A stretch of DNA of 64,000 nt from Cyanobacteria bacterium P01_F01_bin.150 (GCA_039189765.1 JBCCYL010000006.1:32001-96000); one strand, 5' to 3'; positions 1 to 64,000 are shown, counted from the first letter of the stretch. Program-made: numbers and translations. Notes: generated from the sequence alone by a model not told the origin.

Positions 1-1
1 C

Positions 2-2050
2 AGGGCTGGAGATATCAATGGAGATGGCATCGACGACCTGATTATTGGTGCCACTTTTGCTGGCCTAAATGGCAACTCTAATGTGGGTGAAAGCTATGTG
101 GTGTTTGGAAAGAGGGAAAAATCTCCAAGCATTAATCTCTCAAGCCTAAATGGTCTAAATGGCTTTGCCATTCAAGGAATTCGTCCTAATAACTTTTCTG
201 CTAATTCAGTCAGCAACGCAGGTGATGTCAACGGAGATGGGATTGACGACCTGATTATCGGCACACTCCAAGATAGCCCGAATGGCAATGATAGCAGAGG
301 GGAAAGCTATGTCATTTTTGGCTCCAAAGATGGCTTTAGCCCAAACCTCAATCTTGCTAATCTGAATGGCCAGAATGGATTTTCGATTCAAGGCATTGAT
401 AGTGCATTTTTTGCACCCTCAGTCAGCAGTGCAGGGGATATTAATGGCGATGGTATTAGTGACATTATTATTGGTGCAGTAAGAGCTGTACAAGGTATAA
501 ACCCTTCTGCAGGCAAAAGCTATGTCGTGTTTGGGTCTAAGCAAGGATTTAATGCCAGTCTCGATCTAGCCTCACTCAATGGAACCAATGGCTTTGTTAT
601 CAACGGTATTGATGATGGCGATCTTTCAGGGGCTTCAGTGAGCAGTGCTGGAGATATCAATGGGGATGGGATTGCTGACCTGATTATTGGTGCTCCCCTC
701 GCTGACCCAAATGGAAGCTCTGCGGCAGGGGAAAGCTACGTTATCTTTGGGATGCCGACCATCAGCCTAACGGCATCGGATCTGACGGCGATTGAGGGAG
801 GCAAAGCTGCTCAGATCACCATATCGCGGGGTGTAGCATCCGTCGGCGACCTATCGGTGGCGCTGGCTCTTGGGGGGAGTGCTAGCAGTAGCGATTATCG
901 CTTTAACACCGGAACCCTTAGAGCTAATGCGCTAACCGTAACCATCCCAGATGGACAAACCAGTGTAGCGGTGGAGGTAATGGCCACAGATGATGCCTTG
1001 ATTGAGGCCAATGAAACTTTGGCCCTAACAGTGGCAAATGATTTGGAATACAGTGTCAGTCCGACCAACAACCGCAGTAATTTAACCCTATTGAGTAATG
1101 ATGTCCCAGGCTTTACCCTAAACAAAACAACAGCGACGGTCAGCGAAACGGGCACTACGGACAATGTGACGGTGGTGCTGGATGCCCAACCCACCTCGGA
1201 CGTGGTCTTGAGTATCACCAGCAGTGATATCGGAGAAGTGACGCTCAATCCAACTACGCTCACCTTCACCGCCGCAAATTGGAATCAGGCCCAAACCGTT
1301 ACCCTCAAGGGAGTCGATGACACAGCCGTTGACCTGAATCAGTTGAGCACGGTCACTGTAAGTGTGGTGGATGCCAGCAGTGATGACACCTTTGATGCTC
1401 TGGTAGACCAAACGATCGCTGTGACCACTACCGACAACAATCCACTGGGCAATATGGGGACATTGCCACGGCGCAATCAGAAGGGCCGAAGGGGCGATCG
1501 CATCAGAGGCAGTAACAAGGCCGATAGACTCACAGGCACAAACGGTAAAGATGTCATCCTGGGCCGTAATGGCAGAGACAAGCTCAAAGGGGGCAACAGT
1601 CACGATGATATCCGAGGCGGAAAGGGGAATGACAAGCTCTTTGGCGGCAAGGGGAATGACGAGCTTAGGGGTGGCAAGGGTCGGGATCGACTGGTGGGTC
1701 AACAAGGCAACGATCGCTTAGTGGGCGGCTTAGGCAATGATGTTCTTATCGGTGGTCCAGGTCGGGACACCTATGTTTACCAGAGCCTCAGGGATGGTCA
1801 AGATAGCATCAGAAAATTCGAAGTGAATAAGGATGTCTTTGACCTCACTGAAATCTTCAAGAATCCAATCTTTACAGGTGATAACGATTTCCTCCGATTT
1901 ATCAACTATGTTGAGCTAGCAGAAGTCAACGGCAGCACTGAAGTCCGGGTTGATGCAGATGGCAGCGGCAGCAGCACTGCAATGATTACCCTGGCCGTTG
2001 TTGAAGGGCAAACCGGACTCAGTTCCACCAACTTTGTGCTCAGTGCGTAA
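2..2050 (+). CDS. FG-GAP (integrin-alpha-like) repeat / Calx-beta / RTX calcium-binding secreted protein, 5'-truncated by the window
   Basis: Frame is open from base 2 (RAGDINGDGIDDLIIG...). Repeated GD(I/V)NGDG..DLIIG motifs, two Calx-beta-like Ig segments, GGxGxD nonapeptides and a C-terminal T1SS-type tail. Confidence 0.9.
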   Translation, partial: RAGDINGDGIDDLIIGATFAGLNGNSNVGESYVVFGKREKSPSINLSSLNGLNGFAIQGIRPNNFSANSVSNAGDVNGDGIDDLIIGTLQDSPNGNDSRGESYVIFGSKDGFSPNLNLANLNGQNGFSIQGIDSAFFAPSVSSAGDINGDGISDIIIGAVRAVQGINPSAGKSYVVFGSKQGFNASLDLASLNGTNGFVINGIDDGDLSGASVSSAGDINGDGIADLIIGAPLADPNGSSAAGESYVIFGMPTISLTASDLTAIEGGKAAQITISRGVASVGDLSVALALGGSASSSDYRFNTGTLRANALTVTIPDGQTSVAVEVMATDDALIEANETLALTVANDLEYSVSPTNNRSNLTLLSNDVPGFTLNKTTATVSETGTTDNVTVVLDAQPTSDVVLSITSSDIGEVTLNPTTLTFTAANWNQAQTVTLKGVDDTAVDLNQLSTVTVSVVDASSDDTFDALVDQTIAVTTTDNNPLGNMGTLPRRNQKGRRGDRIRGSNKADRLTGTNGKDVILGRNGRDKLKGGNSHDDIRGGKGNDKLFGGKGNDELRGGKGRDRLVGQQGNDRLVGGLGNDVLIGGPGRDTYVYQSLRDGQDSIRKFEVNKDVFDLTEIFKNPIFTGDNDFLRFINYVELAEVNGSTEVRVDADGSGSSTAMITLAVVEGQTGLSSTNFVLSA

Positions 2051-2147
2051 TTGACTTTATTCATTTGATTGAAGGTCAGGGTACAGAAATCTCAGCAACG
2101 ACAAACAGTACACACACAACATACATTTGATACTAGGAGGAGTTCCC

Positions 2148-4934
2148 ATGGCTTTTGCCTCAAGTTTCAATCTGGTTAACCTGAATGGCAGTAACGGGTT
2201 TGTTATCAACGGCATTAATGCGGATGACGAATCTGGTTTTTCCGTCAGCGGGGCTGGCGATATTAATGGTGACGGCATTAGCGATCTGATTATTGGCGCG
2301 GATTATGCTGACCCAAATGGAAACTCCAAAGCAGGAGAAAGCTATGTCGTATTCGGTTCCCAAAACGGATTTAGCAATAGTCTGAATCTTTCAGCACTCA
2401 ATGGTAGTAACGGGTTCATCATCAACGGGATTGATCCTGATGATAGAGCTGGTTATTTTGTCAGCAGTGCAGGTGATGTTAATGGTGACGGCCTCAGTGA
2501 CCTGATTATCGGCGCACCTTATGCGGATCCCGACGGGAAGTCTGACGCAGGCGAAGGCTATGTCATATTTGGTTCCCGGAGTAGATTTGGTAGCCGTTTG
2601 AATCTTTCGGCACTCAATGGCAGTAACGGGTTTGTCATCAACGGTATAGACCCTGATGATAACGCCGGTATTGCGGTTAGCAGTGCGGGCGATGTTAATG
2701 GCGACGGCATTGATGACCTGATTATCGCAGCAGATTTTGCAGATCCCGGCGGAAAATCTAATGCAGGGGAAACCTATGTTGTCTTTGGCTCTCGAAGCGG
2801 ATTTGGCCGTAGTTTTAACCTGTCGGCACTCAATGGCAGTAATGGGTTCATCATCAATGGTATTGATGATGATGATAGATCTGGTATTGCTGTCAGCGGC
2901 GCGGGCGATATCAATGGTGACGGTATTAGTGACCTGATTATCGGTTCAGATTATGCTGATCCCAATGGAAAGTCGAACGCAGGGGAAAGCTATGTTGTAT
3001 TTGGCTCCCGGAACGGATTTAGTAATAGTCTGAACCTGTCGGAACTTAATGGTAGTAACGGATTTGTTATCAATGGTATTGATGCTGATGATAACGCGGG
3101 TATTGCTGTCAGCGGTGCGGGCGATATTAATGGTGACGGTATTAGTGATCTGATTATTGGAGCACAGTATGCGGATCCGAATGGAAAATCGAACGCAGGG
3201 GAAAGTTATGTCGTATTTGGGTCCCGGAGCGGATTTGGCCGTAGTCTGAATCTTTCGGCACTTAATGGCAGTAACGGGTTTGTTATCAATGGTATTGATG
3301 CTGATGATAACGCGGGTATTGCTGTCAGCGGCGCGGGCGATATTAATGGTGACGGTATTAGTGATCTAATTATTGGAGCAGATTATGCCGATCCCAATGG
3401 GAATTCCAAAGCAGGGGAAAGCTATGTTATATTTGGCTCCCGGAATGGATTTAGCAGTAGTCTAAACCTATCGACGCTCAATGGCAGTAACGGGTTTGTC
3501 ATCAATGGCATTAATGCTTCTGGCTTTTCTGGCGCTGCTGTCAGCAATGCTGGGGATATCAATAATGATGGGATTGATGACCTGATTATCGGAGCATATG
3601 GAGTTAATTTAGGGAGTAAAAGGAATGCTGGGGCCAGCTATGTGGTTTTTGGCTTGCCCACGGTCAGTATCATTCCGACGATCGCCACAGCAACCGAAGG
3701 CGGCACTCCAGCAAGCGTTACCATTTCTCGTGGGAAGGCCTTTGGGGGCAATTTAGCGGTGAAGCTGACGCTGGCGGGAACTGCTAGCAGCAGCGATTAC
3801 CGCTTTAGCACTGGGACCCTCAACGGTAATGAGCTAACCGTGACGATTCCAGATGGACAAACCAGTGTGGTAGTGGGGGTCACCGCTACAGATGATGCAT
3901 TGATTGAGGCCAACGAGACGTTGACCCTGACGGTGGCGAATAATGCGGCCTACAGTGTCAGTAACACCAATAACAGTAGTAGCCTGACCCTATCGAGTAA
4001 TGATGTCGCGGGGTTCACCCTGGACAAAACGACAGCGACAGTCAGCGAAGCGGGTACCACGGACAGCGTGACGGTGGTGCTGGATGCCCAACCCAGCGCG
4101 GATGTGGTCTTGAGCGTTACCAGTAGTGACACCACAGAAGTGGCGCTCAATCCAACCACACTGACCTTTACCTCCGCGAATTGGAATCAGGCCCAAACGG
4201 TGAATCTAAAGGGAGTCGATGATAACGACGTTGACGTTGACCAGTTGAGCACGGTCACCGTAAGCGTAGTGGATGGCAGCAGTGATGATGCCTTTGATGC
4301 ACTGGCAGACCAAACGATCGCTGTGACCACTACGCTAGCCAATATGGGGACGTTGCCACGGCGTAAGCAAAAGGGCCGAAGCGGCGATCGCATCAAAGGC
4401 ACCCAAAAAGCCGATCGACTCACGGGGACAAAGGATAAAGACATTATCCTGGGCCGTAATGGTAGAGACAAGCTCAAAGGGGGTAACAGTCACGATGATA
4501 TCCGAGGCGGCAAGGGGAATGACAAGCTCTTTGGCGGCAAGGGGAATGACGAGCTTAGGGGTGGCAAGGGTCGGGACCGACTGGTTGGCCAACAAGGCAA
4601 CGATCGTTTAGTGGGTGGTTTGGGCAATGATGTTCTTATCGGTGGTCCAGGTCGGGACACCTATGTTTACCAGAGCCTCAGGGATGGCGTAGATACGATT
4701 AGAAAGTTCGAGGCAAACAAAGATGTTTTCGATCTCACTGAAATCTTCAAGAATTCGATCTTTACAGGTGACAACGATTTCCTCCGGTTTATCAACTATG
4801 TTGAGCTAGCGGAAGTCAACGGCAGCACTGAAGTTCGGGTTGATGCCGATGGCAACGGCAGTGACACCGCAATGATGACCCTAGCGGTGGTCCAGGGTCG
4901 AACCGGACTCAGTTCCACAAACTTTATTCTGTAG
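2148..4934 (+). CDS. FG-GAP repeat (7 x 72 aa) / Calx-beta / RTX secreted protein, paralog of the upstream gene
   Basis: AGGAGG at 2135-2140 precedes ATG 2148. Seven GD(I/V)N(G/N)DG blades with a 216-nt period, then RTX repeats. Confidence 0.92.
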   Translation: MAFASSFNLVNLNGSNGFVINGINADDESGFSVSGAGDINGDGISDLIIGADYADPNGNSKAGESYVVFGSQNGFSNSLNLSALNGSNGFIINGIDPDDRAGYFVSSAGDVNGDGLSDLIIGAPYADPDGKSDAGEGYVIFGSRSRFGSRLNLSALNGSNGFVINGIDPDDNAGIAVSSAGDVNGDGIDDLIIAADFADPGGKSNAGETYVVFGSRSGFGRSFNLSALNGSNGFIINGIDDDDRSGIAVSGAGDINGDGISDLIIGSDYADPNGKSNAGESYVVFGSRNGFSNSLNLSELNGSNGFVINGIDADDNAGIAVSGAGDINGDGISDLIIGAQYADPNGKSNAGESYVVFGSRSGFGRSLNLSALNGSNGFVINGIDADDNAGIAVSGAGDINGDGISDLIIGADYADPNGNSKAGESYVIFGSRNGFSSSLNLSTLNGSNGFVINGINASGFSGAAVSNAGDINNDGIDDLIIGAYGVNLGSKRNAGASYVVFGLPTVSIIPTIATATEGGTPASVTISRGKAFGGNLAVKLTLAGTASSSDYRFSTGTLNGNELTVTIPDGQTSVVVGVTATDDALIEANETLTLTVANNAAYSVSNTNNSSSLTLSSNDVAGFTLDKTTATVSEAGTTDSVTVVLDAQPSADVVLSVTSSDTTEVALNPTTLTFTSANWNQAQTVNLKGVDDNDVDVDQLSTVTVSVVDGSSDDAFDALADQTIAVTTTLANMGTLPRRKQKGRSGDRIKGTQKADRLTGTKDKDIILGRNGRDKLKGGNSHDDIRGGKGNDKLFGGKGNDELRGGKGRDRLVGQQGNDRLVGGLGNDVLIGGPGRDTYVYQSLRDGVDTIRKFEANKDVFDLTEIFKNSIFTGDNDFLRFINYVELAEVNGSTEVRVDADGNGSDTAMMTLAVVQGRTGLSSTNFIL

Positions 4935-7260
4935 ACTCGTTATCTTCTGACAGGAGTGGTTCGAGCAATTCCGCAATCTTGCGATACTGATATCCCCTGG
5001 CTAAGTTCATCAGATATTTTGTTACCGCTGTATGGGGCTTAGGCATGGTTGCCAGTAAATCCTTTACCTGCTGACCATCTAACTTAAATGCGGCTAGATG
5101 TAGCTCATACCGCCAGTCATGGGGCATGGCAGTGAGTTGGGCTGCGATCGCTTTGGGGCTTAAGGGAACCGTTGTGATCACCCTTCTGACTCCTTGAGAC
5201 GCTGCTTTTGCGGCTGACTCAGCTTCGGCAGGGTCTACCTGAACGTTAGCGGTGAAGCTAAAGACAGTTCCTTTCCCCACCTGACTAGAAACCTTGATAT
5301 CTCCTCCCATCAGCTGTACAAGCTGTTTACTAATGGCTAAGCCTAATCCAGTTCCTGTTTTTGTATTTTCACCACTTTCCGTTTGCACAAAAGGCTCAAA
5401 AAGTTTGTGTAGCTCCGATGCTGCAATCCCGTCCCCCGTATCTTCTACTTCAAACCTTAACTCAAGTGCCTGTGGCAGCTGACGATCTTCCACTCGCAGA
5501 ACAATGGTTCCAGCGTGGGTAAATTTGAGGGCATTGCTCAGCAAGTTAATTAGGATCTGCCGCAGCTTGGGGGCATCGCCAATCAGCTTCTGGGGAATCG
5601 TTTGGGAAACCTCAACGACAAACGTCAGTCTCTTTTGTTCCATCCGGATCCGAAACAAGGCCTCAACGGTTTCAATCAAATCCTTCAGCTCAAAGGACTC
5701 TTTATTTAAGGTTTGTTTATCGGATTCCAGTTTCGTTAGGGTCAAAATATCGTTGATTAGCCCCAGGAAATGTTCTCCAGCACTATTAATTGAGCGCACG
5801 CGGCTTTGGTTATTCTCAGAGAGTGTGTGGTCTTGAGCCATGAGCTGACTGAACCCCAAAATAGCGTTGAGCGGAGTACGTAACTCATGACTCATCTGCG
5901 CTAAAAAACGACTCTTGGCTCGACTGGCAGCCTCAGCGGCCTCTCTAGCCTGGCCTAACTCAATATTCGATTGCTGAAGTTTGGCATTGGATTGTTGAAG
6001 TTCTGAGGTACGCTCAGCCACTTTAATTTCCAATTCTGACTTTGCCTGTTCCAGGAGCGCAACCATTTGCTGCTGCGCTTTGATTTTGGTTTGAATAACG
6101 CGATCATATTGATAAAAAGCCGCTAGCCCCGCACTATTCAAAATTAGCCCGGCAGCTGCGGGAACTAAAGGTATCCACCATCCCACCAACAGTGCTAAAT
6201 AGCTGATACCCGTCACCCCAACAGCGCTAATCGAGACCCAAAACAAACTTTGGAGGGGCGATCGCCCATATCTTGCAAACCCAATCCCTAGAAGTCCCCA
6301 GACTAAAATCCATAGATACTCGACCCATTCAGGCCAACTCTTAATCAGAGGACGTTGTTCAAGGGCTGCATGGACAATTTGGCTTGCGGCATGAGCCTGA
6401 ATTTCCACTCCATAGACAAAGTTATCGTCCTGGTTAACGGTGGAGGGGGTAGCGACATTAAAGTGATCCTGGATACTGGAGGCGGTGCTGCCGATTAGGA
6501 CAATGCGATCGCGCACCCATTCAGGGTCGACATTGCCTGCTAAAACATCTCGAAATGAAACCGCCCGAAAGGCATTGGCCCCCTTACGAAAGTTCAGCAG
6601 CATTTGCATATCAGCTCCCCCCGCATTCGTGCCAACGTAGCTACCAAAATTTGCATAAACTCGGGGCAACTCAGCCTTACCAAATCTCATGGTGGAGCGA
6701 TCGCGCACCCCACTTTCCAATGGAATCCCTTCAGCGTCTAAATACGCCTTGGCTAGCAATAGGCCCAGGGAAAATCGAAATCCCCCATCCGTCTGCACAC
6801 CTAACATCGCCCGCCGTAGTCGACCATCCTCATCTGGAGGAACATCAACAAACCCAATCTGATCAGAGGGGAGGTTGGGCGGTGGTGCAACTTTTGGCGG
6901 CAAAACCCGTTCAATCCCGATTAGGTTGTCCATCGACTGCATTGTCATCGCCAATTCAGAGTAGCCCGGCTCAACGGGCAAATCTCTAAATAAATCAAGG
7001 CCGATGGCACGGGGCTGATGGCGCTGCAGATTTTGCAGCACTAGGGCCAACTGTTGATCAGGAATCGGATAGGTCCCTACTGCTCGAATCGATTGCTCAT
7101 CAATGCCTACTAGCAAGAGCCGCTCGTCTGGGGATTCAGAGGGGTGCGATCTTAAAAAGGCATCCAAAATCCGCCACTCTAATAATTGAAACGCCCCGGC
7201 TAATCGTCCCCCTATAATCAGCAGCAAAAACAGCAAGCCGGATAGCAGCCCAAACTGCAT
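4924..7260 (-). CDS. CHASE2-domain membrane sensor histidine kinase
   Basis: CHASE2 motifs (LLVGIDE, AIGLDLFRD, YGVEIQA), 3 TM helices, H-box FLAQMSHELRTPLNAI, HATPase G boxes. Start uncertain: ATG 7260 chosen, ORF open to 7482. Confidence 0.88.
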   Translation of the reverse strand: MQFGLLSGLLFLLLIIGGRLAGAFQLLEWRILDAFLRSHPSESPDERLLLVGIDEQSIRAVGTYPIPDQQLALVLQNLQRHQPRAIGLDLFRDLPVEPGYSELAMTMQSMDNLIGIERVLPPKVAPPPNLPSDQIGFVDVPPDEDGRLRRAMLGVQTDGGFRFSLGLLLAKAYLDAEGIPLESGVRDRSTMRFGKAELPRVYANFGSYVGTNAGGADMQMLLNFRKGANAFRAVSFRDVLAGNVDPEWVRDRIVLIGSTASSIQDHFNVATPSTVNQDDNFVYGVEIQAHAASQIVHAALEQRPLIKSWPEWVEYLWILVWGLLGIGFARYGRSPLQSLFWVSISAVGVTGISYLALLVGWWIPLVPAAAGLILNSAGLAAFYQYDRVIQTKIKAQQQMVALLEQAKSELEIKVAERTSELQQSNAKLQQSNIELGQAREAAEAASRAKSRFLAQMSHELRTPLNAILGFSQLMAQDHTLSENNQSRVRSINSAGEHFLGLINDILTLTKLESDKQTLNKESFELKDLIETVEALFRIRMEQKRLTFVVEVSQTIPQKLIGDAPKLRQILINLLSNALKFTHAGTIVLRVEDRQLPQALELRFEVEDTGDGIAASELHKLFEPFVQTESGENTKTGTGLGLAISKQLVQLMGGDIKVSSQVGKGTVFSFTANVQVDPAEAESAAKAASQGVRRVITTVPLSPKAIAAQLTAMPHDWRYELHLAAFKLDGQQVKDLLATMPKPHTAVTKYLMNLARGYQYRKIAELLEPLLSEDNESTE

Positions 7261-7505
7261 CCCGTGACGACCTCCAGTCCGCTGATGTTTGCCCAATGAA
7301 AAACTCCAATGCCCAAATCGGATGTCAGTTGCCACAAGCACTTTAAAAAAATTTAAATCAAAAACCGGAATGGTCCCCAATACTCTGGAATTTATAAGGA
7401 AGCATCTAAAACACCAAAGATGAAGAGGACTATTCCCCCTTCTCTTCGCGATTCTCTGCACTACCCAATGATAGCTAACCATTTTAGCCCGTTAGGAGTT
7501 TAAAT

Positions 7506-8333
7506 TTGCGCAAGTTAATCTTAGATCTATTCCTTGGCCCCTCTGTTAAACGGTTATTTGGGTTCCGCATTAAGACGGACCGATTGAACGATGGTGTCGA
7601 TGCTTTGCGCCCACGCAATTGGCTTCAAGGTAGGCCCCGTCAACTGGCAGCAGGTCTATTCTTTACCTCTTTGACGATGGTTCCTGCCACTGCATGGGCT
7701 CAACCCTATCAACCCCCTACGGGAGATCCCCCGAGTGGTTCTATTTTATCGAGTGGAACCCGTGATAGCTGTGGCGAAAACTATGAGATTCCGCTAACGG
7801 TTTTGGCCCCAGCTCAGCACGTGGGGCAAACCAGTACCACGACTCCAACGCTCACTTGGTTTGTGCCAACCACCGATTCTTATCGCATCCAGCTTTCCCT
7901 TTACACGATTCATGACAATCAGCCGCCTGCATTACTACAGCAAATTCAGTACGTAGAAGATGACGCAGGAATCGTCAGTTTTACGCTGCCAGAGGAAGAG
8001 TTCCAGCTCAATCCAGGGCAGCGTTATCTGTGGGAGGTGAACCTTGCCTGCACGCCAGACGCTCCTATGTATAGCCAACTGTTTGTTTCCGAGTTAGAGA
8101 TCCAAGAACCGTCTGCCTCGCTGCTTTCGGGTATTGCGGCCGCTCAAACACCGCTGGAAAGAGCGGAAATTTATGCGGGTGCGGGGTACTGGTATGACAC
8201 CCTACGCGAAGCTTTAATTGCTGCCCAAAATCCAGATACTGATGATTTAGCAAGGTCTTTACTGTATCAGTTGGCTGAGTCTGAAGGGGGTATACATGGT
8301 CAGTTTTTAACCCAAATCGCAGACACAATGTAA
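7506..8333 (+). CDS. DUF928 domain-containing exported protein
   Basis: Signal-like segment ending AWA, then PYQPP..GTR..C, LTVLAP, PTLTWFVP, G.RY.W and YA.AG.WYD motifs typical of DUF928. Divergent from the CHASE2 gene. Exact start uncertain. Confidence 0.85.
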   Translation: MRKLILDLFLGPSVKRLFGFRIKTDRLNDGVDALRPRNWLQGRPRQLAAGLFFTSLTMVPATAWAQPYQPPTGDPPSGSILSSGTRDSCGENYEIPLTVLAPAQHVGQTSTTTPTLTWFVPTTDSYRIQLSLYTIHDNQPPALLQQIQYVEDDAGIVSFTLPEEEFQLNPGQRYLWEVNLACTPDAPMYSQLFVSELEIQEPSASLLSGIAAAQTPLERAEIYAGAGYWYDTLREALIAAQNPDTDDLARSLLYQLAESEGGIHGQFLTQIADTM

Positions 8334-8696
8334 ATGTAGTGGTTCCTCAGGCGAGGAAAAAGATTTATCTGTCGCGGCAGGTGGATCAGCAGTTGCGGCA
8401 ATTGTGTCGGGAAGGGGAGTTTGCTTCCACCCAGTCAAGATATCAAGTAATTTATTGATGATTAAAGGGTCGCGATCGCTTGTGGCGATTCAGATGGAGG
8501 CGATCGTCTTTGGGTGAAAGAGGGGGCGATCGCCTCTTAAGGATTAGGTGCAGCCCAGAACCTCCGCTTCTTTCAGGCCAAAGACTATCAGGGGATCTTC
8601 TCTCATCGCTAGGAGGCGTGATCGCCCATCTTTATCAGCTAATTCTTCTCATCCAACCAAACCCTCTCTGGATTTGGCACCAAAGAACTGGCAGCC

Positions 8697-9038
8697 TTAC
8701 CTGCGGACATTGTGTAGCATCAAACTCATGTTACTACCAGTTCCCCCTGTGGGTGGTGGCGTCCCTGCATCGGGAGGTGGAACATAGGGTACGCTTTTAT
8801 TTTGGATATGAGTAGCTGAGATATGAGTAGCTGGGATATTTCCGAGAAGGATCGCATGAACGGGTAGGGCAAATGATGACATTCCTAAAAGGGAAACGCT
8901 AGAGGCGATCGCCCTACCCGTAATCCATCGTAGGCTGGGCTGAAGAGTTGGCTTGATTGCGGAGGTTACATTGATTGCTTTGGGCAAACACGATGTAGAC
9001 ATGGAGGCTAAGGGATTAGATGGAATGTTAATGACCAT
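8697..9038 (-). CDS. small putative secreted Pro/Gly-rich peptide precursor
   Basis: 113-aa ORF with a hydrophobic stretch ending LPVHA and a PYVPPPDAGTPPPTGGTGSN motif resembling the neighbouring DUF928 N-terminus. Confidence 0.6.
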   Translation of the reverse strand: MVINIPSNPLASMSTSCLPKAINVTSAIKPTLQPSLRWITGRAIASSVSLLGMSSFALPVHAILLGNIPATHISATHIQNKSVPYVPPPDAGTPPPTGGTGSNMSLMLHNVRR

Positions 9039-9251
9039 TTTTTGGCAACAAAGAAAGAGAACCTTCGAACTCAGTGTCCAAGAAGATGGAATCAGTCTGT
9101 CTTGTTCTAACTGTAGTGGGACTCGATAGCAGAAACCTCATAAAACTCATCCCCTGACCCCATAAGAAATCTCATAAATAGGTTTTGACCTTAACCGAAA
9201 CGAAATAACGGAAAATCAGTGAGCTTCGCCACGAGAAAGCAGCCAATTTTT

Positions 9252-9290
9252 GCGTAGGATGGGTTACGCTGTCGCTAACACACCCTACGC
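9252..9290. repeat. GTAG-type REP-like palindrome
   Basis: GCGTAGGATGGGTTA...TAACACACCCTACGC imperfect hairpin, related to the copies at 10821 and 30344. Confidence 0.6.
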
Positions 9291-9444
9291 TGTAGATAAA
9301 CTAATTTTTTCGAGGTACGGACATAATGGCTAACGAGAAAGTAAATAAATATCTCGTTTGGGCTATCCATTACTGTGTAAGGATATATGGTCGTAAGTAG
9401 AATCAAATATAGCCCTTACCATCTAAAGTGTGTCCTAAAATTCC

Positions 9445-10788
9445 ATGAATCTCGATTCGCTCCTTGAGGTTGTTAATTGCAACTTGATAGAGGGCAACAG
9501 TCGTCCTCTGAGTTCTCCAGAGGTAATAATTCTGCGAGGTGTTTGGCAGTACCAAACCTATACCCAGATTGCATTAGAGGAAGGTTATAGTTCTGGTTAC
9601 TTTACTAATGTAGTGGCTCCAGAACTGTGGAAGCGCTTGTCTCAGCTAACGGGGCAACATATCACCAAAAAAAATTGCCGCAAGTTGCTAGAGGGCTATG
9701 CTGAAGCCCAGCAGAATCGACCAGTGACGCTGGTAGAAACTAGCGACAACGCACCTAGAGTGGAGCATCAGGGTAATAGTGGTGTCGTTCGATATCCGAG
9801 TGGTTCTGTTCCCCTGGATTCTCCCCATTACATGGAGCGATCGCCCGTTGAGACCCAAGCCTATGACGAAATCCAAAAACCGGGAGCACTTATCCGCATT
9901 AAAGCCCCCCAGGAGATGGGAAAAACATCATTGCTTCTACGAATTTTAGATCGAGCCAATGCGTTAGGCTATCGCACGGTGAGTCTAAATGTGCAGCAGG
10001 TGGATGAGTCGATTCTTCAAGACCTCAACCGCTTTTTGCGATGGCTTTGTGCCAATGTCACCCGTCAACTCAAGTTAACCTCAAAGCTAGATGACTATTG
10101 GGATGAAGATATTGGCGGCAAAATTAGCTGTACGCTTTATTTCCAAGACTATTTACTGGAGGACGTGAAAGAGCCGTTTGTGCTGGCGTTGGATGAGGTC
10201 AATCAGCTTTTTGAACATCCACAGGTGGCTAAAGATGTATTGCCATTGTTGCGATCGTGGTATGAAGAGGCGAAGCGATTGCCCATTTGGCGCAAGTTGC
10301 GATTGGTTGTGGTGCATTCCACCGAAATTTATGTGCCCCTGAATCTAAAGCAGTCCCCCTTTAATGTGGGGTTACCGCTACAGTTAGAGTGTTTCAATCC
10401 AGACCAAATTGAACAATTAGCTCAGCAGTATGGGTTGAATTGGCAAAACGATGAGGCTCAACAGTTAATGACCCTGGTGGGCGGACATCCGGCCCTCGTT
10501 AATATTGCCCTGTATCATCTCAGTTGTAATGAGATTACCCTAGAACAACTGTTGGAAACAGCTAATCAAACGACGGGGATTTATCATTCCCATCTCCAGC
10601 GGCATCGGGCACGATTAGAGGAGCAGCCTGAATTACGCCTCAGTTTAGATGCGATTACTGCGGCGGCGGAGCCTGTTTCGTTAGAACCCATGATTACCTA
10701 TCAGCTATACAGCATGGGGTTGATTAAACAGGTGGGCGATAAGGTGATGCCAAGCTGTGAGTTATATCGATCGTCGTTCGCGCATTAG
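9445..10788 (+). CDS. N-terminal winged-HTH + AAA-like (AAA_35) NTPase protein
   Basis: N-terminal ILRGVW..QTY.QIA...LWKRLS HTH-like block, YPSGSVPLDSP.Y.ER, Walker A-like KAPQEMGKTS, Walker B LALDEV, SPFNVG and GGHP motifs. Confidence 0.85.
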   Translation: MNLDSLLEVVNCNLIEGNSRPLSSPEVIILRGVWQYQTYTQIALEEGYSSGYFTNVVAPELWKRLSQLTGQHITKKNCRKLLEGYAEAQQNRPVTLVETSDNAPRVEHQGNSGVVRYPSGSVPLDSPHYMERSPVETQAYDEIQKPGALIRIKAPQEMGKTSLLLRILDRANALGYRTVSLNVQQVDESILQDLNRFLRWLCANVTRQLKLTSKLDDYWDEDIGGKISCTLYFQDYLLEDVKEPFVLALDEVNQLFEHPQVAKDVLPLLRSWYEEAKRLPIWRKLRLVVVHSTEIYVPLNLKQSPFNVGLPLQLECFNPDQIEQLAQQYGLNWQNDEAQQLMTLVGGHPALVNIALYHLSCNEITLEQLLETANQTTGIYHSHLQRHRARLEEQPELRLSLDAITAAAEPVSLEPMITYQLYSMGLIKQVGDKVMPSCELYRSSFAH

Positions 10789-10899
10789 GGATGTGCGGGG
10801 AAATCACATACCAATGTTGCGTAGGATGGGCAAAACGAATGTGTGCCCATCAGCCAAACGTTTTGATGGGCACGTCCTATCGTCCTTTGCCCATCCTAC
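10786..10899. repeat. REP/MITE-like nested palindromic element (partial outer arm)
   Basis: GTAGGATGGGCAAA(10821)...TTTGCCCATCCTAC(10899) with an inner hairpin. Near-identical to 30344-30422, including the upstream TAGGG..GCGGG.AAAT.ACATACCAAT arm. Confidence 0.85.
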
Positions 10900-10948
10900 T
10901 CCCGGTACTAGCCCACCTAAACGATACACAACAGCTCAAATTAGGATC

Positions 10949-13900
10949 ATGCTAAAACTTCAAGGGATTCAGATCAGGGAAACACTTTTCTCCAGTGATA
11001 AAACAGTGGTTTATCGAGGGATGAGCACAAAAGATGAGCGATCGCTCATCCTCAAGTTTCTGAACCTTCAGTACCCCTCTTTGAATAACCTGGCTCAGTA
11101 TAGACAAGAGCATAGCATTCTTAACTCTTTAAATTCTGACAGTGTCATAAAGACTTATGGCATTCAAGAGTACGAAAATAGTTTGGTGATCTTTTTAGAA
11201 GATTTTGGCGGCAGTTCCTTAAAAGAGATCGTCTCAGAAACAACATTCGGTTTAGATGATTTTCTGTCGATCGGAATTGACCTGGCGCAGGGCTTAGCGG
11301 ATATTCACAGCGCTAACATTATTCATAAAGATATTAATCCATCTAATATCGTTTACAACCCTGACACTAAGCAAGCAAAGCTCATTGACTTTGGCATTTC
11401 TACGATCTTATCCAACGAAGCCTCTGTTGCATGTCCCCCACGCAAAATACAGGGAACGTTGCCTTATATTTCTCCTGAACAGACGGGGCGAATGAATCGA
11501 GTTATTGACTATCGAACGGATTTTTATTCCCTGGGGATCAGCCTATATGAACTGTTGACCTGCCAACTGCCCTTTCAGACCAATGACGTCATGGAATTGG
11601 TGCATTGTCATATTGCCAAATCCCCTGAGCCTCCCCATCGTTTAATCGGAGAAGAGCGGTGCCCCAGAATCGTTTCAGATATTATTATGAAGCTGCTCTC
11701 GAAGACTGCTGAGGACCGTTATCAAAGTGCCTTGGGTCTGAAAGCTGACCTGGAAAGTTGCCTGGAACAGCTCCGCCAAAGCGGCCATATTTCCAGTTTT
11801 GTCCTCGCTAGTCGTGATATGGTGAGCACGTTTCAGATTCCCCAGAAGCTTTACGGGCGAGAGCCGGAGGTTCAGGCTCTTTTAGCGAGCTTTGAGAGTG
11901 CGAGTCAAGGACAATCTGAGACCGTCTTGATTGCAGGCTATTCAGGAATTGGTAAATCCGCATTAGTCAATGAAATTCATAAACCCATTCTTCAAAAGAA
12001 GGGATATTTTATTGCGGGTAAGTTTGATCAAGTGAATCGAGATACGCCGTATGATGGGTTTGTTCATGCCTTCAAAGATTTAATCCATCAGCTATTAACG
12101 GAGAGTGAAGATCAGATTGATGCCTGGAGAGATCAAATTTTAGAAGCCCTTGGCGATAATGTTCAGGTTATTTTAGGCGTGATCTCTGAGCTGGAATTAA
12201 TTCTGGGGCCGCAACAATATACTCCAGCATTAGAGGTGATTGAAGACCAAAATCGATTCAATTTATTTTTCCAAAAAATCATTCAAGTCTTTGCGACAGA
12301 TACCCATCCTCTCGTCATTTTTTTAGATGATCTACAGTGGGCAGATTCAGCGTCTTTAAGATTACTGAAATTATTGGCGACGAATCACATTGAGAGTAAG
12401 TCTTTACTGATTATTGGAGCTTATAGAGATAATGAAGTGTCGGAAAATAGTCTTGTGGGTATCACCTTAAATGATATTTTTCAGGACTCCACTACCGTCA
12501 AGACCATTACGCTGGCTCCTCTCAAAATTAATGAAGTCAATCGTCTAGTGGCCGATACCCTGAAGTCACCACCCGAAAGAATAGGGTTATTGGCTGACAT
12601 CATCTTTAGTAAAGCCAATGGGAACCCATTTTTCACTATTCAGTTGCTAAAGTCACTTTACGACGATAACAGCATCTTTTTTGGACTGTCTGATGCAGGG
12701 GAAACCCAAAACGCTTGGCAATGGAATCTTGAACAAATCCAACAAGCAAGTATTACCGATAATGTGGTCGATCTTTTATTAAAGAGGATCGCCAAACTAG
12801 ATGAGAAAGGACAACATCTTTTAAGCGTAGCGGCGTGTATTGGCAATCACTTTACCCTTGATACATTGTCATCTGTTACAGAGGCTGCTGTTACAGATGA
12901 CCCTTTGCCCTCTTTACTCGCTGGCCTTTGGCAATCTATTCAGGATGAGTTGATTATCCCGTTAGACAATGCAAAAGAACTTTCCGTACTATTGAACTCC
13001 AGTAGAGATCAACGTATAGAGTTATTGGGTGACCCAGATCCCAGGGTTCTTAAAGAACCCTGGGATCTAAATCCGGCCTATGTCAGTGCCATTGATCTGA
13101 GCTCTGTTTCATATAAATTTTTGCATGATAGAGTGCAGCAAGCGGCCTATACGCTCTCCTCTGATTCCTATCACAAAGAAATTCATTATAGAATTGGCAT
13201 CTTTTTACTGAATAAATATAGAAATAACAATCTCAACAAACATATATTTGATGTTGTAAATCACCTCAATATCGGCGTTGATCATCTTTCTGAAAGGGAA
13301 AGAGCAGAACTTGTTGAGTTGAATCTGACGGCGGCTAAAAAAGCGAAATCGACAACCGCCTACGAACTAGCCCTCGAATATTGTCAGGCCAGCTTAGCCC
13401 TCCTCAAGGTGGATTCTTGGTTAACTCAATACCCATTGACCTTAGAAATATACATCAACACGATAGAGACCCAGGTATTGACCGGAGATTACCATGATGC
13501 AGATACTCTTTTAGAGATTGTCTTAGATCATGTTAGAGATAAACTAGACGAAATTAGAATCTACGAAATTAAAATAAAGTCATTATTTTCACAATACTTC
13601 TTGGAAGAGGCTATAGACGTTTCCCTTATCGCCTTAGAAAAGTTAGGGTTTATTAAGATAAAGCCAGTAGAAAATCCATCAATTTTAGTAGGGACATTAC
13701 GTAGACGGTTGACGTTGAAGAATCAGGAAATAGAGGACTTAGAACACTTCCCCTCTATGGACAATCCCTATCAGATTGCATCTCTTAGAATTGTCTTAAC
13801 GGTTATGCCTCCCCTATATCTTATTAAGGCAGACCTGCTTCCTTCGGCCATCTGTTCAATGGCGACGCTTTGTATAAAGTATGGAAATTCTTCCCTCTCT

Positions 13901-16798
13901 CCTGTTGTTTATGCTTGGCTTGCTTTGTATCTGTGTGGAACTTTTGGGGATATTGATTCTGGAATACGGCTCTCAACCGTATCTTTAAAATTACTGAGAA
14001 AGAATCGCCATCCAAGTATTGTTACCAAAGTTTTATCTATGATCCCTGGCGCTGTTACTCATTGGAAAGAACCTATTCAGACAACCATTACCCCTTTGCG
14101 GGAAGCCTTTCTAACAGGCATTGAGGTGGGTGATATCGAATATGCTTCTCAGGCATCTATTATATATTGCCAAAGCCTTGTTTTTGCGGGTGAGCCATTG
14201 GATTTTGTTTATGGACAATATCAAGAGCACTTTGCTTTTGTGAATAAGTTCAAGCAATCTTATTTTATTTTATACATCAAGATAATTCAAGAAATAGTAA
14301 TAAGTTTGGTCGATGAGGCCCATTCTGATGACAGGATAGATTTAGATGATGCCATCGAAATGGTGAAAGGGAATGGAGGTGGAGGTACACTAACAGCAAC
14401 TTATTTGTCTTTAATAATTATAAACTACTTTTCGAAAGCATATACTTGTTCTTTGAACTCTGCTTTAGAAGGAAAAAAGTATAAGAACTATGCTATGGAG
14501 CTTAGTATGAGACCTCAAACTAATTTTTATTCTTCCCTTTCAATCTTGGCATATTGTGCCATGGAGCAAGCATCTCACAATAGGAATGACTTGCTAAAAG
14601 AAGTACTCTCCAACCAAAAAGATATGCGTCGTTGGGCAAAGCATTCTCCCGAGAACTTCCAGCACAAGCATGATTTGGTTGAAGCCGAAAAAGCAAGGGT
14701 TTTAGGAAAAATATTAAAGGCTGAAGAACTGTATGAGAAATCAATTCAAGGCGCGAAAAAGAATAAATTTATTCATGAAGAGGCGTTAGCCTATGAACGA
14801 GCGGGTGAGTTTTATCTCTCTTTAGATCGAGAAGAAATTGGCAGGCTTTACTTAAAAAAATCCCATCACTGCTATTCCCGCTGGGGCGCAACCGCGAAAG
14901 TAAAGCAAATGGAAGCCGAATACCCCCATTATTTTGTCGGTTCATCCCAAAAAGGACTCTCTCGTTATAGTCGTACAACCACCACCACTACAACGACAGA
15001 AACCGAGGGCACAGATTTAGATTTAGCGACGATTCTTAAGGCCTCTCAAACGATTTCTAGTGAAATAAGGCTAGCCAGCCTTCTAGAGAAATTGATTGCG
15101 ATTTTAATTGAAAATGCAGGGGCACAAACAGGCATTCTCATCTTAAATAGTGATGGCAATTGGTATATCGAAGCGAAAGGAAGCCTCAATGAGGATACGA
15201 CGCTTCTCCAATCGATCCCCATACACTGGATCGATCCTGAGACATCGGCACCTACTTTACCTGCAACCATCATTAATTACATTAGTCATACTCAAGAAAC
15301 GATTGTTTTAGACGATGCGGTAAATCAAGGACAATTTACGACTGATCCCTATATTGTCGCTCATCAAAGTCAGTCAATCCTGTGTACCCCGTTGCTCAAC
15401 CAAGGGCAGTTAAAAGGGATGATCTATTTGGAAAATAACGTAACCACTGGAGCCTTTACCGCAGACCGGGTCGAATTGCTCAATATCTTGGCAGCTCAAG
15501 CGGCGATCGCCATCGATAATTCCAGACTCTACCAAACCCTAGAACAACGGGTAGAAGAGCGCACCAAAGAATTATCCCAAACCTTGGATGTTTTGAAAGC
15601 AACCCAGGCCGAACTGATCTTTGAAAATGACCTGCTCAGAGACGATAGCCAACCCTCAACCTTCAATTACCAAGTCGGGGGCAGTCTGCCGATGGATTCT
15701 CCAACCTATGTCGTCCGCTCCGCCGATCGCACCCTCTACAAAACCCTTAGCCAAGGGGAATTTTGTTATGTCCTCAATGCGCGGCAGATGGGCAAATCCA
15801 GTCTGATGGTGCGGATGATGAATCATCTCCAAAGCGAAGGCGTGAATTGTGCCGCCATTGATATGACGCGGATTGGTAGCGAAAACATCACCCCTGAGCA
15901 ATGGTATAAAGGACTGGCCGTAGAACTCTGGCGGAGCTTCGGCTTACTGCGAAAAGTGAACCTGAAAAAGTGGTGGGGCGATCGCCTCGATATTTCCCCC
16001 ATTCAGCGCTTAGGCCAGTTTATAGAAGAAGTGATCCTCGTCGAGGTCAGCAAAGACGCTGAAGACGCCCCCTCTTCCCAAAAGATTGTCTTATTTATCG
16101 ATGAAATTGACAGCGTTTTGGGCTTAGATTTCCCCGTCAGCGACTTCTTCCGCCTGATTCGCTCCTGCTACAACCAACGCACGCTGATGCCGGAGTATCA
16201 GCGATTAACCTTTGCCTTCTTTGGAGTCGCTACCCCATCGGAATTGATTAGCGATCGCCGCCTTACCCCCTTCAATATTGGCCAAGCGATTCAACTCGAC
16301 GGCTTTAAAGAACATGAAGCCCAGCCCCTGCTCAACGGCCTCACCGATAAAGTCACCAATCCCCAAGTCCTCTTAAAAGAAATCCTGCACTGGACCGGAG
16401 GACAACCCTTCCTCACCCAAAAAGTCTGTGAATTCATTCGCCAATCCTCTGAACCCATCCCCATCAACCAAGAAGCCGCCTGGGTTGAAGCCCTAGTGCG
16501 AAAAAATATCATCGAAAATTGGGAAGCCCAGGATGAACCGGAGCATTTAAAGACGATACGCGATCGCATCCTTAAAAACGACCAATATACCCCCCAACTC
16601 CTGACCCTCTATCAACAAGTCCTCAACCAACCAGAGGTGATAGCAACTGATAGCGCAGAAGAGAAGGAGCTAGTGTTATCAGGCTTGGTGATCAAGGAAG
16701 ATAGTATTCTGAAGGTCCGTAACCAAATTTATCTAGAAATCTTTAATCGACCATGGATAGAGAATGCATTATTCGTCTTCGCTTTAACTCTCGATTGA
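10949..16798 (+). CDS. HstK-like Ser/Thr kinase - AAA ATPase - GAF protein with a C-terminal AAA_35 domain
   Basis: IIHKDINPSN, LIDFG and YISPEQTGRMN kinase motifs; GYSGIGKS Walker A and FLDDLQWAD; GAF (SILCTPL, IYLEN); C-terminal YQVGGSLP, NARQMGKSS, FIDEID. ATG 10949 preferred because the upstream extension is repeat DNA. Confidence 0.9.
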   Translation: MLKLQGIQIRETLFSSDKTVVYRGMSTKDERSLILKFLNLQYPSLNNLAQYRQEHSILNSLNSDSVIKTYGIQEYENSLVIFLEDFGGSSLKEIVSETTFGLDDFLSIGIDLAQGLADIHSANIIHKDINPSNIVYNPDTKQAKLIDFGISTILSNEASVACPPRKIQGTLPYISPEQTGRMNRVIDYRTDFYSLGISLYELLTCQLPFQTNDVMELVHCHIAKSPEPPHRLIGEERCPRIVSDIIMKLLSKTAEDRYQSALGLKADLESCLEQLRQSGHISSFVLASRDMVSTFQIPQKLYGREPEVQALLASFESASQGQSETVLIAGYSGIGKSALVNEIHKPILQKKGYFIAGKFDQVNRDTPYDGFVHAFKDLIHQLLTESEDQIDAWRDQILEALGDNVQVILGVISELELILGPQQYTPALEVIEDQNRFNLFFQKIIQVFATDTHPLVIFLDDLQWADSASLRLLKLLATNHIESKSLLIIGAYRDNEVSENSLVGITLNDIFQDSTTVKTITLAPLKINEVNRLVADTLKSPPERIGLLADIIFSKANGNPFFTIQLLKSLYDDNSIFFGLSDAGETQNAWQWNLEQIQQASITDNVVDLLLKRIAKLDEKGQHLLSVAACIGNHFTLDTLSSVTEAAVTDDPLPSLLAGLWQSIQDELIIPLDNAKELSVLLNSSRDQRIELLGDPDPRVLKEPWDLNPAYVSAIDLSSVSYKFLHDRVQQAAYTLSSDSYHKEIHYRIGIFLLNKYRNNNLNKHIFDVVNHLNIGVDHLSERERAELVELNLTAAKKAKSTTAYELALEYCQASLALLKVDSWLTQYPLTLEIYINTIETQVLTGDYHDADTLLEIVLDHVRDKLDEIRIYEIKIKSLFSQYFLEEAIDVSLIALEKLGFIKIKPVENPSILVGTLRRRLTLKNQEIEDLEHFPSMDNPYQIASLRIVLTVMPPLYLIKADLLPSAICSMATLCIKYGNSSLSPVVYAWLALYLCGTFGDIDSGIRLSTVSLKLLRKNRHPSIVTKVLSMIPGAVTHWKEPIQTTITPLREAFLTGIEVGDIEYASQASIIYCQSLVFAGEPLDFVYGQYQEHFAFVNKFKQSYFILYIKIIQEIVISLVDEAHSDDRIDLDDAIEMVKGNGGGGTLTATYLSLIIINYFSKAYTCSLNSALEGKKYKNYAMELSMRPQTNFYSSLSILAYCAMEQASHNRNDLLKEVLSNQKDMRRWAKHSPENFQHKHDLVEAEKARVLGKILKAEELYEKSIQGAKKNKFIHEEALAYERAGEFYLSLDREEIGRLYLKKSHHCYSRWGATAKVKQMEAEYPHYFVGSSQKGLSRYSRTTTTTTTTETEGTDLDLATILKASQTISSEIRLASLLEKLIAILIENAGAQTGILILNSDGNWYIEAKGSLNEDTTLLQSIPIHWIDPETSAPTLPATIINYISHTQETIVLDDAVNQGQFTTDPYIVAHQSQSILCTPLLNQGQLKGMIYLENNVTTGAFTADRVELLNILAAQAAIAIDNSRLYQTLEQRVEERTKELSQTLDVLKATQAELIFENDLLRDDSQPSTFNYQVGGSLPMDSPTYVVRSADRTLYKTLSQGEFCYVLNARQMGKSSLMVRMMNHLQSEGVNCAAIDMTRIGSENITPEQWYKGLAVELWRSFGLLRKVNLKKWWGDRLDISPIQRLGQFIEEVILVEVSKDAEDAPSSQKIVLFIDEIDSVLGLDFPVSDFFRLIRSCYNQRTLMPEYQRLTFAFFGVATPSELISDRRLTPFNIGQAIQLDGFKEHEAQPLLNGLTDKVTNPQVLLKEILHWTGGQPFLTQKVCEFIRQSSEPIPINQEAAWVEALVRKNIIENWEAQDEPEHLKTIRDRILKNDQYTPQLLTLYQQVLNQPEVIATDSAEEKELVLSGLVIKEDSILKVRNQIYLEIFNRPWIENALFVFALTLD
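13034..13069. repeat. 36-bp palindromic element inside the kinase CDS
   Basis: CCAGATCCCAGGGTTCTTAAAGAACCCTGGGATCTA has a perfect 15-bp stem. An identical copy lies at 33317-33352. Confidence 0.9.
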
Positions 16799-17005
16799 CC
16801 CACCCCTAACCCCTCCCGATTGACCCACCCCTAACCCCTCCCGAGAGGGGAACCGGACATGTATGGAGACTTCAGCTACGTTCCGATCCCCCCTCCTTGG
16901 AGGGGGTTAGGGGGTGGGTTAATCCTTGGAGGGGGTTAGGGGGTGGGTTAATCCTTGGAGGGGGTTAGGGGGTGGGTTAATCCTTGGAGGGGCTAGGAGT
17001 GGGTT
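16792..17005. repeat. C-rich/G-rich inverted repeat element with tandemly amplified arms
   Basis: 2 x CGATTGACCCACCCCTAACCCCTCC (16792-16841), then 3 x TCCTTGGAGGGGGTTAGGGGGTGGGTTAA (16894-16980) plus a degenerate fourth unit. Related single arm at 34026-34056. Confidence 0.9.
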
Positions 17006-17088
17006 CCGAAACAAAAGCTGTATGAATGGCTTGCTGTTAAAACGGCTCAGAATGAACATCCCAGGCAATGCCCACCCTACGTAATGCC

Positions 17089-19569
17089 TCAAGCTTCGAC
17101 AAGCGGTTCGATCAACCGTAAAATCGACTCAAATTCAAAATGTTCAATTAGGTTAGCCAGGGGCGATCGCAGATGAGTTGCATGGGATGGTAACGTTGTC
17201 AGCAAGGTCTGCATCGTCTGTTCATCCAAATCAATTAGAGCTGCCTTCATTGCCATACACCAGTCTTTAGGAACCGCTTGGAAATCGTCGGGCTTTAGTG
17301 GTCTGGCTAAGGTATCAGAATTGGGTAGAGCATTTGACTCAATATCCTGGCCTATTGGCTCTATGGGCGCATCATTCTCTCTGTAGCAATACTCTACGCC
17401 AAGAAGCTGCTGAATTTTCTCCAGCAGGTCAGCCGCCTTAAAGGGTTTTCGCAAATAGCCATCACATCCCGCCGCCAGGATAGTTGATTGGTCATCTTCA
17501 AAGACACTGGCCGTTAGCGCTAAGATTTTAGTCTGCACCGCCAGATCCTGCTCCTTCACTTGACGCTTAATTTGTTGCTTAATATGGCGAGTCGCCTGAT
17601 AGCCATCCATGCCGGGCATGCGTAAATCCATACAAATTAAGTGGGGTTTCCATACTTGCCAAAGGGCAATCGCCTCTTCTCCACTACCCGCTTCTTGCAC
17701 CTCAAACCCCAGGGGCGTCAGTAAATCAACCACCAATCGCCGACTTTGCCAAATATCGTCCACCACTAAAATTCGATAGGTGGGCTGAGTGGTAGCCAGT
17801 CCTACAACCTCAAGGGCAGGCGTGGTGGACTCAACAGCGGTGGTGACAGTGGTGGGCAGGGTAAAGCTAAAGGTTGTCCCCTGGCCAACCGTGCTGCTAA
17901 CGTCAAGAACTCCCCCTAAACAGTCGATAAATCGGCGGCTAATAGATAAGCCCAATCCCGTTCCCTGATGGGCATGCTTTCCAGCTTCGCTTTGGGTAAA
18001 GGGGGTAAAAATAGTGGCTAGGTCAGTGGTCGGAATGCCGGGACCCGTATCCGCCACTTCAAACTTGAGGGTGAGATCAGCTGTTGATCTCCAATCGCTG
18101 ACGCCGACATGGACCATGACCTGGCCCGTTTTTGTAAACTTCATAGCATTGCCCACCAGATTAATCAACACCTGCCGGAGCTTCCGGCAGTCGGTACAAA
18201 TCGCCTGGGGGACATCCGGATCTCGTTCTACGACCCAGCCCAGATTTTTAGTTTGGGCCTTGATTTGAAATAGGTGATCAATGGTTGTTAGCAAATGATG
18301 CAGATCTACAGGCGCTAGATCAATGGAGAGTTCGCCAGCCTCGATTTTGGAGAGTTCCAGCACTTCATCAATCATCTCCAGCAGATGTTCACCGCTGTGG
18401 TTGATAATATCGACGGTTTCCGTGTGGTTTGGGGAAAGGGTGCGATCGCGATGCATTAACTGACTAAACCCAATAATGGCATTGAGGGGCGTACGCAGTT
18501 CGTGACTCATCTTAGCCAGAAAGGCACTTTTGGCTTGATTGGCAGTGTCTGCTGCTTGCTTGGCGGCATCGGCGGCTTCCTTGGCCGTGGCCAACTCGGC
18601 GGTCTTCTCTGTGACCGCCTGCTGTAAATCCTGTTCGCGATTGATCAAGATTTGCAGCATATATTGAAAGGTGCGAGCAAGCTGCCCCAGCTCATCCCGA
18701 CGCTGCCCCAGCCGATCGAGTCGATTTTCATACCATTGACCGTACCCCTGGGCCACCTGGAGAGCAGGGTCGCTTAACTGTTTGGCAATGGAGGTGACCT
18801 GCAAAATGGGGCGAATAATTTTGCGCCTCAGCACTTGGTTTACTAAAAGAGTCAGCCCTAAAAAGACTCCCAGATTAATCGGTAGCCAGCGCCCCAGTTC
18901 GTTAAGGGTTTGGGTGATCAGGCTATTGGCCGGAAGATACACCGTTTGGGCCGCAATCACCTCGTTGAGCTGCCAGTTAAACCCATTCTGATCGCCATAC
19001 ATATCAATCATGGCTTTGGGGGCCATTTCAGGAGTACTGTGACACTCTAGACAGCTTGGCCGATCAACGACGAGGGGACGGGCCACAAAATAAACCCGCT
19101 GCTTAGGATTATCGGGCATGGGCAGGGTGCGATAGCCAGAGATTTGCTCCTGCTGAGTTTGACGAAAGGTTTGAATTAGCTTCTGTTCATACTCATCAGC
19201 CTGGTCCCGCAGATTGGTGGGGTTAATGGTGGCTTCCTTGTAATAAATTGGATTTTGACCAACGGCTGCGGTCACAAAATCCTCAAAGGTCTGGTGGGCA
19301 GCATAGGACGGAACCAATTCGGGGACAAAATAATCCTGATCTTGCTGGCCCTCCATCAAGCGTTGCTGCACATGGTCGCTGGTATAGTTGCGGTTACTCT
19401 GCATCACATTCAGCAGCAGCATAACCTGTCGATCCATATTGCGTTCTACCTCACCATAAAGCCATGTGGAGAGGAACGCTCCCGTTGTTAGGACGCTAAT
19501 CAGAAATGTAATCACCAAGATAACGTTGAACTGGTGAGTCAGTTTAGTGGTCCAACGGCGCATAGTCAC
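17089..19569 (-). CDS. hybrid histidine kinase with periplasmic heme-c (DUF3365/Tll0287-like) sensor, HAMP, HisKA, HATPase and REC
   Basis: YYKEATINPTNLRD, CLECH, GFNWQL, DELGQLARTF HAMP, FLAKMSHELRTP, REC MDLRMP. Confidence 0.9.
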   Translation of the reverse strand: MTMRRWTTKLTHQFNVILVITFLISVLTTGAFLSTWLYGEVERNMDRQVMLLLNVMQSNRNYTSDHVQQRLMEGQQDQDYFVPELVPSYAAHQTFEDFVTAAVGQNPIYYKEATINPTNLRDQADEYEQKLIQTFRQTQQEQISGYRTLPMPDNPKQRVYFVARPLVVDRPSCLECHSTPEMAPKAMIDMYGDQNGFNWQLNEVIAAQTVYLPANSLITQTLNELGRWLPINLGVFLGLTLLVNQVLRRKIIRPILQVTSIAKQLSDPALQVAQGYGQWYENRLDRLGQRRDELGQLARTFQYMLQILINREQDLQQAVTEKTAELATAKEAADAAKQAADTANQAKSAFLAKMSHELRTPLNAIIGFSQLMHRDRTLSPNHTETVDIINHSGEHLLEMIDEVLELSKIEAGELSIDLAPVDLHHLLTTIDHLFQIKAQTKNLGWVVERDPDVPQAICTDCRKLRQVLINLVGNAMKFTKTGQVMVHVGVSDWRSTADLTLKFEVADTGPGIPTTDLATIFTPFTQSEAGKHAHQGTGLGLSISRRFIDCLGGVLDVSSTVGQGTTFSFTLPTTVTTAVESTTPALEVVGLATTQPTYRILVVDDIWQSRRLVVDLLTPLGFEVQEAGSGEEAIALWQVWKPHLICMDLRMPGMDGYQATRHIKQQIKRQVKEQDLAVQTKILALTASVFEDDQSTILAAGCDGYLRKPFKAADLLEKIQQLLGVEYCYRENDAPIEPIGQDIESNALPNSDTLARPLKPDDFQAVPKDWCMAMKAALIDLDEQTMQTLLTTLPSHATHLRSPLANLIEHFEFESILRLIEPLVEA

Positions 19570-19575
19570 AGGCTC

Positions 19576-20259
19576 TCAACTGGTATGACGTAAGACATAA
19601 CCGACACCGCGCACGGTTTGCAGGATGCGTTCCTGCTGGGATGACTCCAGCTTTTTACGCAAGCGACGGACATAAATTTCTACCACACTGTCGTCATTGC
19701 CGTGGCCCCATTGCCACACCTGCTCCAGAATCGTTTGGCGGCTCACCACTTTTTCCGGGTGGAGCAAAAAGTATTCCAGCAGGTTAAATTCTTTGGTGGT
19801 TAATTCAATTTCGTGGCGATCGCGATAGGCCAGTCGGCGATATCGATCGAGCTTTAGGTCATTATATTCAAGAATCTCGCTGGCCTCAACAGCATTGGTC
19901 CGTCGCAGATTACAGCGGACCCTGGCCAGTAGCTCATCCATGCTAAAGGGTTTGGTGACATAATCATCGGCCCCTGCATCTAAGCCTGCGATGCGATCGC
20001 TCACCTCTGCTTGGGAGGTCAGAAATACAATAGGGATGGCCTGATCGGTTTTACGGATGCGCTGACAAATTTCCACGCCAGTGACTCCTGGGAGCATCCA
20101 ATCCAATAAAATCAGATCAAAGGAATGAGTACGGGCAGTTTCCAGCCCGGCAAATCCATCATAGGCCGTGGTGACATCATAGCCCTCGGCCCTCAGCTCT
20201 AGCTTAAGGAGGTTGGCGATTGTAATTTCATCTTCTATCACCAAAATTGACTGTCCCAT
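19576..20259 (-). CDS. OmpR-family response regulator
   Basis: REC (ILVIED, LLDWMLP, GADDYVTKPF) plus winged helix (VEIYVRRLRKKL, TVRGVGY). Ends 6 nt upstream of the heme-c kinase start. Confidence 0.95.
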   Translation of the reverse strand: MGQSILVIEDEITIANLLKLELRAEGYDVTTAYDGFAGLETARTHSFDLILLDWMLPGVTGVEICQRIRKTDQAIPIVFLTSQAEVSDRIAGLDAGADDYVTKPFSMDELLARVRCNLRRTNAVEASEILEYNDLKLDRYRRLAYRDRHEIELTTKEFNLLEYFLLHPEKVVSRQTILEQVWQWGHGNDDSVVEIYVRRLRKKLESSQQERILQTVRGVGYVLRHTS

Positions 20260-20444
20260 TCTGCAATCATCCCGTAATGCAACTCTTAGGCCGATAGCTC
20301 GGCAATATAAGCTTTTGCCACCGTTTTTCCGCCGTACGTTATGGCGGAATCTTTAACTCTCAGCATAAGAGAAACCACAGGGCCAAAGTGAGATCAAACT
20401 GAGAGGCCCTTTAAAATCATCCCAATGTTCCAATAAAAGCCGCT

Positions 20445-21533
20445 ATGTCTGCTGCCCAGATCCATTCTTCCCAGCCCCGCCTGCTGATTGTCGATGATCA
20501 GCCCGATAATTTACGGCTGCTGTCCACAATGCTGATGGACCAAGGCTATGAAGTCCGACGAGCCTTAAGTGGGACCCTGGCCCTGCGTAATGTGCAGGCC
20601 CACCCACCGGACTTAATTTTACTGGATATCAATATGCCAGAACTGAGTGGCTACGACGTCTGTCAAACTCTTAAGGCGGATGCCAAAACCCGCTCGATTC
20701 CGATTATTTTTTTGAGTGCATCCAATAGCGAGCAGGATAAGGTACAGGCGTTTGAAATGGGCGGAGTCGATTACATTACCAAACCCTTTCAGGTGCGGGA
20801 GGTGCTGGCGCGGGTGGCCACCCAGCTGAAGCTCCAACAGCTTAATCGTCTTAGGGAAAGCCTTTCTCGGATGCTAGTACACGATCTGCGTGCGCCTCTC
20901 ACCAGTATTAGCTTGGGTAGCAGCATGCTTTTGCGACGCGACTACATTCAGCCCAGTGACCACAATGTTATAGAAACCATTTACGCGACGAGCCAACGCC
21001 TTAATCATATGCTGAATGATTTGTTAATCACGGCGAAGCTGGATGCAGGGCAGTTGACTTTAAAGCGAGAGACGGTGGCAATTCAAGGATTAGTTGATGA
21101 GGCAATTCAGGGATTAATGAACGAAGCTGAGGCAAAACAGGTCAAGTTAGTCGGCAAAGTACCCGAAATCCCCTGCGCACTCTCCCTGGACGTCAATTTA
21201 TTTCGGCGGGTGATGGAAAACTTAATCACCAACGCCATTAAGTTTTCACCGATTGGGGGAACCATTACCGTCCTGTTTGAGATCCATACCGATCAAAGTT
21301 GTGATAGCACAGCCATTCTCAAAGTTATGGATATGGGGATGGGAGTGCCAGAGAATCAGCGGCAAAATATTTTTGACTCCTATCAAACGGGGCAGCATGT
21401 TGATGGAGTATCACAGATTGGGCTGGGATTAAGCTTCTGCAAATTAGTGGTTGATGCCCACGGAGGACAAATTTCTGTCATAGATAATGAACCCACTGGC
21501 GCAATATTTATGGTCGTTTTACCCCAGAAATAG
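20445..21533 (+). CDS. REC-HisKA-HATPase hybrid histidine kinase
   Basis: LLIVDD, LLDINMP, H-box LVHDLRAPL, NLITNAIKF, GLGLSFC. Confidence 0.92.
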   Translation: MSAAQIHSSQPRLLIVDDQPDNLRLLSTMLMDQGYEVRRALSGTLALRNVQAHPPDLILLDINMPELSGYDVCQTLKADAKTRSIPIIFLSASNSEQDKVQAFEMGGVDYITKPFQVREVLARVATQLKLQQLNRLRESLSRMLVHDLRAPLTSISLGSSMLLRRDYIQPSDHNVIETIYATSQRLNHMLNDLLITAKLDAGQLTLKRETVAIQGLVDEAIQGLMNEAEAKQVKLVGKVPEIPCALSLDVNLFRRVMENLITNAIKFSPIGGTITVLFEIHTDQSCDSTAILKVMDMGMGVPENQRQNIFDSYQTGQHVDGVSQIGLGLSFCKLVVDAHGGQISVIDNEPTGAIFMVVLPQK

Positions 21534-21574
21534 TATGGAAGGGCAAAACGAACGTGTCCCCATTAGCTAAACGT
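21533..21574. repeat. truncated copy of the GTAG REP-like element
   Basis: GTATGGAAGGGCAAAACGAACGTGTCCCCATTAGCTAAACGT matches the left half of 30344-30422. Fills the gap between convergent stop codons. Confidence 0.7.
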
Positions 21575-21578
21575 GACG

Positions 21579-23378
21579 CTATTTCTGATTGAAGAGGCGA
21601 TCGCCATCAGTCGGCTCTCCCAGAAGATAGCCTTGGCCAAACTCACAGCCTAACGCAGTGGCGGCTTCTAATTGTTCAAGTGATTCAATGCCTTCGGCAG
21701 TCACTGTCATATCTAGATCATGGGCTAGATTAATAATGGCACTTAACACTTTTTGATTACCTTGAGCATTCTCTATTTTTTGAATAAAAGATTTATCAAT
21801 TTTAATGTTTTCAACACGAAGCTGATTTAAATAGCTCAAACAGGAATATCCGGTACCAAAATCATCAATACTGACATTAATCTGAGAGCGTTTTAGATAC
21901 TCTAAGTTTGTTAAGATCACCGTATTTTGCTGCATTAATCCATATTCAGTAATTTCTAGCGCTAAGTGTTCAGGCTTGGCTTGTGTTTGTTCGAAAATAT
22001 GGCAAAGGTAGTCAATAAAATCTGTCTGTATCAGTTGCAATGACGACAAGTTAACCTGGAGCCGAAAAGAGGGCGGCAGTACTCCACTCTCCTGCCATGT
22101 TCTGAGCTGATAGCAGGCTTGCCGTATCACCAGTCGATCTAAATTCACTATCAGTGCGGTTTCTTCAGCAATGGGAATAAAGCGATCGGGTGAAAGCACT
22201 CCCATTGTGGGATGATGCCACCTGACTAGCGCCTCAGCACCTTTCAAGGCGTTCGTCTCCAGAGAGATAATTGGTTGGTATACCAATTGGAGTTCCTGCT
22301 GCTCTAACGCACGATGTAAATCATTTTGAGTTTCAAAAAAAGACAGTGCTCTATGGTACATTTCAGAATTAAACACTTGAATTTTTTCAAATCTCTGAGC
22401 CTCGGCTTGAGATAGGGCTGTCGTTGCATCTCTCAATATGTGTGTAGCTTTCTCATAGCCTTTTGAGGCAAGAACAATCCCCATGCAAATTTGAACATAG
22501 ACTGGGCAACGATCAATATGAAACGGTGAGAGCATCTCTTGGCGCAGTCGTTGTGCTAGCTCCAATATATTGGCTTGGTCTATGGGATATTCAATTAGTA
22601 AGGCAAATGTTTCTTCCCCATAAAAGGCTAAAAGAATACCGTCATCTAAACATGATTCTAAACGACGCTGCATGGAAATCAGTAGCTGATCCACTGCATG
22701 GTGACCCAAAGAATTATTAATCGTTTTTAACTGATTCCCCTTGAGTAAAATCAGCGCTGTCGGTTGATGGGGATTTTGATTCAAGATTTGGCTCAGTCGC
22801 TGGGATAAAAACACACGAGAGGGCAACCCGGTGAGGTTATCATGGGTAGCCATATACAACACTTTTTGCTGAATACGGAGACGTTCACCAATCTCTTGTT
22901 CTAGCTGTGCCGTTCTTTGAGTGACGCGTCGTTCTAGTTCCGTATTCAGAGTTTGAACCTGTATTTGAGCTGCACGTAAAGCGATATGAGTACCCACTCT
23001 AGCCAGTAATTCTTCAGCTTGAAAGGGTTTAGAAATATAGTCCACTCCTCCGACTTCAAGCGCCTTGACCTTATCCTGGGTTTGATCGAGAGCACTGAGA
23101 AAAATAATCGGGATATCCTGCGTTAACGGATCGACTTTCAAACGATTACAGACTTGGTATCCATTCATCTCAGGCATCTTGATATCTAGCAAAATTAAAT
23201 TTGGTTGTGCCGCTCTAGCGACGTTCAAGGCCACTTGCCCCGTCAGCGCATTGCGGACTTTATAGCCATGTTCACGTAAAATTTTGGATAAAAATGCAAG
23301 ATTTTCGGGCACATCATCAACAACCAGAATGTCTCCTAACGGAGAGGGGGATGGATCGTGATTAAATGGGTCGCTCAT
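21579..23378 (-). CDS. REC - degenerate GGDEF - EAL protein (probable c-di-GMP phosphodiesterase)
   Basis: REC (LLDIKMP), HDNLTGLP, A-site reads YGEETF, intact EAL, LEITE, DDFGTGYS and AEGIE. ATG 23378 chosen. Confidence 0.9.
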   Translation of the reverse strand: MSDPFNHDPSPSPLGDILVVDDVPENLAFLSKILREHGYKVRNALTGQVALNVARAAQPNLILLDIKMPEMNGYQVCNRLKVDPLTQDIPIIFLSALDQTQDKVKALEVGGVDYISKPFQAEELLARVGTHIALRAAQIQVQTLNTELERRVTQRTAQLEQEIGERLRIQQKVLYMATHDNLTGLPSRVFLSQRLSQILNQNPHQPTALILLKGNQLKTINNSLGHHAVDQLLISMQRRLESCLDDGILLAFYGEETFALLIEYPIDQANILELAQRLRQEMLSPFHIDRCPVYVQICMGIVLASKGYEKATHILRDATTALSQAEAQRFEKIQVFNSEMYHRALSFFETQNDLHRALEQQELQLVYQPIISLETNALKGAEALVRWHHPTMGVLSPDRFIPIAEETALIVNLDRLVIRQACYQLRTWQESGVLPPSFRLQVNLSSLQLIQTDFIDYLCHIFEQTQAKPEHLALEITEYGLMQQNTVILTNLEYLKRSQINVSIDDFGTGYSCLSYLNQLRVENIKIDKSFIQKIENAQGNQKVLSAIINLAHDLDMTVTAEGIESLEQLEAATALGCEFGQGYLLGEPTDGDRLFNQK

Positions 23379-23407
23379 GAGTTTCCCTGGTAGTAAGCCG
23401 AGTCTAT

Positions 23408-26400
23408 TTAGTTTACCGTCATGCGGATCGCACCTTCTGCCAGCGTTTGTATGCGATCGCAACGAAAGCTCTGAACTAATTGATAAAGCCCTTTGATAAC
23501 CTCTGGATCAGAATTGGGTAGGTCATGGAGAAGTTGCATTATCCATTCTTCATCAGCGACGGTAGCCGCCTCATAGAGCTGTCTCAGCCATTCTCTAGGG
23601 CAGGCAGCTAGCTGTTCATCTGTTAACTGCTGTTCGTCTTCTCTAAGGGTGTTGCTTTCAGCACCGGGGTCCTCCTCATAGATATAGGTTACCCCCAAGT
23701 ACTGGTGTAATTTTTCAAAAATAACGGCGTCTTGAAAAGGCTTCCGAACAAAATCATCGCAGCCGACGGAGAGAATCATCTGTTTTTCTGGCTCTAGAGC
23801 GCTAGCAGTTAAAGCAATAATCGCCGTGGCTTGCCCCCGGATATGAGCACGAATCCGCTGGGTCGCCTCGTAGCCATCCATAATCGGCATCCTCATGTCC
23901 ATCCAAATTAAATGCGGCTGCCACTCTTCCCATATTTGAATGGCCACTTGACCATTTTCGGCTTCTCGAACATCAAAGCCCATGGGTGTTAACAGTCTGA
24001 CCAGCAGGGTCCGACTTTCCCATTTATCCTCCACCACCAAGATACGGTAGATGGGTTGACCAGGCGCTAGGCGCATGACACCGAGGAAAGGATGATGCGG
24101 CTTTGTCTCTCTGGCGTCTGTCACGATTATGGGTAATGCAAGATGAAAGACCGACCCTTGTTCCAAGGTACTATCAGCGGTCAGTCTCCCATCCAACAGA
24201 TCCACGTAGTGTTTACAAATGGCTAATCCCAAACCAGTGCCAGATTGACGCTTTTGTCCAGCATCAGCTTGATAGAATTCATTGAAAAGGTGTTGAAGCT
24301 GATCAGGAGCAATGCCCGGTCCAGTATCTTCTATATCAATCTGAAGCGTCTCTGCGACTTTGATTCTAACGGTGATCCGACCGATTTCAGTAAATTTTAA
24401 GGCATTGCCAAGCAGATTGATCAGAATTTGCCGTAGTTTCGCTTCATCTGTTTTTATAGATTGGGGAATATCGGATTGTTGCTCAAAGATCAGAGTTAAT
24501 CCTTTAGTTTGAGCTTTAAGCTGGAACATGTCTTCCAGCGATCGCAGCAGTTCTGACAAGTTAAAAGACTGAATGGTGACCTCAACCCGCCCCGCCTCAA
24601 TTTTGGCCATGTTGAGAATATCGTTAATCAACGCCAGCAAGTGATCGCCGCTATTTTGAATGATGCGGAGGTACTCAGCAGATTCCTGGGAAAAACGATC
24701 GCGATCGGACTTTAGCAGTCTTTGCTGGATTTGAGTAAACCCCAGAATAACGTTGAGAGGTGTGCGTAATTCATGGCTCATATTTGCTAGAAACTGGCTT
24801 TTAAACTGATTAGCCCGTTCCGCCACTTGCTTTGCCTCTTCTAAGGACGCCGCCGCCAGTTTGCGCTCGGTAACATCCAGCACCGTCCCAAAGATGCGAA
24901 TCACTCGGCCCGATTTATCTTGAGTCCCTTTTCCTCGGCATTCAATATAGCGCAATTTACCATTGGATAACGTGATCCGCAGATCAACGTCATAGGGCAC
25001 TCCAGTGGTAATTAAACGGCGAGAAACCCGCGTCCATTGCCCATAATCATCGGGGTGAAGACGCCGAAAGACTTCTGCATAGCTGGGGGGCGAACCATTG
25101 GGATCAACCTCAAACATCCGCAATAGTTCCGCCGACCAGATCGTTTTTTTAGTCATCAAGTCAATTTCCCAATTGCCGACATGGGCTAACGTCTGGGCCA
25201 GTTTAAGCTGTTCGCTGGTCCTGTAGAGCTGCTGGGCAGACTGTTGAAATTTCTGTTGGCTGGCTCGTAATGCCTGGGTCCGTTCTTCCACCAGGGTATC
25301 TAAATGCTGAACATGAAGATTAAGCTGCGATCGCGACTCGGCTAAGTCTGCTCCCATGTGGTTAAAGCTTTGCACCAGCAGATTCAACTCATAAATGGGG
25401 GAGGCGGAGATCGGTTGATGGGGCGCTCCTTGGGCAATGGCCTGACTTGCTCGCCCCAATCGCACAATCGGTTGATCAATCCACCGCGCCAAAGCCAAGC
25501 TCATGCCGATGGACCCCATCAAGGTCAGCAGACTCAATAAAATTGTATTGCGGCTATTAGCTTGAATTTGAGTCGTCAGATCCGCTTCCGCAATCAGAGA
25601 CACGCCGACCCACTCTAAGCCATAGTCATCAGCAAAGGGCGTTAAGCGAATCCAATATCGTTCGTCACTGATCCGCACGCTAAACTGCCTTGGCAAGTCT
25701 TGAAACGTCTCAAATTGGCAAAGAGCATACGCCGCTACTCGATGCTTAAGGGAATAGGGATGGACGTTTGAAAGCGTTGGGTCCCGATCGTCGCTGACGG
25801 CTTTAAGGCTGCTGTTTTCCGTTTGCCCACTCTTGGTGTTGCAGTCTCCAGCTTTAATGGTTGGGACATCTAGCAAAGCACCGGAGTCTTCTGAGGTCGC
25901 AACAATGGAACCATCGGGGTCCATAATAAAAAGCATGCTGACGTAGGTTGTTTTTGCGTCAGCCAGAAATTTATTGATGGCCGTTAAGGTAAAGTCGGCC
26001 CCCGTCACTCCCTGTAAGGTTCCATCACGGCCAAAAGAGGGCTGTACAAAGCTAATCCCAAATTCTTGCACCCCTGCAAATTGATAAATATCGGTCCAAA
26101 GCGGTTTTCCCTCGGATGCAGCGGATTGGAACCAAGGTCTTTGGCGAGGATCATAAATCATCGATTCCACTTCTGGCCCCAATGTCCCATCATTTTTCAT
26201 GGAGTAGGTTCTCAGCAGATCCTCAGCGCTCCGTTTAATGCCGAATTCTAGACGACCATCAGGTAAACGAACCAGATATACATGCTCACGTTGTAGATTT
26301 CCATAGTAAAAATAGGTGACGTCCGGGAACTGCTGACTTTGGATAAACAGATGGGAGCGCCAATGTTCCAAGTTGAATGGATTGAGCTGACCCAATGCCA

Positions 26401-26617
26401 ACAGCGTTAAATTCTGTTGGGTCACCTGGGGAGGACTCGACGTGTAGTGCTGTAATTGACGAATAAGCTGCTTACCGGTATCGTCCAATAGCTGATCGGC
26501 AATTTCCTCAATTGCTTGTCGCCCATTCCAATGGGCTAACCAACCTGTGATGGACGTTACCACCACCACTTGCATCACCAGGGGAATCAATAACAGTGTG
26601 CGAAGCGATAGTTTCAT
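23408..26617 (-). CDS. Cache-HAMP-PAS hybrid histidine kinase with REC
   Basis: YDPRQRPWF Cache motif, HAMP, PAS (GNWEID, LHPDD, DVTERK), FLANMSHELRTP, REC MDMRMP. Confidence 0.92.
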   Translation of the reverse strand: MKLSLRTLLLIPLVMQVVVVTSITGWLAHWNGRQAIEEIADQLLDDTGKQLIRQLQHYTSSPPQVTQQNLTLLALGQLNPFNLEHWRSHLFIQSQQFPDVTYFYYGNLQREHVYLVRLPDGRLEFGIKRSAEDLLRTYSMKNDGTLGPEVESMIYDPRQRPWFQSAASEGKPLWTDIYQFAGVQEFGISFVQPSFGRDGTLQGVTGADFTLTAINKFLADAKTTYVSMLFIMDPDGSIVATSEDSGALLDVPTIKAGDCNTKSGQTENSSLKAVSDDRDPTLSNVHPYSLKHRVAAYALCQFETFQDLPRQFSVRISDERYWIRLTPFADDYGLEWVGVSLIAEADLTTQIQANSRNTILLSLLTLMGSIGMSLALARWIDQPIVRLGRASQAIAQGAPHQPISASPIYELNLLVQSFNHMGADLAESRSQLNLHVQHLDTLVEERTQALRASQQKFQQSAQQLYRTSEQLKLAQTLAHVGNWEIDLMTKKTIWSAELLRMFEVDPNGSPPSYAEVFRRLHPDDYGQWTRVSRRLITTGVPYDVDLRITLSNGKLRYIECRGKGTQDKSGRVIRIFGTVLDVTERKLAAASLEEAKQVAERANQFKSQFLANMSHELRTPLNVILGFTQIQQRLLKSDRDRFSQESAEYLRIIQNSGDHLLALINDILNMAKIEAGRVEVTIQSFNLSELLRSLEDMFQLKAQTKGLTLIFEQQSDIPQSIKTDEAKLRQILINLLGNALKFTEIGRITVRIKVAETLQIDIEDTGPGIAPDQLQHLFNEFYQADAGQKRQSGTGLGLAICKHYVDLLDGRLTADSTLEQGSVFHLALPIIVTDARETKPHHPFLGVMRLAPGQPIYRILVVEDKWESRTLLVRLLTPMGFDVREAENGQVAIQIWEEWQPHLIWMDMRMPIMDGYEATQRIRAHIRGQATAIIALTASALEPEKQMILSVGCDDFVRKPFQDAVIFEKLHQYLGVTYIYEEDPGAESNTLREDEQQLTDEQLAACPREWLRQLYEAATVADEEWIMQLLHDLPNSDPEVIKGLYQLVQSFRCDRIQTLAEGAIRMTVN

Positions 26618-26762
26618 CAGCACTCTCTTCAGATTAGATTCTTATATTCCTTGCACTCATCCTACCCTCAGGACTCTATTTCTGGGCAAGTCCTCAGCAC
26701 CAAGTCGGCGATTGGGACACGTTACTCGATCCCCATGCCTAAAAGCACGACTCCAAAGAAAA

Positions 26763-26806
26763 GCCCCAGCTAGATCTCGGAACACGTAAGGAGATCTAGC
26801 TGAGGC
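26763..26806 (-). terminator. intrinsic terminator downstream of the CHRD/RTX gene
   Basis: GCCCCAGCTAGATCTC...GAGATCTAGCTGAGGC stem followed by TTTTCTTT on the minus strand. Confidence 0.7.
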
Positions 26807-26889
26807 GATTTAACCACTACTGGCAATAGAGGGTGAGCGATAACAGTTCACCCCAATCCTGCATTGCAATATAAATAAGAATGAAGTTT

Positions 26890-29800
26890 TTAGACAATGT
26901 CCGCACTGGTAATCAAACTTGCGTCCACATCTTCAAGGATTGCTAGCAAATCGTTGCCAGCGCTGATAAAGGTGCCTCGGTTACGTTGGATAATCGATAA
27001 ATCGGCAAAGCCTAGACCATTGGCAAGGCTGAGGCGATCGCTTCCATCCGTAAAGTCCGTAATAATATCGCGGCCACCGCCCGTGGAAAGAACAAACACG
27101 TCCTGACCCCGACCGCCAGTGATTTGATCGCTACCGTTACCTCCGTCAATCGTGTCGCGACCGCCGCCACCGTTAATCGTATCGCGGCCACCATTACCGT
27201 TAAGGGTGTCACGGCCACCGTTACCGTTGAGCGTATCGCGACCGGCACCGCCACTAAAGGTATCGGCACCGCCATTCCCAGTCAAAACGTCCTGGCCCTG
27301 GTTCCCCACCAAGATATCCTGGCCACCGCCACCCGTTAGGGCATCAGCACCGCTACCACCGGTGAGCTGATCATTGCCGCTGCCACCGCGTAGAACATCT
27401 TCGCCATCGTCACCGAACAGACTATCCGTGCCCGTACCCCCTAGCAGGGTATCGTTGCCACTGCCGCCTTCAAGGGTATCATCGCCAGCGCCTCCATTGA
27501 GGCGATCGCTCCCCCCCACAACCTGGGTGATATCGATTTGAAACAAGAGCTGATCTGGATTAGCCGTAAAGTCGCCGATGGTGGGGTCCACCACCGTACC
27601 CGCTGCCGTTGTCCCACCTAGAACATTGACGGGTGTGGCGTCAGGATTACCCACCGAGCCATTAAAGCCGGGATGGGTGGCCACTACGCCATTTTCATCG
27701 GTGCCCGTATCCCGAGCCGTTTGGTTGAGAAAGGCCGCATCTAATTCATTGTTGACCTCGGTACCTGCATCCAAGACATCACTGCCAAAGCGCTGAATCG
27801 TCAGGGGTGTAAAATTACCGTTTTCATCAAAGATGGGATCGGCCAAGGGATTATCCGGTACGGACAGAAAGGCATCATTTGATGGAATCACCATGGTAGC
27901 CCAGGTAAAGAAGCCGCGACCCACCTGACTTGGATCAACGTTTAGGGTAAAGCTAGTGGACTCGCCGGGGTCAATGGGACCAGGAGCACCGGACCCGCCG
28001 ATTACGGTAGCATCAATGCCATTGCCGTTGACCTGGGCATTAAATTCTGCGGCAATCCCTTCCACGGAGCCATCTTCCGCCAATCGCTCCAGCCCCTGGC
28101 TAGCGGCTTGGCCTGCGGTAAATAAATCGAAGGCCGCACCATCGTGGAAGCCAAACCAGACCGGCGTAAAGAAGGTGCCCCCGGCGGCTTGGGCATTGGT
28201 AATGGTCACCACCACCGCTTCACCGTCTCCCACTGCGTCTCCGCGCAGGATATCATTGCCTGCACCACCGGACAGCGTATCGTTGCCTGCACCGCCAGCA
28301 ATTAAGTTATCGCCATTATCTCCTTCCAAAGAATCATCATTTTCAGACCCGGTGAGGTTTTCAATATTGGTCAGCTGGTCTTGGACATTGGCTCCGCTGG
28401 GAGCAACATAGGCCGCAGTGCCGGTGGCCAAGCTTGCGATGACCCCTGCGGTGGCGGGATTAGTCGCCCCAGCATTGATATCGGAGAAATCCGCCGTATC
28501 AATTCCTTCTCCACCATCGTTAATATCGGCACCACCGCCCCCCCGCAGGGTATCGTTGCCGAGTCCACCCCTAAGGGTGTCACCGCCGCCGCGACCGACC
28601 AGTAGATCATCACCATCGGCACCGTCTAGCTCATTGGCATTACCATCGCCAAAAAGCTGGTCATTATTGGCAGACCCAAGTAAATTTTCAAAGTTGGAGA
28701 AATTTTCAAAGACGGTGGTGGTGGCATTGGGCTGATAGGAGGCACTGCCAGAGCCTAAATCCGCCACCACGGGGGCACCAATATTTTGAAAGCTATTGGT
28801 GTCAAGGCCCTCACCACCATCCAGAGTATCACTGCCCCCAGCTCCGGCAATTACGTCATTGCCCGCCCCGCCGTTAATCACGTTTGCTGCGGCTCCGGAA
28901 GCAATAATGGTGTCATCATTCACTGAACCGGTAATATTTTCAATCCCGGTAAAGCTCTCCGAAACGGTAGGATTCCCGGCAATACCCCCGGCCAGATATT
29001 CCGCCGTTCCGGTACCATCGGCGTTTAGGGTAACCGTCACCCCGGCAATGCTGGCATCCGCCGCACTGGCATTAATGGTGGCAAAGCTATTGGTATCGCT
29101 GCCTTCGCCGCCGTCAATAATGTCTGTGCCGCCGCTGCCCGTGAGGATATCGTCGCCCGCACCTCCGCTTAGGGTGTTCGCTGCTGCTCCAGTGGCGGTA
29201 ATGATGTCCGCATCATTGGAGCCAATAATATTTTCAATCGAGATCAGGGTATCGGTTTCAACCACTTCCACAAAGACATTGCCATCTCCGGTGTCTGCGC
29301 TTGAAGTAAGAGCCAAGCCATTAACATCACCGCCTGCATCCTGAACCACATCCAAAATCACTGGACCGTTAGTGCCTGCGGGGGCGTTGTGTAAATGAAT
29401 GGAACTCACCCCAGCCACGGGCAGCAGATCGGAGGTAGCGAGTCCAGAAATACTTAGGTTTGAGCTATAGGTCACGGTACCGTCTGCGGCCACAACCAGA
29501 GTCACTTCACCTGTGCCTGTAGCGGTGGAGTCAGAGGTGGGACCGGGTTCTTGGGCTGCATCGAGGGTGGCGGAGAGAACAATGGTGCGCACTCCGCTGC
29601 CGTCAGTAGTATCGCTAACGACGGTGCTTAACTGTCCCCGAATTTCACCGCCGTTAAAGTCGTTGGTGTGGACGTTAAAGTACAGGTTACCCGCTACGGC
29701 TTCCGTGACGATTTGAGCTGGGGTCTGGTCAGTGGTCAACGAGGCAACGGCTGCATCGGTGACGGTCAGGGAAAATCCCGTTTCACGGGTGGCAGTGCCG

Positions 29801-30003
29801 TTGCCATCGGCGTCAATGGTGACGGTGACCGGAACGTCGATATCGGAAAAGTCGGCGGTGTCGCTGCCGGGGCCGCCATCGAGGGTATCATTTCCTAACC
29901 CTCCGCTAAGGGTGTCGTTACCATCGAGGCCATTGAGGGTTTCGCTGGCTGCGGTGCCGTTAAGGGTTTCTGCGTTTGCGGTACCGTTTAGAATTTCGTC
30001 CAT
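26890..30003 (-). CDS. RTX calcium-binding secreted protein with CHRD-like and spondin_N-like domains
   Basis: Many GGxGxD repeats; CHRD motifs NLYFNVHT..F.GGEIRGQL and IHLHNAPAG.NGPV; spondin-like FTPVW.GFH, LERLAEDG and ATMVIPSNDAF; T1SS-type C-terminus (ITDF.DG.D). Confidence 0.9.
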   Translation of the reverse strand: MDEILNGTANAETLNGTAASETLNGLDGNDTLSGGLGNDTLDGGPGSDTADFSDIDVPVTVTIDADGNGTATRETGFSLTVTDAAVASLTTDQTPAQIVTEAVAGNLYFNVHTNDFNGGEIRGQLSTVVSDTTDGSGVRTIVLSATLDAAQEPGPTSDSTATGTGEVTLVVAADGTVTYSSNLSISGLATSDLLPVAGVSSIHLHNAPAGTNGPVILDVVQDAGGDVNGLALTSSADTGDGNVFVEVVETDTLISIENIIGSNDADIITATGAAANTLSGGAGDDILTGSGGTDIIDGGEGSDTNSFATINASAADASIAGVTVTLNADGTGTAEYLAGGIAGNPTVSESFTGIENITGSVNDDTIIASGAAANVINGGAGNDVIAGAGGSDTLDGGEGLDTNSFQNIGAPVVADLGSGSASYQPNATTTVFENFSNFENLLGSANNDQLFGDGNANELDGADGDDLLVGRGGGDTLRGGLGNDTLRGGGGADINDGGEGIDTADFSDINAGATNPATAGVIASLATGTAAYVAPSGANVQDQLTNIENLTGSENDDSLEGDNGDNLIAGGAGNDTLSGGAGNDILRGDAVGDGEAVVVTITNAQAAGGTFFTPVWFGFHDGAAFDLFTAGQAASQGLERLAEDGSVEGIAAEFNAQVNGNGIDATVIGGSGAPGPIDPGESTSFTLNVDPSQVGRGFFTWATMVIPSNDAFLSVPDNPLADPIFDENGNFTPLTIQRFGSDVLDAGTEVNNELDAAFLNQTARDTGTDENGVVATHPGFNGSVGNPDATPVNVLGGTTAAGTVVDPTIGDFTANPDQLLFQIDITQVVGGSDRLNGGAGDDTLEGGSGNDTLLGGTGTDSLFGDDGEDVLRGGSGNDQLTGGSGADALTGGGGQDILVGNQGQDVLTGNGGADTFSGGAGRDTLNGNGGRDTLNGNGGRDTINGGGGRDTIDGGNGSDQITGGRGQDVFVLSTGGGRDIITDFTDGSDRLSLANGLGFADLSIIQRNRGTFISAGNDLLAILEDVDASLITSADIV

Positions 30004-30068
30004 GATATGTCTCCAAGTTCAAATGTTGTGGGCAATAGGGCTATGACCTATGTGTGTTTGCAAGTTCC

Positions 30069-30149
30069 ATAGTGAAGGCCCTGGCTGAGAATGGAGGTGT
30101 ATAGCAAACGACAAAATCGTCGCGGTGCTCTCATGGAGTTCTAAGGTTG
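30069..30149 (-). promoter_or_regulatory. conserved promoter/operator element, copy 1
   Basis: First 45 nt match 40178-40222 at 40/45 positions. Minus strand reads TTCTCA-N11-CACTAT, 66 nt upstream of ATG 30003. Confidence 0.7.
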
Positions 30150-30161
30150 GCGGACAAAAAA

Positions 30162-30187
30162 TAGGGATGAGAAAGCGCCCATCCCTA
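30162..30187 (-). terminator. probable intrinsic terminator
   Basis: TAGGGATG...CATCCCTA stem followed by a T-run on the minus strand, downstream of the Thr-rich gene. Confidence 0.55.
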
Positions 30188-30307
30188 ATCGGAAATTACC
30201 CCAGGTTACTGAACATCAATCGATTACTAACGTGTTGTGTCGGCGATGCCGATACAACACGTTCAAAGTTAAAGAAACACGTCGTGTTTCTTAGAAGTTA
30301 CTAGTGA

Positions 30308-30454
30308 TTAGGGAATTGCGGGAAAATAACATACCAATTTGGCGTAGGATGGGCAAAACGAACGTGTGCCCATCAGCTCAACGTTTAGATGGTCACGTCC
30401 TATCGTCCTTTGCCCATCCTACGTCCGGTGTCTTATTTCTTTGCAAGTCCCTTA
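30308..30454. mobile_element. MITE/REPIN-like element with outer terminal inverted repeats and a GTAG palindromic core
   Basis: TTAGGGAATTGCGGGAAAATAA ... TTATTTCTTTGCAAGTCCCTTA flank the core GTAGGATGGGCAAA...TTTGCCCATCCTAC. Other copies occur in the window. Confidence 0.75.
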
Positions 30455-31213
30455 ATTCACTGTGTTAGTCGTTGTGTGCGATCGCCCACGCGGACCTCGG
30501 CGAGTGGTCGTTACTTCTCCCTCACTGGCGGTGGTTGTGGTGGTATGAGCGCGCCCACCAGGACCTCGGCGAGTAGTCGTTACCTCACCCTCACTGGCAG
30601 TAGTCGTAGTTGTATATTCATTGCCATTCGGATCGGTACGAGTAGTTGTTACCTCACCATCACTAGCAGTGGTCGTAGTGGTGACATCATTGCCATTGGG
30701 ATCGGTACGAGTGGTGGTTACCTGACCATCGCTTGCAGTGGTCGTGGTCGTATGGTCGTTGCCATTCGGATCGGTACGAGTAGTTGTTACCTCACCATCG
30801 CTAGCAGTGGTCGTAGTGGTGACATCATTGCCATTGGGATCGGTCCGAGTGGTGGTGACTTCACCATCACTGGCGGTGGTCGTCGTTGAGTGAGAACGGC
30901 CCCTGGGACCATTACGGGTAGTCGTTACCGCACCATCACTGGCGGTGGTCGTAGTGGTGACATCATTGCCATTCGGATCGGTACGAGTGGTAGTTACTTC
31001 ACCCTCACTGGCGGTGGTCGTCGTTGAGTGAGAACGGCCCCTGGGACCGTTACGGGTAGTTGTTACTTCACCATCGTTGACAGTGGTAGTGGTTGCGTGA
31101 GAACGTCCGTTGGGACCGTTACGGGTGGTGGTGAGTTGTGCGGAGGCGGGGCCACCTGTACTGAGAATGGCCAATCCAAGGGCGCAGGAAAGACTAAGAA
31201 TTGATTTACGCAT
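30452..31213 (-). CDS. secreted Thr-rich protein with ten 23-aa repeats
   Basis: AAGGAA upstream of ATG 31213. Signal peptide MRKSILSLSCALGLAILSTGGPASA, then repeats TTTR(N/T/R)(G/D)PxGxxxTTTTTAS(D/E)GEV. Confidence 0.85.
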   Translation of the reverse strand: MRKSILSLSCALGLAILSTGGPASAQLTTTRNGPNGRSHATTTTVNDGEVTTTRNGPRGRSHSTTTTASEGEVTTTRTDPNGNDVTTTTTASDGAVTTTRNGPRGRSHSTTTTASDGEVTTTRTDPNGNDVTTTTTASDGEVTTTRTDPNGNDHTTTTTASDGQVTTTRTDPNGNDVTTTTTASDGEVTTTRTDPNGNEYTTTTTASEGEVTTTRRGPGGRAHTTTTTASEGEVTTTRRGPRGRSHTTTNTVN

Positions 31214-31373
31214 TATGCATTCCTTGTTCGTTGTATGTGTGACTAAAGGATAAAAACTTAGATGCCCCTTTTGGTTGATGTCTATACGATAGGGGCTATG
31301 TTGGCGATCGCAGTAGAGGACAATGTCCTGACCTTGGGGGACTTTAGTCCCAGGATTTCTGGCTCGTTTTTTG

Positions 31374-31424
31374 CCGTAGCGATTGAAATTGCGGCTAGGC
31401 GAACGAAGTCCACCTGCATGGACT
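31374..31424. repeat. 51-bp dispersed repeat, copy 1
   Basis: CCGTAGCGATTGAAATTGCGGCTAGGCGAACGAAGTCCACCTGCATGGACT, 47/51 identical to 33238-33288. Confidence 0.85.
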
Positions 31425-31604
31425 AGCAGATGGTGAATTGTCACACACCTTACGAAAAGATGCCTACTTCATGTTGAATGATACAGTAGGTCTATATTCG
31501 TTACTCCAACAATCAAGAATGGTTACCCAGAAACTAATCCATATGAAACTGAATAAAATTCCAAACGATGTCACCGAATTTTAAGTGTGGACAGGCCATT
31601 GTGA

Positions 31605-31949
31605 ATGTCTAACGAGTCATCCGTCGATCCTAAATTTCAAGAACAGTTTCAACGCTACACTGAAACTGAGCGAGCTGAGATTCAGCAATATCTTTTAGAA
31701 TGGGATGCGGGTACCTATGAGAGTGTGACACAAAGTGTTACCGATCATGCCCAGAGGAAAGGGTTTGACGTTCTCAAGTATTTACGTAAAGCTCATAATT
31801 TTTCCAAGAGGGGAGCTAGAAGGATCCCTAAATCAGGATATCGATCAGATGTGTCTGCGGTTTATCGAAAAGGCAACGAATTTTTGATTGTACGGATTGA
31901 TCAGAGCGGCGTTGAGAAAATTGTGACCTATGGAGTAAATGAGGGATAG
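31605..31949 (+). CDS. hypothetical protein, toxin-like RNase candidate
   Basis: 114 aa with a basic C-terminal region containing SV.DHA.RKG, YLRKA.NF, Y.KG and KIVTYG. Confidence 0.7.
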   Translation: MSNESSVDPKFQEQFQRYTETERAEIQQYLLEWDAGTYESVTQSVTDHAQRKGFDVLKYLRKAHNFSKRGARRIPKSGYRSDVSAVYRKGNEFLIVRIDQSGVEKIVTYGVNEG

Positions 31950-31954
31950 TCAAA

Positions 31955-32365
31955 ATGGCACAATCAGGATATTTGGCTCTTCAACGAGATTACATTACTC
32001 AACTCTTTCAAGAGCTAACGACTGCTTACGCTGATTTGAAAACTGAGATATCACATATTGCTTCTCACTATCCAGCGCCAGAGGATGAGTTTTCGTTTTT
32101 GGAAGAACTTGAACTTGTAGTGATGAGCATCTGTGGATATGTAAAACAGGTTCAATCTTCCATGACGGTCAAACGGTTGGATGATGCGATCGCCCACCTC
32201 CAATCCTTACAAGTGTTTGCCATTCCTGTCATCGCCCAATTTTACCGAACGGAGAGCGATCGCTACCCCAAAATGAAGCGCTATCTGCAACTGTTAGACT
32301 ACTTACGGCTGCTGACATTAGAGTATTTGCAAGCCCCAAAAGCGGAGCAACCCATCCCTGCATAG
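31955..32365 (+). CDS. hypothetical helical protein, possible partner/immunity protein
   Basis: 136-aa ORF starting 5 nt after the previous stop, preceded by GAGGG. Confidence 0.7.
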   Translation: MAQSGYLALQRDYITQLFQELTTAYADLKTEISHIASHYPAPEDEFSFLEELELVVMSICGYVKQVQSSMTVKRLDDAIAHLQSLQVFAIPVIAQFYRTESDRYPKMKRYLQLLDYLRLLTLEYLQAPKAEQPIPA

Positions 32366-32517
32366 GGTACCGACTAGTTATGATGTGGAGTCTTTCCAGA
32401 AGGCTATTTCGTCTGATTCCATCGAAAAATTGAAGTAGATTGCGTAGGGTGCCATATAGCCTATCGGCATTCAAGAACAGCGACAGCGTAATGCACCGTT
32501 TTAGAGTTGTCACGCTA

Positions 32518-32862
32518 CTAGAGCAATAGGCTGAGAGCGATATTAAAACGTTTGGCAAGGGTTTGAATCTGCTGAACGGTTAGAGGTTGAGAGCCTTTTA
32601 GAACAGCAGTTGCTTCATTTTCTGTCTCAAACGGGGGAACCAAATCTTGAGGCTGTAGGTTCTCTTCTGCCATAAGAGCATTTAGCAATTCAATACCCGT
32701 CAGCAGGTAGGACGGTTCGTGCTTTTGTTCATAGTCGTACACCAACATGCCCAACACATTTAAGAAGTCTCGATCATCCTGAGACGGGGTTGTTTTATCC
32801 AATATTTGATCAATTTGTTTTTGGGTTATGTCCAGCTCCGTTTCTGATGTAATGTGCGTCAA
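32518..32862 (-). CDS. HigA-like HTH antitoxin, possibly N-terminally truncated
   Basis: I.SE.EL.....ID..LD...L.VLG.LV.DYEQ, ELL..LM.E..L.P.DL, VL.G...LT..QIQ.LA..F. Only a TTG start is available (32862). Confidence 0.7.
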   Translation of the reverse strand: MTHITSETELDITQKQIDQILDKTTPSQDDRDFLNVLGMLVYDYEQKHEPSYLLTGIELLNALMAEENLQPQDLVPPFETENEATAVLKGSQPLTVQQIQTLAKRFNIALSLLL

Positions 32863-32863
32863 G

Positions 32864-33085
32864 TTATTTATCCCCCAACCAAAAGCTGTCAGGCAAAGGC
32901 TTATCGAAGTCCTTTGCCATAATGCATTGGCCAGAATTAAGTCCTGGCGATCGCACCTTCTCAATTGCTAAAACTCCAGAGGGCTGAGCCTGTAGCTCGG
33001 TCCCTTGCAGAAGTTGGGTAGCAAGATAGATTTGATCTTTGACCGTTAATTTCTTCGCTTCCGATAACAGTTCTTGTAGGGTCAT
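32864..33085 (-). CDS. small VapB/DUF2281-like antitoxin
   Basis: 73 aa ending RSPGL..G...MAKDFDKPLPDSFWLG, a C-terminus typical of cyanobacterial PIN-toxin partners. Confidence 0.7.
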   Translation of the reverse strand: MTLQELLSEAKKLTVKDQIYLATQLLQGTELQAQPSGVLAIEKVRSPGLNSGQCIMAKDFDKPLPDSFWLGDK

Positions 33086-33237
33086 TGCCTCAACCGTAAA
33101 CGTCTCTGATTCTATTTTATGCGAACCGGAAGGGACAGACGGACTAATGTTATTGCTGCTGGGCCTCTACTGATGAGCTTTTGGGGAGGTCGATCGCGAT
33201 ATTAGGCAGGGAGGGCGATCGCGCTGGCTGTTTTGTT

Positions 33238-33288
33238 CCGTGGCGATTGAAATCGCGGCTAGGCGAACGAAGTCCACATGCGTGGACT
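33238..33288. repeat. 51-bp dispersed repeat, copy 2
   Basis: Direct repeat of 31374-31424 with 4 mismatches. Confidence 0.85.
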
Positions 33289-33316
33289 GGAGAGTCCGTC
33301 AGGCACTTCTTGGTGG

Positions 33317-33352
33317 CCAGATCCCAGGGTTCTTAAAGAACCCTGGGATCTA
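33317..33352. repeat. 36-bp palindromic element, intergenic copy
   Basis: Identical to 13034-13069. Lies just downstream of the 33377-33631 gene. Confidence 0.9.
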
Positions 33353-33376
33353 CGTCCGCTGGAATCTACGTCCGGT

Positions 33377-33631
33377 TTAATTGACCTGTACTTTTTTGGT
33401 TAAAACCACCATAACTTCAGAGGGCCGTCCGGTGGGGATGGGTTTACTCCATTCGTGGGGTTCGGCATAGTTTAGCTTGTACAGACACTTAATCACCGCC
33501 TGCACCGTGTCGGGGCGACCATACAGGTGATGGCGCACCAATTCATACTGGGGCGATCGGGATGCATCATCTGAAGAATAGGCACCACCATCATTGGACA
33601 CAAACGCGTCCGAGTTAGAAACTTGAAACAT
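33377..33631 (-). CDS. small conserved-looking cyanobacterial hypothetical protein
   Basis: 84 aa, AGGAA upstream of the ATG, motif LYG.P..V...I..L..LNYAEP.EWSKP.P...P.EVM..L.K. Confidence 0.75.
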   Translation of the reverse strand: MFQVSNSDAFVSNDGGAYSSDDASRSPQYELVRHHLYGRPDTVQAVIKCLYKLNYAEPHEWSKPIPTGRPSEVMVVLTKKVQVN

Positions 33632-33739
33632 TTGTTCTGATTTCCTGAATAGGGTTTGGATAGGAAACCAGAACCCAATAGGTGATTAGCCGTCCCCGAA
33701 CCTCTGGTGCAAATCGGGAGACTAGGGCATAATCAACCC

Positions 33740-33828
33740 AAGTCCTTAGACTGGCATTCGCAGTTTTTAGGGATTAGCCGTCGGTTAGGTGCTAGGCACA
33801 CCTACCGATGGCGCTAAATGCTTATTGA
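33740..33828 (+). ncRNA. candidate structured small (antisense-type) RNA
   Basis: CATAAT at 33728-33733. Two hairpins (33743-33773, 33777-33812) whose G-U pairs work only on the + strand, and a short closing stem AAGT/GCTT. Contains GATTAGCCGTC, which is repeated at 33684-33694. Confidence 0.5.
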
Positions 33829-33937
33829 GTTCTGCTCCGGGGTGGTGATAGCGAAACGCGATCGCCACCCTTATCAATGACCATAAGCCGACTGCGGTTC
33901 TTTCGTCAAGCAGAGGGCCGTTGGGAGTAGGGCAAGT

Positions 33938-33965
33938 GATTTTGGATTTTAGATTTTGGATTTTG
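33938..33965. repeat. STRR-type heptamer tandem repeat
   Basis: GATTTTG GATTTTA GATTTTG GATTTTG. Confidence 0.8.
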
Positions 33966-34025
33966 GAGAGCACCAGGGCTGATAGTCACCGCAAATGTCC
34001 AGCAGGCCATTTCGCCAATGACTCG

Positions 34026-34056
34026 TTCCCCTCCTGGGAGGGGCTAGGGGTGGGTT
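34026..34056. repeat. single arm of the G-rich repeat family
   Basis: TTCCCCTCCTGGGAGGGGCTAGGGGTGGGTT, similar to the units at 16888-17005. Confidence 0.75.
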
Positions 34057-34133
34057 TACCCCTACCTTTGCTTACAAATCCTCCCATAATGGGCAAATTA
34101 TCTACAGATAGTAAAGCGTCACCCAAACCAACC

Positions 34134-34748
34134 ATGCCCTCCCCAAAAATTAATCAATCACCCAGAGTCAGTACTCCATTCCTGATATTTTTATTCGGGG
34201 GAAGTGCCGTCATACTATGGCTTACACTGCCCATATGGGTACGACCCAGGCCCAGCTGGTTACACTATCGAGAGGCTTTAACATTGGTCGCAACCATAAA
34301 TCGAGCACAAGAATATTACTATCGTGAACAAGGCAAATTTGCCCCAGATATCGATAGTTTGGAGCTAGGCATCACCAGCAAAATTAAGCACTATCGCTAT
34401 CACACCGAAATCCTAAGCGAGACCGCCGTTCAAAACAGAGGAATTTCAGATGAAACCCACACCAGCCGCTTCTGGCCTATCAAAAAGTTTTTTCATAATT
34501 CCTTGGGCCTAGGAGACTATGTAGACCTTCCCCTCTACAGCCACACCGGGCTGGTCAGAATCGTAGAAGATGAAAACGGCGAAACAATAGTCCAGACAGC
34601 CCTATGTACAAGCATTAAGCCCACCAGTGAGACCCCGCCCACCTTCTTATTGCCAGATGCAGCCATAGAACCAGAGACAGAGACAGACCCGAGCAACATC
34701 GACAACGACATCGACATTCCCTGTCCAGACGGATATAAGCCACATTAG
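34134..34748 (+). CDS. type IV pilin-like G/H family protein
   Basis: One TM helix, then EA...V..INRAQ..YY.E.G.FA.....L.LGI....HY.Y, and two C-terminal Cys. Start is ATG 34089 or 34134. Confidence 0.8.
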   Translation: MPSPKINQSPRVSTPFLIFLFGGSAVILWLTLPIWVRPRPSWLHYREALTLVATINRAQEYYYREQGKFAPDIDSLELGITSKIKHYRYHTEILSETAVQNRGISDETHTSRFWPIKKFFHNSLGLGDYVDLPLYSHTGLVRIVEDENGETIVQTALCTSIKPTSETPPTFLLPDAAIEPETETDPSNIDNDIDIPCPDGYKPH

Positions 34749-34793
34749 CTACCATGGTAGGCTAGCACCCATATCTTTACAGGTGGATCAACT

Positions 34794-36161
34794 ATGCTGA
34801 ATCAAGCCTCCCTGGACGCGATCGCCACGGCCCGCACCAACGAAAACCTAGCCCATCCCCTCTACGACACCTACTGCTTTTCCCAAATTCCCCAAGCGAT
34901 CGCCCACTGCCTCACCGGCGAAGGCGACCTGGGACTCCCCGCCGACGTGCTCACCGGATTACCCACTACCTACCAAAAGGTAGTATTTATCTTTATCGAC
35001 GGCTTTGGCTGGCGCTTTATCAAGCGCTACGGCGACAACCTGCCGTTTCTCAAACGCTTTTTTGATAACGGCGTTGTTTCCCAACTGACCAGCCAGTTCC
35101 CCTCCACCACCGCCGTTCATACGACGACTATTCATACTGGCCTACCCGTCGGCCAGACTGGCATTGTCGAATGGAACTACTATGAACCCAGCCTTGATCG
35201 GGTGGTGTCGCCCCTGCTCTTTTCCTATGGTGGCGATCGCGACCGGGAAAATCTCAGCCAGGCAGGAGTAAACCCCAAAACAATCTTTCCCTTTTCCACC
35301 CTTTACCAGCGATTAGGAGAGATTCCCTCCTACTGTTTTCAGCATCAAAGCTATGCCCATTCTTCTTTTTCCCAAGCCGTTTGTGATGGAGCTACGATTG
35401 TTCCCTATCGCACCATTCCAGAAGCAATTACCACCCTACGCTCCTATTTAGACCAGCCAGGACAGGGCTACTATCTCCTGTATATCTCCAGTGTGGATGC
35501 CATTTCCCACCGCTATGGCCCCAGTTCCAGCGAGGCAGAAACCGAGGTGGAAACAGTGTGTGACCTGCTGGAATCATTACTTTGTGAATATATGGGGTCA
35601 TTAGCAACTTCATCGACGAAATCATCGCCAAAATCATCAACAGATACATTAATGCTCGTCAGTGCCGATCATGGTCAAATCGATATACTGACGGACAAAA
35701 AGGTGTATTTAAAGCAGCGCTGTCCCAAACTAGGGCAGTGGATGAAGCGCGATCGCCGGGGCGAACTGCTGGTGCCCAATGGTGGCCCCCGTGATTTCTT
35801 TGTGCATGTGCGAGAGGGCATGCTGGAGGACGCGGAGGCCTATTTAGAACAGCGGTTAGAGGGCTGTGCCACGATCTATCGAACTCAATGGTTACTGGAG
35901 CAGGGCTATTTTGGCAGTGAGGGTCCTCGGTTGCGCGATCGCCTCAGTGATTTAATTGTGATGCCCCACAAACACGTCACTATCTTTTGGCAACCCCGCT
36001 TTCAGGATCGCCTCAGCCATTGGATGCGCATTCCTGGCAAGGAATTTAACCAGCCCTGGCTCCCTAAAAAAGTCCGACAGCTAACCCGAGCCACCCATGG
36101 CCACCACGGCGGCTTGACCGAAGAGGAAATGACCATTCCACTGTTGGCTTGGGCCGTATAA
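34794..36161 (+). CDS. alkaline phosphatase superfamily / type I phosphodiesterase-nucleotide pyrophosphatase
   Basis: FIFIDGFG, FPSTT, D...H..G, SADHG and HGHHGG motifs. Confidence 0.9.
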   Translation: MLNQASLDAIATARTNENLAHPLYDTYCFSQIPQAIAHCLTGEGDLGLPADVLTGLPTTYQKVVFIFIDGFGWRFIKRYGDNLPFLKRFFDNGVVSQLTSQFPSTTAVHTTTIHTGLPVGQTGIVEWNYYEPSLDRVVSPLLFSYGGDRDRENLSQAGVNPKTIFPFSTLYQRLGEIPSYCFQHQSYAHSSFSQAVCDGATIVPYRTIPEAITTLRSYLDQPGQGYYLLYISSVDAISHRYGPSSSEAETEVETVCDLLESLLCEYMGSLATSSTKSSPKSSTDTLMLVSADHGQIDILTDKKVYLKQRCPKLGQWMKRDRRGELLVPNGGPRDFFVHVREGMLEDAEAYLEQRLEGCATIYRTQWLLEQGYFGSEGPRLRDRLSDLIVMPHKHVTIFWQPRFQDRLSHWMRIPGKEFNQPWLPKKVRQLTRATHGHHGGLTEEEMTIPLLAWAV

Positions 36162-36210
36162 TCTGCGTTGAGCAACCCCTTGACTCCTTGAGATTCCTCA
36201 ATCTTAGAAA

Positions 36211-37464
36211 CTATTCAAATAAAGCGTCCACCGCTGCTGCAAATTGAGGATCATCCAGCGTTCCCCTTAACTGTTGATTATCTGAAAATCGCTGTCGATC
36301 CTCAGCCGTTAACGGCACTACAATATCAGGCTGTAGCCCCACTCCATTAATATCTTGGCCATTGGGTGTTAACCACTTGGCAACGGTCACCGCTAGGCCA
36401 GGACCATTTGACCGATCTCCCAAGGGTTTTACTGACTGAATAAGATTATTCCCAAACGTTGCAGTCCCCACTAATAGCGCTCGTTGGTTGTCCTGCAAGG
36501 CCCCAGCTAAAATTTCACTGGCGCTAGACGAACCCTCATCAATCAGAACCGCTAGGGGTTTATCGGTCAACTGTCTGCCGTTCGCCTCTTTCTGGTCCGT
36601 AATACCTTCACGATTAATCATTGAAAAAATTAAACCTTCATCCATCCACATCCGTGCAATCTCAATGGAACTGTACAAAAGTCCTCCAGAATTTGAACGC
36701 ATATCCAGGACATAAGCTTGAACATCCTCAGACTCAAGCTCTCGAATTGCATCTCGCATCTCTGACGCTGCATTGGCTGAAAATTGAGTAAAGCGTATAG
36801 AGCCAATGGCACCATAAGGTGATGGGTAGGACTCATATTTCACGGGACGAATGTCAATTGGACGACGCATAATCGTCAACTCTATAGGCTCACCAGCCCG
36901 CTTAATGGTGAGGTCAACCTCAGCATTCACGTCTCCACGTAACAACACCATCACCGTGGTAGTACTCATGCCGTCTGTAGACTGTTCATCAATTAAGGTA
37001 ACAATGTCACCGAATTGTATCCCTGCTTCAAAGGCAGGTGTATCTTCAAGGGGAGAAAAAGCAACAATTTCATTAGTTTGCTTATCCTGAAAGACACGCA
37101 GCCCTATGCCAACATTCCCCTCAGATGAATCGACCCTCATGGCATTAAATTCAGCAGGTGTCATAAAGCGAGAAAGAGGATCATCCAAGATCGCCATCAT
37201 TTCCTTAATGGCAGCATAAGCGGCATCCAGATTGTCGTAAGACCGACCGAGAAACTCACTGCGTACCGTCTGCCAATCCTGCTGATTAAACGTTTTATCA
37301 ATGTAAGTCCGATTGATTTCTTGCCAGACAGTATCAACCAGTTCCCTGGGATTTACTTGGAAATATGTGGCTTGAGATTGGGCGATCGCATCCTGAGATA
37401 ACGTAACGGCAGGAATACTAACCATCATGCCAGCGCCGATTAAAAAGGCTGAAAGATGTTTCAT
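36211..37464 (-). CDS. S41 carboxyl-terminal processing protease homolog (CtpA-like), catalytic Lys apparently replaced
   Basis: Signal peptide, PDZ (GIGL), LDMRSNSGG, SSSASEI, TFGNNLIQ (canonical TFGKG) and KWLTPNG. Confidence 0.9.
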   Translation of the reverse strand: MKHLSAFLIGAGMMVSIPAVTLSQDAIAQSQATYFQVNPRELVDTVWQEINRTYIDKTFNQQDWQTVRSEFLGRSYDNLDAAYAAIKEMMAILDDPLSRFMTPAEFNAMRVDSSEGNVGIGLRVFQDKQTNEIVAFSPLEDTPAFEAGIQFGDIVTLIDEQSTDGMSTTTVMVLLRGDVNAEVDLTIKRAGEPIELTIMRRPIDIRPVKYESYPSPYGAIGSIRFTQFSANAASEMRDAIRELESEDVQAYVLDMRSNSGGLLYSSIEIARMWMDEGLIFSMINREGITDQKEANGRQLTDKPLAVLIDEGSSSASEILAGALQDNQRALLVGTATFGNNLIQSVKPLGDRSNGPGLAVTVAKWLTPNGQDINGVGLQPDIVVPLTAEDRQRFSDNQQLRGTLDDPQFAAAVDALFE

Positions 37465-37601
37465 TGTACTGAATATGCTAGAGAACAGATTTAAATCACT
37501 GATTCATAAGTCTCAAGACCAAGCAAATATGCAAGTTAGGGTGTATATTTATCGTTAGCTTGAAGAAAAATAGCCCAAATTGCAACACTAAGCATCAGAA
37601 A

Positions 37602-37632
37602 GTCCCAGCTCATCCTGAGAATCAGCTGGGAC
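37602..37632 (-). terminator. probable intrinsic terminator
   Basis: GTCCCAGCT...AGCTGGGAC stem followed by TTTCT on the minus strand, after the RTX gene. Confidence 0.55.
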
Positions 37633-37679
37633 GACAATGATTGCCCTGTATTTCAAACCATGCGTTCAATGGATAGGCA

Positions 37680-40061
37680 CTAAATAATCAGGTCAGCCGC
37701 ATCAATTTGACCCACCTGAATATTTTCCAACCGAACGGTATTATTTTGAGCAAACGTAATTAAAGTATCATTGCCTACCTGCTGAAGATTAAGGGCATTG
37801 GGATCGATCGCCCCAGCCGCCACAAACGCACTGACATCCAGCAAATCCGTGCCATCCTGAAAATCCGTGACCACATCCGCACCCAAATCCGTGGGGGCAA
37901 AGACAAAGGTATCCGCACCACCATTCCCTGTCAGCCGATCATCGCCCAGACCACCGACCAGTTGCTCCGCTCCAGACCCACCCGTCAGCGTATCCGCACC
38001 ATCGCCACTGAGGATAGAGCCATTAACCGTTCCCTGGCTGCCATCGTACGTATCGTTACCGCTACCCAACAGCACATCACCGTTTAAGGTGCCGCTATTA
38101 TTGACCACCACAGACCCGATCGCCTCGATGGCATCGATCGCAGCCCGATTTCCAGTAATAATACCGCTGTTGTTAATCTCTCCAGCCAGAGCCACATCAA
38201 GAATTTCAACCCCGGCATCCGTCGCCAGAATAGAGCCGCTATTGTTGATATCGCCCTGGAACGTGACGCTGTCATCCCCCACACTAGAGAAGATCCGCAC
38301 CCCGTCACCGGACTGGTTGCCGTCCGCATTGCCCCGACCATACACTGTACCCTCATTGTTAACGCTGGCCGTTACGGTATCGCCACTGACATCTCCGGTC
38401 TGGAGGGAAATGCCTGCGCCGTTATTATCAGCCCCGGCATCAACAACACCATTGACGCCATTGTTAATCACATAATCATCCGCTGTTCCATCGGAGTAAA
38501 TTGTGCCGTTGCGCTGGTTGCCGGTTCCTAAAACGCTGCCATCGTTATTAAACGTCACTCCTGAGCCATCGATATTCACCGCACGGCTGGCACTCTGAAT
38601 AATTCCTTCATTGTCTACCACCGCAGTGTGGTTACCCGTGCCAAAATACAAACCGTTCTGCACACCGTCAATTAGCCCCGTATTAATCACGGTGCCGTCA
38701 AAACTGAGACCATTGGAAAAGCGAATCGCAGATGTGGGACCTTGGGTACTTTCAGACAGAATAGAGCCGCTGTTGAGAATATCGCCCTCAAAGGTCGTGC
38801 CGCCGCCGTCTACTCCAGAGAAAATGCGAATTCCATCTCCAGCCAAACCGCTGGTGGCGTCGCCTTGTCCCCGGCCTTGGATCGTTCCGGCATTGACAAT
38901 GGATGCCTCCACCGTATCGCCAGCGATCGCTCCCGTTTGTAACGCAATACCTGCGCCCTGATTCCCTTCACCCGCATCAATCAGGCCAGCGGTCCTATTG
39001 AAAATAGAATACTCATCCGCAGTGGCGTCAGAATAAATCGTGCCGTTGCGCTGATTGCCGGTCCCTAAGATGGAGCCTGAGTTATTTAAATCCACTCCAG
39101 TACCGTCAATATTGAACGCACGACTACCGCTTTGAATCGTGCCTCGGTTGTCCACGATAACGGCATGATCTGCATCACCAAAATACAAACCATTTTGGGT
39201 TCCATCAATCACTGCATTCTGGGCATTAAAAATTCGCCCTTGAAACCGCAGACCATCAGAAATCCGAATCGCCGAGGTGGGTCCTTGGGTACTGTCCGAC
39301 AGAATATTGCCCCGGTTAATCAAGCTACCGCGATAGATCGTACCGCCACCCTCTACACCGGAATAGACTCGAACACCGTCTCCCGCCAGTCCACTGGTGG
39401 CGTCCCCTTGGCCGCGACCTTGGATGGTACCCGTATTTCTTAGAGAGACATTCACCACGTCATTGGTAGTATTTCCTAATTCAAGGGCAATCCCTGCACC
39501 CTGATTACCGTCCCCTGCATCCACAAGACCATTGCGGCGGTTGGAAATGCGAATATTCTCTGCCGTGGCGTCCGCATAGATCGTGCCGTTACGCTGGTCA
39601 CCGGTGCCTAAAATATCGCCTTGGTTAATCACGGTGACATTACGACCGCCGATATTGACCGCACGACTATCGCTGGTGATCGTCCCGCTATTGCGCAATG
39701 TGCCCGACGACTGACCACCGTTGACAAAATCAACGCCATTAACGTCGCCATCAATCAGACCCCGGTTGATGATTAGCGATCGCCGTCCCGATACTTCCAC
39801 CCCTGTCTGCTCTGCCGTAATCTCACCGGATTGTTGGTTACGCACAATTCCACGGGCACCGTTCACTTCCACCGTCGCCGTTTCCCCCGTAGTGGAAGCG
39901 CTACCGCGATTGATAAAGGTGACGCGTCGATTATCCAGCGCTAGCACTGGGTCTCCATCAACGGTGGTCGAGAATCCTTGGCCAAGAATAAAGCGATCGC
40001 GATTTCTTGTGCTGGAACGGGGCTGATTATCATTGTTGGGGATATTGATCTGCTGTGCCAT
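37680..40061 (-). CDS. Gly/Asn-rich repeat protein with C-terminal RTX repeats (T1SS substrate candidate)
   Basis: Three approximately 180-aa units containing SRA.NI.G and GTG.QRNGTIY; C-terminal GGxGxD repeats and VTDFQDGTD. Confidence 0.88.
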   Translation of the reverse strand: MAQQINIPNNDNQPRSSTRNRDRFILGQGFSTTVDGDPVLALDNRRVTFINRGSASTTGETATVEVNGARGIVRNQQSGEITAEQTGVEVSGRRSLIINRGLIDGDVNGVDFVNGGQSSGTLRNSGTITSDSRAVNIGGRNVTVINQGDILGTGDQRNGTIYADATAENIRISNRRNGLVDAGDGNQGAGIALELGNTTNDVVNVSLRNTGTIQGRGQGDATSGLAGDGVRVYSGVEGGGTIYRGSLINRGNILSDSTQGPTSAIRISDGLRFQGRIFNAQNAVIDGTQNGLYFGDADHAVIVDNRGTIQSGSRAFNIDGTGVDLNNSGSILGTGNQRNGTIYSDATADEYSIFNRTAGLIDAGEGNQGAGIALQTGAIAGDTVEASIVNAGTIQGRGQGDATSGLAGDGIRIFSGVDGGGTTFEGDILNSGSILSESTQGPTSAIRFSNGLSFDGTVINTGLIDGVQNGLYFGTGNHTAVVDNEGIIQSASRAVNIDGSGVTFNNDGSVLGTGNQRNGTIYSDGTADDYVINNGVNGVVDAGADNNGAGISLQTGDVSGDTVTASVNNEGTVYGRGNADGNQSGDGVRIFSSVGDDSVTFQGDINNSGSILATDAGVEILDVALAGEINNSGIITGNRAAIDAIEAIGSVVVNNSGTLNGDVLLGSGNDTYDGSQGTVNGSILSGDGADTLTGGSGAEQLVGGLGDDRLTGNGGADTFVFAPTDLGADVVTDFQDGTDLLDVSAFVAAGAIDPNALNLQQVGNDTLITFAQNNTVRLENIQVGQIDAADLII

Positions 40062-40177
40062 GATGTGTGTCCTCCGTTGCCATCTGTGTGGCGGTGTATG
40101 TCACTACTAATGAGAAAAAACCGACCAAAGAAAACTGAGTCATCGTCTTTGGGCCAATCGTCTCTGTCAACGCTTTT

Positions 40178-40258
40178 ATAGTGAATGCCCTGGCTGAGAA
40201 TGAAGGTCAATAGGAAACGACAGATTGTTCGCCTGTTTCTTAGCCGATTCTCAGATTG
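40178..40258 (-). promoter_or_regulatory. conserved promoter/operator element, copy 2
   Basis: Matches 30069-30149. Contains the 11-bp-spaced direct repeat TTCTTA-N5-TTCTCA. Confidence 0.7.
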
Positions 40259-40639
40259 AAGGCGATCTACATCAGGTAAACATCAGGTGAACAATGGAGA
40301 TGCGTGCGCCCCAATTTGCCACAAGTTTGTTCCGCCATACGTTGGCACCCAGATTGAAGTATCTGTAAGCAAGCTGAAAATGGCTGTATAGTTTTGAAGA
40401 TTTTCTGTAAATAGCCCAATGAGGTAAGGGTTCAATCCCTAATCGTCATCTGTGTTACCACCTTGACACCCGTGAGGATGAACAATATTGATACAAACTC
40501 CAAACATAGCGTTGTAAATATTTTCAGCGTTACTGATGACTTCTGCCACGTTAATCATTTGGAGTTGTCACCTTGGAAGAGTTGCGTCTATCCAGACGCA
40601 TTTATTTAATCCCTATCAATTTCTATTGTTCCTCTTGCC

Positions 40640-41938
40640 ATGACCACTACCATACGACCGCCCGTCTTTGATCAGGGGGCTAGTGCAGAAGACTATCCGC
40701 TGAGTGCAGTCCCCCCCCGTGCGCGTAAATCTATTTACTCTTTGGCACCCATTTTAATTGGGTTCACATTATATTCAGGCACTCTCTTTGCCGGTGGAAT
40801 TGTGGGTCCTGCGGTTCAATTTTGGCCAAACTTAATCGGGCTAATTCTAGTAAGCAATCTGATTTTAGGGCTGTATGCTGCATTTCTTGGGTTTATTGCC
40901 GCAGAGTCTGGATTGACAACGGTGCTGATGGCTCGATTTAGTTTTGGGGATGTCGGCTCCCGCTGGGTTGATTTTATTCTTGGCTTTACCCAAATAGGCT
41001 GGTACGCCTGGGGTTCTGCCCTAATGGCAAAACTGTTAAATAGCCTGGCAGGCGTCCCCGAATCGTGGAATTGGGTACTCATTTTGTTTTTTACCTATGC
41101 CTGTTGCTCAACAGCTTACTTCGGCTATAAGGCAATGGACTGGCTCAGTCGCCTGGCGGTTCCTGCAATGGTGATTCTAATGGCCTGGAGTCTGTGGATT
41201 GCGGGAGGGGACGCGGGGGGATTTTCGGGTCTCCAAGCAACCGAGCTTGCTGAACCGATTCCGGCCAGCGCTGCCATCACGATTATTGTGGGTACCTTTG
41301 TGTCAGGAGGCACCCAGGCGACCAACTGGAGCCGGTTTGCTCGGTCAGGAAGTGCCGGTTTTCTGGCAACGCTCCTGGCTTTTTTCCTCGGTAATGGCTT
41401 TCTAATCTTTAGCGGAGCCTTTTGTGCCAAAGTCTATGGCAATCCCGATATTGTGGAGGTAATGGCACAACAGGGTCTATTAATTTGGGGTCTAATCCTG
41501 TTTTTCCTTAATATGTGGACCACCCAGGACAATACGATCTACGCCTTTTCCATTGCAGGCTCTAATATGTTTCGCACCCATAAACGCACGCTGTTTGTCC
41601 TAGGGGGAGCCACAGCAGCCCTAATGCTAGCCCTGGGCGGGATTTACGAAATGTTGGTGGACTACCTCATTTTACTAGGGACCTTTATTCCTCCCATTGG
41701 TGGAGTGATTATGGCGGACTATTTGATCCATCGTCAGGGCCAATTTCCATCCCTCAATCGTAGTCAGCCCGCATTTAACTGGTCAGGGATTGTAGCCTAT
41801 GTGGGGGCGTCGGCGATCGCCTACATTACCAGCCAAACATCATGGGGCATTGTGCCCATCAATGGCATTATCTCTGCGATTATTATCTACGTAGTTTTGG
41901 CCAAGCTGTTACCCCAAAATCGTGGCTTTATGTCTTGA
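40640..41938 (+). CDS. codB: cytosine permease (NCS1 family)
   Basis: Multi-TM protein with GFTQIGW, GTFVSGGTQ..NWSRF, LNMWTTQDNT.Y and IPPIGGVIMADY. Confidence 0.88.
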   Translation: MTTTIRPPVFDQGASAEDYPLSAVPPRARKSIYSLAPILIGFTLYSGTLFAGGIVGPAVQFWPNLIGLILVSNLILGLYAAFLGFIAAESGLTTVLMARFSFGDVGSRWVDFILGFTQIGWYAWGSALMAKLLNSLAGVPESWNWVLILFFTYACCSTAYFGYKAMDWLSRLAVPAMVILMAWSLWIAGGDAGGFSGLQATELAEPIPASAAITIIVGTFVSGGTQATNWSRFARSGSAGFLATLLAFFLGNGFLIFSGAFCAKVYGNPDIVEVMAQQGLLIWGLILFFLNMWTTQDNTIYAFSIAGSNMFRTHKRTLFVLGGATAALMLALGGIYEMLVDYLILLGTFIPPIGGVIMADYLIHRQGQFPSLNRSQPAFNWSGIVAYVGASAIAYITSQTSWGIVPINGIISAIIIYVVLAKLLPQNRGFMS

Positions 41939-41957
41939 GACCAACTCTACGCTCTAT

Positions 41958-43001
41958 TTATGAGCCTTCTGGGAAAAAAGCCGGATAGACAAAAGCAAAG
42001 GCCGTGCTGCTGGGAACAACAGTGCCATCGAGTTCTTCAACAATCACAGCTGATAACGCCTCATCCCAGCGGGCCACCACCGTCCGACCAGCAAACTCCA
42101 CCTCTTGAGTGCCGACCTGGCGTAATTCCTCATGAATAAACTGGTGACTGCTGCCTGAAAACTGATTGTGGGGCGTTTGCCCATCCGGTTCCCAAATATA
42201 GGAGGCGATCGCCTTGGGATGGTGGCGGAGGCGCTCCTGATTCCGAACCGGAAAAACAATCTGTTCGTTTGTGTAGTAGCTTCCGTAGGGGTAACCGCTG
42301 TAGTCTCGACTGTGGCCCGTGCGCGTAGACAAGATTTTGCTATCGGGATATTGCCTTAACCATTCCCCCAGGGTGGTTTTTACCGTGGGAACCCGATCCA
42401 GGAAATTATTCACGTTTGATCCCATAATCCCCATATTCCAAGGTTGGGAATAGAGGGTATCGTCAGCGCGATCGTACATCACCAGACAGCTCTGATAAAG
42501 CTTACCTGACACCCCAAAAGTAGTCTCACCTAGGTCAAAGGCCACAATGGTATCACACAAAGGACAGTAGGAAATGGCCACATTTTGGCCCCCTACCGTA
42601 TCATTCACCATCTCATGCCAGTTCATAATATTAAAGGGATAGGCCCTAGCATCGCCATCAATCACCACGCCGATCACTAAATCATCGGCCTTAAATGGCG
42701 TCGTTTGTGCCGTATCAAATTGCGGCGCATCAATACTAGGAATGCCGTCCTTGGGGGGTCCACCATTCAGCAATTGCTCCACCGCAATTCGAGTGGACGC
42801 CGTAAAGTCAGACTGCTGTTTTCGCAGATCGTCAAACTCTTGGTCCTGATTATGAAAAACCTGGGTTAGAGAATAGTAGCGCAGCTTAAAGTTGTCCCAA
42901 CCCCCGGCTTGGGCAATGGCCACTCCAAACAAGATTGGAACCATGACCATCGTTCCTAAACCAATGATTTGCAGCCGTTTTCTCAGAGTTGCACTATCCA
43001 T
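41958..43001 (-). CDS. DUF3179 domain protein
   Basis: N-terminal TM, GGPPKDGIPSID, RAYP..I..WHE.VND, YCPLC and FGVSGKLY. ATG 43001 chosen. Confidence 0.85.
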   Translation of the reverse strand: MDSATLRKRLQIIGLGTMVMVPILFGVAIAQAGGWDNFKLRYYSLTQVFHNQDQEFDDLRKQQSDFTASTRIAVEQLLNGGPPKDGIPSIDAPQFDTAQTTPFKADDLVIGVVIDGDARAYPFNIMNWHEMVNDTVGGQNVAISYCPLCDTIVAFDLGETTFGVSGKLYQSCLVMYDRADDTLYSQPWNMGIMGSNVNNFLDRVPTVKTTLGEWLRQYPDSKILSTRTGHSRDYSGYPYGSYYTNEQIVFPVRNQERLRHHPKAIASYIWEPDGQTPHNQFSGSSHQFIHEELRQVGTQEVEFAGRTVVARWDEALSAVIVEELDGTVVPSSTAFAFVYPAFFPEGS

Positions 43002-43292
43002 AGGTCGCTTTCCTAATGAATAAAAAGAATAAGAGCCTACTGCGTCTTTAAGTTTTAATTTTGAAGTCAATCCTCTGGGATTTACTTCAATTCTTAAGTT
43101 TAAAAGAGTACTAATTATCAGTCTTATTTTGATCGTTTTACCCCAGTTCTTAGATTAGATGTTGCTGAGAATGCCCTAAATAGAGCGCGCACATGCTTAT
43201 GATGGAAAGCATCCAGAATTCTCCGCCGTTTTGTAAAGAAGCCGGAGTTTTTAGCCAATCTAGCTCTGTAATGTGTCACATCAAACTGCATC

Positions 43293-44072
43293 ATGCCCAC
43301 TCCATCTGTTATGTCCACTACCGCATCTTCCGTTCTTCCGACCCAATCGTTTAAGCATTTACTGCCACATATTTGCGTTATTATTCCAGTGAGAAATGAA
43401 GAAGAGTCTATTTCTAGCGTGGTCTCTAGTCTCAAAAAGCTGGGTCTTAAAACCATTCGGGTCGTGGACAATGGCAGTGACGATCGCAGTGCGTTTCGGG
43501 CCAAAGCGGCAGGGGCAGAAGTATTACCAGAGCCAAAACCGGGCTATGGTCAAGCCTGCTGGACAGGGTTACAAAATCTCCCCAAGGCCACGGAATGGAT
43601 TCTATTTTGTGATGGTGATGGCAGCGATGATCCAGACGATATTCTAAATTTTTTAGAGGCAATTTTAGAGGAACATCCAACGCCAGAATTTATCGTGGGC
43701 GATCGCCGTGCTACCGCAACGGGAAAAGCAGCCCTGACTCCTATTCAAAACTTTGGTAACGCCCTCGCGTCTACCTTAATTCACTGGGGCTGGGGGTTCA
43801 GATACCATGACTTGGGGCCACTTCGCTTAATTCGGCGCTCTGCATTAGAAGCAATGCAGATGCAAGACCGAGGCTTTGGCTGGACTGTGGAAATGCAAAT
43901 TCGTGCGGTGGAGCTTGGCCTTCACATTCGAGAGCTACCCGTAAATTATCGCCCGCGTCAAGGGGGACAGTCTAAAATTTCCGGCACCTTGTTAGGAAGC
44001 GTTAAGGCCGGCACCATTATCTTAAAAACCGTGGTTCAACGATATAGCAAAACCCTAGTCAAACAAATTTAA
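43293..44072 (+). CDS. glycosyltransferase family 2
   Basis: VIIPVRNEE, VVDNGSDD, FCDGDGS and GWTVEMQ. Confidence 0.92.
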   Translation: MPTPSVMSTTASSVLPTQSFKHLLPHICVIIPVRNEEESISSVVSSLKKLGLKTIRVVDNGSDDRSAFRAKAAGAEVLPEPKPGYGQACWTGLQNLPKATEWILFCDGDGSDDPDDILNFLEAILEEHPTPEFIVGDRRATATGKAALTPIQNFGNALASTLIHWGWGFRYHDLGPLRLIRRSALEAMQMQDRGFGWTVEMQIRAVELGLHIRELPVNYRPRQGGQSKISGTLLGSVKAGTIILKTVVQRYSKTLVKQI

Positions 44073-44109
44073 ATTTAAGACCTGTCAAAATATGGGCAAT
44101 AACTATTTT

Positions 44110-44838
44110 CTATATCATTTTCTGATAAACCAGATATGCGTTTTCAGAAGCCACCTCTTTCAACTGAAATCCACCAATTTTCATCGTACTTTCTAGCATT
44201 TGACCATGCAGCATTAAGAACTTATGACGCTCACTGGCCAGTAGTTCTTCTCGTTTTTTAAAAATATAGTCTTTTTCCCAAAAGTACATTTCTTTATCGT
44301 CTAGAGAAGAAATATAGCTTTTCTGACTGTAAACAATACTGTTACCAATGTCTCGCTGCTGATCCGCATCAGTCTCCTCTGATTGTATGCTCAGCACCAA
44401 CAAGCCTCGATTCACTAAATAATCGGCCAGATTTCTTAAGAGCTTAATTGTACCCTCTAAATTGGTAATAAAACTGTACATATGGTAATCATTATCAATC
44501 AGGTCAAAACCTAATGGACCAGCGTGAGAATAAACTATATCAAAAGATTCTTCCAGATCAAGTGATAGGACATTCCCTTCTAACACCCTAGCTCGATTTG
44601 CCAAACGAGCTTTACTCCGCTCTAACATAGCAGGACTATACTCTAATCCAGTCAAATCATAATTTGGATTGATATCGAGTAGTTTTTCCGCTAATAAACC
44701 CGTTCCCAAACCAATTTCAAGAACTTTTTTTCGAGTTTTAATAATATTGTTGAGAGAGTGAGCTGCTTGTGTGTGATTGTAGTACCCACTCTTCATCACT
44801 AAGTCATAATATTGAGCAATCGCATCATACTGCTTCAT
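44110..44838 (-). CDS. class I SAM-dependent methyltransferase
   Basis: VLEIGLGTG motif I, GLEYSPAML and FDIVYS. Confidence 0.88.
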   Translation of the reverse strand: MKQYDAIAQYYDLVMKSGYYNHTQAAHSLNNIIKTRKKVLEIGLGTGLLAEKLLDINPNYDLTGLEYSPAMLERSKARLANRARVLEGNVLSLDLEESFDIVYSHAGPLGFDLIDNDYHMYSFITNLEGTIKLLRNLADYLVNRGLLVLSIQSEETDADQQRDIGNSIVYSQKSYISSLDDKEMYFWEKDYIFKKREELLASERHKFLMLHGQMLESTMKIGGFQLKEVASENAYLVYQKMI

Positions 44839-44895
44839 TTTTTAGTATCCTTTCAAGGTTTATCATATTCATTATGATATTGCTCATAGAGCACA

Positions 44896-45825
44896 TCACT
44901 GCCAATCCTGAGGATAAAGAGGATCCATCGGAGACGACTTTAAGAGGACGCCCTCTGATAAATCGGAATTAATACAGATAGATACTTTAACGGGGCCATA
45001 GCGGGTACGTATCATCCCTTCAATTCGCTGAGAAATAATACGTGCAACCCCCATAAACTCAGGATGAACCCCCAGATGTAATTCTACAAACACGTACCGC
45101 CCCACCAACCCACGAGCGTTAGCTCGATAGCAATGACTGACTCCCTCTACCTGTTTAGCAATTTGAACTAAAACCTCAGGGGCGATCGCCACCTGTTCCA
45201 CCATAAACGGCAATTGCCAGTTAATTAGCTGCCAAACACTACCTCCCCCTATCAAGACCAACAAAATAGTGAGCACCGGGTCCAGCCAAATATATCCCCA
45301 GTGGACACCACTCAGCGCCAAAAAGACTACAATAGTCAACCATAGATCCCTGAGCGTTAGCTGAGCATTAAACCTTAAGACGGGCGATGCCAACATATGG
45401 CTACGATGACGTTTAAATATCACCAAGGCAAACATTACGACAATAATTGCAGCCAATATCTGCACGGCTTGCACAGTTAACAGTACGCTTCCCTGGTCTG
45501 AAAGCTCCAATGAATGAGCCGCCATGATCATCAGAGAAAATCCTGAAAATCCAAGAAAAGACATCACAATTAAGAGTCCCGCCATTTCTTGCTTTCCATG
45601 GCTCCAAACATTCTGCCACCCAAGCTTGCTCTTGGCAGTCAGAACTACCAGACTTAAAAATGTGCTGACACAATCAATTAAAGTATGGAGTGAACCCGCC
45701 AACACGCTCAATGAGTGAGTTGTCCACCCCAACCACAATTTTACCACGAGCACCATCAAGGTTAGCCAGAGCGACACAAAAAGCACCTGGTAGTTGGAAT
45801 AATGATGACTCACTTTATCAGGCAT
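44896..45825 (-). CDS. cation diffusion facilitator family transporter
   Basis: About 6 TM helices, SLS.LA.S.HTL.D, LDPVL and a C-terminal cytosolic domain (FVELHL.V). Confidence 0.85.
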   Translation of the reverse strand: MPDKVSHHYSNYQVLFVSLWLTLMVLVVKLWLGWTTHSLSVLAGSLHTLIDCVSTFLSLVVLTAKSKLGWQNVWSHGKQEMAGLLIVMSFLGFSGFSLMIMAAHSLELSDQGSVLLTVQAVQILAAIIVVMFALVIFKRHRSHMLASPVLRFNAQLTLRDLWLTIVVFLALSGVHWGYIWLDPVLTILLVLIGGGSVWQLINWQLPFMVEQVAIAPEVLVQIAKQVEGVSHCYRANARGLVGRYVFVELHLGVHPEFMGVARIISQRIEGMIRTRYGPVKVSICINSDLSEGVLLKSSPMDPLYPQDWQ

Positions 45826-45888
45826 AATGCATGGCTTGCGCTTTCAGAGGATAGGATAGCAGCTTATTGCAGTGATGGTTGGTTGTTT

Positions 45889-47199
45889 TTATGTTGAATA
45901 TGGATTATCCGGCAATAGCAGCATGGCGTCTCCAAATGAATAAAATCGATACTGCTGGGCGATCGCTTCTTCATACAATGCCAACAGAGTTTTCCGTCCA
46001 ATTAGGGCACTCACCATCATCATTAGGCTTGATTTCGGCAAATGAAAATTAGTGATTAAACCATCAATCACTCGCCACTGATATCCAGGATAAATAAAGA
46101 TATTCGTCTTCCCCTGAAAAGGTTTAAGAAGGCCATCTTGGGCAGCCCCTTCAAGTGCCCTTGTTGCCGTTGTTCCCACTGCAATCACCCGTCCCCCCCT
46201 AGCTTTAGTTTCCTGAATTTGAGCCACCGTTTCTTCAGGGACTTCAATCCATTCACCATGCATTTGATGGGTAGCAATATCCTCTACTTCCACCGGACGA
46301 AACGTGCCTACTCCTACATGGAGCGTAATAAATGCCTGTTTGACCCCCATTTCATCAAGCTGATTGAGCAATGATGGCGTGAAATGTAGACCTGCAGTTG
46401 GCGCAGCTACGGCACCAGGGCGATCGCCATACACCGTCTGATAGCGCTCCGGATCGACCTGATCATTAGAAATATAGGGCGGCAGCGGCACAGATCCCAA
46501 CTCCGGCAACACGTCCCAAAGCAAGAGCGATGAGTGATTTAAGGCCGACGGATCTAATGCCAGTAGCTCCCAGGGCTGAGGCATTGCGTCTAAGCCAGCA
46601 TCAGACAGTCCAGCAGCATCTAGCCCATACACCTCAAAATCAATCACTCGTCCCCCAGTTTGCTCATCAATTGATCGAATATGCCCCAAAACGATATGGC
46701 CACTGGCCGTAGGTCCAAACTGGATCATGGCTCCCGGCCGTAGACGTTTGCCAGGACGTACTAACGTCAGCCATTGATTATCCTCGTATTTTTCCAAAAG
46801 AAAAACCTCCACCAATGAAGGCGTAGGATTGGGGGGCGAGTGGGACGGCGATCGCTTATAGCCATACAGTCGCGCCGGAATAACACGGGTATTGTTAAGA
46901 ACCAGCAGGTCCCCTGACTTTAAGTAGTCAGGAAGATTAAAAAAGTGACGATGATCGTAGCTAAACTCAGCCCCAACGGTCGCCACATCAACGGTTGAAT
47001 CCTTACGGACTGGATAAATAGCTAGCAACCGAGAATGATCCCGAGGAGACACAGGAAACTGAGCAATAAACGCTTCTGGCAAATCATAGTCATAGGCGGA
47101 TAGCTGATCATCTCGTTGGCGACCCAACCCCTCACAGCCTCCATCATTTGCAGTACTGTGGGTATCATTCCAATCATTTCTTGGATTCTGCTGTGTCAT
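45889..47199 (-). CDS. queA: tRNA preQ1(34) S-adenosylmethionine ribosyltransferase-isomerase
   Basis: YDYDLP..IAQ.P, NNTRVIPARL, PLPPYI, YQTVY, AAPTAGLHF, TNFHLPKS and YRFYSFGDAM. Confidence 0.97.
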   Translation of the reverse strand: MTQQNPRNDWNDTHSTANDGGCEGLGRQRDDQLSAYDYDLPEAFIAQFPVSPRDHSRLLAIYPVRKDSTVDVATVGAEFSYDHRHFFNLPDYLKSGDLLVLNNTRVIPARLYGYKRSPSHSPPNPTPSLVEVFLLEKYEDNQWLTLVRPGKRLRPGAMIQFGPTASGHIVLGHIRSIDEQTGGRVIDFEVYGLDAAGLSDAGLDAMPQPWELLALDPSALNHSSLLLWDVLPELGSVPLPPYISNDQVDPERYQTVYGDRPGAVAAPTAGLHFTPSLLNQLDEMGVKQAFITLHVGVGTFRPVEVEDIATHQMHGEWIEVPEETVAQIQETKARGGRVIAVGTTATRALEGAAQDGLLKPFQGKTNIFIYPGYQWRVIDGLITNFHLPKSSLMMMVSALIGRKTLLALYEEAIAQQYRFYSFGDAMLLLPDNPYST

Positions 47200-47331
47200 A
47201 AATGAGTCTCAAATAGAACATAGGGGAAATACCCCCATCGCATTGCCAGGAATACGGGTGGACTTCCCCTATCGATTCACCCTAAGAAAAGTCAACATTA
47301 AAGGGTAGCATTGGCATGGAGTCTAAGAGTT

Positions 47332-47721
47332 ATGGATTATACTTACTACCTTGCAAATGCCAGTTTAACCTTGCGACTTGTTGAGTATCTGCACTCCACA
47401 TCTTGGCTTCCCGTCGATTTTATGACCGTAATTCATCAAATTGATGGGTGGGTTGTTCGAGTTCGATTAACAAAGACATTAGACCGAGTATACGCTGGTA
47501 ATTTCCAAGCATTTCTAAATGAGTTAGGCATTCCGTTTGAACCCACTGTCCGGGTTCGTATGGCCTGTTGGGGGTTAGAAACAGGGCAATCTGCCATAGA
47601 TGTCATGCGACGGTATCAAGTTGCCGTTGTTTCCCATGGTGCCCCCGATTCAAAAGAGATTGAGGCGTTTCGTCAGCAGTTTGTTCAAGGATTAGGGTAT
47701 TGTCCAGAAACACTGGCTTAA
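47332..47721 (+). CDS. conserved cyanobacterial hypothetical protein
   Basis: MDYTYYLANASLTLR...GLGYCPETLA; clean ORF divergent from queA. Confidence 0.8.
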   Translation: MDYTYYLANASLTLRLVEYLHSTSWLPVDFMTVIHQIDGWVVRVRLTKTLDRVYAGNFQAFLNELGIPFEPTVRVRMACWGLETGQSAIDVMRRYQVAVVSHGAPDSKEIEAFRQQFVQGLGYCPETLA

Positions 47722-47788
47722 TGCTAAATGTTCCTCAAACATCATTAATGAAAAAGATTTCTTGCGTTTTGGAGAATTCACATCGCCA

Positions 47789-48313
47789 CTACTCTACATC
47801 AAAAGCCCCTTGAATGTAGTGCTGGATTGTAAATTCAATCTTTTGATCATCTACCGTAGTCCAATCAGGCGTAGAAACACCGTTAAAAGTCTGATCAGAA
47901 CGACTATCAAGTGCTGTTAGACCTGAGTCCTGTGGACCTTTCCAAAAGGAGCCACAGGGCCTTTTTTCATAGCCGATCAGCGCTACATCAAAGCGGCAGT
48001 TAAAATTAGCGAAGCCAGCGTTTTCAGATAGGAAGGTCTGGGCAGCTAAAATCAGCTTTTGTCGCTTTTGAGGAGTAATGGACAATAGCCCTGACTGGTC
48101 CCAATTACCGTTGAACCTACCGCACCCGTTACCAGCATGCCTGACCTTAACCTCCACAAAGACAAGCTGCTGAGAGGGTGCTGGAGCCTGGACGATAATA
48201 TCAATCTCCCCCCACCGACAGTGCCAGCGCTGGGCAAGAATAATCCAACCATTTTGCTCTAGGCAATGAGCCACAAAGCACTCACCCAGCTCACCAATAC
48301 GCTGATTGGACAC
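47789..48313 (-). CDS. yraN: YraN (UPF0102) family protein
   Basis: G..GE, W.CRWGEIDII, LVFVEVK.R, CRFDV and YI.GAF. Confidence 0.88.
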   Translation of the reverse strand: MSNQRIGELGECFVAHCLEQNGWIILAQRWHCRWGEIDIIVQAPAPSQQLVFVEVKVRHAGNGCGRFNGNWDQSGLLSITPQKRQKLILAAQTFLSENAGFANFNCRFDVALIGYEKRPCGSFWKGPQDSGLTALDSRSDQTFNGVSTPDWTTVDDQKIEFTIQHYIQGAFDVE

Positions 48314-48324
48314 AACGCTAGAAT

Positions 48325-48807
48325 CTACCCAGCTTTAACAGACTTCATTAGATTAGCTAATTCAATGGCAGACATGCCGTACTCCCATCCCTTATTACTC
48401 TTAATGCCAGCACGTTCTAATGCTTGCTGGAGCGTATCAGTGGTCAATATGCCAAAAATAATCGGCACCCCCGTCTGCATACTGGCGGCGGCTATGCCCT
48501 TCGAGACCTCTGCGGCAACATAGTCAAAATGGGGCGTTCCCCCACGAATGACGGCACCTATACAGATCACTGAGTCATAGCGGGACGTGAGGGCTAATTG
48601 CTTTGCTAACAGAGGAATTTCAAAGCTACCAGGTACCCAAGCATAGTCCACTTGGGAGCCATCAGGGTCAACATCAACACCATGACGCTTTAAACAATCT
48701 TGACATCCTGATAAAAGCTTACCAGTAACCAAATCATTAAATCGGCTGATAACAATTGCAAACTTCATGGAGCTTGCATCAGCAAACGAACCCTCAAAAA
48801 CCGCCAT
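48325..48807 (-). CDS. ribH: 6,7-dimethyl-8-ribityllumazine synthase
   Basis: [24 protein letters not shown] and NKGWE. Confidence 0.98.
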
Positions 48808-48880
48808 ATGCTGTAAACGTAACTATCCAAACGTAATGTAAACAAACGAAATCAAAAACAGAATTTAGTTCTTTTGGCAA

Positions 48881-49072
48881 TTATGTAACTAAGTAGTTAA
48901 GAACGCCTACGACAATAACTAAGCCAGCCCAAACCACAGAACCCAATAATATTAGCTGCTTAGATCGGTCCCACCCCTGAGGAACTGCATACCCAATGGG
49001 TACACCAATTACCATGACAAAAGATAAGAGAACAAGAGCGGCCAATAGGACTTGAAACAGAATTGTTAACAC
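48881..49072 (-). CDS. psbZ: photosystem II protein PsbZ
   Basis: [32 protein letters not shown] start after GGGGG; usual position upstream of ribH. Confidence 0.96.
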
Positions 49073-49375
49073 TGTATTTACCCCCAGTAATGCAAACGTC
49101 GATTTGTACAAAAGCATTATACAAACCGTGATTTTCTAAGGCTGAATCATGAATTCAGGCGAAAATCAGTTAAACTCAATGCGCCCTTAAAGGACACTGA
49201 TTATAAAAACCCTCTATGTACACTATCAGAAATTGATGCAGAAATTGTTGGATTGCAGTTCGAATTTCGCATAACAATCTCAAATCTCAATTTAATGCAG
49301 CTAGAGTTTCCTATAAATGTACTGGAGCAAAAACGCCTGTGTCCTCACTACAGTGACTATTCTCAGACAACAATG

Positions 49376-51457
49376 CTAAGTGTTAGCCACTGGCAGGCTA
49401 GAGGCGGCACCCAGCAACATTTGAGTGTAAGGATGTTGAGCATTCGTAAAGAGCTCTGCGGTAGGCCCCATCTCCACAATCTGGCCCGAATTCATCACGG
49501 CAATGCGATCGCACAGAAACCGCGCCACCCACAAATCATGGGTAATAAATAGATAGGTGAGATCAAATTCGTCTTTGAGTTCAATCATCAAGTTCAACAC
49601 CTGGGCCTGGACACTCGCATCCAGCATGCTGACCGGCTCATCACAAATCAACAGCTTTGGACGGGTAATTAGAGCACGAGCGATCGCCACCCGTTGCTGC
49701 TGCCCACCCGATAGTTCGCCCGGATAGCGCGAATAATAAATCTCAACAGGGGTCAGCCCCACCCGCTCCATCATGGCCTGGACCTGGAGCTTCACCTTCC
49801 CTGGGGATGCTAGCTGATGAATGCGCAACGGATCGCCAATGCCCTCCCCCACGGTCATCATCGGATTGAGACAAGCATGGGGGTCCTGGAAAATCATCTG
49901 GATTTGTCGACGCTGCTGCTGCATATCAGCACGGGATAGCTGCGTTAAATCCTGGCCTAAAAATTCAACACTCCCTGAAGTCGGCTTAACTAGCTGCAAA
50001 ATAGTCCGCGACAGAGTACTTTTACCACAGCCCGACTCTCCCACTAAGCCAAAAATTTCCCCAGCCTGTAACTCAAAACTCACATCATCGACCGCTTTAA
50101 TCGTTTGAGTTTTTGCCTTAGAAAACAGCTTAGCAAGAATATTTTTCTCTAAAACATAATACTGCTTGAGATGACGAACCCGTAACAAGGGCAAATCACT
50201 ATCTACCTCAAGCGATGAACGATCATCAAACGGATCAAACGGGGCAATTCCCTCTGCTTCACCATCATAGGAGTGATCATTAGGTAAAAGAGGCTCACTT
50301 GGATAGTCACCCATCTCTGATTCCCAAGGATCTTCGTCCAACCAAGCAACATCTAACGTCTTGCTCTCTTCTCCTTCAGCCTCTTCTCCTAACATCTCTA
50401 TCGCCTCTATCGCCTCTGCCACATCTTCATCGCTTTCCCCATCAACCTCTTCTCTTGCAGTTTGCTCCCCTGTTCCCCTGCTCCCCTGCTCCTCTGCTCC
50501 CTTATCCCTAGCACTCTGCTGCAACTCCAGCGCCGCATCAAGCAGCGATCGCGTATACTCATGCTCAGGCTGAGTCAGCACGGTATGCGAATCTCCCAGT
50601 TCCACCATTTTGCCCTGGTACATTACCGCAATGCGATCGCAATATTCCCCCACTAATGCCAGATCATGGGAAATCAATATTAACGCCATATCTCGCTCCT
50701 CACACAGGCGAGTCAGTTCCTGCAAAATTTGAGCCGAGATCGTGACATCTAAACTAGTGGTGGGTTCATCAGCGACAATCAGTTTAGGGTCTAGCAGTAG
50801 GGCAAGGGCGATCGCCACTCGCTGGCGCATACCACCGCTAAATTCATGGGGATATTGGGTCCAGCGACTAGCAGGAATACTCACGGCGGCCAGGGTAGCG
50901 ATCGCCAATTGTTTAGCTGCCGAGCGAGACATCTTTGGTCGATGGGCTTGAATCGTCTCTAAACAATGCTCTCCAATGGTCATCAGCGGGTCCAATCGGG
51001 TCATGGGGTCCTGAAAAATCAGGGCAATGGACTCACCGCGAAATTGCCTCAATTGTTCCGCACCCAAGCTTAGGACCGACCGACCATCAAACTCAATGTT
51101 TCCCTGAATAATCGAGCCAGGGGGTAACAGACGCATAATTGCCCGCCCCAAAGTGGACTTACCACAACCCGACTCACCAACCAAGCCTAACCGCCCTCCC
51201 CGCTTTAGGCTAAAGTCCACATCCTGGACAGCCCATTGGATAGCATCAGCTTCTTCAGTTTCTTCCCCGGTCTCCCTGCCCTGTATAGACTGGGGATAAG
51301 CTAAGTTAAGATGATTCACCTGAAGCAGAACATCCTGACTCGATTCGGTGACAGACGTGACAGGCAATGATGGCGGTTCAGGCAAGTCAGAATTCATAAC
51401 ACCACTCATAGCGAGACTGGGTAAAGAGCAGATATGCATTGCTCCAGTGGTGGCCAT
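49376..51457 (-). CDS. peptide/nickel ABC transporter fused double ATP-binding protein with a long acidic linker
   Basis: Two GESGCGKS Walker A motifs, FSGGMRQR / LSGGQQQR signatures and DEPT/DEPV. Confidence 0.93.
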   Translation of the reverse strand: MATTGAMHICSLPSLAMSGVMNSDLPEPPSLPVTSVTESSQDVLLQVNHLNLAYPQSIQGRETGEETEEADAIQWAVQDVDFSLKRGGRLGLVGESGCGKSTLGRAIMRLLPPGSIIQGNIEFDGRSVLSLGAEQLRQFRGESIALIFQDPMTRLDPLMTIGEHCLETIQAHRPKMSRSAAKQLAIATLAAVSIPASRWTQYPHEFSGGMRQRVAIALALLLDPKLIVADEPTTSLDVTISAQILQELTRLCEERDMALILISHDLALVGEYCDRIAVMYQGKMVELGDSHTVLTQPEHEYTRSLLDAALELQQSARDKGAEEQGSRGTGEQTAREEVDGESDEDVAEAIEAIEMLGEEAEGEESKTLDVAWLDEDPWESEMGDYPSEPLLPNDHSYDGEAEGIAPFDPFDDRSSLEVDSDLPLLRVRHLKQYYVLEKNILAKLFSKAKTQTIKAVDDVSFELQAGEIFGLVGESGCGKSTLSRTILQLVKPTSGSVEFLGQDLTQLSRADMQQQRRQIQMIFQDPHACLNPMMTVGEGIGDPLRIHQLASPGKVKLQVQAMMERVGLTPVEIYYSRYPGELSGGQQQRVAIARALITRPKLLICDEPVSMLDASVQAQVLNLMIELKDEFDLTYLFITHDLWVARFLCDRIAVMNSGQIVEMGPTAELFTNAQHPYTQMLLGAASSLPVANT
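50463..50502. repeat. octamer (TGCTCCCC-type) tandem repeat inside the ABC gene linker
   Basis: TGCTCCCC TGTTCCCC TGCTCCCC TGCTCCTC TGCTCCCT. Confidence 0.8.
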
Positions 51458-51466
51458 TATATCGTC

Positions 51467-52474
51467 TCAAAGCGCTGGGACTTGAAGCTGCCGATAAATA
51501 TCACTTTCGACAAAGCTCTGTAGAAAATATTCACCAGAGATTTTTTTACGAGTATCACAATTTTTCAAATATTCATGGGTTGCCTTAACTCGTCCTAAAT
51601 CCATAATCTTCTGTGCCGCTTCCTCCAATGTTTCAAAATACAGAGGATAATCTATTCCCAAATATTCAACGACAGCAGGTCGTGGATTGATCAGCAATGG
51701 CGTTGCCCTAGCAATACATTCCACCACAGCAGTATTGGCACTAGCATCATATAAGCAGAGAAAACCTATATTCTCTGAAAGCAATACATCATAATCCTGA
51801 TTAGAAACATGATCAACGTCACGAGTATTGTCTAAAAATTCAGACCTCAAAACTAAATTCTCTGCCTTTCTCTCGGCCTCACAAAACCAGTTGATCCGCT
51901 TATTTTTATCATTAAAGAAATTTGGATTTAACTTCACCTTTTCGTACCCAATAGGGTTGCCCTTGGCGATCGGTAATTGATAAATCGCATTTAGTTTTCT
52001 TAGAAACCAGCCAAGTTGAACAATTTTCTTCTGGCCATTCGCAACAAAGCGATCAAAGTCAAATTGAACATCAGGAATCTCAGTCGGATAGATGAGTGAA
52101 GAAACAGGCTTATTAATCTGAGGCTGTAACCAATCTGCCAGATACTGCGATAGACAAAATATGCCTACGCAATTGTACAAGCTATCCTGAAATTCAGGTT
52201 GTTCTATGACTGGCTTGACTGTTTCAGGATAAAAAAACCACTGAGGAATAATAGGAGGATTATGTAAAAAACCAACCCATGGCTGGCGATAAGGTGGCTC
52301 GACCTGATCAGGCTTATATTCCTTCCACATAAAACTCATTTCAAGAAACCCATCAAACAGCAATCCCTCTGGATTGTGCAAGGGTTTTAATGCATCTAAC
52401 GCATATCCCCACCCCGAGCGATGGCTACTAAAAGTGTGCTGTGCTCCAAGATTAATTTTTTTTTCTAAGTTCAT
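51467..52474 (-). CDS. hypothetical glycosyltransferase-like protein
   Basis: HRSGW, PWVGFLH, GWFLR and a GT-B-like C-terminus LYDASANTAVVECIARATP...VVEYLG. Confidence 0.65.
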   Translation of the reverse strand: MNLEKKINLGAQHTFSSHRSGWGYALDALKPLHNPEGLLFDGFLEMSFMWKEYKPDQVEPPYRQPWVGFLHNPPIIPQWFFYPETVKPVIEQPEFQDSLYNCVGIFCLSQYLADWLQPQINKPVSSLIYPTEIPDVQFDFDRFVANGQKKIVQLGWFLRKLNAIYQLPIAKGNPIGYEKVKLNPNFFNDKNKRINWFCEAERKAENLVLRSEFLDNTRDVDHVSNQDYDVLLSENIGFLCLYDASANTAVVECIARATPLLINPRPAVVEYLGIDYPLYFETLEEAAQKIMDLGRVKATHEYLKNCDTRKKISGEYFLQSFVESDIYRQLQVPAL

Positions 52475-52521
52475 AAATATAATTGATACTTTTTTAGAAA
52501 CTATGGCTTGTATTTTAAGGA

Positions 52522-52554
52522 GGGAAACCGGGGTGCTCCGCGCCCCAGTTTCCC
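52522..52554. repeat. 33-bp palindromic dispersed repeat, copy 1
   Basis: GGGAAACCGGGGTGCTCCGCGCCCCAGTTTCCC; its reverse complement matches 62245-62277 with 2 mismatches. Confidence 0.85.
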
Positions 52555-52736
52555 GTCAAATTATTTCAGGATTAAATTTTAATCTGAAACTATTCAATAA
52601 AAACAAGCTAATTCAATTGTTAGATATAAGGACAATATTTTTCTAGTACCATTTTCAAAGTAATCTAAGCAAAATGTTGTTCTATAGCCTATGCTTAAAA
52701 TTATCTAAACAGTCACTAAAATCCCATATCATTTAG

Positions 52737-53582
52737 CTACATTAATGCCCAATCAAATTGCGCATCATTAAACTGTACTGCCATTTTCTCCACCAAAAAT
52801 TTTCTATCCTGAGTATCAGGCAAGAAAAAAAAGTTGTTGACATAACGCATTTCCTTACGTGATACAGGACGATCTATTTCCTGGGGATTTTGAAGATCAT
52901 CACTAAATGAACTCAATGGAAGTATGGCACCGTCCCACGCATAAAAACCTTGATATCCAAAGTCACTGAAAAAGTCTTGTATCGTTTGCAACGCATTAGC
53001 ACGATGCCGCTCTTCCGCTTCCACGAGAAACACTGGTTTCTGCTCGCTAATCAATTTTTTCCCTCCAGCCAAAACCTCCATTTCATGGCCTTCAACATCA
53101 ATTTTCACAAAACTGATCGGCTTGTCGAACAGAACATCCAGTGTGGATGTCTCTACGGAATAGTTATCAATCTTTGGATATGAGGCAATTACAGAGCGAT
53201 CAAGGGTTCCAAGAGTATTGACATGAAGATCATCCTCAATCGGAAAAAAGTACTCCGCCACTCCAGCTGATTGTGACAGCGCGTATGGATAAATTGACGC
53301 ATTAGGCAGACATAAGTCTCTCAAATTGGCCAAGCACCCTGGGCTGGGTTCAAATGCATGAACATAACGCGAAAACATAGACATTAAGGCCGTATACCGT
53401 CCGCGATTAGCCCCAACATCAATACATTCTGTGTCTTTGTTTAAGAAAATAGGCACAATAGCCTGTTCAGGTTCTGCCCATTTATCTTTGTAGAAGTATT
53501 TTTTAGCAAGATGTCGAGGAAACAGGGACCATCCTAGCGTTTTGACTATCTTATTCATCGTCTTTGTCCTGCTGATCAGCAT
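52737..53582 (-). CDS. FkbM family methyltransferase
   Basis: IDVGANRG, AFEP and FVKIDVEGHE. Confidence 0.92.
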   Translation of the reverse strand: MLISRTKTMNKIVKTLGWSLFPRHLAKKYFYKDKWAEPEQAIVPIFLNKDTECIDVGANRGRYTALMSMFSRYVHAFEPSPGCLANLRDLCLPNASIYPYALSQSAGVAEYFFPIEDDLHVNTLGTLDRSVIASYPKIDNYSVETSTLDVLFDKPISFVKIDVEGHEMEVLAGGKKLISEQKPVFLVEAEERHRANALQTIQDFFSDFGYQGFYAWDGAILPLSSFSDDLQNPQEIDRPVSRKEMRYVNNFFFLPDTQDRKFLVEKMAVQFNDAQFDWALM

Positions 53583-53618
53583 ATGTCTGAAGACAGTGCC
53601 ACGGTCTAATGAGTGGGC

Positions 53619-54377
53619 TTACTTATCGGCCTTGTACTGAGTTGCATTGCGACCAATGTGAGCGATCGCTTCTCCACCGTCAACCATTAAGACTTGCCCC
53701 GTCATAAAATCATTGTCCACGAGATGAACAACCGCACTTGTAATATTTTTAGTTGTTCCTTGCTTTTGCAGCGGAATACCTTGAATTCGCCAATTAATAT
53801 AATCATCTGAGCGAGTATCTGCGGGTAGAACCACTCCCGGAGCAACACCATTGACCCGAATATTGGGAGCGAACTCTAGTGCTGCTATTTTCACAAACTC
53901 CGCTAACGCTTTTTTCGACAGTAAGTAAGCGGCATATGCGTATTGGTTGTAGGCGATTTTATTATCACAAATATTGATAATATGACCCGACTGGCAGTGC
54001 TTAGCAAACCCTTTAGAAAGGAAAAATGGAGCACGAAGGTTGATAGAAAATTGCTGGTCAAACATATCAACAGACGTTGATTCAATTTCCCCTGACGTGT
54101 AAGCTGATGCGCTATTAACCAACACTGACAAATGGGGCATCTTTTCTTTAACCTGCCCAACAAAGGTCTCTAAAGATGATGCATCAGCAAGGTCCTGCGG
54201 AAAGAGTTCGCAGGCGACACCAATGGCCCGAATTTCTGCCTGGGTTTCAGCCGCTTTATCGCTAGACGAGTAGTAGTGCAGCGCAATATCAAAACCTGAT
54301 TGGGCAAGTGCAATGGCGATCGCTTTCCCCAATCGAATGGCACTGCCAGTGACTAGTGCAGCTTTTTGGTGTTTCAC
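53619..54377 (-). CDS. SDR oxidoreductase, FolM/pteridine reductase-like
   Basis: TGSAIRLG, ALHY, LVNSAS, YLLSK, IRVNGVAPG and FMTGQVL.VDGG. Adjacent to a folK-like gene. Confidence 0.85.
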   Translation of the reverse strand: MKHQKAALVTGSAIRLGKAIAIALAQSGFDIALHYYSSSDKAAETQAEIRAIGVACELFPQDLADASSLETFVGQVKEKMPHLSVLVNSASAYTSGEIESTSVDMFDQQFSINLRAPFFLSKGFAKHCQSGHIINICDNKIAYNQYAYAAYLLSKKALAEFVKIAALEFAPNIRVNGVAPGVVLPADTRSDDYINWRIQGIPLQKQGTTKNITSAVVHLVDNDFMTGQVLMVDGGEAIAHIGRNATQYKADK

Positions 54378-54528
54378 CGTTAATGTCCCTATGAACTAAC
54401 AAATCATGTACAACGAACAACGTGGAGTGCGTCTCCATCAATTAAATTCGGGGTACTGGCCCCCAAGCGCCCGTCATAGACTAGCATGGTACAGATACCA
54501 CTAGCTATTTTTAAGCAAGAGAAAAAAA

Positions 54529-55032
54529 TCATGTGGGCAAAGAGGCTGGCTGATAGCCATAACGAGCAGAAGTAATCTGTAAGGGCACCGTGACACTATC
54601 TAAGCTGGAAAAATAGTGGGGCAAGCTCGCTAACAGTTCAAATAAGATTAATCGACAGTAATCAGGTGCTTCAGCCACTCCCTTAAGCCAGTCATCATCA
54701 GTATTAATTTCAATCAAAATATCTAGGTCAATCGTTCTATCTTTAACTTTTCTCAGTGGATCAGAGCGATCGCGTCCTAAGTCAGCTTCGATGCCATTAA
54801 AAATCCCCTTCAGCATGATTGGATCTAGTTCACATTCTAGGTACGCAATCATATTCAAAAACTTATGATCGCTGACTATACCAACAGGCTCAGTCTGTAT
54901 AGCACGACTCAACACACATTGAGATACGTGTGGGCGTAATTTTTCAAGTGCAAGAGGCACATTTTTATTGGCATCAATATTACTGCCAATACCAACTAAA
55001 TATTTTCGTTGCCTGGTAGATCCGTTACTCAA
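54529..55032 (-). CDS. folK: 2-amino-4-hydroxy-6-hydroxymethyldihydropteridine diphosphokinase-like protein (divergent C-terminus)
   Basis: GIGSNI, TEPVG, FLN, IE..LGR.R and RTIDLDIL. Confidence 0.8.
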   Translation of the reverse strand: MSNGSTRQRKYLVGIGSNIDANKNVPLALEKLRPHVSQCVLSRAIQTEPVGIVSDHKFLNMIAYLECELDPIMLKGIFNGIEADLGRDRSDPLRKVKDRTIDLDILIEINTDDDWLKGVAEAPDYCRLILFELLASLPHYFSSLDSVTVPLQITSARYGYQPASLPT

Positions 55033-55441
55033 AATTTTTATCCAGGAGCTTGTTTAACCTAATATCCCAAAACGATGACTCATTAGCCATTTAGATCAAG
55101 ATAGACATGAAAACCATTATGCAAGTCCTACTGAGACTATATTCCAGAGACTGTAAACCTCTAGAGCCTTAAGCCTTGCACAGGAAGGCCTACAAGTTTC
55201 TCAATTCATATCTTCACTAAATCCAAGATGGAGCCAACGAGTTAATACTAACAAGATAATTGGCATTGTGAGAGAGTCTTGCCTCAAAGCAACGTGGGGT
55301 AGGGACTCATCAAATTATTGTCAAAACTCACAGTCGTAGACATACAGTAAGATTGAAAATTAGAGCAAAGAGCTGAATTTGCTATGCATCTGCCAATTTC
55401 TCAATAGTAGTACTAATTGCAGTACACAAACATTAGCCTCA

Positions 55442-55552
55442 GAAGGTGTCTGAAAAGCCAAAGCTAAGAGTTAAAGCTTGGATTCTTTCGTTGAACCCCA
55501 ATGACCAAAACAACGCTTTTTCATGATGTGATGACCCTTTTCAGACACCCTC
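55442..55552. mobile_element. 111-bp MITE-like element
   Basis: Terminal inverted repeats GAAGGTGTCTGAAAAG / CTTTTCAGACACCCTC (15/16 match), non-coding interior. Confidence 0.65.
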
Positions 55553-55690
55553 CAAATTTAATTATAGTCAGGCCGATTTAATTTTAAGCAATAGAACTCA
55601 GTAAAACCAACACCAAATAGCGTACTATTTATTACATACACCGACCATTGAGTATCTAATAAAGACTCGATTTTCAACTTTACAAGATTT

Positions 55691-58183
55691 ATGGAGAAGA
55701 CTCTTCAAGATTATCAAACCCGCATAGCTGAGCTTGAGGCAGCTAACCGAAAATTGCAGATGCAGCTAGATCAAAACAAGCTAGATTCCAACAACATTAG
55801 TGCTCATAAGTCCATCGAAAAGGCACCACAATCCCGGCTATCCATTCTTGAAGAGACGCCTAATGGTCACGACTCCCAGTATCGCCAAATATTTGAAACC
55901 GTCACTGATGGCTTGAGTATCATCAATCTGGAAACACAGACCACGGTTGCAATGAATCCTGCCTACCATAAAATACATGGATACTCTTACGATGAGTTTA
56001 TCACTTTATCACCAAATAAATATATTCACCCCGATTTCTGCCAACTGTTTCATCAGCTTATAGGAGCAGTGCAATCGGGTCATCGCTTTACCGGCCAGGC
56101 AACGGATATTCATAAGAACGGTAGTTCGATTGAATTAGACGTTAAAGGAATTCCGTTTACGTATCAAGGCAAACCCTACGCCCTTTGCATTCTTCGGGAT
56201 ATCACTCAGAGAGTGCGTTTAGAAGCTGAACGCGATCGCCAAGAGCAGGCATTACGGGCCATCGTAGAAGGAACGGCGACCCAAACTGGAGAAACGTTTT
56301 TTCGAGCCTGCGTCAAGCATCTTGCAGCAGCGTTAGGAGTGCGTTATGCCATCATTTCTAAGGTTATTCAAATTGACGGTCAACCCTCTGCCCAAACCTT
56401 GGCATTTTGGAATGATTCAGATTTTGGAGATAACTTTGTTTATGGCTTAAATAACACACCTTGTCTAGAGACCTTGCAGACCCACGCTATCTGCCGCTAT
56501 CCATCTGCTGTCCAATCTCAATTTCCTAATGTTCCCCCTTTGATGGCTCTCAACGCAGAAAGCTATGTGGGGATGCCAATCTTAAATTCCGGCGGAGATT
56601 TTCTAGGTTTTTTTGCGGTGGTAGATGTGGAGCCGATGGCACAACATTCAGACCTGCAAACATTTATTTTGGAAATCTTTGCAGCTCGAGCAGGGGCTGA
56701 AATTGAACGCATTCATGTTGAACAAGCGTTAATTGCCTCCAACAAACAAATCAAACAACAGGCTCAACAGGATCGCCTATTGAATCAAATTGCCCACCAA
56801 ATCCGCATATCCCTTGATCTAGAGTGCATTTTAAACACCACAGTCCGGGAAATTAGTCGTTTCTTGGGCATCGATCGCTGTCATTTTGCCTGGTATGTTC
56901 AAACGTCTACCTCCAGATATTGGGACGTAATTGCTGAGGTACAAGCCCCAGGGTTACCTAGCTTTCTTGGCCAACATCCGACAGATCGTTTCGGCGAACT
57001 AACAGATGCCCTTTTGCAACAACAAACTGTGCAGATCGATGATATTGCTTCTGTGCATGCAATTCAGACTAGAGACTTCCTAGCGTCCTTGGGCTATAAA
57101 TCGGTGCTAATGCTACCAATCCGGGCTAAGTCAGATCAACTGGGAATTATTGCTTGTATTCAAGCTCAATCGCTTCGCCGTTGGCAACCTGATGAGGTGG
57201 AATTTCTGCAAGCCGTTGTGGCCCAATTGGCGATCGCCCTGAATCAAGCCGAACTCCTAGTCCAAAGCGAAGCACGGGCGACAGAACTGGAACGTCTTTT
57301 AATCCAACTCCAGCAGACCCAATCTCACCTTGTCCAAAGTGAAAAGATGTCCAGCCTCGGGCAAATGGTCGCAGGAGTTGCCCATGAGATTAATAATCCA
57401 ATGAGTTTTATTTACGGAAACCTGAATTATGCACAACACTGTACTCAGCGTCTCATGAATCTCATTGATCTCTACAAACAGCATTATCCTCAAACACCGC
57501 CAGAGATTCAAAAAGTTATCCATGAGATAGAATTGGATTTCCTGAGGTCTGACCTTCCAAAAATGTTTAAATCAATGGAAGTAGGAGCTGATCGAATTTG
57601 CGAAATAATTAAATCTCTTAGAACATTTTCCCGTCTAGATGAAGCTGAAGTTAAGGACGTTGATATTCATGATGGTATTGATAGCAGCCTAACCATCTTG
57701 GAGACACGATTACGAGCGCAGAATTGGCGACCAAGCATTCAGGTCATTAAACACTATGGAACCCTTCCCCATATAGAGTGCTACCCCGGTCCACTAAACC
57801 AAGTGTTTATGAATATCCTTTGCAACGCAATCGATGCTCTTGAAGAAAAGGACCATGAACGTTCCTGGTTACAAATGGAGTCATTGCCAAGCACGATTTG
57901 GATTCAAACCGAGTTAGTCGAACCTTACTCCGACCAATTTTCCCACCCGACTGTTTCTATCACGATTCGCGACAATGGTTCTGGCATGAGTTCAGACACC
58001 AAAAATAAGCTATTCAATCCTTTTTTTACCACTAAACCTGTCGGTCGAGGAACAGGACTAGGGCTTTCCATTAGCTACCAAATCATTACGGAAACACACG
58101 GTGGCACCATCGAATGTCAATCAAAATTAGGCTCAGGTTCGATTTTTACCATTCACCTCCCCCTCAATCCTCAAGCATATTAA
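55691..58183 (+). CDS. PAS-GAF-GAF sensor histidine kinase
   Basis: PAS (YIHPD, RDITQR), two GAF domains, EKMSSLGQMVAGVAHEINNP, FFTTKPVGRGTGLGLSIS. Confidence 0.93.
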   Translation: MEKTLQDYQTRIAELEAANRKLQMQLDQNKLDSNNISAHKSIEKAPQSRLSILEETPNGHDSQYRQIFETVTDGLSIINLETQTTVAMNPAYHKIHGYSYDEFITLSPNKYIHPDFCQLFHQLIGAVQSGHRFTGQATDIHKNGSSIELDVKGIPFTYQGKPYALCILRDITQRVRLEAERDRQEQALRAIVEGTATQTGETFFRACVKHLAAALGVRYAIISKVIQIDGQPSAQTLAFWNDSDFGDNFVYGLNNTPCLETLQTHAICRYPSAVQSQFPNVPPLMALNAESYVGMPILNSGGDFLGFFAVVDVEPMAQHSDLQTFILEIFAARAGAEIERIHVEQALIASNKQIKQQAQQDRLLNQIAHQIRISLDLECILNTTVREISRFLGIDRCHFAWYVQTSTSRYWDVIAEVQAPGLPSFLGQHPTDRFGELTDALLQQQTVQIDDIASVHAIQTRDFLASLGYKSVLMLPIRAKSDQLGIIACIQAQSLRRWQPDEVEFLQAVVAQLAIALNQAELLVQSEARATELERLLIQLQQTQSHLVQSEKMSSLGQMVAGVAHEINNPMSFIYGNLNYAQHCTQRLMNLIDLYKQHYPQTPPEIQKVIHEIELDFLRSDLPKMFKSMEVGADRICEIIKSLRTFSRLDEAEVKDVDIHDGIDSSLTILETRLRAQNWRPSIQVIKHYGTLPHIECYPGPLNQVFMNILCNAIDALEEKDHERSWLQMESLPSTIWIQTELVEPYSDQFSHPTVSITIRDNGSGMSSDTKNKLFNPFFTTKPVGRGTGLGLSISYQIITETHGGTIECQSKLGSGSIFTIHLPLNPQAY

Positions 58184-58385
58184 ATCAGCCCTATAGAGTC
58201 TCCAACGTGGCAATCATCACAGCGACACCACTCAAGAAACACAGTAGGTTTTTGGCGAAATTTATCATGCTCCATGTTCAAAAGTCTTGTATGGTGAGAC
58301 AGAATGGTGATGCCATGCTCCTATCTCTAATCATTAATCCAACATACTGAATCGCCCCCTAAATATTCATTAGCCCACTATATTT

Positions 58386-59798
58386 ATGACCCACCCAATC
58401 GGTTCTAATCAGTTAGATCCAAATTTGCAAACTGCGCCGCCAAACACCAATCCTTTCCCGGATCTGGATACTTTAGAAAGCAAGCTTAAGAATCATCCCC
58501 AAGATGTGGTTGATAATTACTCTGAGTCATTTGATGAATTTCATGATTCCCCTAACACTCCTAAAAAATCTGACACATCCAATGGCCAAGTTTTACTGCT
58601 GCTGTTTCTAAGCGTTTTCGTCGATTTAATCGGCTTTGGAGTTATTGCCCCCCTGATGCCGTTTATTGCAGAAACATTTGGGGCCAGTCCATTACAAGTC
58701 ACCCAGCTATTTGCACTCTATTCCCTGATGCAGCTTATTTTTACTCCCTTCTGGGGATATTTAAGCGATCGCATCGGCCGTCGCCCAATTCTGCTGATGT
58801 GCTATCTGGGTAGTTGCATATCCTATGTTCTATTTGCCTTTTCTCCCAATCTGACCCTCATTTTTATGACTCGAGCATTAGCGGGCATCACAGGGTCCAG
58901 CATCACGGTGACCAAAGCCTACATTGCCGATATAACCACCCCAGAAAACCGGGCCAAAGGCATGGGAATTATTGGTGCAGCCTTCGGTTGTGGATTTATG
59001 GTGGGTCCAGCCCTGGGTGGACTACTAGCAGGGTCTAGAGAAAATCCCAACTTCCAGTTGCCATTATTAGTGGCAGCTGGATTGGCCCTTGCGGCTTTTA
59101 CCTTTGCTCTAGTGGCTTTGCCTGAATCCCTTCCCAAGCAACTGCTACAAAAAAAACGCGAGCAACGCCAATCGAACTCGAAACCATCCAAACGCTTTAA
59201 TTTAAGGACAGTATTACGCGTCTTAAAACCAATTCAAATTCGTCGACTGGTCAGCATTTCTTTTCTCTTTTCCCTTGCCTCCGTCGGAGTACAAGCGATT
59301 TTAGTGTTGTGGTGTGAACGACAGTTTGATTGGGGACCCCGTCCCCTTGGCATTCTATTTATGTTTTACGGCATTATTGCAACAGTCATTCAGGGTGGAT
59401 TGATTGGTGTTCTGACCAGTCGATTTAAAGAACAAACTCTTTTACTGATAGGAATTATTTTTCAAGGATTTGGACTCTTGGTGGCTCCCCTATCGACCAC
59501 CGTTGCCCTGCTCGTTTTAGGCACCAGTATCTGGGTTGTCGGTGAATCTGTCTGTCGGCCTGCGCTCAACAGTTTAACTTCGCGCATAGCATCTGACGAT
59601 GAACAGGGCATAACCCTGGGAGTAGCGCAATCCTTCATGTCAGGAGCCAATATTTTCGGGCCGATCCTTGCGGGATGGTTATTTATGAAGTTTGGAGGGC
59701 AATGGTCTTTCTGGGCTGGAACAATCATGATGATTGTTGCAACGATATTAGGATTGCAATTCAAACGGGCTGGATTACAAGCCGTAGCGAGACAGTAG
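58386..59798 (+). CDS. MFS transporter, TetA/DHA1-like
   Basis: D.IGFG...P, G.LSDRIGRRP motif A, AYIADIT, G.G...GP.LGG; about 12 TM helices. Confidence 0.92.
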   Translation: MTHPIGSNQLDPNLQTAPPNTNPFPDLDTLESKLKNHPQDVVDNYSESFDEFHDSPNTPKKSDTSNGQVLLLLFLSVFVDLIGFGVIAPLMPFIAETFGASPLQVTQLFALYSLMQLIFTPFWGYLSDRIGRRPILLMCYLGSCISYVLFAFSPNLTLIFMTRALAGITGSSITVTKAYIADITTPENRAKGMGIIGAAFGCGFMVGPALGGLLAGSRENPNFQLPLLVAAGLALAAFTFALVALPESLPKQLLQKKREQRQSNSKPSKRFNLRTVLRVLKPIQIRRLVSISFLFSLASVGVQAILVLWCERQFDWGPRPLGILFMFYGIIATVIQGGLIGVLTSRFKEQTLLLIGIIFQGFGLLVAPLSTTVALLVLGTSIWVVGESVCRPALNSLTSRIASDDEQGITLGVAQSFMSGANIFGPILAGWLFMKFGGQWSFWAGTIMMIVATILGLQFKRAGLQAVARQ

Positions 59799-60005
59799 AC
59801 TGCCAAAAAGACCGAATCACAGTTTATTGACTAATTGCTAGTTATACGTAAATATATTTATTTTACAAAAAATACGTCTTATTTATTACATTTATGTTGA
59901 CCTGAACTCGATCCTGGGAAGACTAAATTTAGATGCAGATAAATCATTCAAACATGTCTGCTCAACTGACCTACATTGCAAATAGCACCGTGGAGAACAA
60001 CAGAT

Positions 60006-60548
60006 ATGAGCATAGCAAGAATTGTTGAACAAGCGTTACAGGATGGTTATCTAACTCCTGCTATGGAAGCAGAAGTGGGCCGTATTTGTGACACAGCCTC
60101 AGAGTTATCCATTGAAGAATATATGGCCCTTGATCGGCTAATGGGGGCCTTACTCACGGGAGAGGTAGTGGCTGTTCCTCGGAAGCAGTTCATCAATGTC
60201 ATGGAAGAATTAGCGCTGACGGAAGCAATTTCCCGAGTTGCTGAAATTGAGGCAACAACTGATCAGACGCTAGACTTAGGAGATATTGCAGCCTATGCTC
60301 TCAATCGATTACCGCCCCTTTATGCCACAACAGAAGAAGGCGCAGATTATCAGCGCAGCCGTGCTAAAGAAGATCTCCAGGGATTAATTGCAGAAAAAGT
60401 GGATGAAGCGATCGCCCGAAACTTAAAGAATCCAGCTTTTTTCCCCGAACGACAAGCCATCCAAAAAGGCAATCACGACGAAGTATTAGGCCAAGTCAGC
60501 TCAATCTTACAAACCTATGCACACAAATTTGAGGCAGCCGCACCTTAA
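60006..60548 (+). CDS. cdgR: ComFB-domain protein, CdgR-like c-di-GMP receptor
   Basis: MSI..IVEQALQDGYLTPAMEAEVGRIC, INVMEE and DIAAYALNRLPPLYATT, recognised from memory of the cyanobacterial family. Confidence 0.75.
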   Translation: MSIARIVEQALQDGYLTPAMEAEVGRICDTASELSIEEYMALDRLMGALLTGEVVAVPRKQFINVMEELALTEAISRVAEIEATTDQTLDLGDIAAYALNRLPPLYATTEEGADYQRSRAKEDLQGLIAEKVDEAIARNLKNPAFFPERQAIQKGNHDEVLGQVSSILQTYAHKFEAAAP

Positions 60549-60593
60549 AATAAAAAGCTAAATTTTTCTACGTAATCACTAATCATTAGACCC

Positions 60594-61538
60594 TTATGGT
60601 TGCACAATAACGAGGGTGCCCAACGCCACTTGAGCATACAGTTCTTGAATATCAGTATCATGTAAACGAATGCAGCCATGGGAAATGGCTTGACCAATGG
60701 ATTGGGACTTATTTGTCCCATGAAATCCAATTTGGTGAATGCCATCGGACCAAAAGCCAATCCAACGACTCCCCAACGGACTATCCTTTCCTGAAGGAAC
60801 CAATTCTCCTGTTAAGGGATGTCTCCATAGAGGACTGGGATCTTTATCCGTAACAGTAAATTCTCCTAGCGGAGTTTCCCATCCCATTTTGCCAATGGCA
60901 ATCGGATAAGTTTTTATTTCTTTCTCCTGTTGATAAAACGTGAGTTGACGCTCACTCAAATCTACGACTAGTCGCGCCGTCGAGTATTCCTGTTGGTTTT
61001 TGCTAGGTTCGGTCAGTCTGTGTTCCGTTTGTTGATGATTTTTACTCGCTGTCTCTCCAGAACCCAAAGGAGGCTGTATGGAATAATCTTCTGAAAAATT
61101 AACCTCATTTTCTGGTGCAGATAGCAAGGCTACAGCTTGCGTCTGCACTTTTTTAATGCTGGACTGAGCATTTAGCGGTCTGAACTCTAAACTTTCAAGC
61201 ACAGAAGGTCTGGCAGACTTTGCTAATCGATCAGCGATCGCCTGGACAGGGGAGACAGGAATTTGAAGCGACCATGATAACACCTGAGAAGCCAGTGGAC
61301 GAGCGGTGGATGCATGGCCATTCGGCAGACGCCCCATCTCTGAATTGGATAATTGCTGAACGCTAGAGAGCTGAAGAGCAGTATTTTCTTGTGTATTGAC
61401 TTTTGTATTAACTTTTGCGTTCGTTCGAGAATCGTGTCTAGACGAAACATAACCCGATAGTTGAACCGACAGAAGTAGCCCAGCGGCAACAAAACTCATC
61501 GCCATCAATGATTGGGAAATAGAGTTGTTATATTGCAT
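60594..61538 (-). CDS. L,D-transpeptidase (YkuD family)
   Basis: LVVDLS.R, YPIAIG, TP.G.F, PLG.RW and GFHGT...SHGCIRL. Confidence 0.93.
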   Translation of the reverse strand: MQYNNSISQSLMAMSFVAAGLLLSVQLSGYVSSRHDSRTNAKVNTKVNTQENTALQLSSVQQLSNSEMGRLPNGHASTARPLASQVLSWSLQIPVSPVQAIADRLAKSARPSVLESLEFRPLNAQSSIKKVQTQAVALLSAPENEVNFSEDYSIQPPLGSGETASKNHQQTEHRLTEPSKNQQEYSTARLVVDLSERQLTFYQQEKEIKTYPIAIGKMGWETPLGEFTVTDKDPSPLWRHPLTGELVPSGKDSPLGSRWIGFWSDGIHQIGFHGTNKSQSIGQAISHGCIRLHDTDIQELYAQVALGTLVIVQP

Positions 61539-61586
61539 AGCCCTCTACATAATTTTTCTCCACACTAAAGGAGTCTCCTACCTATT

Positions 61587-62186
61587 TTACGATGCCCCTG
61601 AAACTTTGGTTAAGACAAAAACACTACCTTGATTCCCACGACCAATCCTTAAGCTATCGTCCAAATAGGTCACCTCTAACCAGCCCTTCCGCTCGCGACG
61701 AGCAAGGGCAATATCGATCGCCAAAAACCGCTGAATCGTTTCCAATTGCTGCATAAATTGCTGGGGATTTTGATATCCCACCAAGCGTTGCAAGCCGAAC
61801 ACCGCACGTTGAAATTGCACTTGCACTCGCTGCTCTGAGGAAGGTTCAAACGTGGCGGCCACACTGACCAAGCCTCCCAATCCAGGAAGCCCATTAATTT
61901 CAGCAATGTTATAAATCTTGGCCTGATCTGCATCGATACATTGATAGACTTGGCCTAACACATAGAGAGGAACACGGTTGATACCCAGCAGCTCATCACT
62001 CGTGGTGTACAACAATCGCCACACACCCGATAGCGTACTTTTAGCTTCTAAGGGTTGAGAAATAGGGGCTTGGGCTTCTAGCTGGGCGATCGCCTCAAAT
62101 ATCGCTTTATTTTCAGTCTCATTGGCTAACAGCCCTCGGTTCCGTCCAGCGATCGCCTCCAGCAATGTCGCTTTTGCTGTCGTCAT
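61587..62186 (-). CDS. PAP/fibrillin family protein
   Basis: NRGL, L.G.WRLLYTTS, VYQCID and GWLEVTYLD..LRIGRGN.GSVFVL. Confidence 0.93.
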   Translation of the reverse strand: MTTAKATLLEAIAGRNRGLLANETENKAIFEAIAQLEAQAPISQPLEAKSTLSGVWRLLYTTSDELLGINRVPLYVLGQVYQCIDADQAKIYNIAEINGLPGLGGLVSVAATFEPSSEQRVQVQFQRAVFGLQRLVGYQNPQQFMQQLETIQRFLAIDIALARRERKGWLEVTYLDDSLRIGRGNQGSVFVLTKVSGAS

Positions 62187-62243
62187 GGCCGGTTCCTCCT
62201 GTTTATTGACATCTAGCCCAGACCTCGGATTGTCTTTGTCATG

Positions 62244-62278
62244 CGGGAAACTGGGGCGCGGAGCGCCCCAGTTTCCCG
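62244..62278. repeat. palindromic dispersed repeat, copy 2
   Basis: CGGGAAACTGGGGCGCGGAGCGCCCCAGTTTCCCG hairpin, same family as 52522-52554. Confidence 0.85.
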
Positions 62279-62456
62279 GTAAATATTTCCCAGCTTAAGC
62301 TTTAAACCGAAGCATTAGGATAACACGGCAATATCGTAACAGAATCCCCTTTCATTGTTGCTAGCGCCAAACATAATCTAATAATAATCGTGTGGGCACG
62401 ACGCGCCCTCATTTTCCACAAGCTTGTTATGAAACGTCTTTTAAGGCACGAGAAAA

Positions 62457-62870
62457 TCACTCAATCGCCAACGATACTTGACCGCTGCCAATATCTCGAA
62501 GCGTAATCAAGGCACGGGTCACCTCATTGTATTCCAGCTCACGGTCAGCCTTTAGACGGACATAACCATTAGGAGTTTTGGACAGATATTGGCGAATTTC
62601 AGTGGCAAGAATCGTCACATCCGTTTGCTGATCTGCAATCAGCAATTGCCCTTCTTTATTAAGCCCGACTACCAATGGCTCAACTGTTTCTTCTTCAACC
62701 GCCCCATCGAAATCGTCAGGAGAAGGAGCTTCTACAGTAAGGATATTTTGACTGCTTAAATTCATCGAAATGATGATGAAAAACGTTAAGACAGACATCA
62801 ACACATCCATCAAGGGAACTAGATTAACCTCAGGGAGTTGGCTTTTAAACTGTCGTCGCCGTACATTCAC
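62457..62870 (-). CDS. exbD: biopolymer transport protein ExbD/TolR
   Basis: EVNLVPLMDVLM..L.FF and LKADR.L.Y. Confidence 0.92.
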   Translation of the reverse strand: MNVRRRQFKSQLPEVNLVPLMDVLMSVLTFFIIISMNLSSQNILTVEAPSPDDFDGAVEEETVEPLVVGLNKEGQLLIADQQTDVTILATEIRQYLSKTPNGYVRLKADRELEYNEVTRALITLRDIGSGQVSLAIE

Positions 62871-63298
62871 GATCCCGATTCCTCCAGTGCAAGGGAAACG
62901 CGATCGCCACCCAGAATTTTCATCTCTACCAGAAAGTCTATGACATCTTCATAGGGAACCTGTTTATCGGCCACTAAAAACACGAGCGTATCATCTCGCT
63001 GAGCCAGGTGCTCCTGCATCACTGGATTAATGCCCTCATAGGGAATCGGCACATCATCAATAAAATATTCGCCAGCGTCACCCAATCGAATAATTAGAGG
63101 AGGAATAGGATCTTCCCCAGGTTCATCTAGCTCTTCAGGTGGTGCATCTGCATCTGCTGGCAGTTGAATTGTAATACCCCGAGGCTGCCCCAAGGTCATT
63201 GTAATAATCACAAAAAAAGCTAGTACTCCCAGCAACACATTCAGCATGGGGATGAGATTAATCGTTGGGATAGAAGCTTGCTGCTGACGAAAACGCAT
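62867..63298 (-). CDS. exbD: biopolymer transport protein ExbD/TolR, second copy (Asn at the TM Asp position)
   Basis: INLIPMLNVLL..LAFF and LVADKQVPY; overlaps the next gene by 4 nt. Confidence 0.88.
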   Translation of the reverse strand: MRFRQQQASIPTINLIPMLNVLLGVLAFFVIITMTLGQPRGITIQLPADADAPPEELDEPGEDPIPPLIIRLGDAGEYFIDDVPIPYEGINPVMQEHLAQRDDTLVFLVADKQVPYEDVIDFLVEMKILGGDRVSLALEESGS

Positions 63299-63368
63299 AG
63301 GACGATGTTAATGGCTCTATGTTGCTCGACTATTGCTCTATTGTTGCTCTGATAGCGCTTGTAAGACA

Positions 63369-64000
63369 CTAGACCACCCTTTTTTCTGGCGTTATCACTG
63401 GTGATGCTTGATTCTGGCTATTTTGGGCACTCTGAGGCTCGTACCACCGCTGACGATAAATGAGTTCCAGTTCAGTACCGACTTCAGAAAAGTAATCCAT
63501 TTGCTGAGCCTGTAACGAAACAAAAACTCGAAAAACGGCTAAGGCCAAAATGGCAACAACCATGCCCGCAGCCGTAGTAATCAATGCTTCTCCAATTCCG
63601 CCAGCGGCAAGTGTTGCACCTTCGCCTGCACCACCACCACCAATATCAAGGTTGTTAAAGGTAACAATCAGTCCAGTTACGGTCCCTAACAGACCAAGAA
63701 GAGGCGCGATCGCCACTACAGTCTCTAAAAACTTATCGCCCTTACGCATTTTGACAAACTCTTTATCTGCCGCTGCTTCCAAAGCAAGTCTGAAGGTCTC
63801 AGGAGTGGGCCGATTGAGTTGAAGCGGAGCTAATAAAAAGCGACCGATCGCGACTTGCTGGGCCTGTTCGGCAATTATTTGAGCATCATCCAAGTTGTAA
63901 TGAGCGGCTGCCAACACATCATGGACAATACGATCCTCTTGACGCAGAAGTAGAACCCAAAACCATGTACGCTCTAGTGCAGTGGCAAAAGTCAGCACCG
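63369..64000 (-). CDS. exbB: MotA/TolQ/ExbB proton channel protein, 5'-truncated by the window
   Basis: APLLGLLGTV.GLI..F and GIGEALITTAAG. Confidence 0.93.
   Translation of the reverse strand, partial: VLTFATALERTWFWVLLLRQEDRIVHDVLAAAHYNLDDAQIIAEQAQQVAIGRFLLAPLQLNRPTPETFRLALEAAADKEFVKMRKGDKFLETVVAIAPLLGLLGTVTGLIVTFNNLDIGGGGAGEGATLAAGGIGEALITTAAGMVVAILALAVFRVFVSLQAQQMDYFSEVGTELELIYRQRWYEPQSAQNSQNQASPVITPEKRVV

Follow-up and report, generated by a model that had tools for sequence, protein, structure and literature searches.

The question raised by this locus is whether five contiguous genes, among them a small open reading frame (mini-ORF) that shares a short motif with a neighbouring DUF928 protein, form a single peptide-signalling circuit. 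A sequence-only reading of the window, i.e. the whole stretch of 64,000 nucleotides from Cyanobacteria bacterium P01_F01_bin.150 (GCA_039189765.1 JBCCYL010000006.1:32001-96000), had proposed such a circuit. The five ORFs, both divergent pairs and the spacer at 9039-9444 are present as it described them. However, the genes belong to two separate recurring signalling modules that lie side by side and not to one circuit, and the 113-aa mini-ORF is, judged by its homology, a DUF928 gene cut down to signal and tail. The features are as follows (positions refer to the window):

4924-7482, minus strand: CHASE2-HisKA-HATPase_c sensor histidine kinase, 852 aa (Pfam)
7506-8333, plus strand: DUF928 protein, predicted exported, 275 aa (Pfam)
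7701-7763, plus strand: DUF928 N-terminal tail motif QPYQPPTGDPPSGSILSSGTR (paralogue alignment)
8697-9038, minus strand: mini-ORF, DUF928 N-terminus-only derivative, 113 aa (homology)
8730-8789, minus strand: mini-ORF motif PYVPPPDAGTPPPTGGTGSN (alignment A1)
9039-9444: spacer of 406 nt that separates the divergent mini-ORF and HTH-AAA_35 genes
9177-9336: insert within the spacer, missing in relatives (contig comparison)
9254-9290: dispersed short repeat inside the spacer insert
9445-10788, plus strand: HTH_VMAP-M9 and AAA_35 NTPase (type A), 447 aa
10793-10900: dispersed repeat in high copy number, past the type A stop and ahead of the giant kinase's likely start
10757-16798, plus strand: giant Ser/Thr kinase with AAA_16, helical region, GAF and C-terminal AAA_35 (type B), 2013 aa

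The first module consists of the CHASE2 kinase and the DUF928 protein. The kinase, whose start is likely M75 at 7260, matches CHASE2 (232.8 bits, residues 85-400), HisKA (65.3 bits) and HATPase_c (101.4 bits) in Pfam and has the top score among the 46 CHASE2 matches of the genome. That CHASE2 neighbours DUF928, as stated in the sequence-only reading, is borne out in this 10.6-Mb genome: 33 of 37 DUF928 matches have a CHASE2 match no more than 3 kb away, 32 of the 46 CHASE2 matches have a DUF928 match within the same distance, and the pair in the window is one of about 33. This pairing by itself already made DUF928 a candidate CHASE2 partner. A predicted complex of mature DUF928 (A3) with residues 10-308 of A4, which make up the periplasmic domain of CHASE2, scored 0.14 (mark 0.32), too low for a verdict either way. 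CHASE2 is also found fused to kinases, caspase-like domains and AAA_35 in this genome, and the DUF928 genes on C218 and C78 lie behind TPR-CHAT genes without any CHASE2. Two-partner secretion genes are frequent in the modules; the gene of the TPS protein on C173 is an example. The literature that we searched is nearly silent on DUF928, with a mention in one paper, in keeping with what had been supposed. CHASE2 receptors include adenylate cyclases of Sinorhizobium meliloti (PMC13001267) as well as EACC2-caspase-CHASE2 proteins described by Kaur et al. 2021, who treat CHASE2 as a small-molecule receptor (PMC8195603). They share the extracytoplasmic sensor and have varied outputs; the searched text of both papers does not mention DUF928, and the passages concerned in PMC8195603 do not propose a protein or peptide partner of CHASE2.

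The DUF928 protein (PF06051, 107.7 bits; gathering cut-off, 26) starts with a signal-like segment that ends in AWA ahead of Q, after which a disordered tail leads to a beta-sandwich and then to a helical domain; the junction of signal and tail reads AWA-QPYQPPTGDPPSGSILSSGTRDSC. In the AlphaFold model (pLDDT 83.7 overall) strands occupy 42-134 and helices 139-209, while residues 1-21 of the mature protein have a pLDDT below 50 and the tail makes no contact with the protein body. The body has no sequence-level match among PDB chains. Its best solved structural match is the C-terminal domain of MtxA from magnetotactic bacteria (4Z29), which covers beta-sandwich and helical part alike (E 1.9e-5, TM 0.49-0.59, 192-194 aligned columns) at a sequence identity of only 16%. 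The motif common to the DUF928 protein and the small ORF, first noticed in the sequence-only reading, is beyond chance and corresponds to a family-wide DUF928 N-terminal tail, [FY]xPPxxGxP…GG[ST]R, which is predicted to be disordered and was seen across 37 paralogues. It is always located directly after the export signal and ahead of a conserved Cys, which follows three residues past the tail Arg. In alignment A3 (29 paralogues), at least 90% of rows share the latter (R21). The motif is a real, conserved element, and its predicted export agrees with the earlier view. In one paralogue, on C84, four cassettes are arranged in tandem, every one ending in SR.

The second module is the AAA_35 pair. 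The type A protein matches AAA_35 with 493.9 bits in Pfam, and its precomputed annotation lists PF26355, which is HTH_VMAP-M9 in the Atlas, together with PF14516. HTH_VMAP-M9 is also annotated on 100 or more type A homologues and covers residues 1-95 with an Atlas feature score of 0.92 and a structural TM of 0.82-0.92; residues 1-117 have no match in the Pfam set without the HTH_VMAP-M9 model. The N-terminal domain is modelled as an all-helical HTH of five helices (model pLDDT 88.3). The protein had been called wHTH-AAA_35, of which the HTH and AAA_35 stand, but the N-terminal domain is not demonstrably winged and a winged helix is instead predicted at the C-terminus. P-loop and Walker B are intact: of the 59 rows aligned, all have G159 and K160, and at least 90% have D250 and E251. 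PDB sequence searches gave no usable match. By its model, type A is an NTPase of STAND/ORC-like fold, with matches that include PAB2304 (2qen), SSO1545 (2fna), Avs3, NRC4, CED-4 and ORC/Cdc6. The giant kinase had been described as a kinase-AAA_35 gene, which is correct for Pkinase (127.1 bits) and the C-terminal AAA_35 (118.3 bits) and incomplete, as AAA_16 (154.8 bits) and GAF (53.9 bits) are also there. A paralogue with the same architecture is encoded on C121.

This pair is not peculiar to the window. The genome contains 49 AAA_35 matches; a low-scoring type B gene lies beside 11 of the 21 high-scoring type A genes, which makes the pair in the window one of at least 11 paired modules, and type B partners carry WD40, GAF, CHASE2 or kinase regions. 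Across 79 type A loci of other cyanobacteria, a homologue of type B or of the giant kinase was found in the flanks of 34, with giant-kinase homologues adjoining the type A gene in 11, and the pair recurs amid quite different neighbours. The AAA_35 pair is a constant HTH-bearing partner with a variable sensor-rich partner, and it recurs independently of the CHASE2-DUF928 module. Paired STAND/NLR NTPases (sensor plus helper) offer a parallel, and by fold so do Avs3, NRC, CED-4/Apaf-1 and ORC/Cdc6, which the AAA_35 model matches at E 3e-10 to 1e-5; as in sensor and helper pairs, a constant gene here goes with a variable, sensor-rich one. In contrast to these systems, the AAA_35 pair has no recognised immune effector, its constant member carries HTH_VMAP-M9 and its variable member in the window is a Ser/Thr kinase with GAF.

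Could the five genes still act as one loop, in which the HTH-AAA_35 protein switches on the peptide gene and the exported peptide is read by CHASE2 in competition with the DUF928 tail? The contiguity of the genes, the divergent orientation of the peptide and AAA_35 genes and the retention of this arrangement in close relatives would be in line with such a loop. So would AAA_35-CHASE2 fusions in three proteins of this genome, one of them with DUF928 nearby, and in 3 of the 79 foreign loci (L110, L113, L115), as well as the foreign locus L097, where a type A gene has CHASE2 and DUF928 on its upstream side. In L097, however, an unrelated 306-aa gene separates the modules. The neighbourhood survey that had been suggested for recurrent co-occurrence of peptide and HTH-AAA_35 genes found a motif mini-ORF in none of the 79 foreign loci, where a DUF928 gene was present in 2 and CHASE2 in 5; the co-occurrence is confined to close relatives, and control of the peptide gene by the HTH-AAA_35 protein thus lacks comparative backing. 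Within 3 kb of the 37 DUF928 matches, AAA_35 occurs only here and in an AAA_35-CHASE2 fusion on C30, and no AAA_35 gene lies near the other mini-ORFs of this genome, which are described below. A scan of 8250-9500 for sigma-70-like promoters gave no match in the spacer or elsewhere in this interval, and a stretch of the spacer was inserted recently: contigs of relatives skip 9177-9336 (runs X3 and X4) or 9178-9332 (run X2), and the repeat inside the insert recurs on many contigs as well as in other genomes. Adjacency does not equal a circuit in a genome with 37 DUF928, 46 CHASE2, 49 AAA_35 and 124 CHAT matches. We therefore regard the single loop as very improbable and infer that the HTH-AAA_35 gene stands beside the mini-ORF as a neighbour and not as its demonstrated regulator.

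What, then, is the mini-ORF? As noted before, its motif stands behind a signal-like segment; the complete protein has an N-terminal extension, the signal-like segment, the motif and 10 unrelated residues before the stop, and it matched none of the Pfam families. It had been taken for a small secreted peptide. It did not arise independently: it is 51% identical over 102 aa to the full-length DUF928 paralogue G000:C218 (tblastn, E 5e-24), with 86% identity over 77 nt at the DNA level (blastn), and is a DUF928 derivative that comprises the N-terminus only. Homology to the full-length protein stops inside the motif, at about 8733, and contigs of relatives cease to match at about 8725. An HMM built from the paralogues found no DUF928 remnant downstream in the three minus-strand frames of 8000-8760 at E values up to 100. 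The motif of the mini-ORF reads …TGGTGSN…, with Asn where the DUF928 family has Arg.

Two short homologues are known, P0002 (103 aa), which stops exactly at …TGGTGSR, and P0003 (116 aa), which has an in-frame insertion of 8 aa and, like the mini-ORF in the window, Asn in place of Arg. Over the four rows of alignment A1 the motif (Y85-S102) is invariant but for one position, whereas the short homologues are about 70% identical outside the motif. The arrangement of mini-ORF and AAA_35 gene is kept only in close relatives with at least 80% nucleotide identity: single contigs from two studies (X3, X4) span the mini-ORF through the AAA_35 start, and shorter, separate contigs from X2 and X5 lie on the mini-ORF or on the spacer. 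Compared with one relative, mini-ORF and spacer differ at about 14% of nucleotides versus 5.5% in the AAA_35 core, both being rough contig mismatch counts, and outside its motif the mini-ORF diverges at about the rate of neutral DNA. A profile of the three short proteins had 6 matches among 1.84 billion representatives, where the short family forms one 50% cluster; P0126, P0127 and P0129 are full-length DUF928 relatives, and P0125 and P0128 proved spurious on inspection, being driven by repeats. Likewise, loci L043 and L044 from a metagenome scan were discarded as unrelated proteins that have only YVPPPDAG-like words in common with the family. A DNA search with 7500-10000 in 30 relatives returned the dispersed repeat and AAA_35 pieces only, and a protein search of 17 genomes of the order hit full-length DUF928 frames alone, and these in their motif part only. 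A search for RNA runs containing 7400-10900 listed none.

The mini-ORF is not the only one of its type, as about eight further candidates in this genome combine the motif with a signal-like segment. When DUF928 N-termini were compared with all frames by blastp, 12 non-DUF928 frames scored at E<1e-2 against 2 in a reversed control, and 5 against 0 at E<1e-3. An HMM built from 33 motif sequences was rejected as a detector, as reversed frames gave equally many matches; the two of nine candidates on C15 and C84 are consequently statistically weak. An N-terminal hydrophobic segment with a score of at least 2.0 is present in 7 of 9 candidates; among 21,131 control frames the share is 8.6%. The stop comes directly after the Arg in four of the seven short motif matches (C7, C252, C262, C173), which would be expected for about 5% per ORF. 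Three ORFs end in …RRE[PA]GGTR-stop and have the motif alone in common; the pattern LGLPxRRE[PA]GGTR-stop occurs in G000 only and in none of 400 other cyanobacterial genomes, and the mini-ORF on C7 has no homologue among 5.8 billion clusters. The mini-ORFs on C173 and C262 adjoin TPR-CHAT genes and that on C252 adjoins a subtilase and has a hairpin and T-run after its stop (judged by eye). With 124 CHAT matches in the genome, a chance neighbourhood of mini-ORF and CHAT gene is only moderately improbable. No DUF928 remnant follows any mini-ORF in this genome, and no common element was found past their stops.

Given these findings, we consider it moderately probable that two adjoining modules together with a mini-ORF that is an exported copy of an Arg-dependent DUF928 tail cassette explain the locus as a whole. 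Weighing against this explanation are the Asn at the near-invariant Arg site in the window's copy and in P0003, the near-neutral divergence of the mini-ORF outside its motif, the lack of the mini-ORF class outside this lineage in our searches, and the fact that a truncated pseudogene would likewise retain its signal peptide. Such a pseudogene is the most serious alternative. The 113-aa ORF could be the dead 5' remnant of a DUF928 paralogue, left by partial duplication or deletion and too young to have decayed, with the other mini-ORFs being similar debris in a genome rich in paralogues and repeats. The abrupt end of homology to the full-length paralogue, the near-neutral overall divergence, the loss of Arg in two of the three short homologues and the absence of deep conservation from our searches all fit a remnant, as do an IS630-type transposase 106 nt past the C7 mini-ORF and the 160-nt insert and dispersed repeats that flank the copy in the window. 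Still, the three diverged copies have stayed open through in-frame indels with a near-invariant motif of 18-19 residues, and debris would hardly be expected to stop exactly after Arg as often as the four mini-ORFs and P0002 do, to yield three …RRE[PA]GGTR-stop ORFs alike in the motif alone, or to leave no trace of DUF928 behind any mini-ORF. On balance, dead remnants are a possible but doubtful explanation.

In the reading that we favour, the tail would be a modular, exposed cassette that acts via its Arg. Most likely it would be a recognition or cleavage site of Arg-directed caspase-like (CHAT) proteases, which accompany the system, and a cut could free or uncover a peptide with …GG[ST]R at its end. 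Arg-directed cleavage is a known specificity of clan-CD proteases, and it is from this specificity that we infer cleavage after the Arg. The mini-ORFs would supply exported free copies of the cassette that may serve as product mimics, substrates or competitors in a DUF928/CHASE2/CHAT pathway, and the Asn in the window's copy would make it an uncleavable, a decoy or a decaying form. Alternatively, the tail could be a maturation or targeting element of DUF928 that assists folding, a disulfide with the adjacent Cys or hand-over to the outer membrane or secretion, and neither a signal nor a substrate, the mini-ORFs being irrelevant by-products. The constant position of the motif between export signal and conserved Cys would suit this role, as would the frequent two-partner secretion genes. 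However, the tandem cassettes on C84 and the free cassettes that end at Arg are hard to reconcile with it, and the tail is predicted to be disordered and to leave the protein body untouched; we consider a targeting element improbable. Taking the cassette reading further, one may envisage a cyanobacterial extracellular peptide system of many channels in which an exported CHAT protease cuts DUF928 cassettes after Arg, the paired CHASE2 senses the …GG[ST]R peptide or the new terminus, and free 'pre-cut' cassette genes, the mini-ORF in the window among them, tune or jam individual channels. The protease might use its TPR arm to grip the free C-terminal Arg of the peptide. This extended scheme is speculative and, as a whole, rather unlikely.

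Multi-copy peptide precursors that are cut at basic residues are familiar from yeast alpha-factor and plant CLE precursors. Like these, the DUF928 paralogue on C84 has tandem cassettes behind an export signal, each with a basic end; unlike these, DUF928 cassettes precede a folded domain. PatX of cyanobacteria has a signal-like N-terminus and its motif at or near the C-terminus. In heterocystous cyanobacteria, the RG(S/T)GR peptides of PatS, HetN and PatX are a precedent for activity that resides in a short Gly/Arg motif of small gene products (PMC7761841). The motif described here is GG[ST]R and not RG[ST]GR, and the pentapeptide is absent from the mini-ORF (…TGGTGSN…, even without Arg) and from its relatives (…TGGTGSR or …TGGTGSN). 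Moreover, PatS-type peptides act on cytoplasmic HetR, whereas the mini-ORFs derive from a protein that is predicted to be exported. The new element is the existence of tail-only mini-genes. They delimit the likely active unit to some 20 residues with GG[ST]R at the end, suggest that the Arg is a processing or recognition point, and supply sequences for binding, cleavage and kinase assays with synthetic peptides. The tail encoded by the mini-ORF is hence a concrete candidate peptide for CHASE2 input.

Two minor observations concern the DNA around these genes. Between 8250 and 9500, one terminator-like site was found (8687-8664, minus strand) against 1.1 expected. The repeat at 10793-10900 reached a summed contig depth of 732-2333 in four runs compared with about 2-80 in neighbouring bins, and the giant kinase likely starts past it, at ATG 10949.

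The five open reading frames placed by the sequence-only reading were all recovered where it had put them, with the following Pfam assignments.

Genes of the locus
4924-7482, minus strand: kinase with CHASE2 (232.8 bits), HisKA and HATPase_c
7506-8333, plus strand: DUF928 protein (107.7 bits)
8697-9038, minus strand: small ORF of 113 aa, no Pfam family
9445-10788, plus strand: AAA_35 protein (493.9 bits)
10757-16798, plus strand: giant kinase with Pkinase, AAA_16, GAF and, at the C-terminus, AAA_35

NCBIfam added only generic kinase matches below the cut-off. The true start of the CHASE2 kinase is likely M75 (7260) and that of the giant kinase likely the ATG at 10949, behind a repeat (10793-10900) located between both AAA_35 genes. 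This repeat is short and dispersed, reaches a very high summed depth in the contigs of four sequencing runs and shows 36-nt 'goes back' joints in some contigs. The gene directly next to the CHASE2 kinase (2127-4934, plus strand) encodes a 935-aa protein in which seven FG-GAP repeats are combined with RTX nonapeptide repeats at the C-terminus; it is probably a calcium-binding surface protein that is secreted. Positions 17089-19569 (minus strand) encode a hybrid histidine kinase that combines a Tll0287-like sensor with HAMP and a receiver domain; the final ~100 residues of this hybrid kinase look, by eye, similar to the tail that ends the CHASE2 kinase (…P[KH]DW…LL.T[LM]P…).

The small ORF and the DUF928 protein had been noted to share a P-Y-x-P-P…G-[ST] pattern. 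This pattern is real and reflects homology rather than convergence because the small ORF aligns with the N-terminus of a DUF928 protein. In a tblastn search of its own genome (10.6 Mb, 350 contigs), residues 1-102 matched a full-length DUF928 gene on contig C218 with 51% identity (E 5e-24), and the 77 nt encoding the motif are 86% identical at the DNA level. The alignment stops at …TGGTGS, beyond which C218 reads RGGC… into the DUF928 domain and the window ORF reads N-MSLMLHNVRR-stop. A DUF928 remnant on the minus strand at 8000-8760 was detected neither with an HMM built from the paralogues (E up to 100) nor in a six-frame Pfam search of the genome.

We consider it very likely that the locus is composed of two modules and a DUF928-derived ORF that retains only the tail. 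Instead of the single five-gene circuit proposed earlier, a CHASE2/DUF928 module and an AAA_35 module can be distinguished. The genome contains 37 DUF928, 46 CHASE2, 49 AAA_35 and 124 CHAT matches; a CHASE2 match lies within 3 kb of 33 of the 37 DUF928 matches, and a DUF928 match within 3 kb of 32 of the 46 CHASE2 matches. AAA_35 occurs within 3 kb of any DUF928 match only at the window locus and in an AAA_35-CHASE2 fusion on C30. We also sampled, with their flanks, 79 loci from other cyanobacterial genomes that carry a type A gene, i.e. a gene of the HTH-AAA_35 NTPase class to which 9445-10788 belongs. CHASE2 was present in five of these loci, three times fused to the AAA_35 partner class (type B), and DUF928 in two. 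Since none of the 79 carried a motif-bearing mini-ORF (blastp with reversed control and a C-terminal regular expression), the neighbourhood survey suggested by the sequence-only reading, for motif ORFs next to HTH-AAA_35 genes, is negative. In the most window-like foreign locus (L097; CHASE2, DUF928 and type A), an unrelated 306-aa gene separates the modules.

Both module families are joined in another way on C78 (35997-41019, L053), where the genes behind a type A HTH-AAA_35 gene encode a TPR-CHAT protease of 998 aa and a DUF928 protein whose reading frame contains a TAA. Three proteins carry an N-terminal AAA_35 fused to a C-terminal CHASE2 (C18:28835-31780, C129:18365-21091 and C30:4355-7108; L063-L065), one of them with a class III cyclase domain in between. 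CHASE2 is located at the C-terminus in ~25 of the 37 best CHASE2 proteins of this genome; the region preceding it comprises ~360-620 aa, once ~1220 aa, and shows weak CHAT/caspase-like matches in ~20 of these ~25 proteins and AAA_35 in three.

The AAA_35 genes of the genome fall into two score classes. Type A comprises 21 genes (about 290-496 bits, ~450-500 aa) with an N-terminal domain, and type B about 20 genes (70-126 bits); 11 of the 21 type A genes each adjoin a type B gene. Among 17 type B proteins scanned for architecture, six are AAA_35-WD40, one has AAA_35 followed by GAF domains, three are AAA_35-(cyclase)-CHASE2 or AAA_35-CHASE2, six combine AAA_35 with a tail without assigned domain (one with a faint beta-propeller match), and one (C121) has the kinase-AAA_16-GAF-AAA_35 order of the window's giant kinase. 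In the 79 foreign loci, a type B gene was found by HMM in 27; seven further loci contain a giant-kinase homologue that runs out of the flank before its AAA_35 end, giving 34 of 79. Giant-kinase homologues occur in 11 of the 79. Homologues of the type A protein 9445-10788 number over 5,600 at E up to 1e-10, and their precomputed annotation is PF26355 plus PF14516, the former named HTH_VMAP-M9, 'vWA-MoxR associated protein N-terminal HTH', in the Atlas. The terms VMAP-M9 and AAA_35 are absent from the text of Kaur et al. 2020 (PMC7159879). In the model of the 9445-10788 protein (pLDDT 88.3), five helices at the N-terminus are connected to the NTPase by a disordered linker (92-112), and a winged helix forms the C-terminus. 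Fold comparison matched this model to archaeal PAB2304 (2qen) and SSO1545 (2fna), followed by Avs3, plant NRC resistosomes, CED-4 and ORC/Cdc6.

Is the small ORF alive or decaying? Among 5.8 billion protein clusters, a word-indexed search limited to 62-198 aa found two other short homologues, P0002 (73% identity, 103 aa) and P0003 (65%, 116 aa). P0002 ends exactly with …TGGTGSR and P0003 with …TGGTGSNFRGDV; Arg is replaced by Asn in two of the three short copies. The stretch YVPPPDAGTPxPTGGTGS does not vary among the three and, save one D-to-E exchange, also occurs in the C218 protein. Contigs of relatives cover the small ORF at 80% identity or more, and one contig each from two sequencing runs of two studies (X3, X4) spans it as far as the start of AAA_35. 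In X4, this contig has an in-frame 24-nt insertion consistent with P0003. All these contigs of relatives cease to match at ~8725, the point where the C218 homology ends. They skip 160 nt of spacer (9177-9336), which is therefore a recent insert; it holds a ~33-nt hairpin-like repeat (9254-9290) that recurs on dozens of contigs here and also in the genomes of other cyanobacteria. The X4 contig differs at 64 of 452 positions in ORF and spacer versus 52 of 939 in the AAA_35 core, which suggests, as a rough estimate, that outside the motif the small ORF evolves about as fast as expected for unconstrained DNA. No short orthologue was found in 17 searched genomes of the same order. When 1.84 billion representatives were searched with a profile, one short cluster and three full-length DUF928 relatives (P0126, P0127, P0129) were obtained; two further matches were rejected as spurious repeat proteins. 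Overall, the chance that the small ORF is a working gene appears slightly less than even.

Tail-only DUF928 mini-ORFs are the new element of this report. Because a motif HMM detected them no better than in a reversed control and was dropped, 37 DUF928 N-terminal windows were compared by blastp with all stop-to-stop frames of at least 40 aa. Outside DUF928, 12 real versus 2 reversed frames matched at E<1e-2, and 5 versus 0 at E<1e-3. Seven of the real matches are short motif-bearing frames.

Short motif-bearing frames (blastp)
Window 8697-9038, minus strand: E 1e-13
C7:154628-154948: E 3e-6
C252:138-371: E 2e-4
C334:256-453: E 2e-4
C262:6056-6355: E 3e-3
C173:10874-11128: E 6e-3
C159:13844-14011: E 5e-3, no signal segment, probably junk

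In four of the seven (C7, C252, C262, C173) the stop directly follows Arg, for which the random chance is ~3/64 per ORF. The evidence is weaker for C126, the sole non-DUF928 frame reaching 18 bits with the motif HMM, and for the candidates C84:40950-41153 and C15:87556-87717. A 15-residue hydrophobic window of at least 2.0 near the start is present in 7 of 9 candidates versus 8.6% of 21,131 control frames, the window's copy scoring lowest (1.6); such an N-terminal segment would also fit a truncated pseudogene.

The surroundings of these frames vary, and none of the other candidates has an AAA_35 gene nearby. At C84:39902-41153 (L051), the 51-aa mini-ORF (signal and cassette) immediately precedes a separate DUF928 gene. 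The latter starts independently with a signal segment of its own and carries four tandem cassettes, every one ending in SR; a CHASE2 hybrid kinase follows downstream. The C173 candidate adjoins a two-partner-secretion protein and a TPR-CHAT protease, with a DUF928/CHASE2 pair 1.7 kb away, the C262 candidate is convergent with an LRR-TPR-CHAT protease, and a subtilase-RTX protein follows the C252 candidate, whose stop precedes a hairpin and T-run as read by eye. At C7:154628-156085 (L052), the mini-ORF (…GNGTSSDQR-stop), for which 5.8 billion clusters contained zero homologues, sits behind a giant nSTAND1-WD40 gene and before an IS630-family transposase; repeat copies of the transposase element start 106 nt past its stop. 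Full-length DUF928 paralogues on C218 and C78 are located behind TPR-CHAT genes without any CHASE2. Three ORFs ending in …RRE[PA]GGTR-stop have nothing in common beyond the motif, and …LGLPxRRE[PA]GGTR-stop occurs in none of 400 other cyanobacterial genomes.

The motif [FY]xPPxxGxPx(3-7)GG[ST]R precedes the Pfam domain in most of the 37 DUF928 matches, mostly with a Cys 2-5 residues behind it, and its Arg is among the few columns at least 90% conserved in an alignment of 29 paralogues. In the AlphaFold model of the window's mature DUF928 protein (mean pLDDT 83.7, pTM 0.80), the 21-residue tail up to Arg is probably flexible, as its pLDDT is below 50; a seven-stranded beta-sandwich and a five-helix bundle follow. 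Its top match among solved structures is the C-terminal domain of magnetobacterial MtxA (4Z29; E 1.9e-5, TM 0.49-0.59), and a sequence search of PDB chains gave zero matches.

The tail may be an exposed, modular cassette with Arg as its functional point. CHAT domains are part of the caspase/separase clan, in which cleavage after Arg is a property of several members. Given this, the tandem cassettes and the free copies ending at Arg, the most economical reading is that the associated caspase-like proteases would recognise or cut the tail at that Arg. Free mini-proteins might then mimic, feed or block this step in the DUF928/CHASE2 pathway, and the window's copy, with Asn for Arg, could be an uncleavable or decaying variant. 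Any specific biochemical step is proposed even more tentatively than the activity of the small ORF itself.

Parts of the literature touch on these components. In the literature searched, the one paper that names DUF928 (PMC5587647) remarks on a Nostoc punctiforme cluster of CHASE2, DUF928 and WD40 and refers to an acid-stress response of Synechocystis sll1891. Kaur et al. 2021 describe EACC2-caspase proteins with C-terminal CHASE2, which they term a small-molecule receptor (PMC8195603). In the peptides PatS, HetN and PatX, RG(S/T)GR acts on HetR (PMC7761841); this motif differs from the GG[ST]R of the DUF928 tail.
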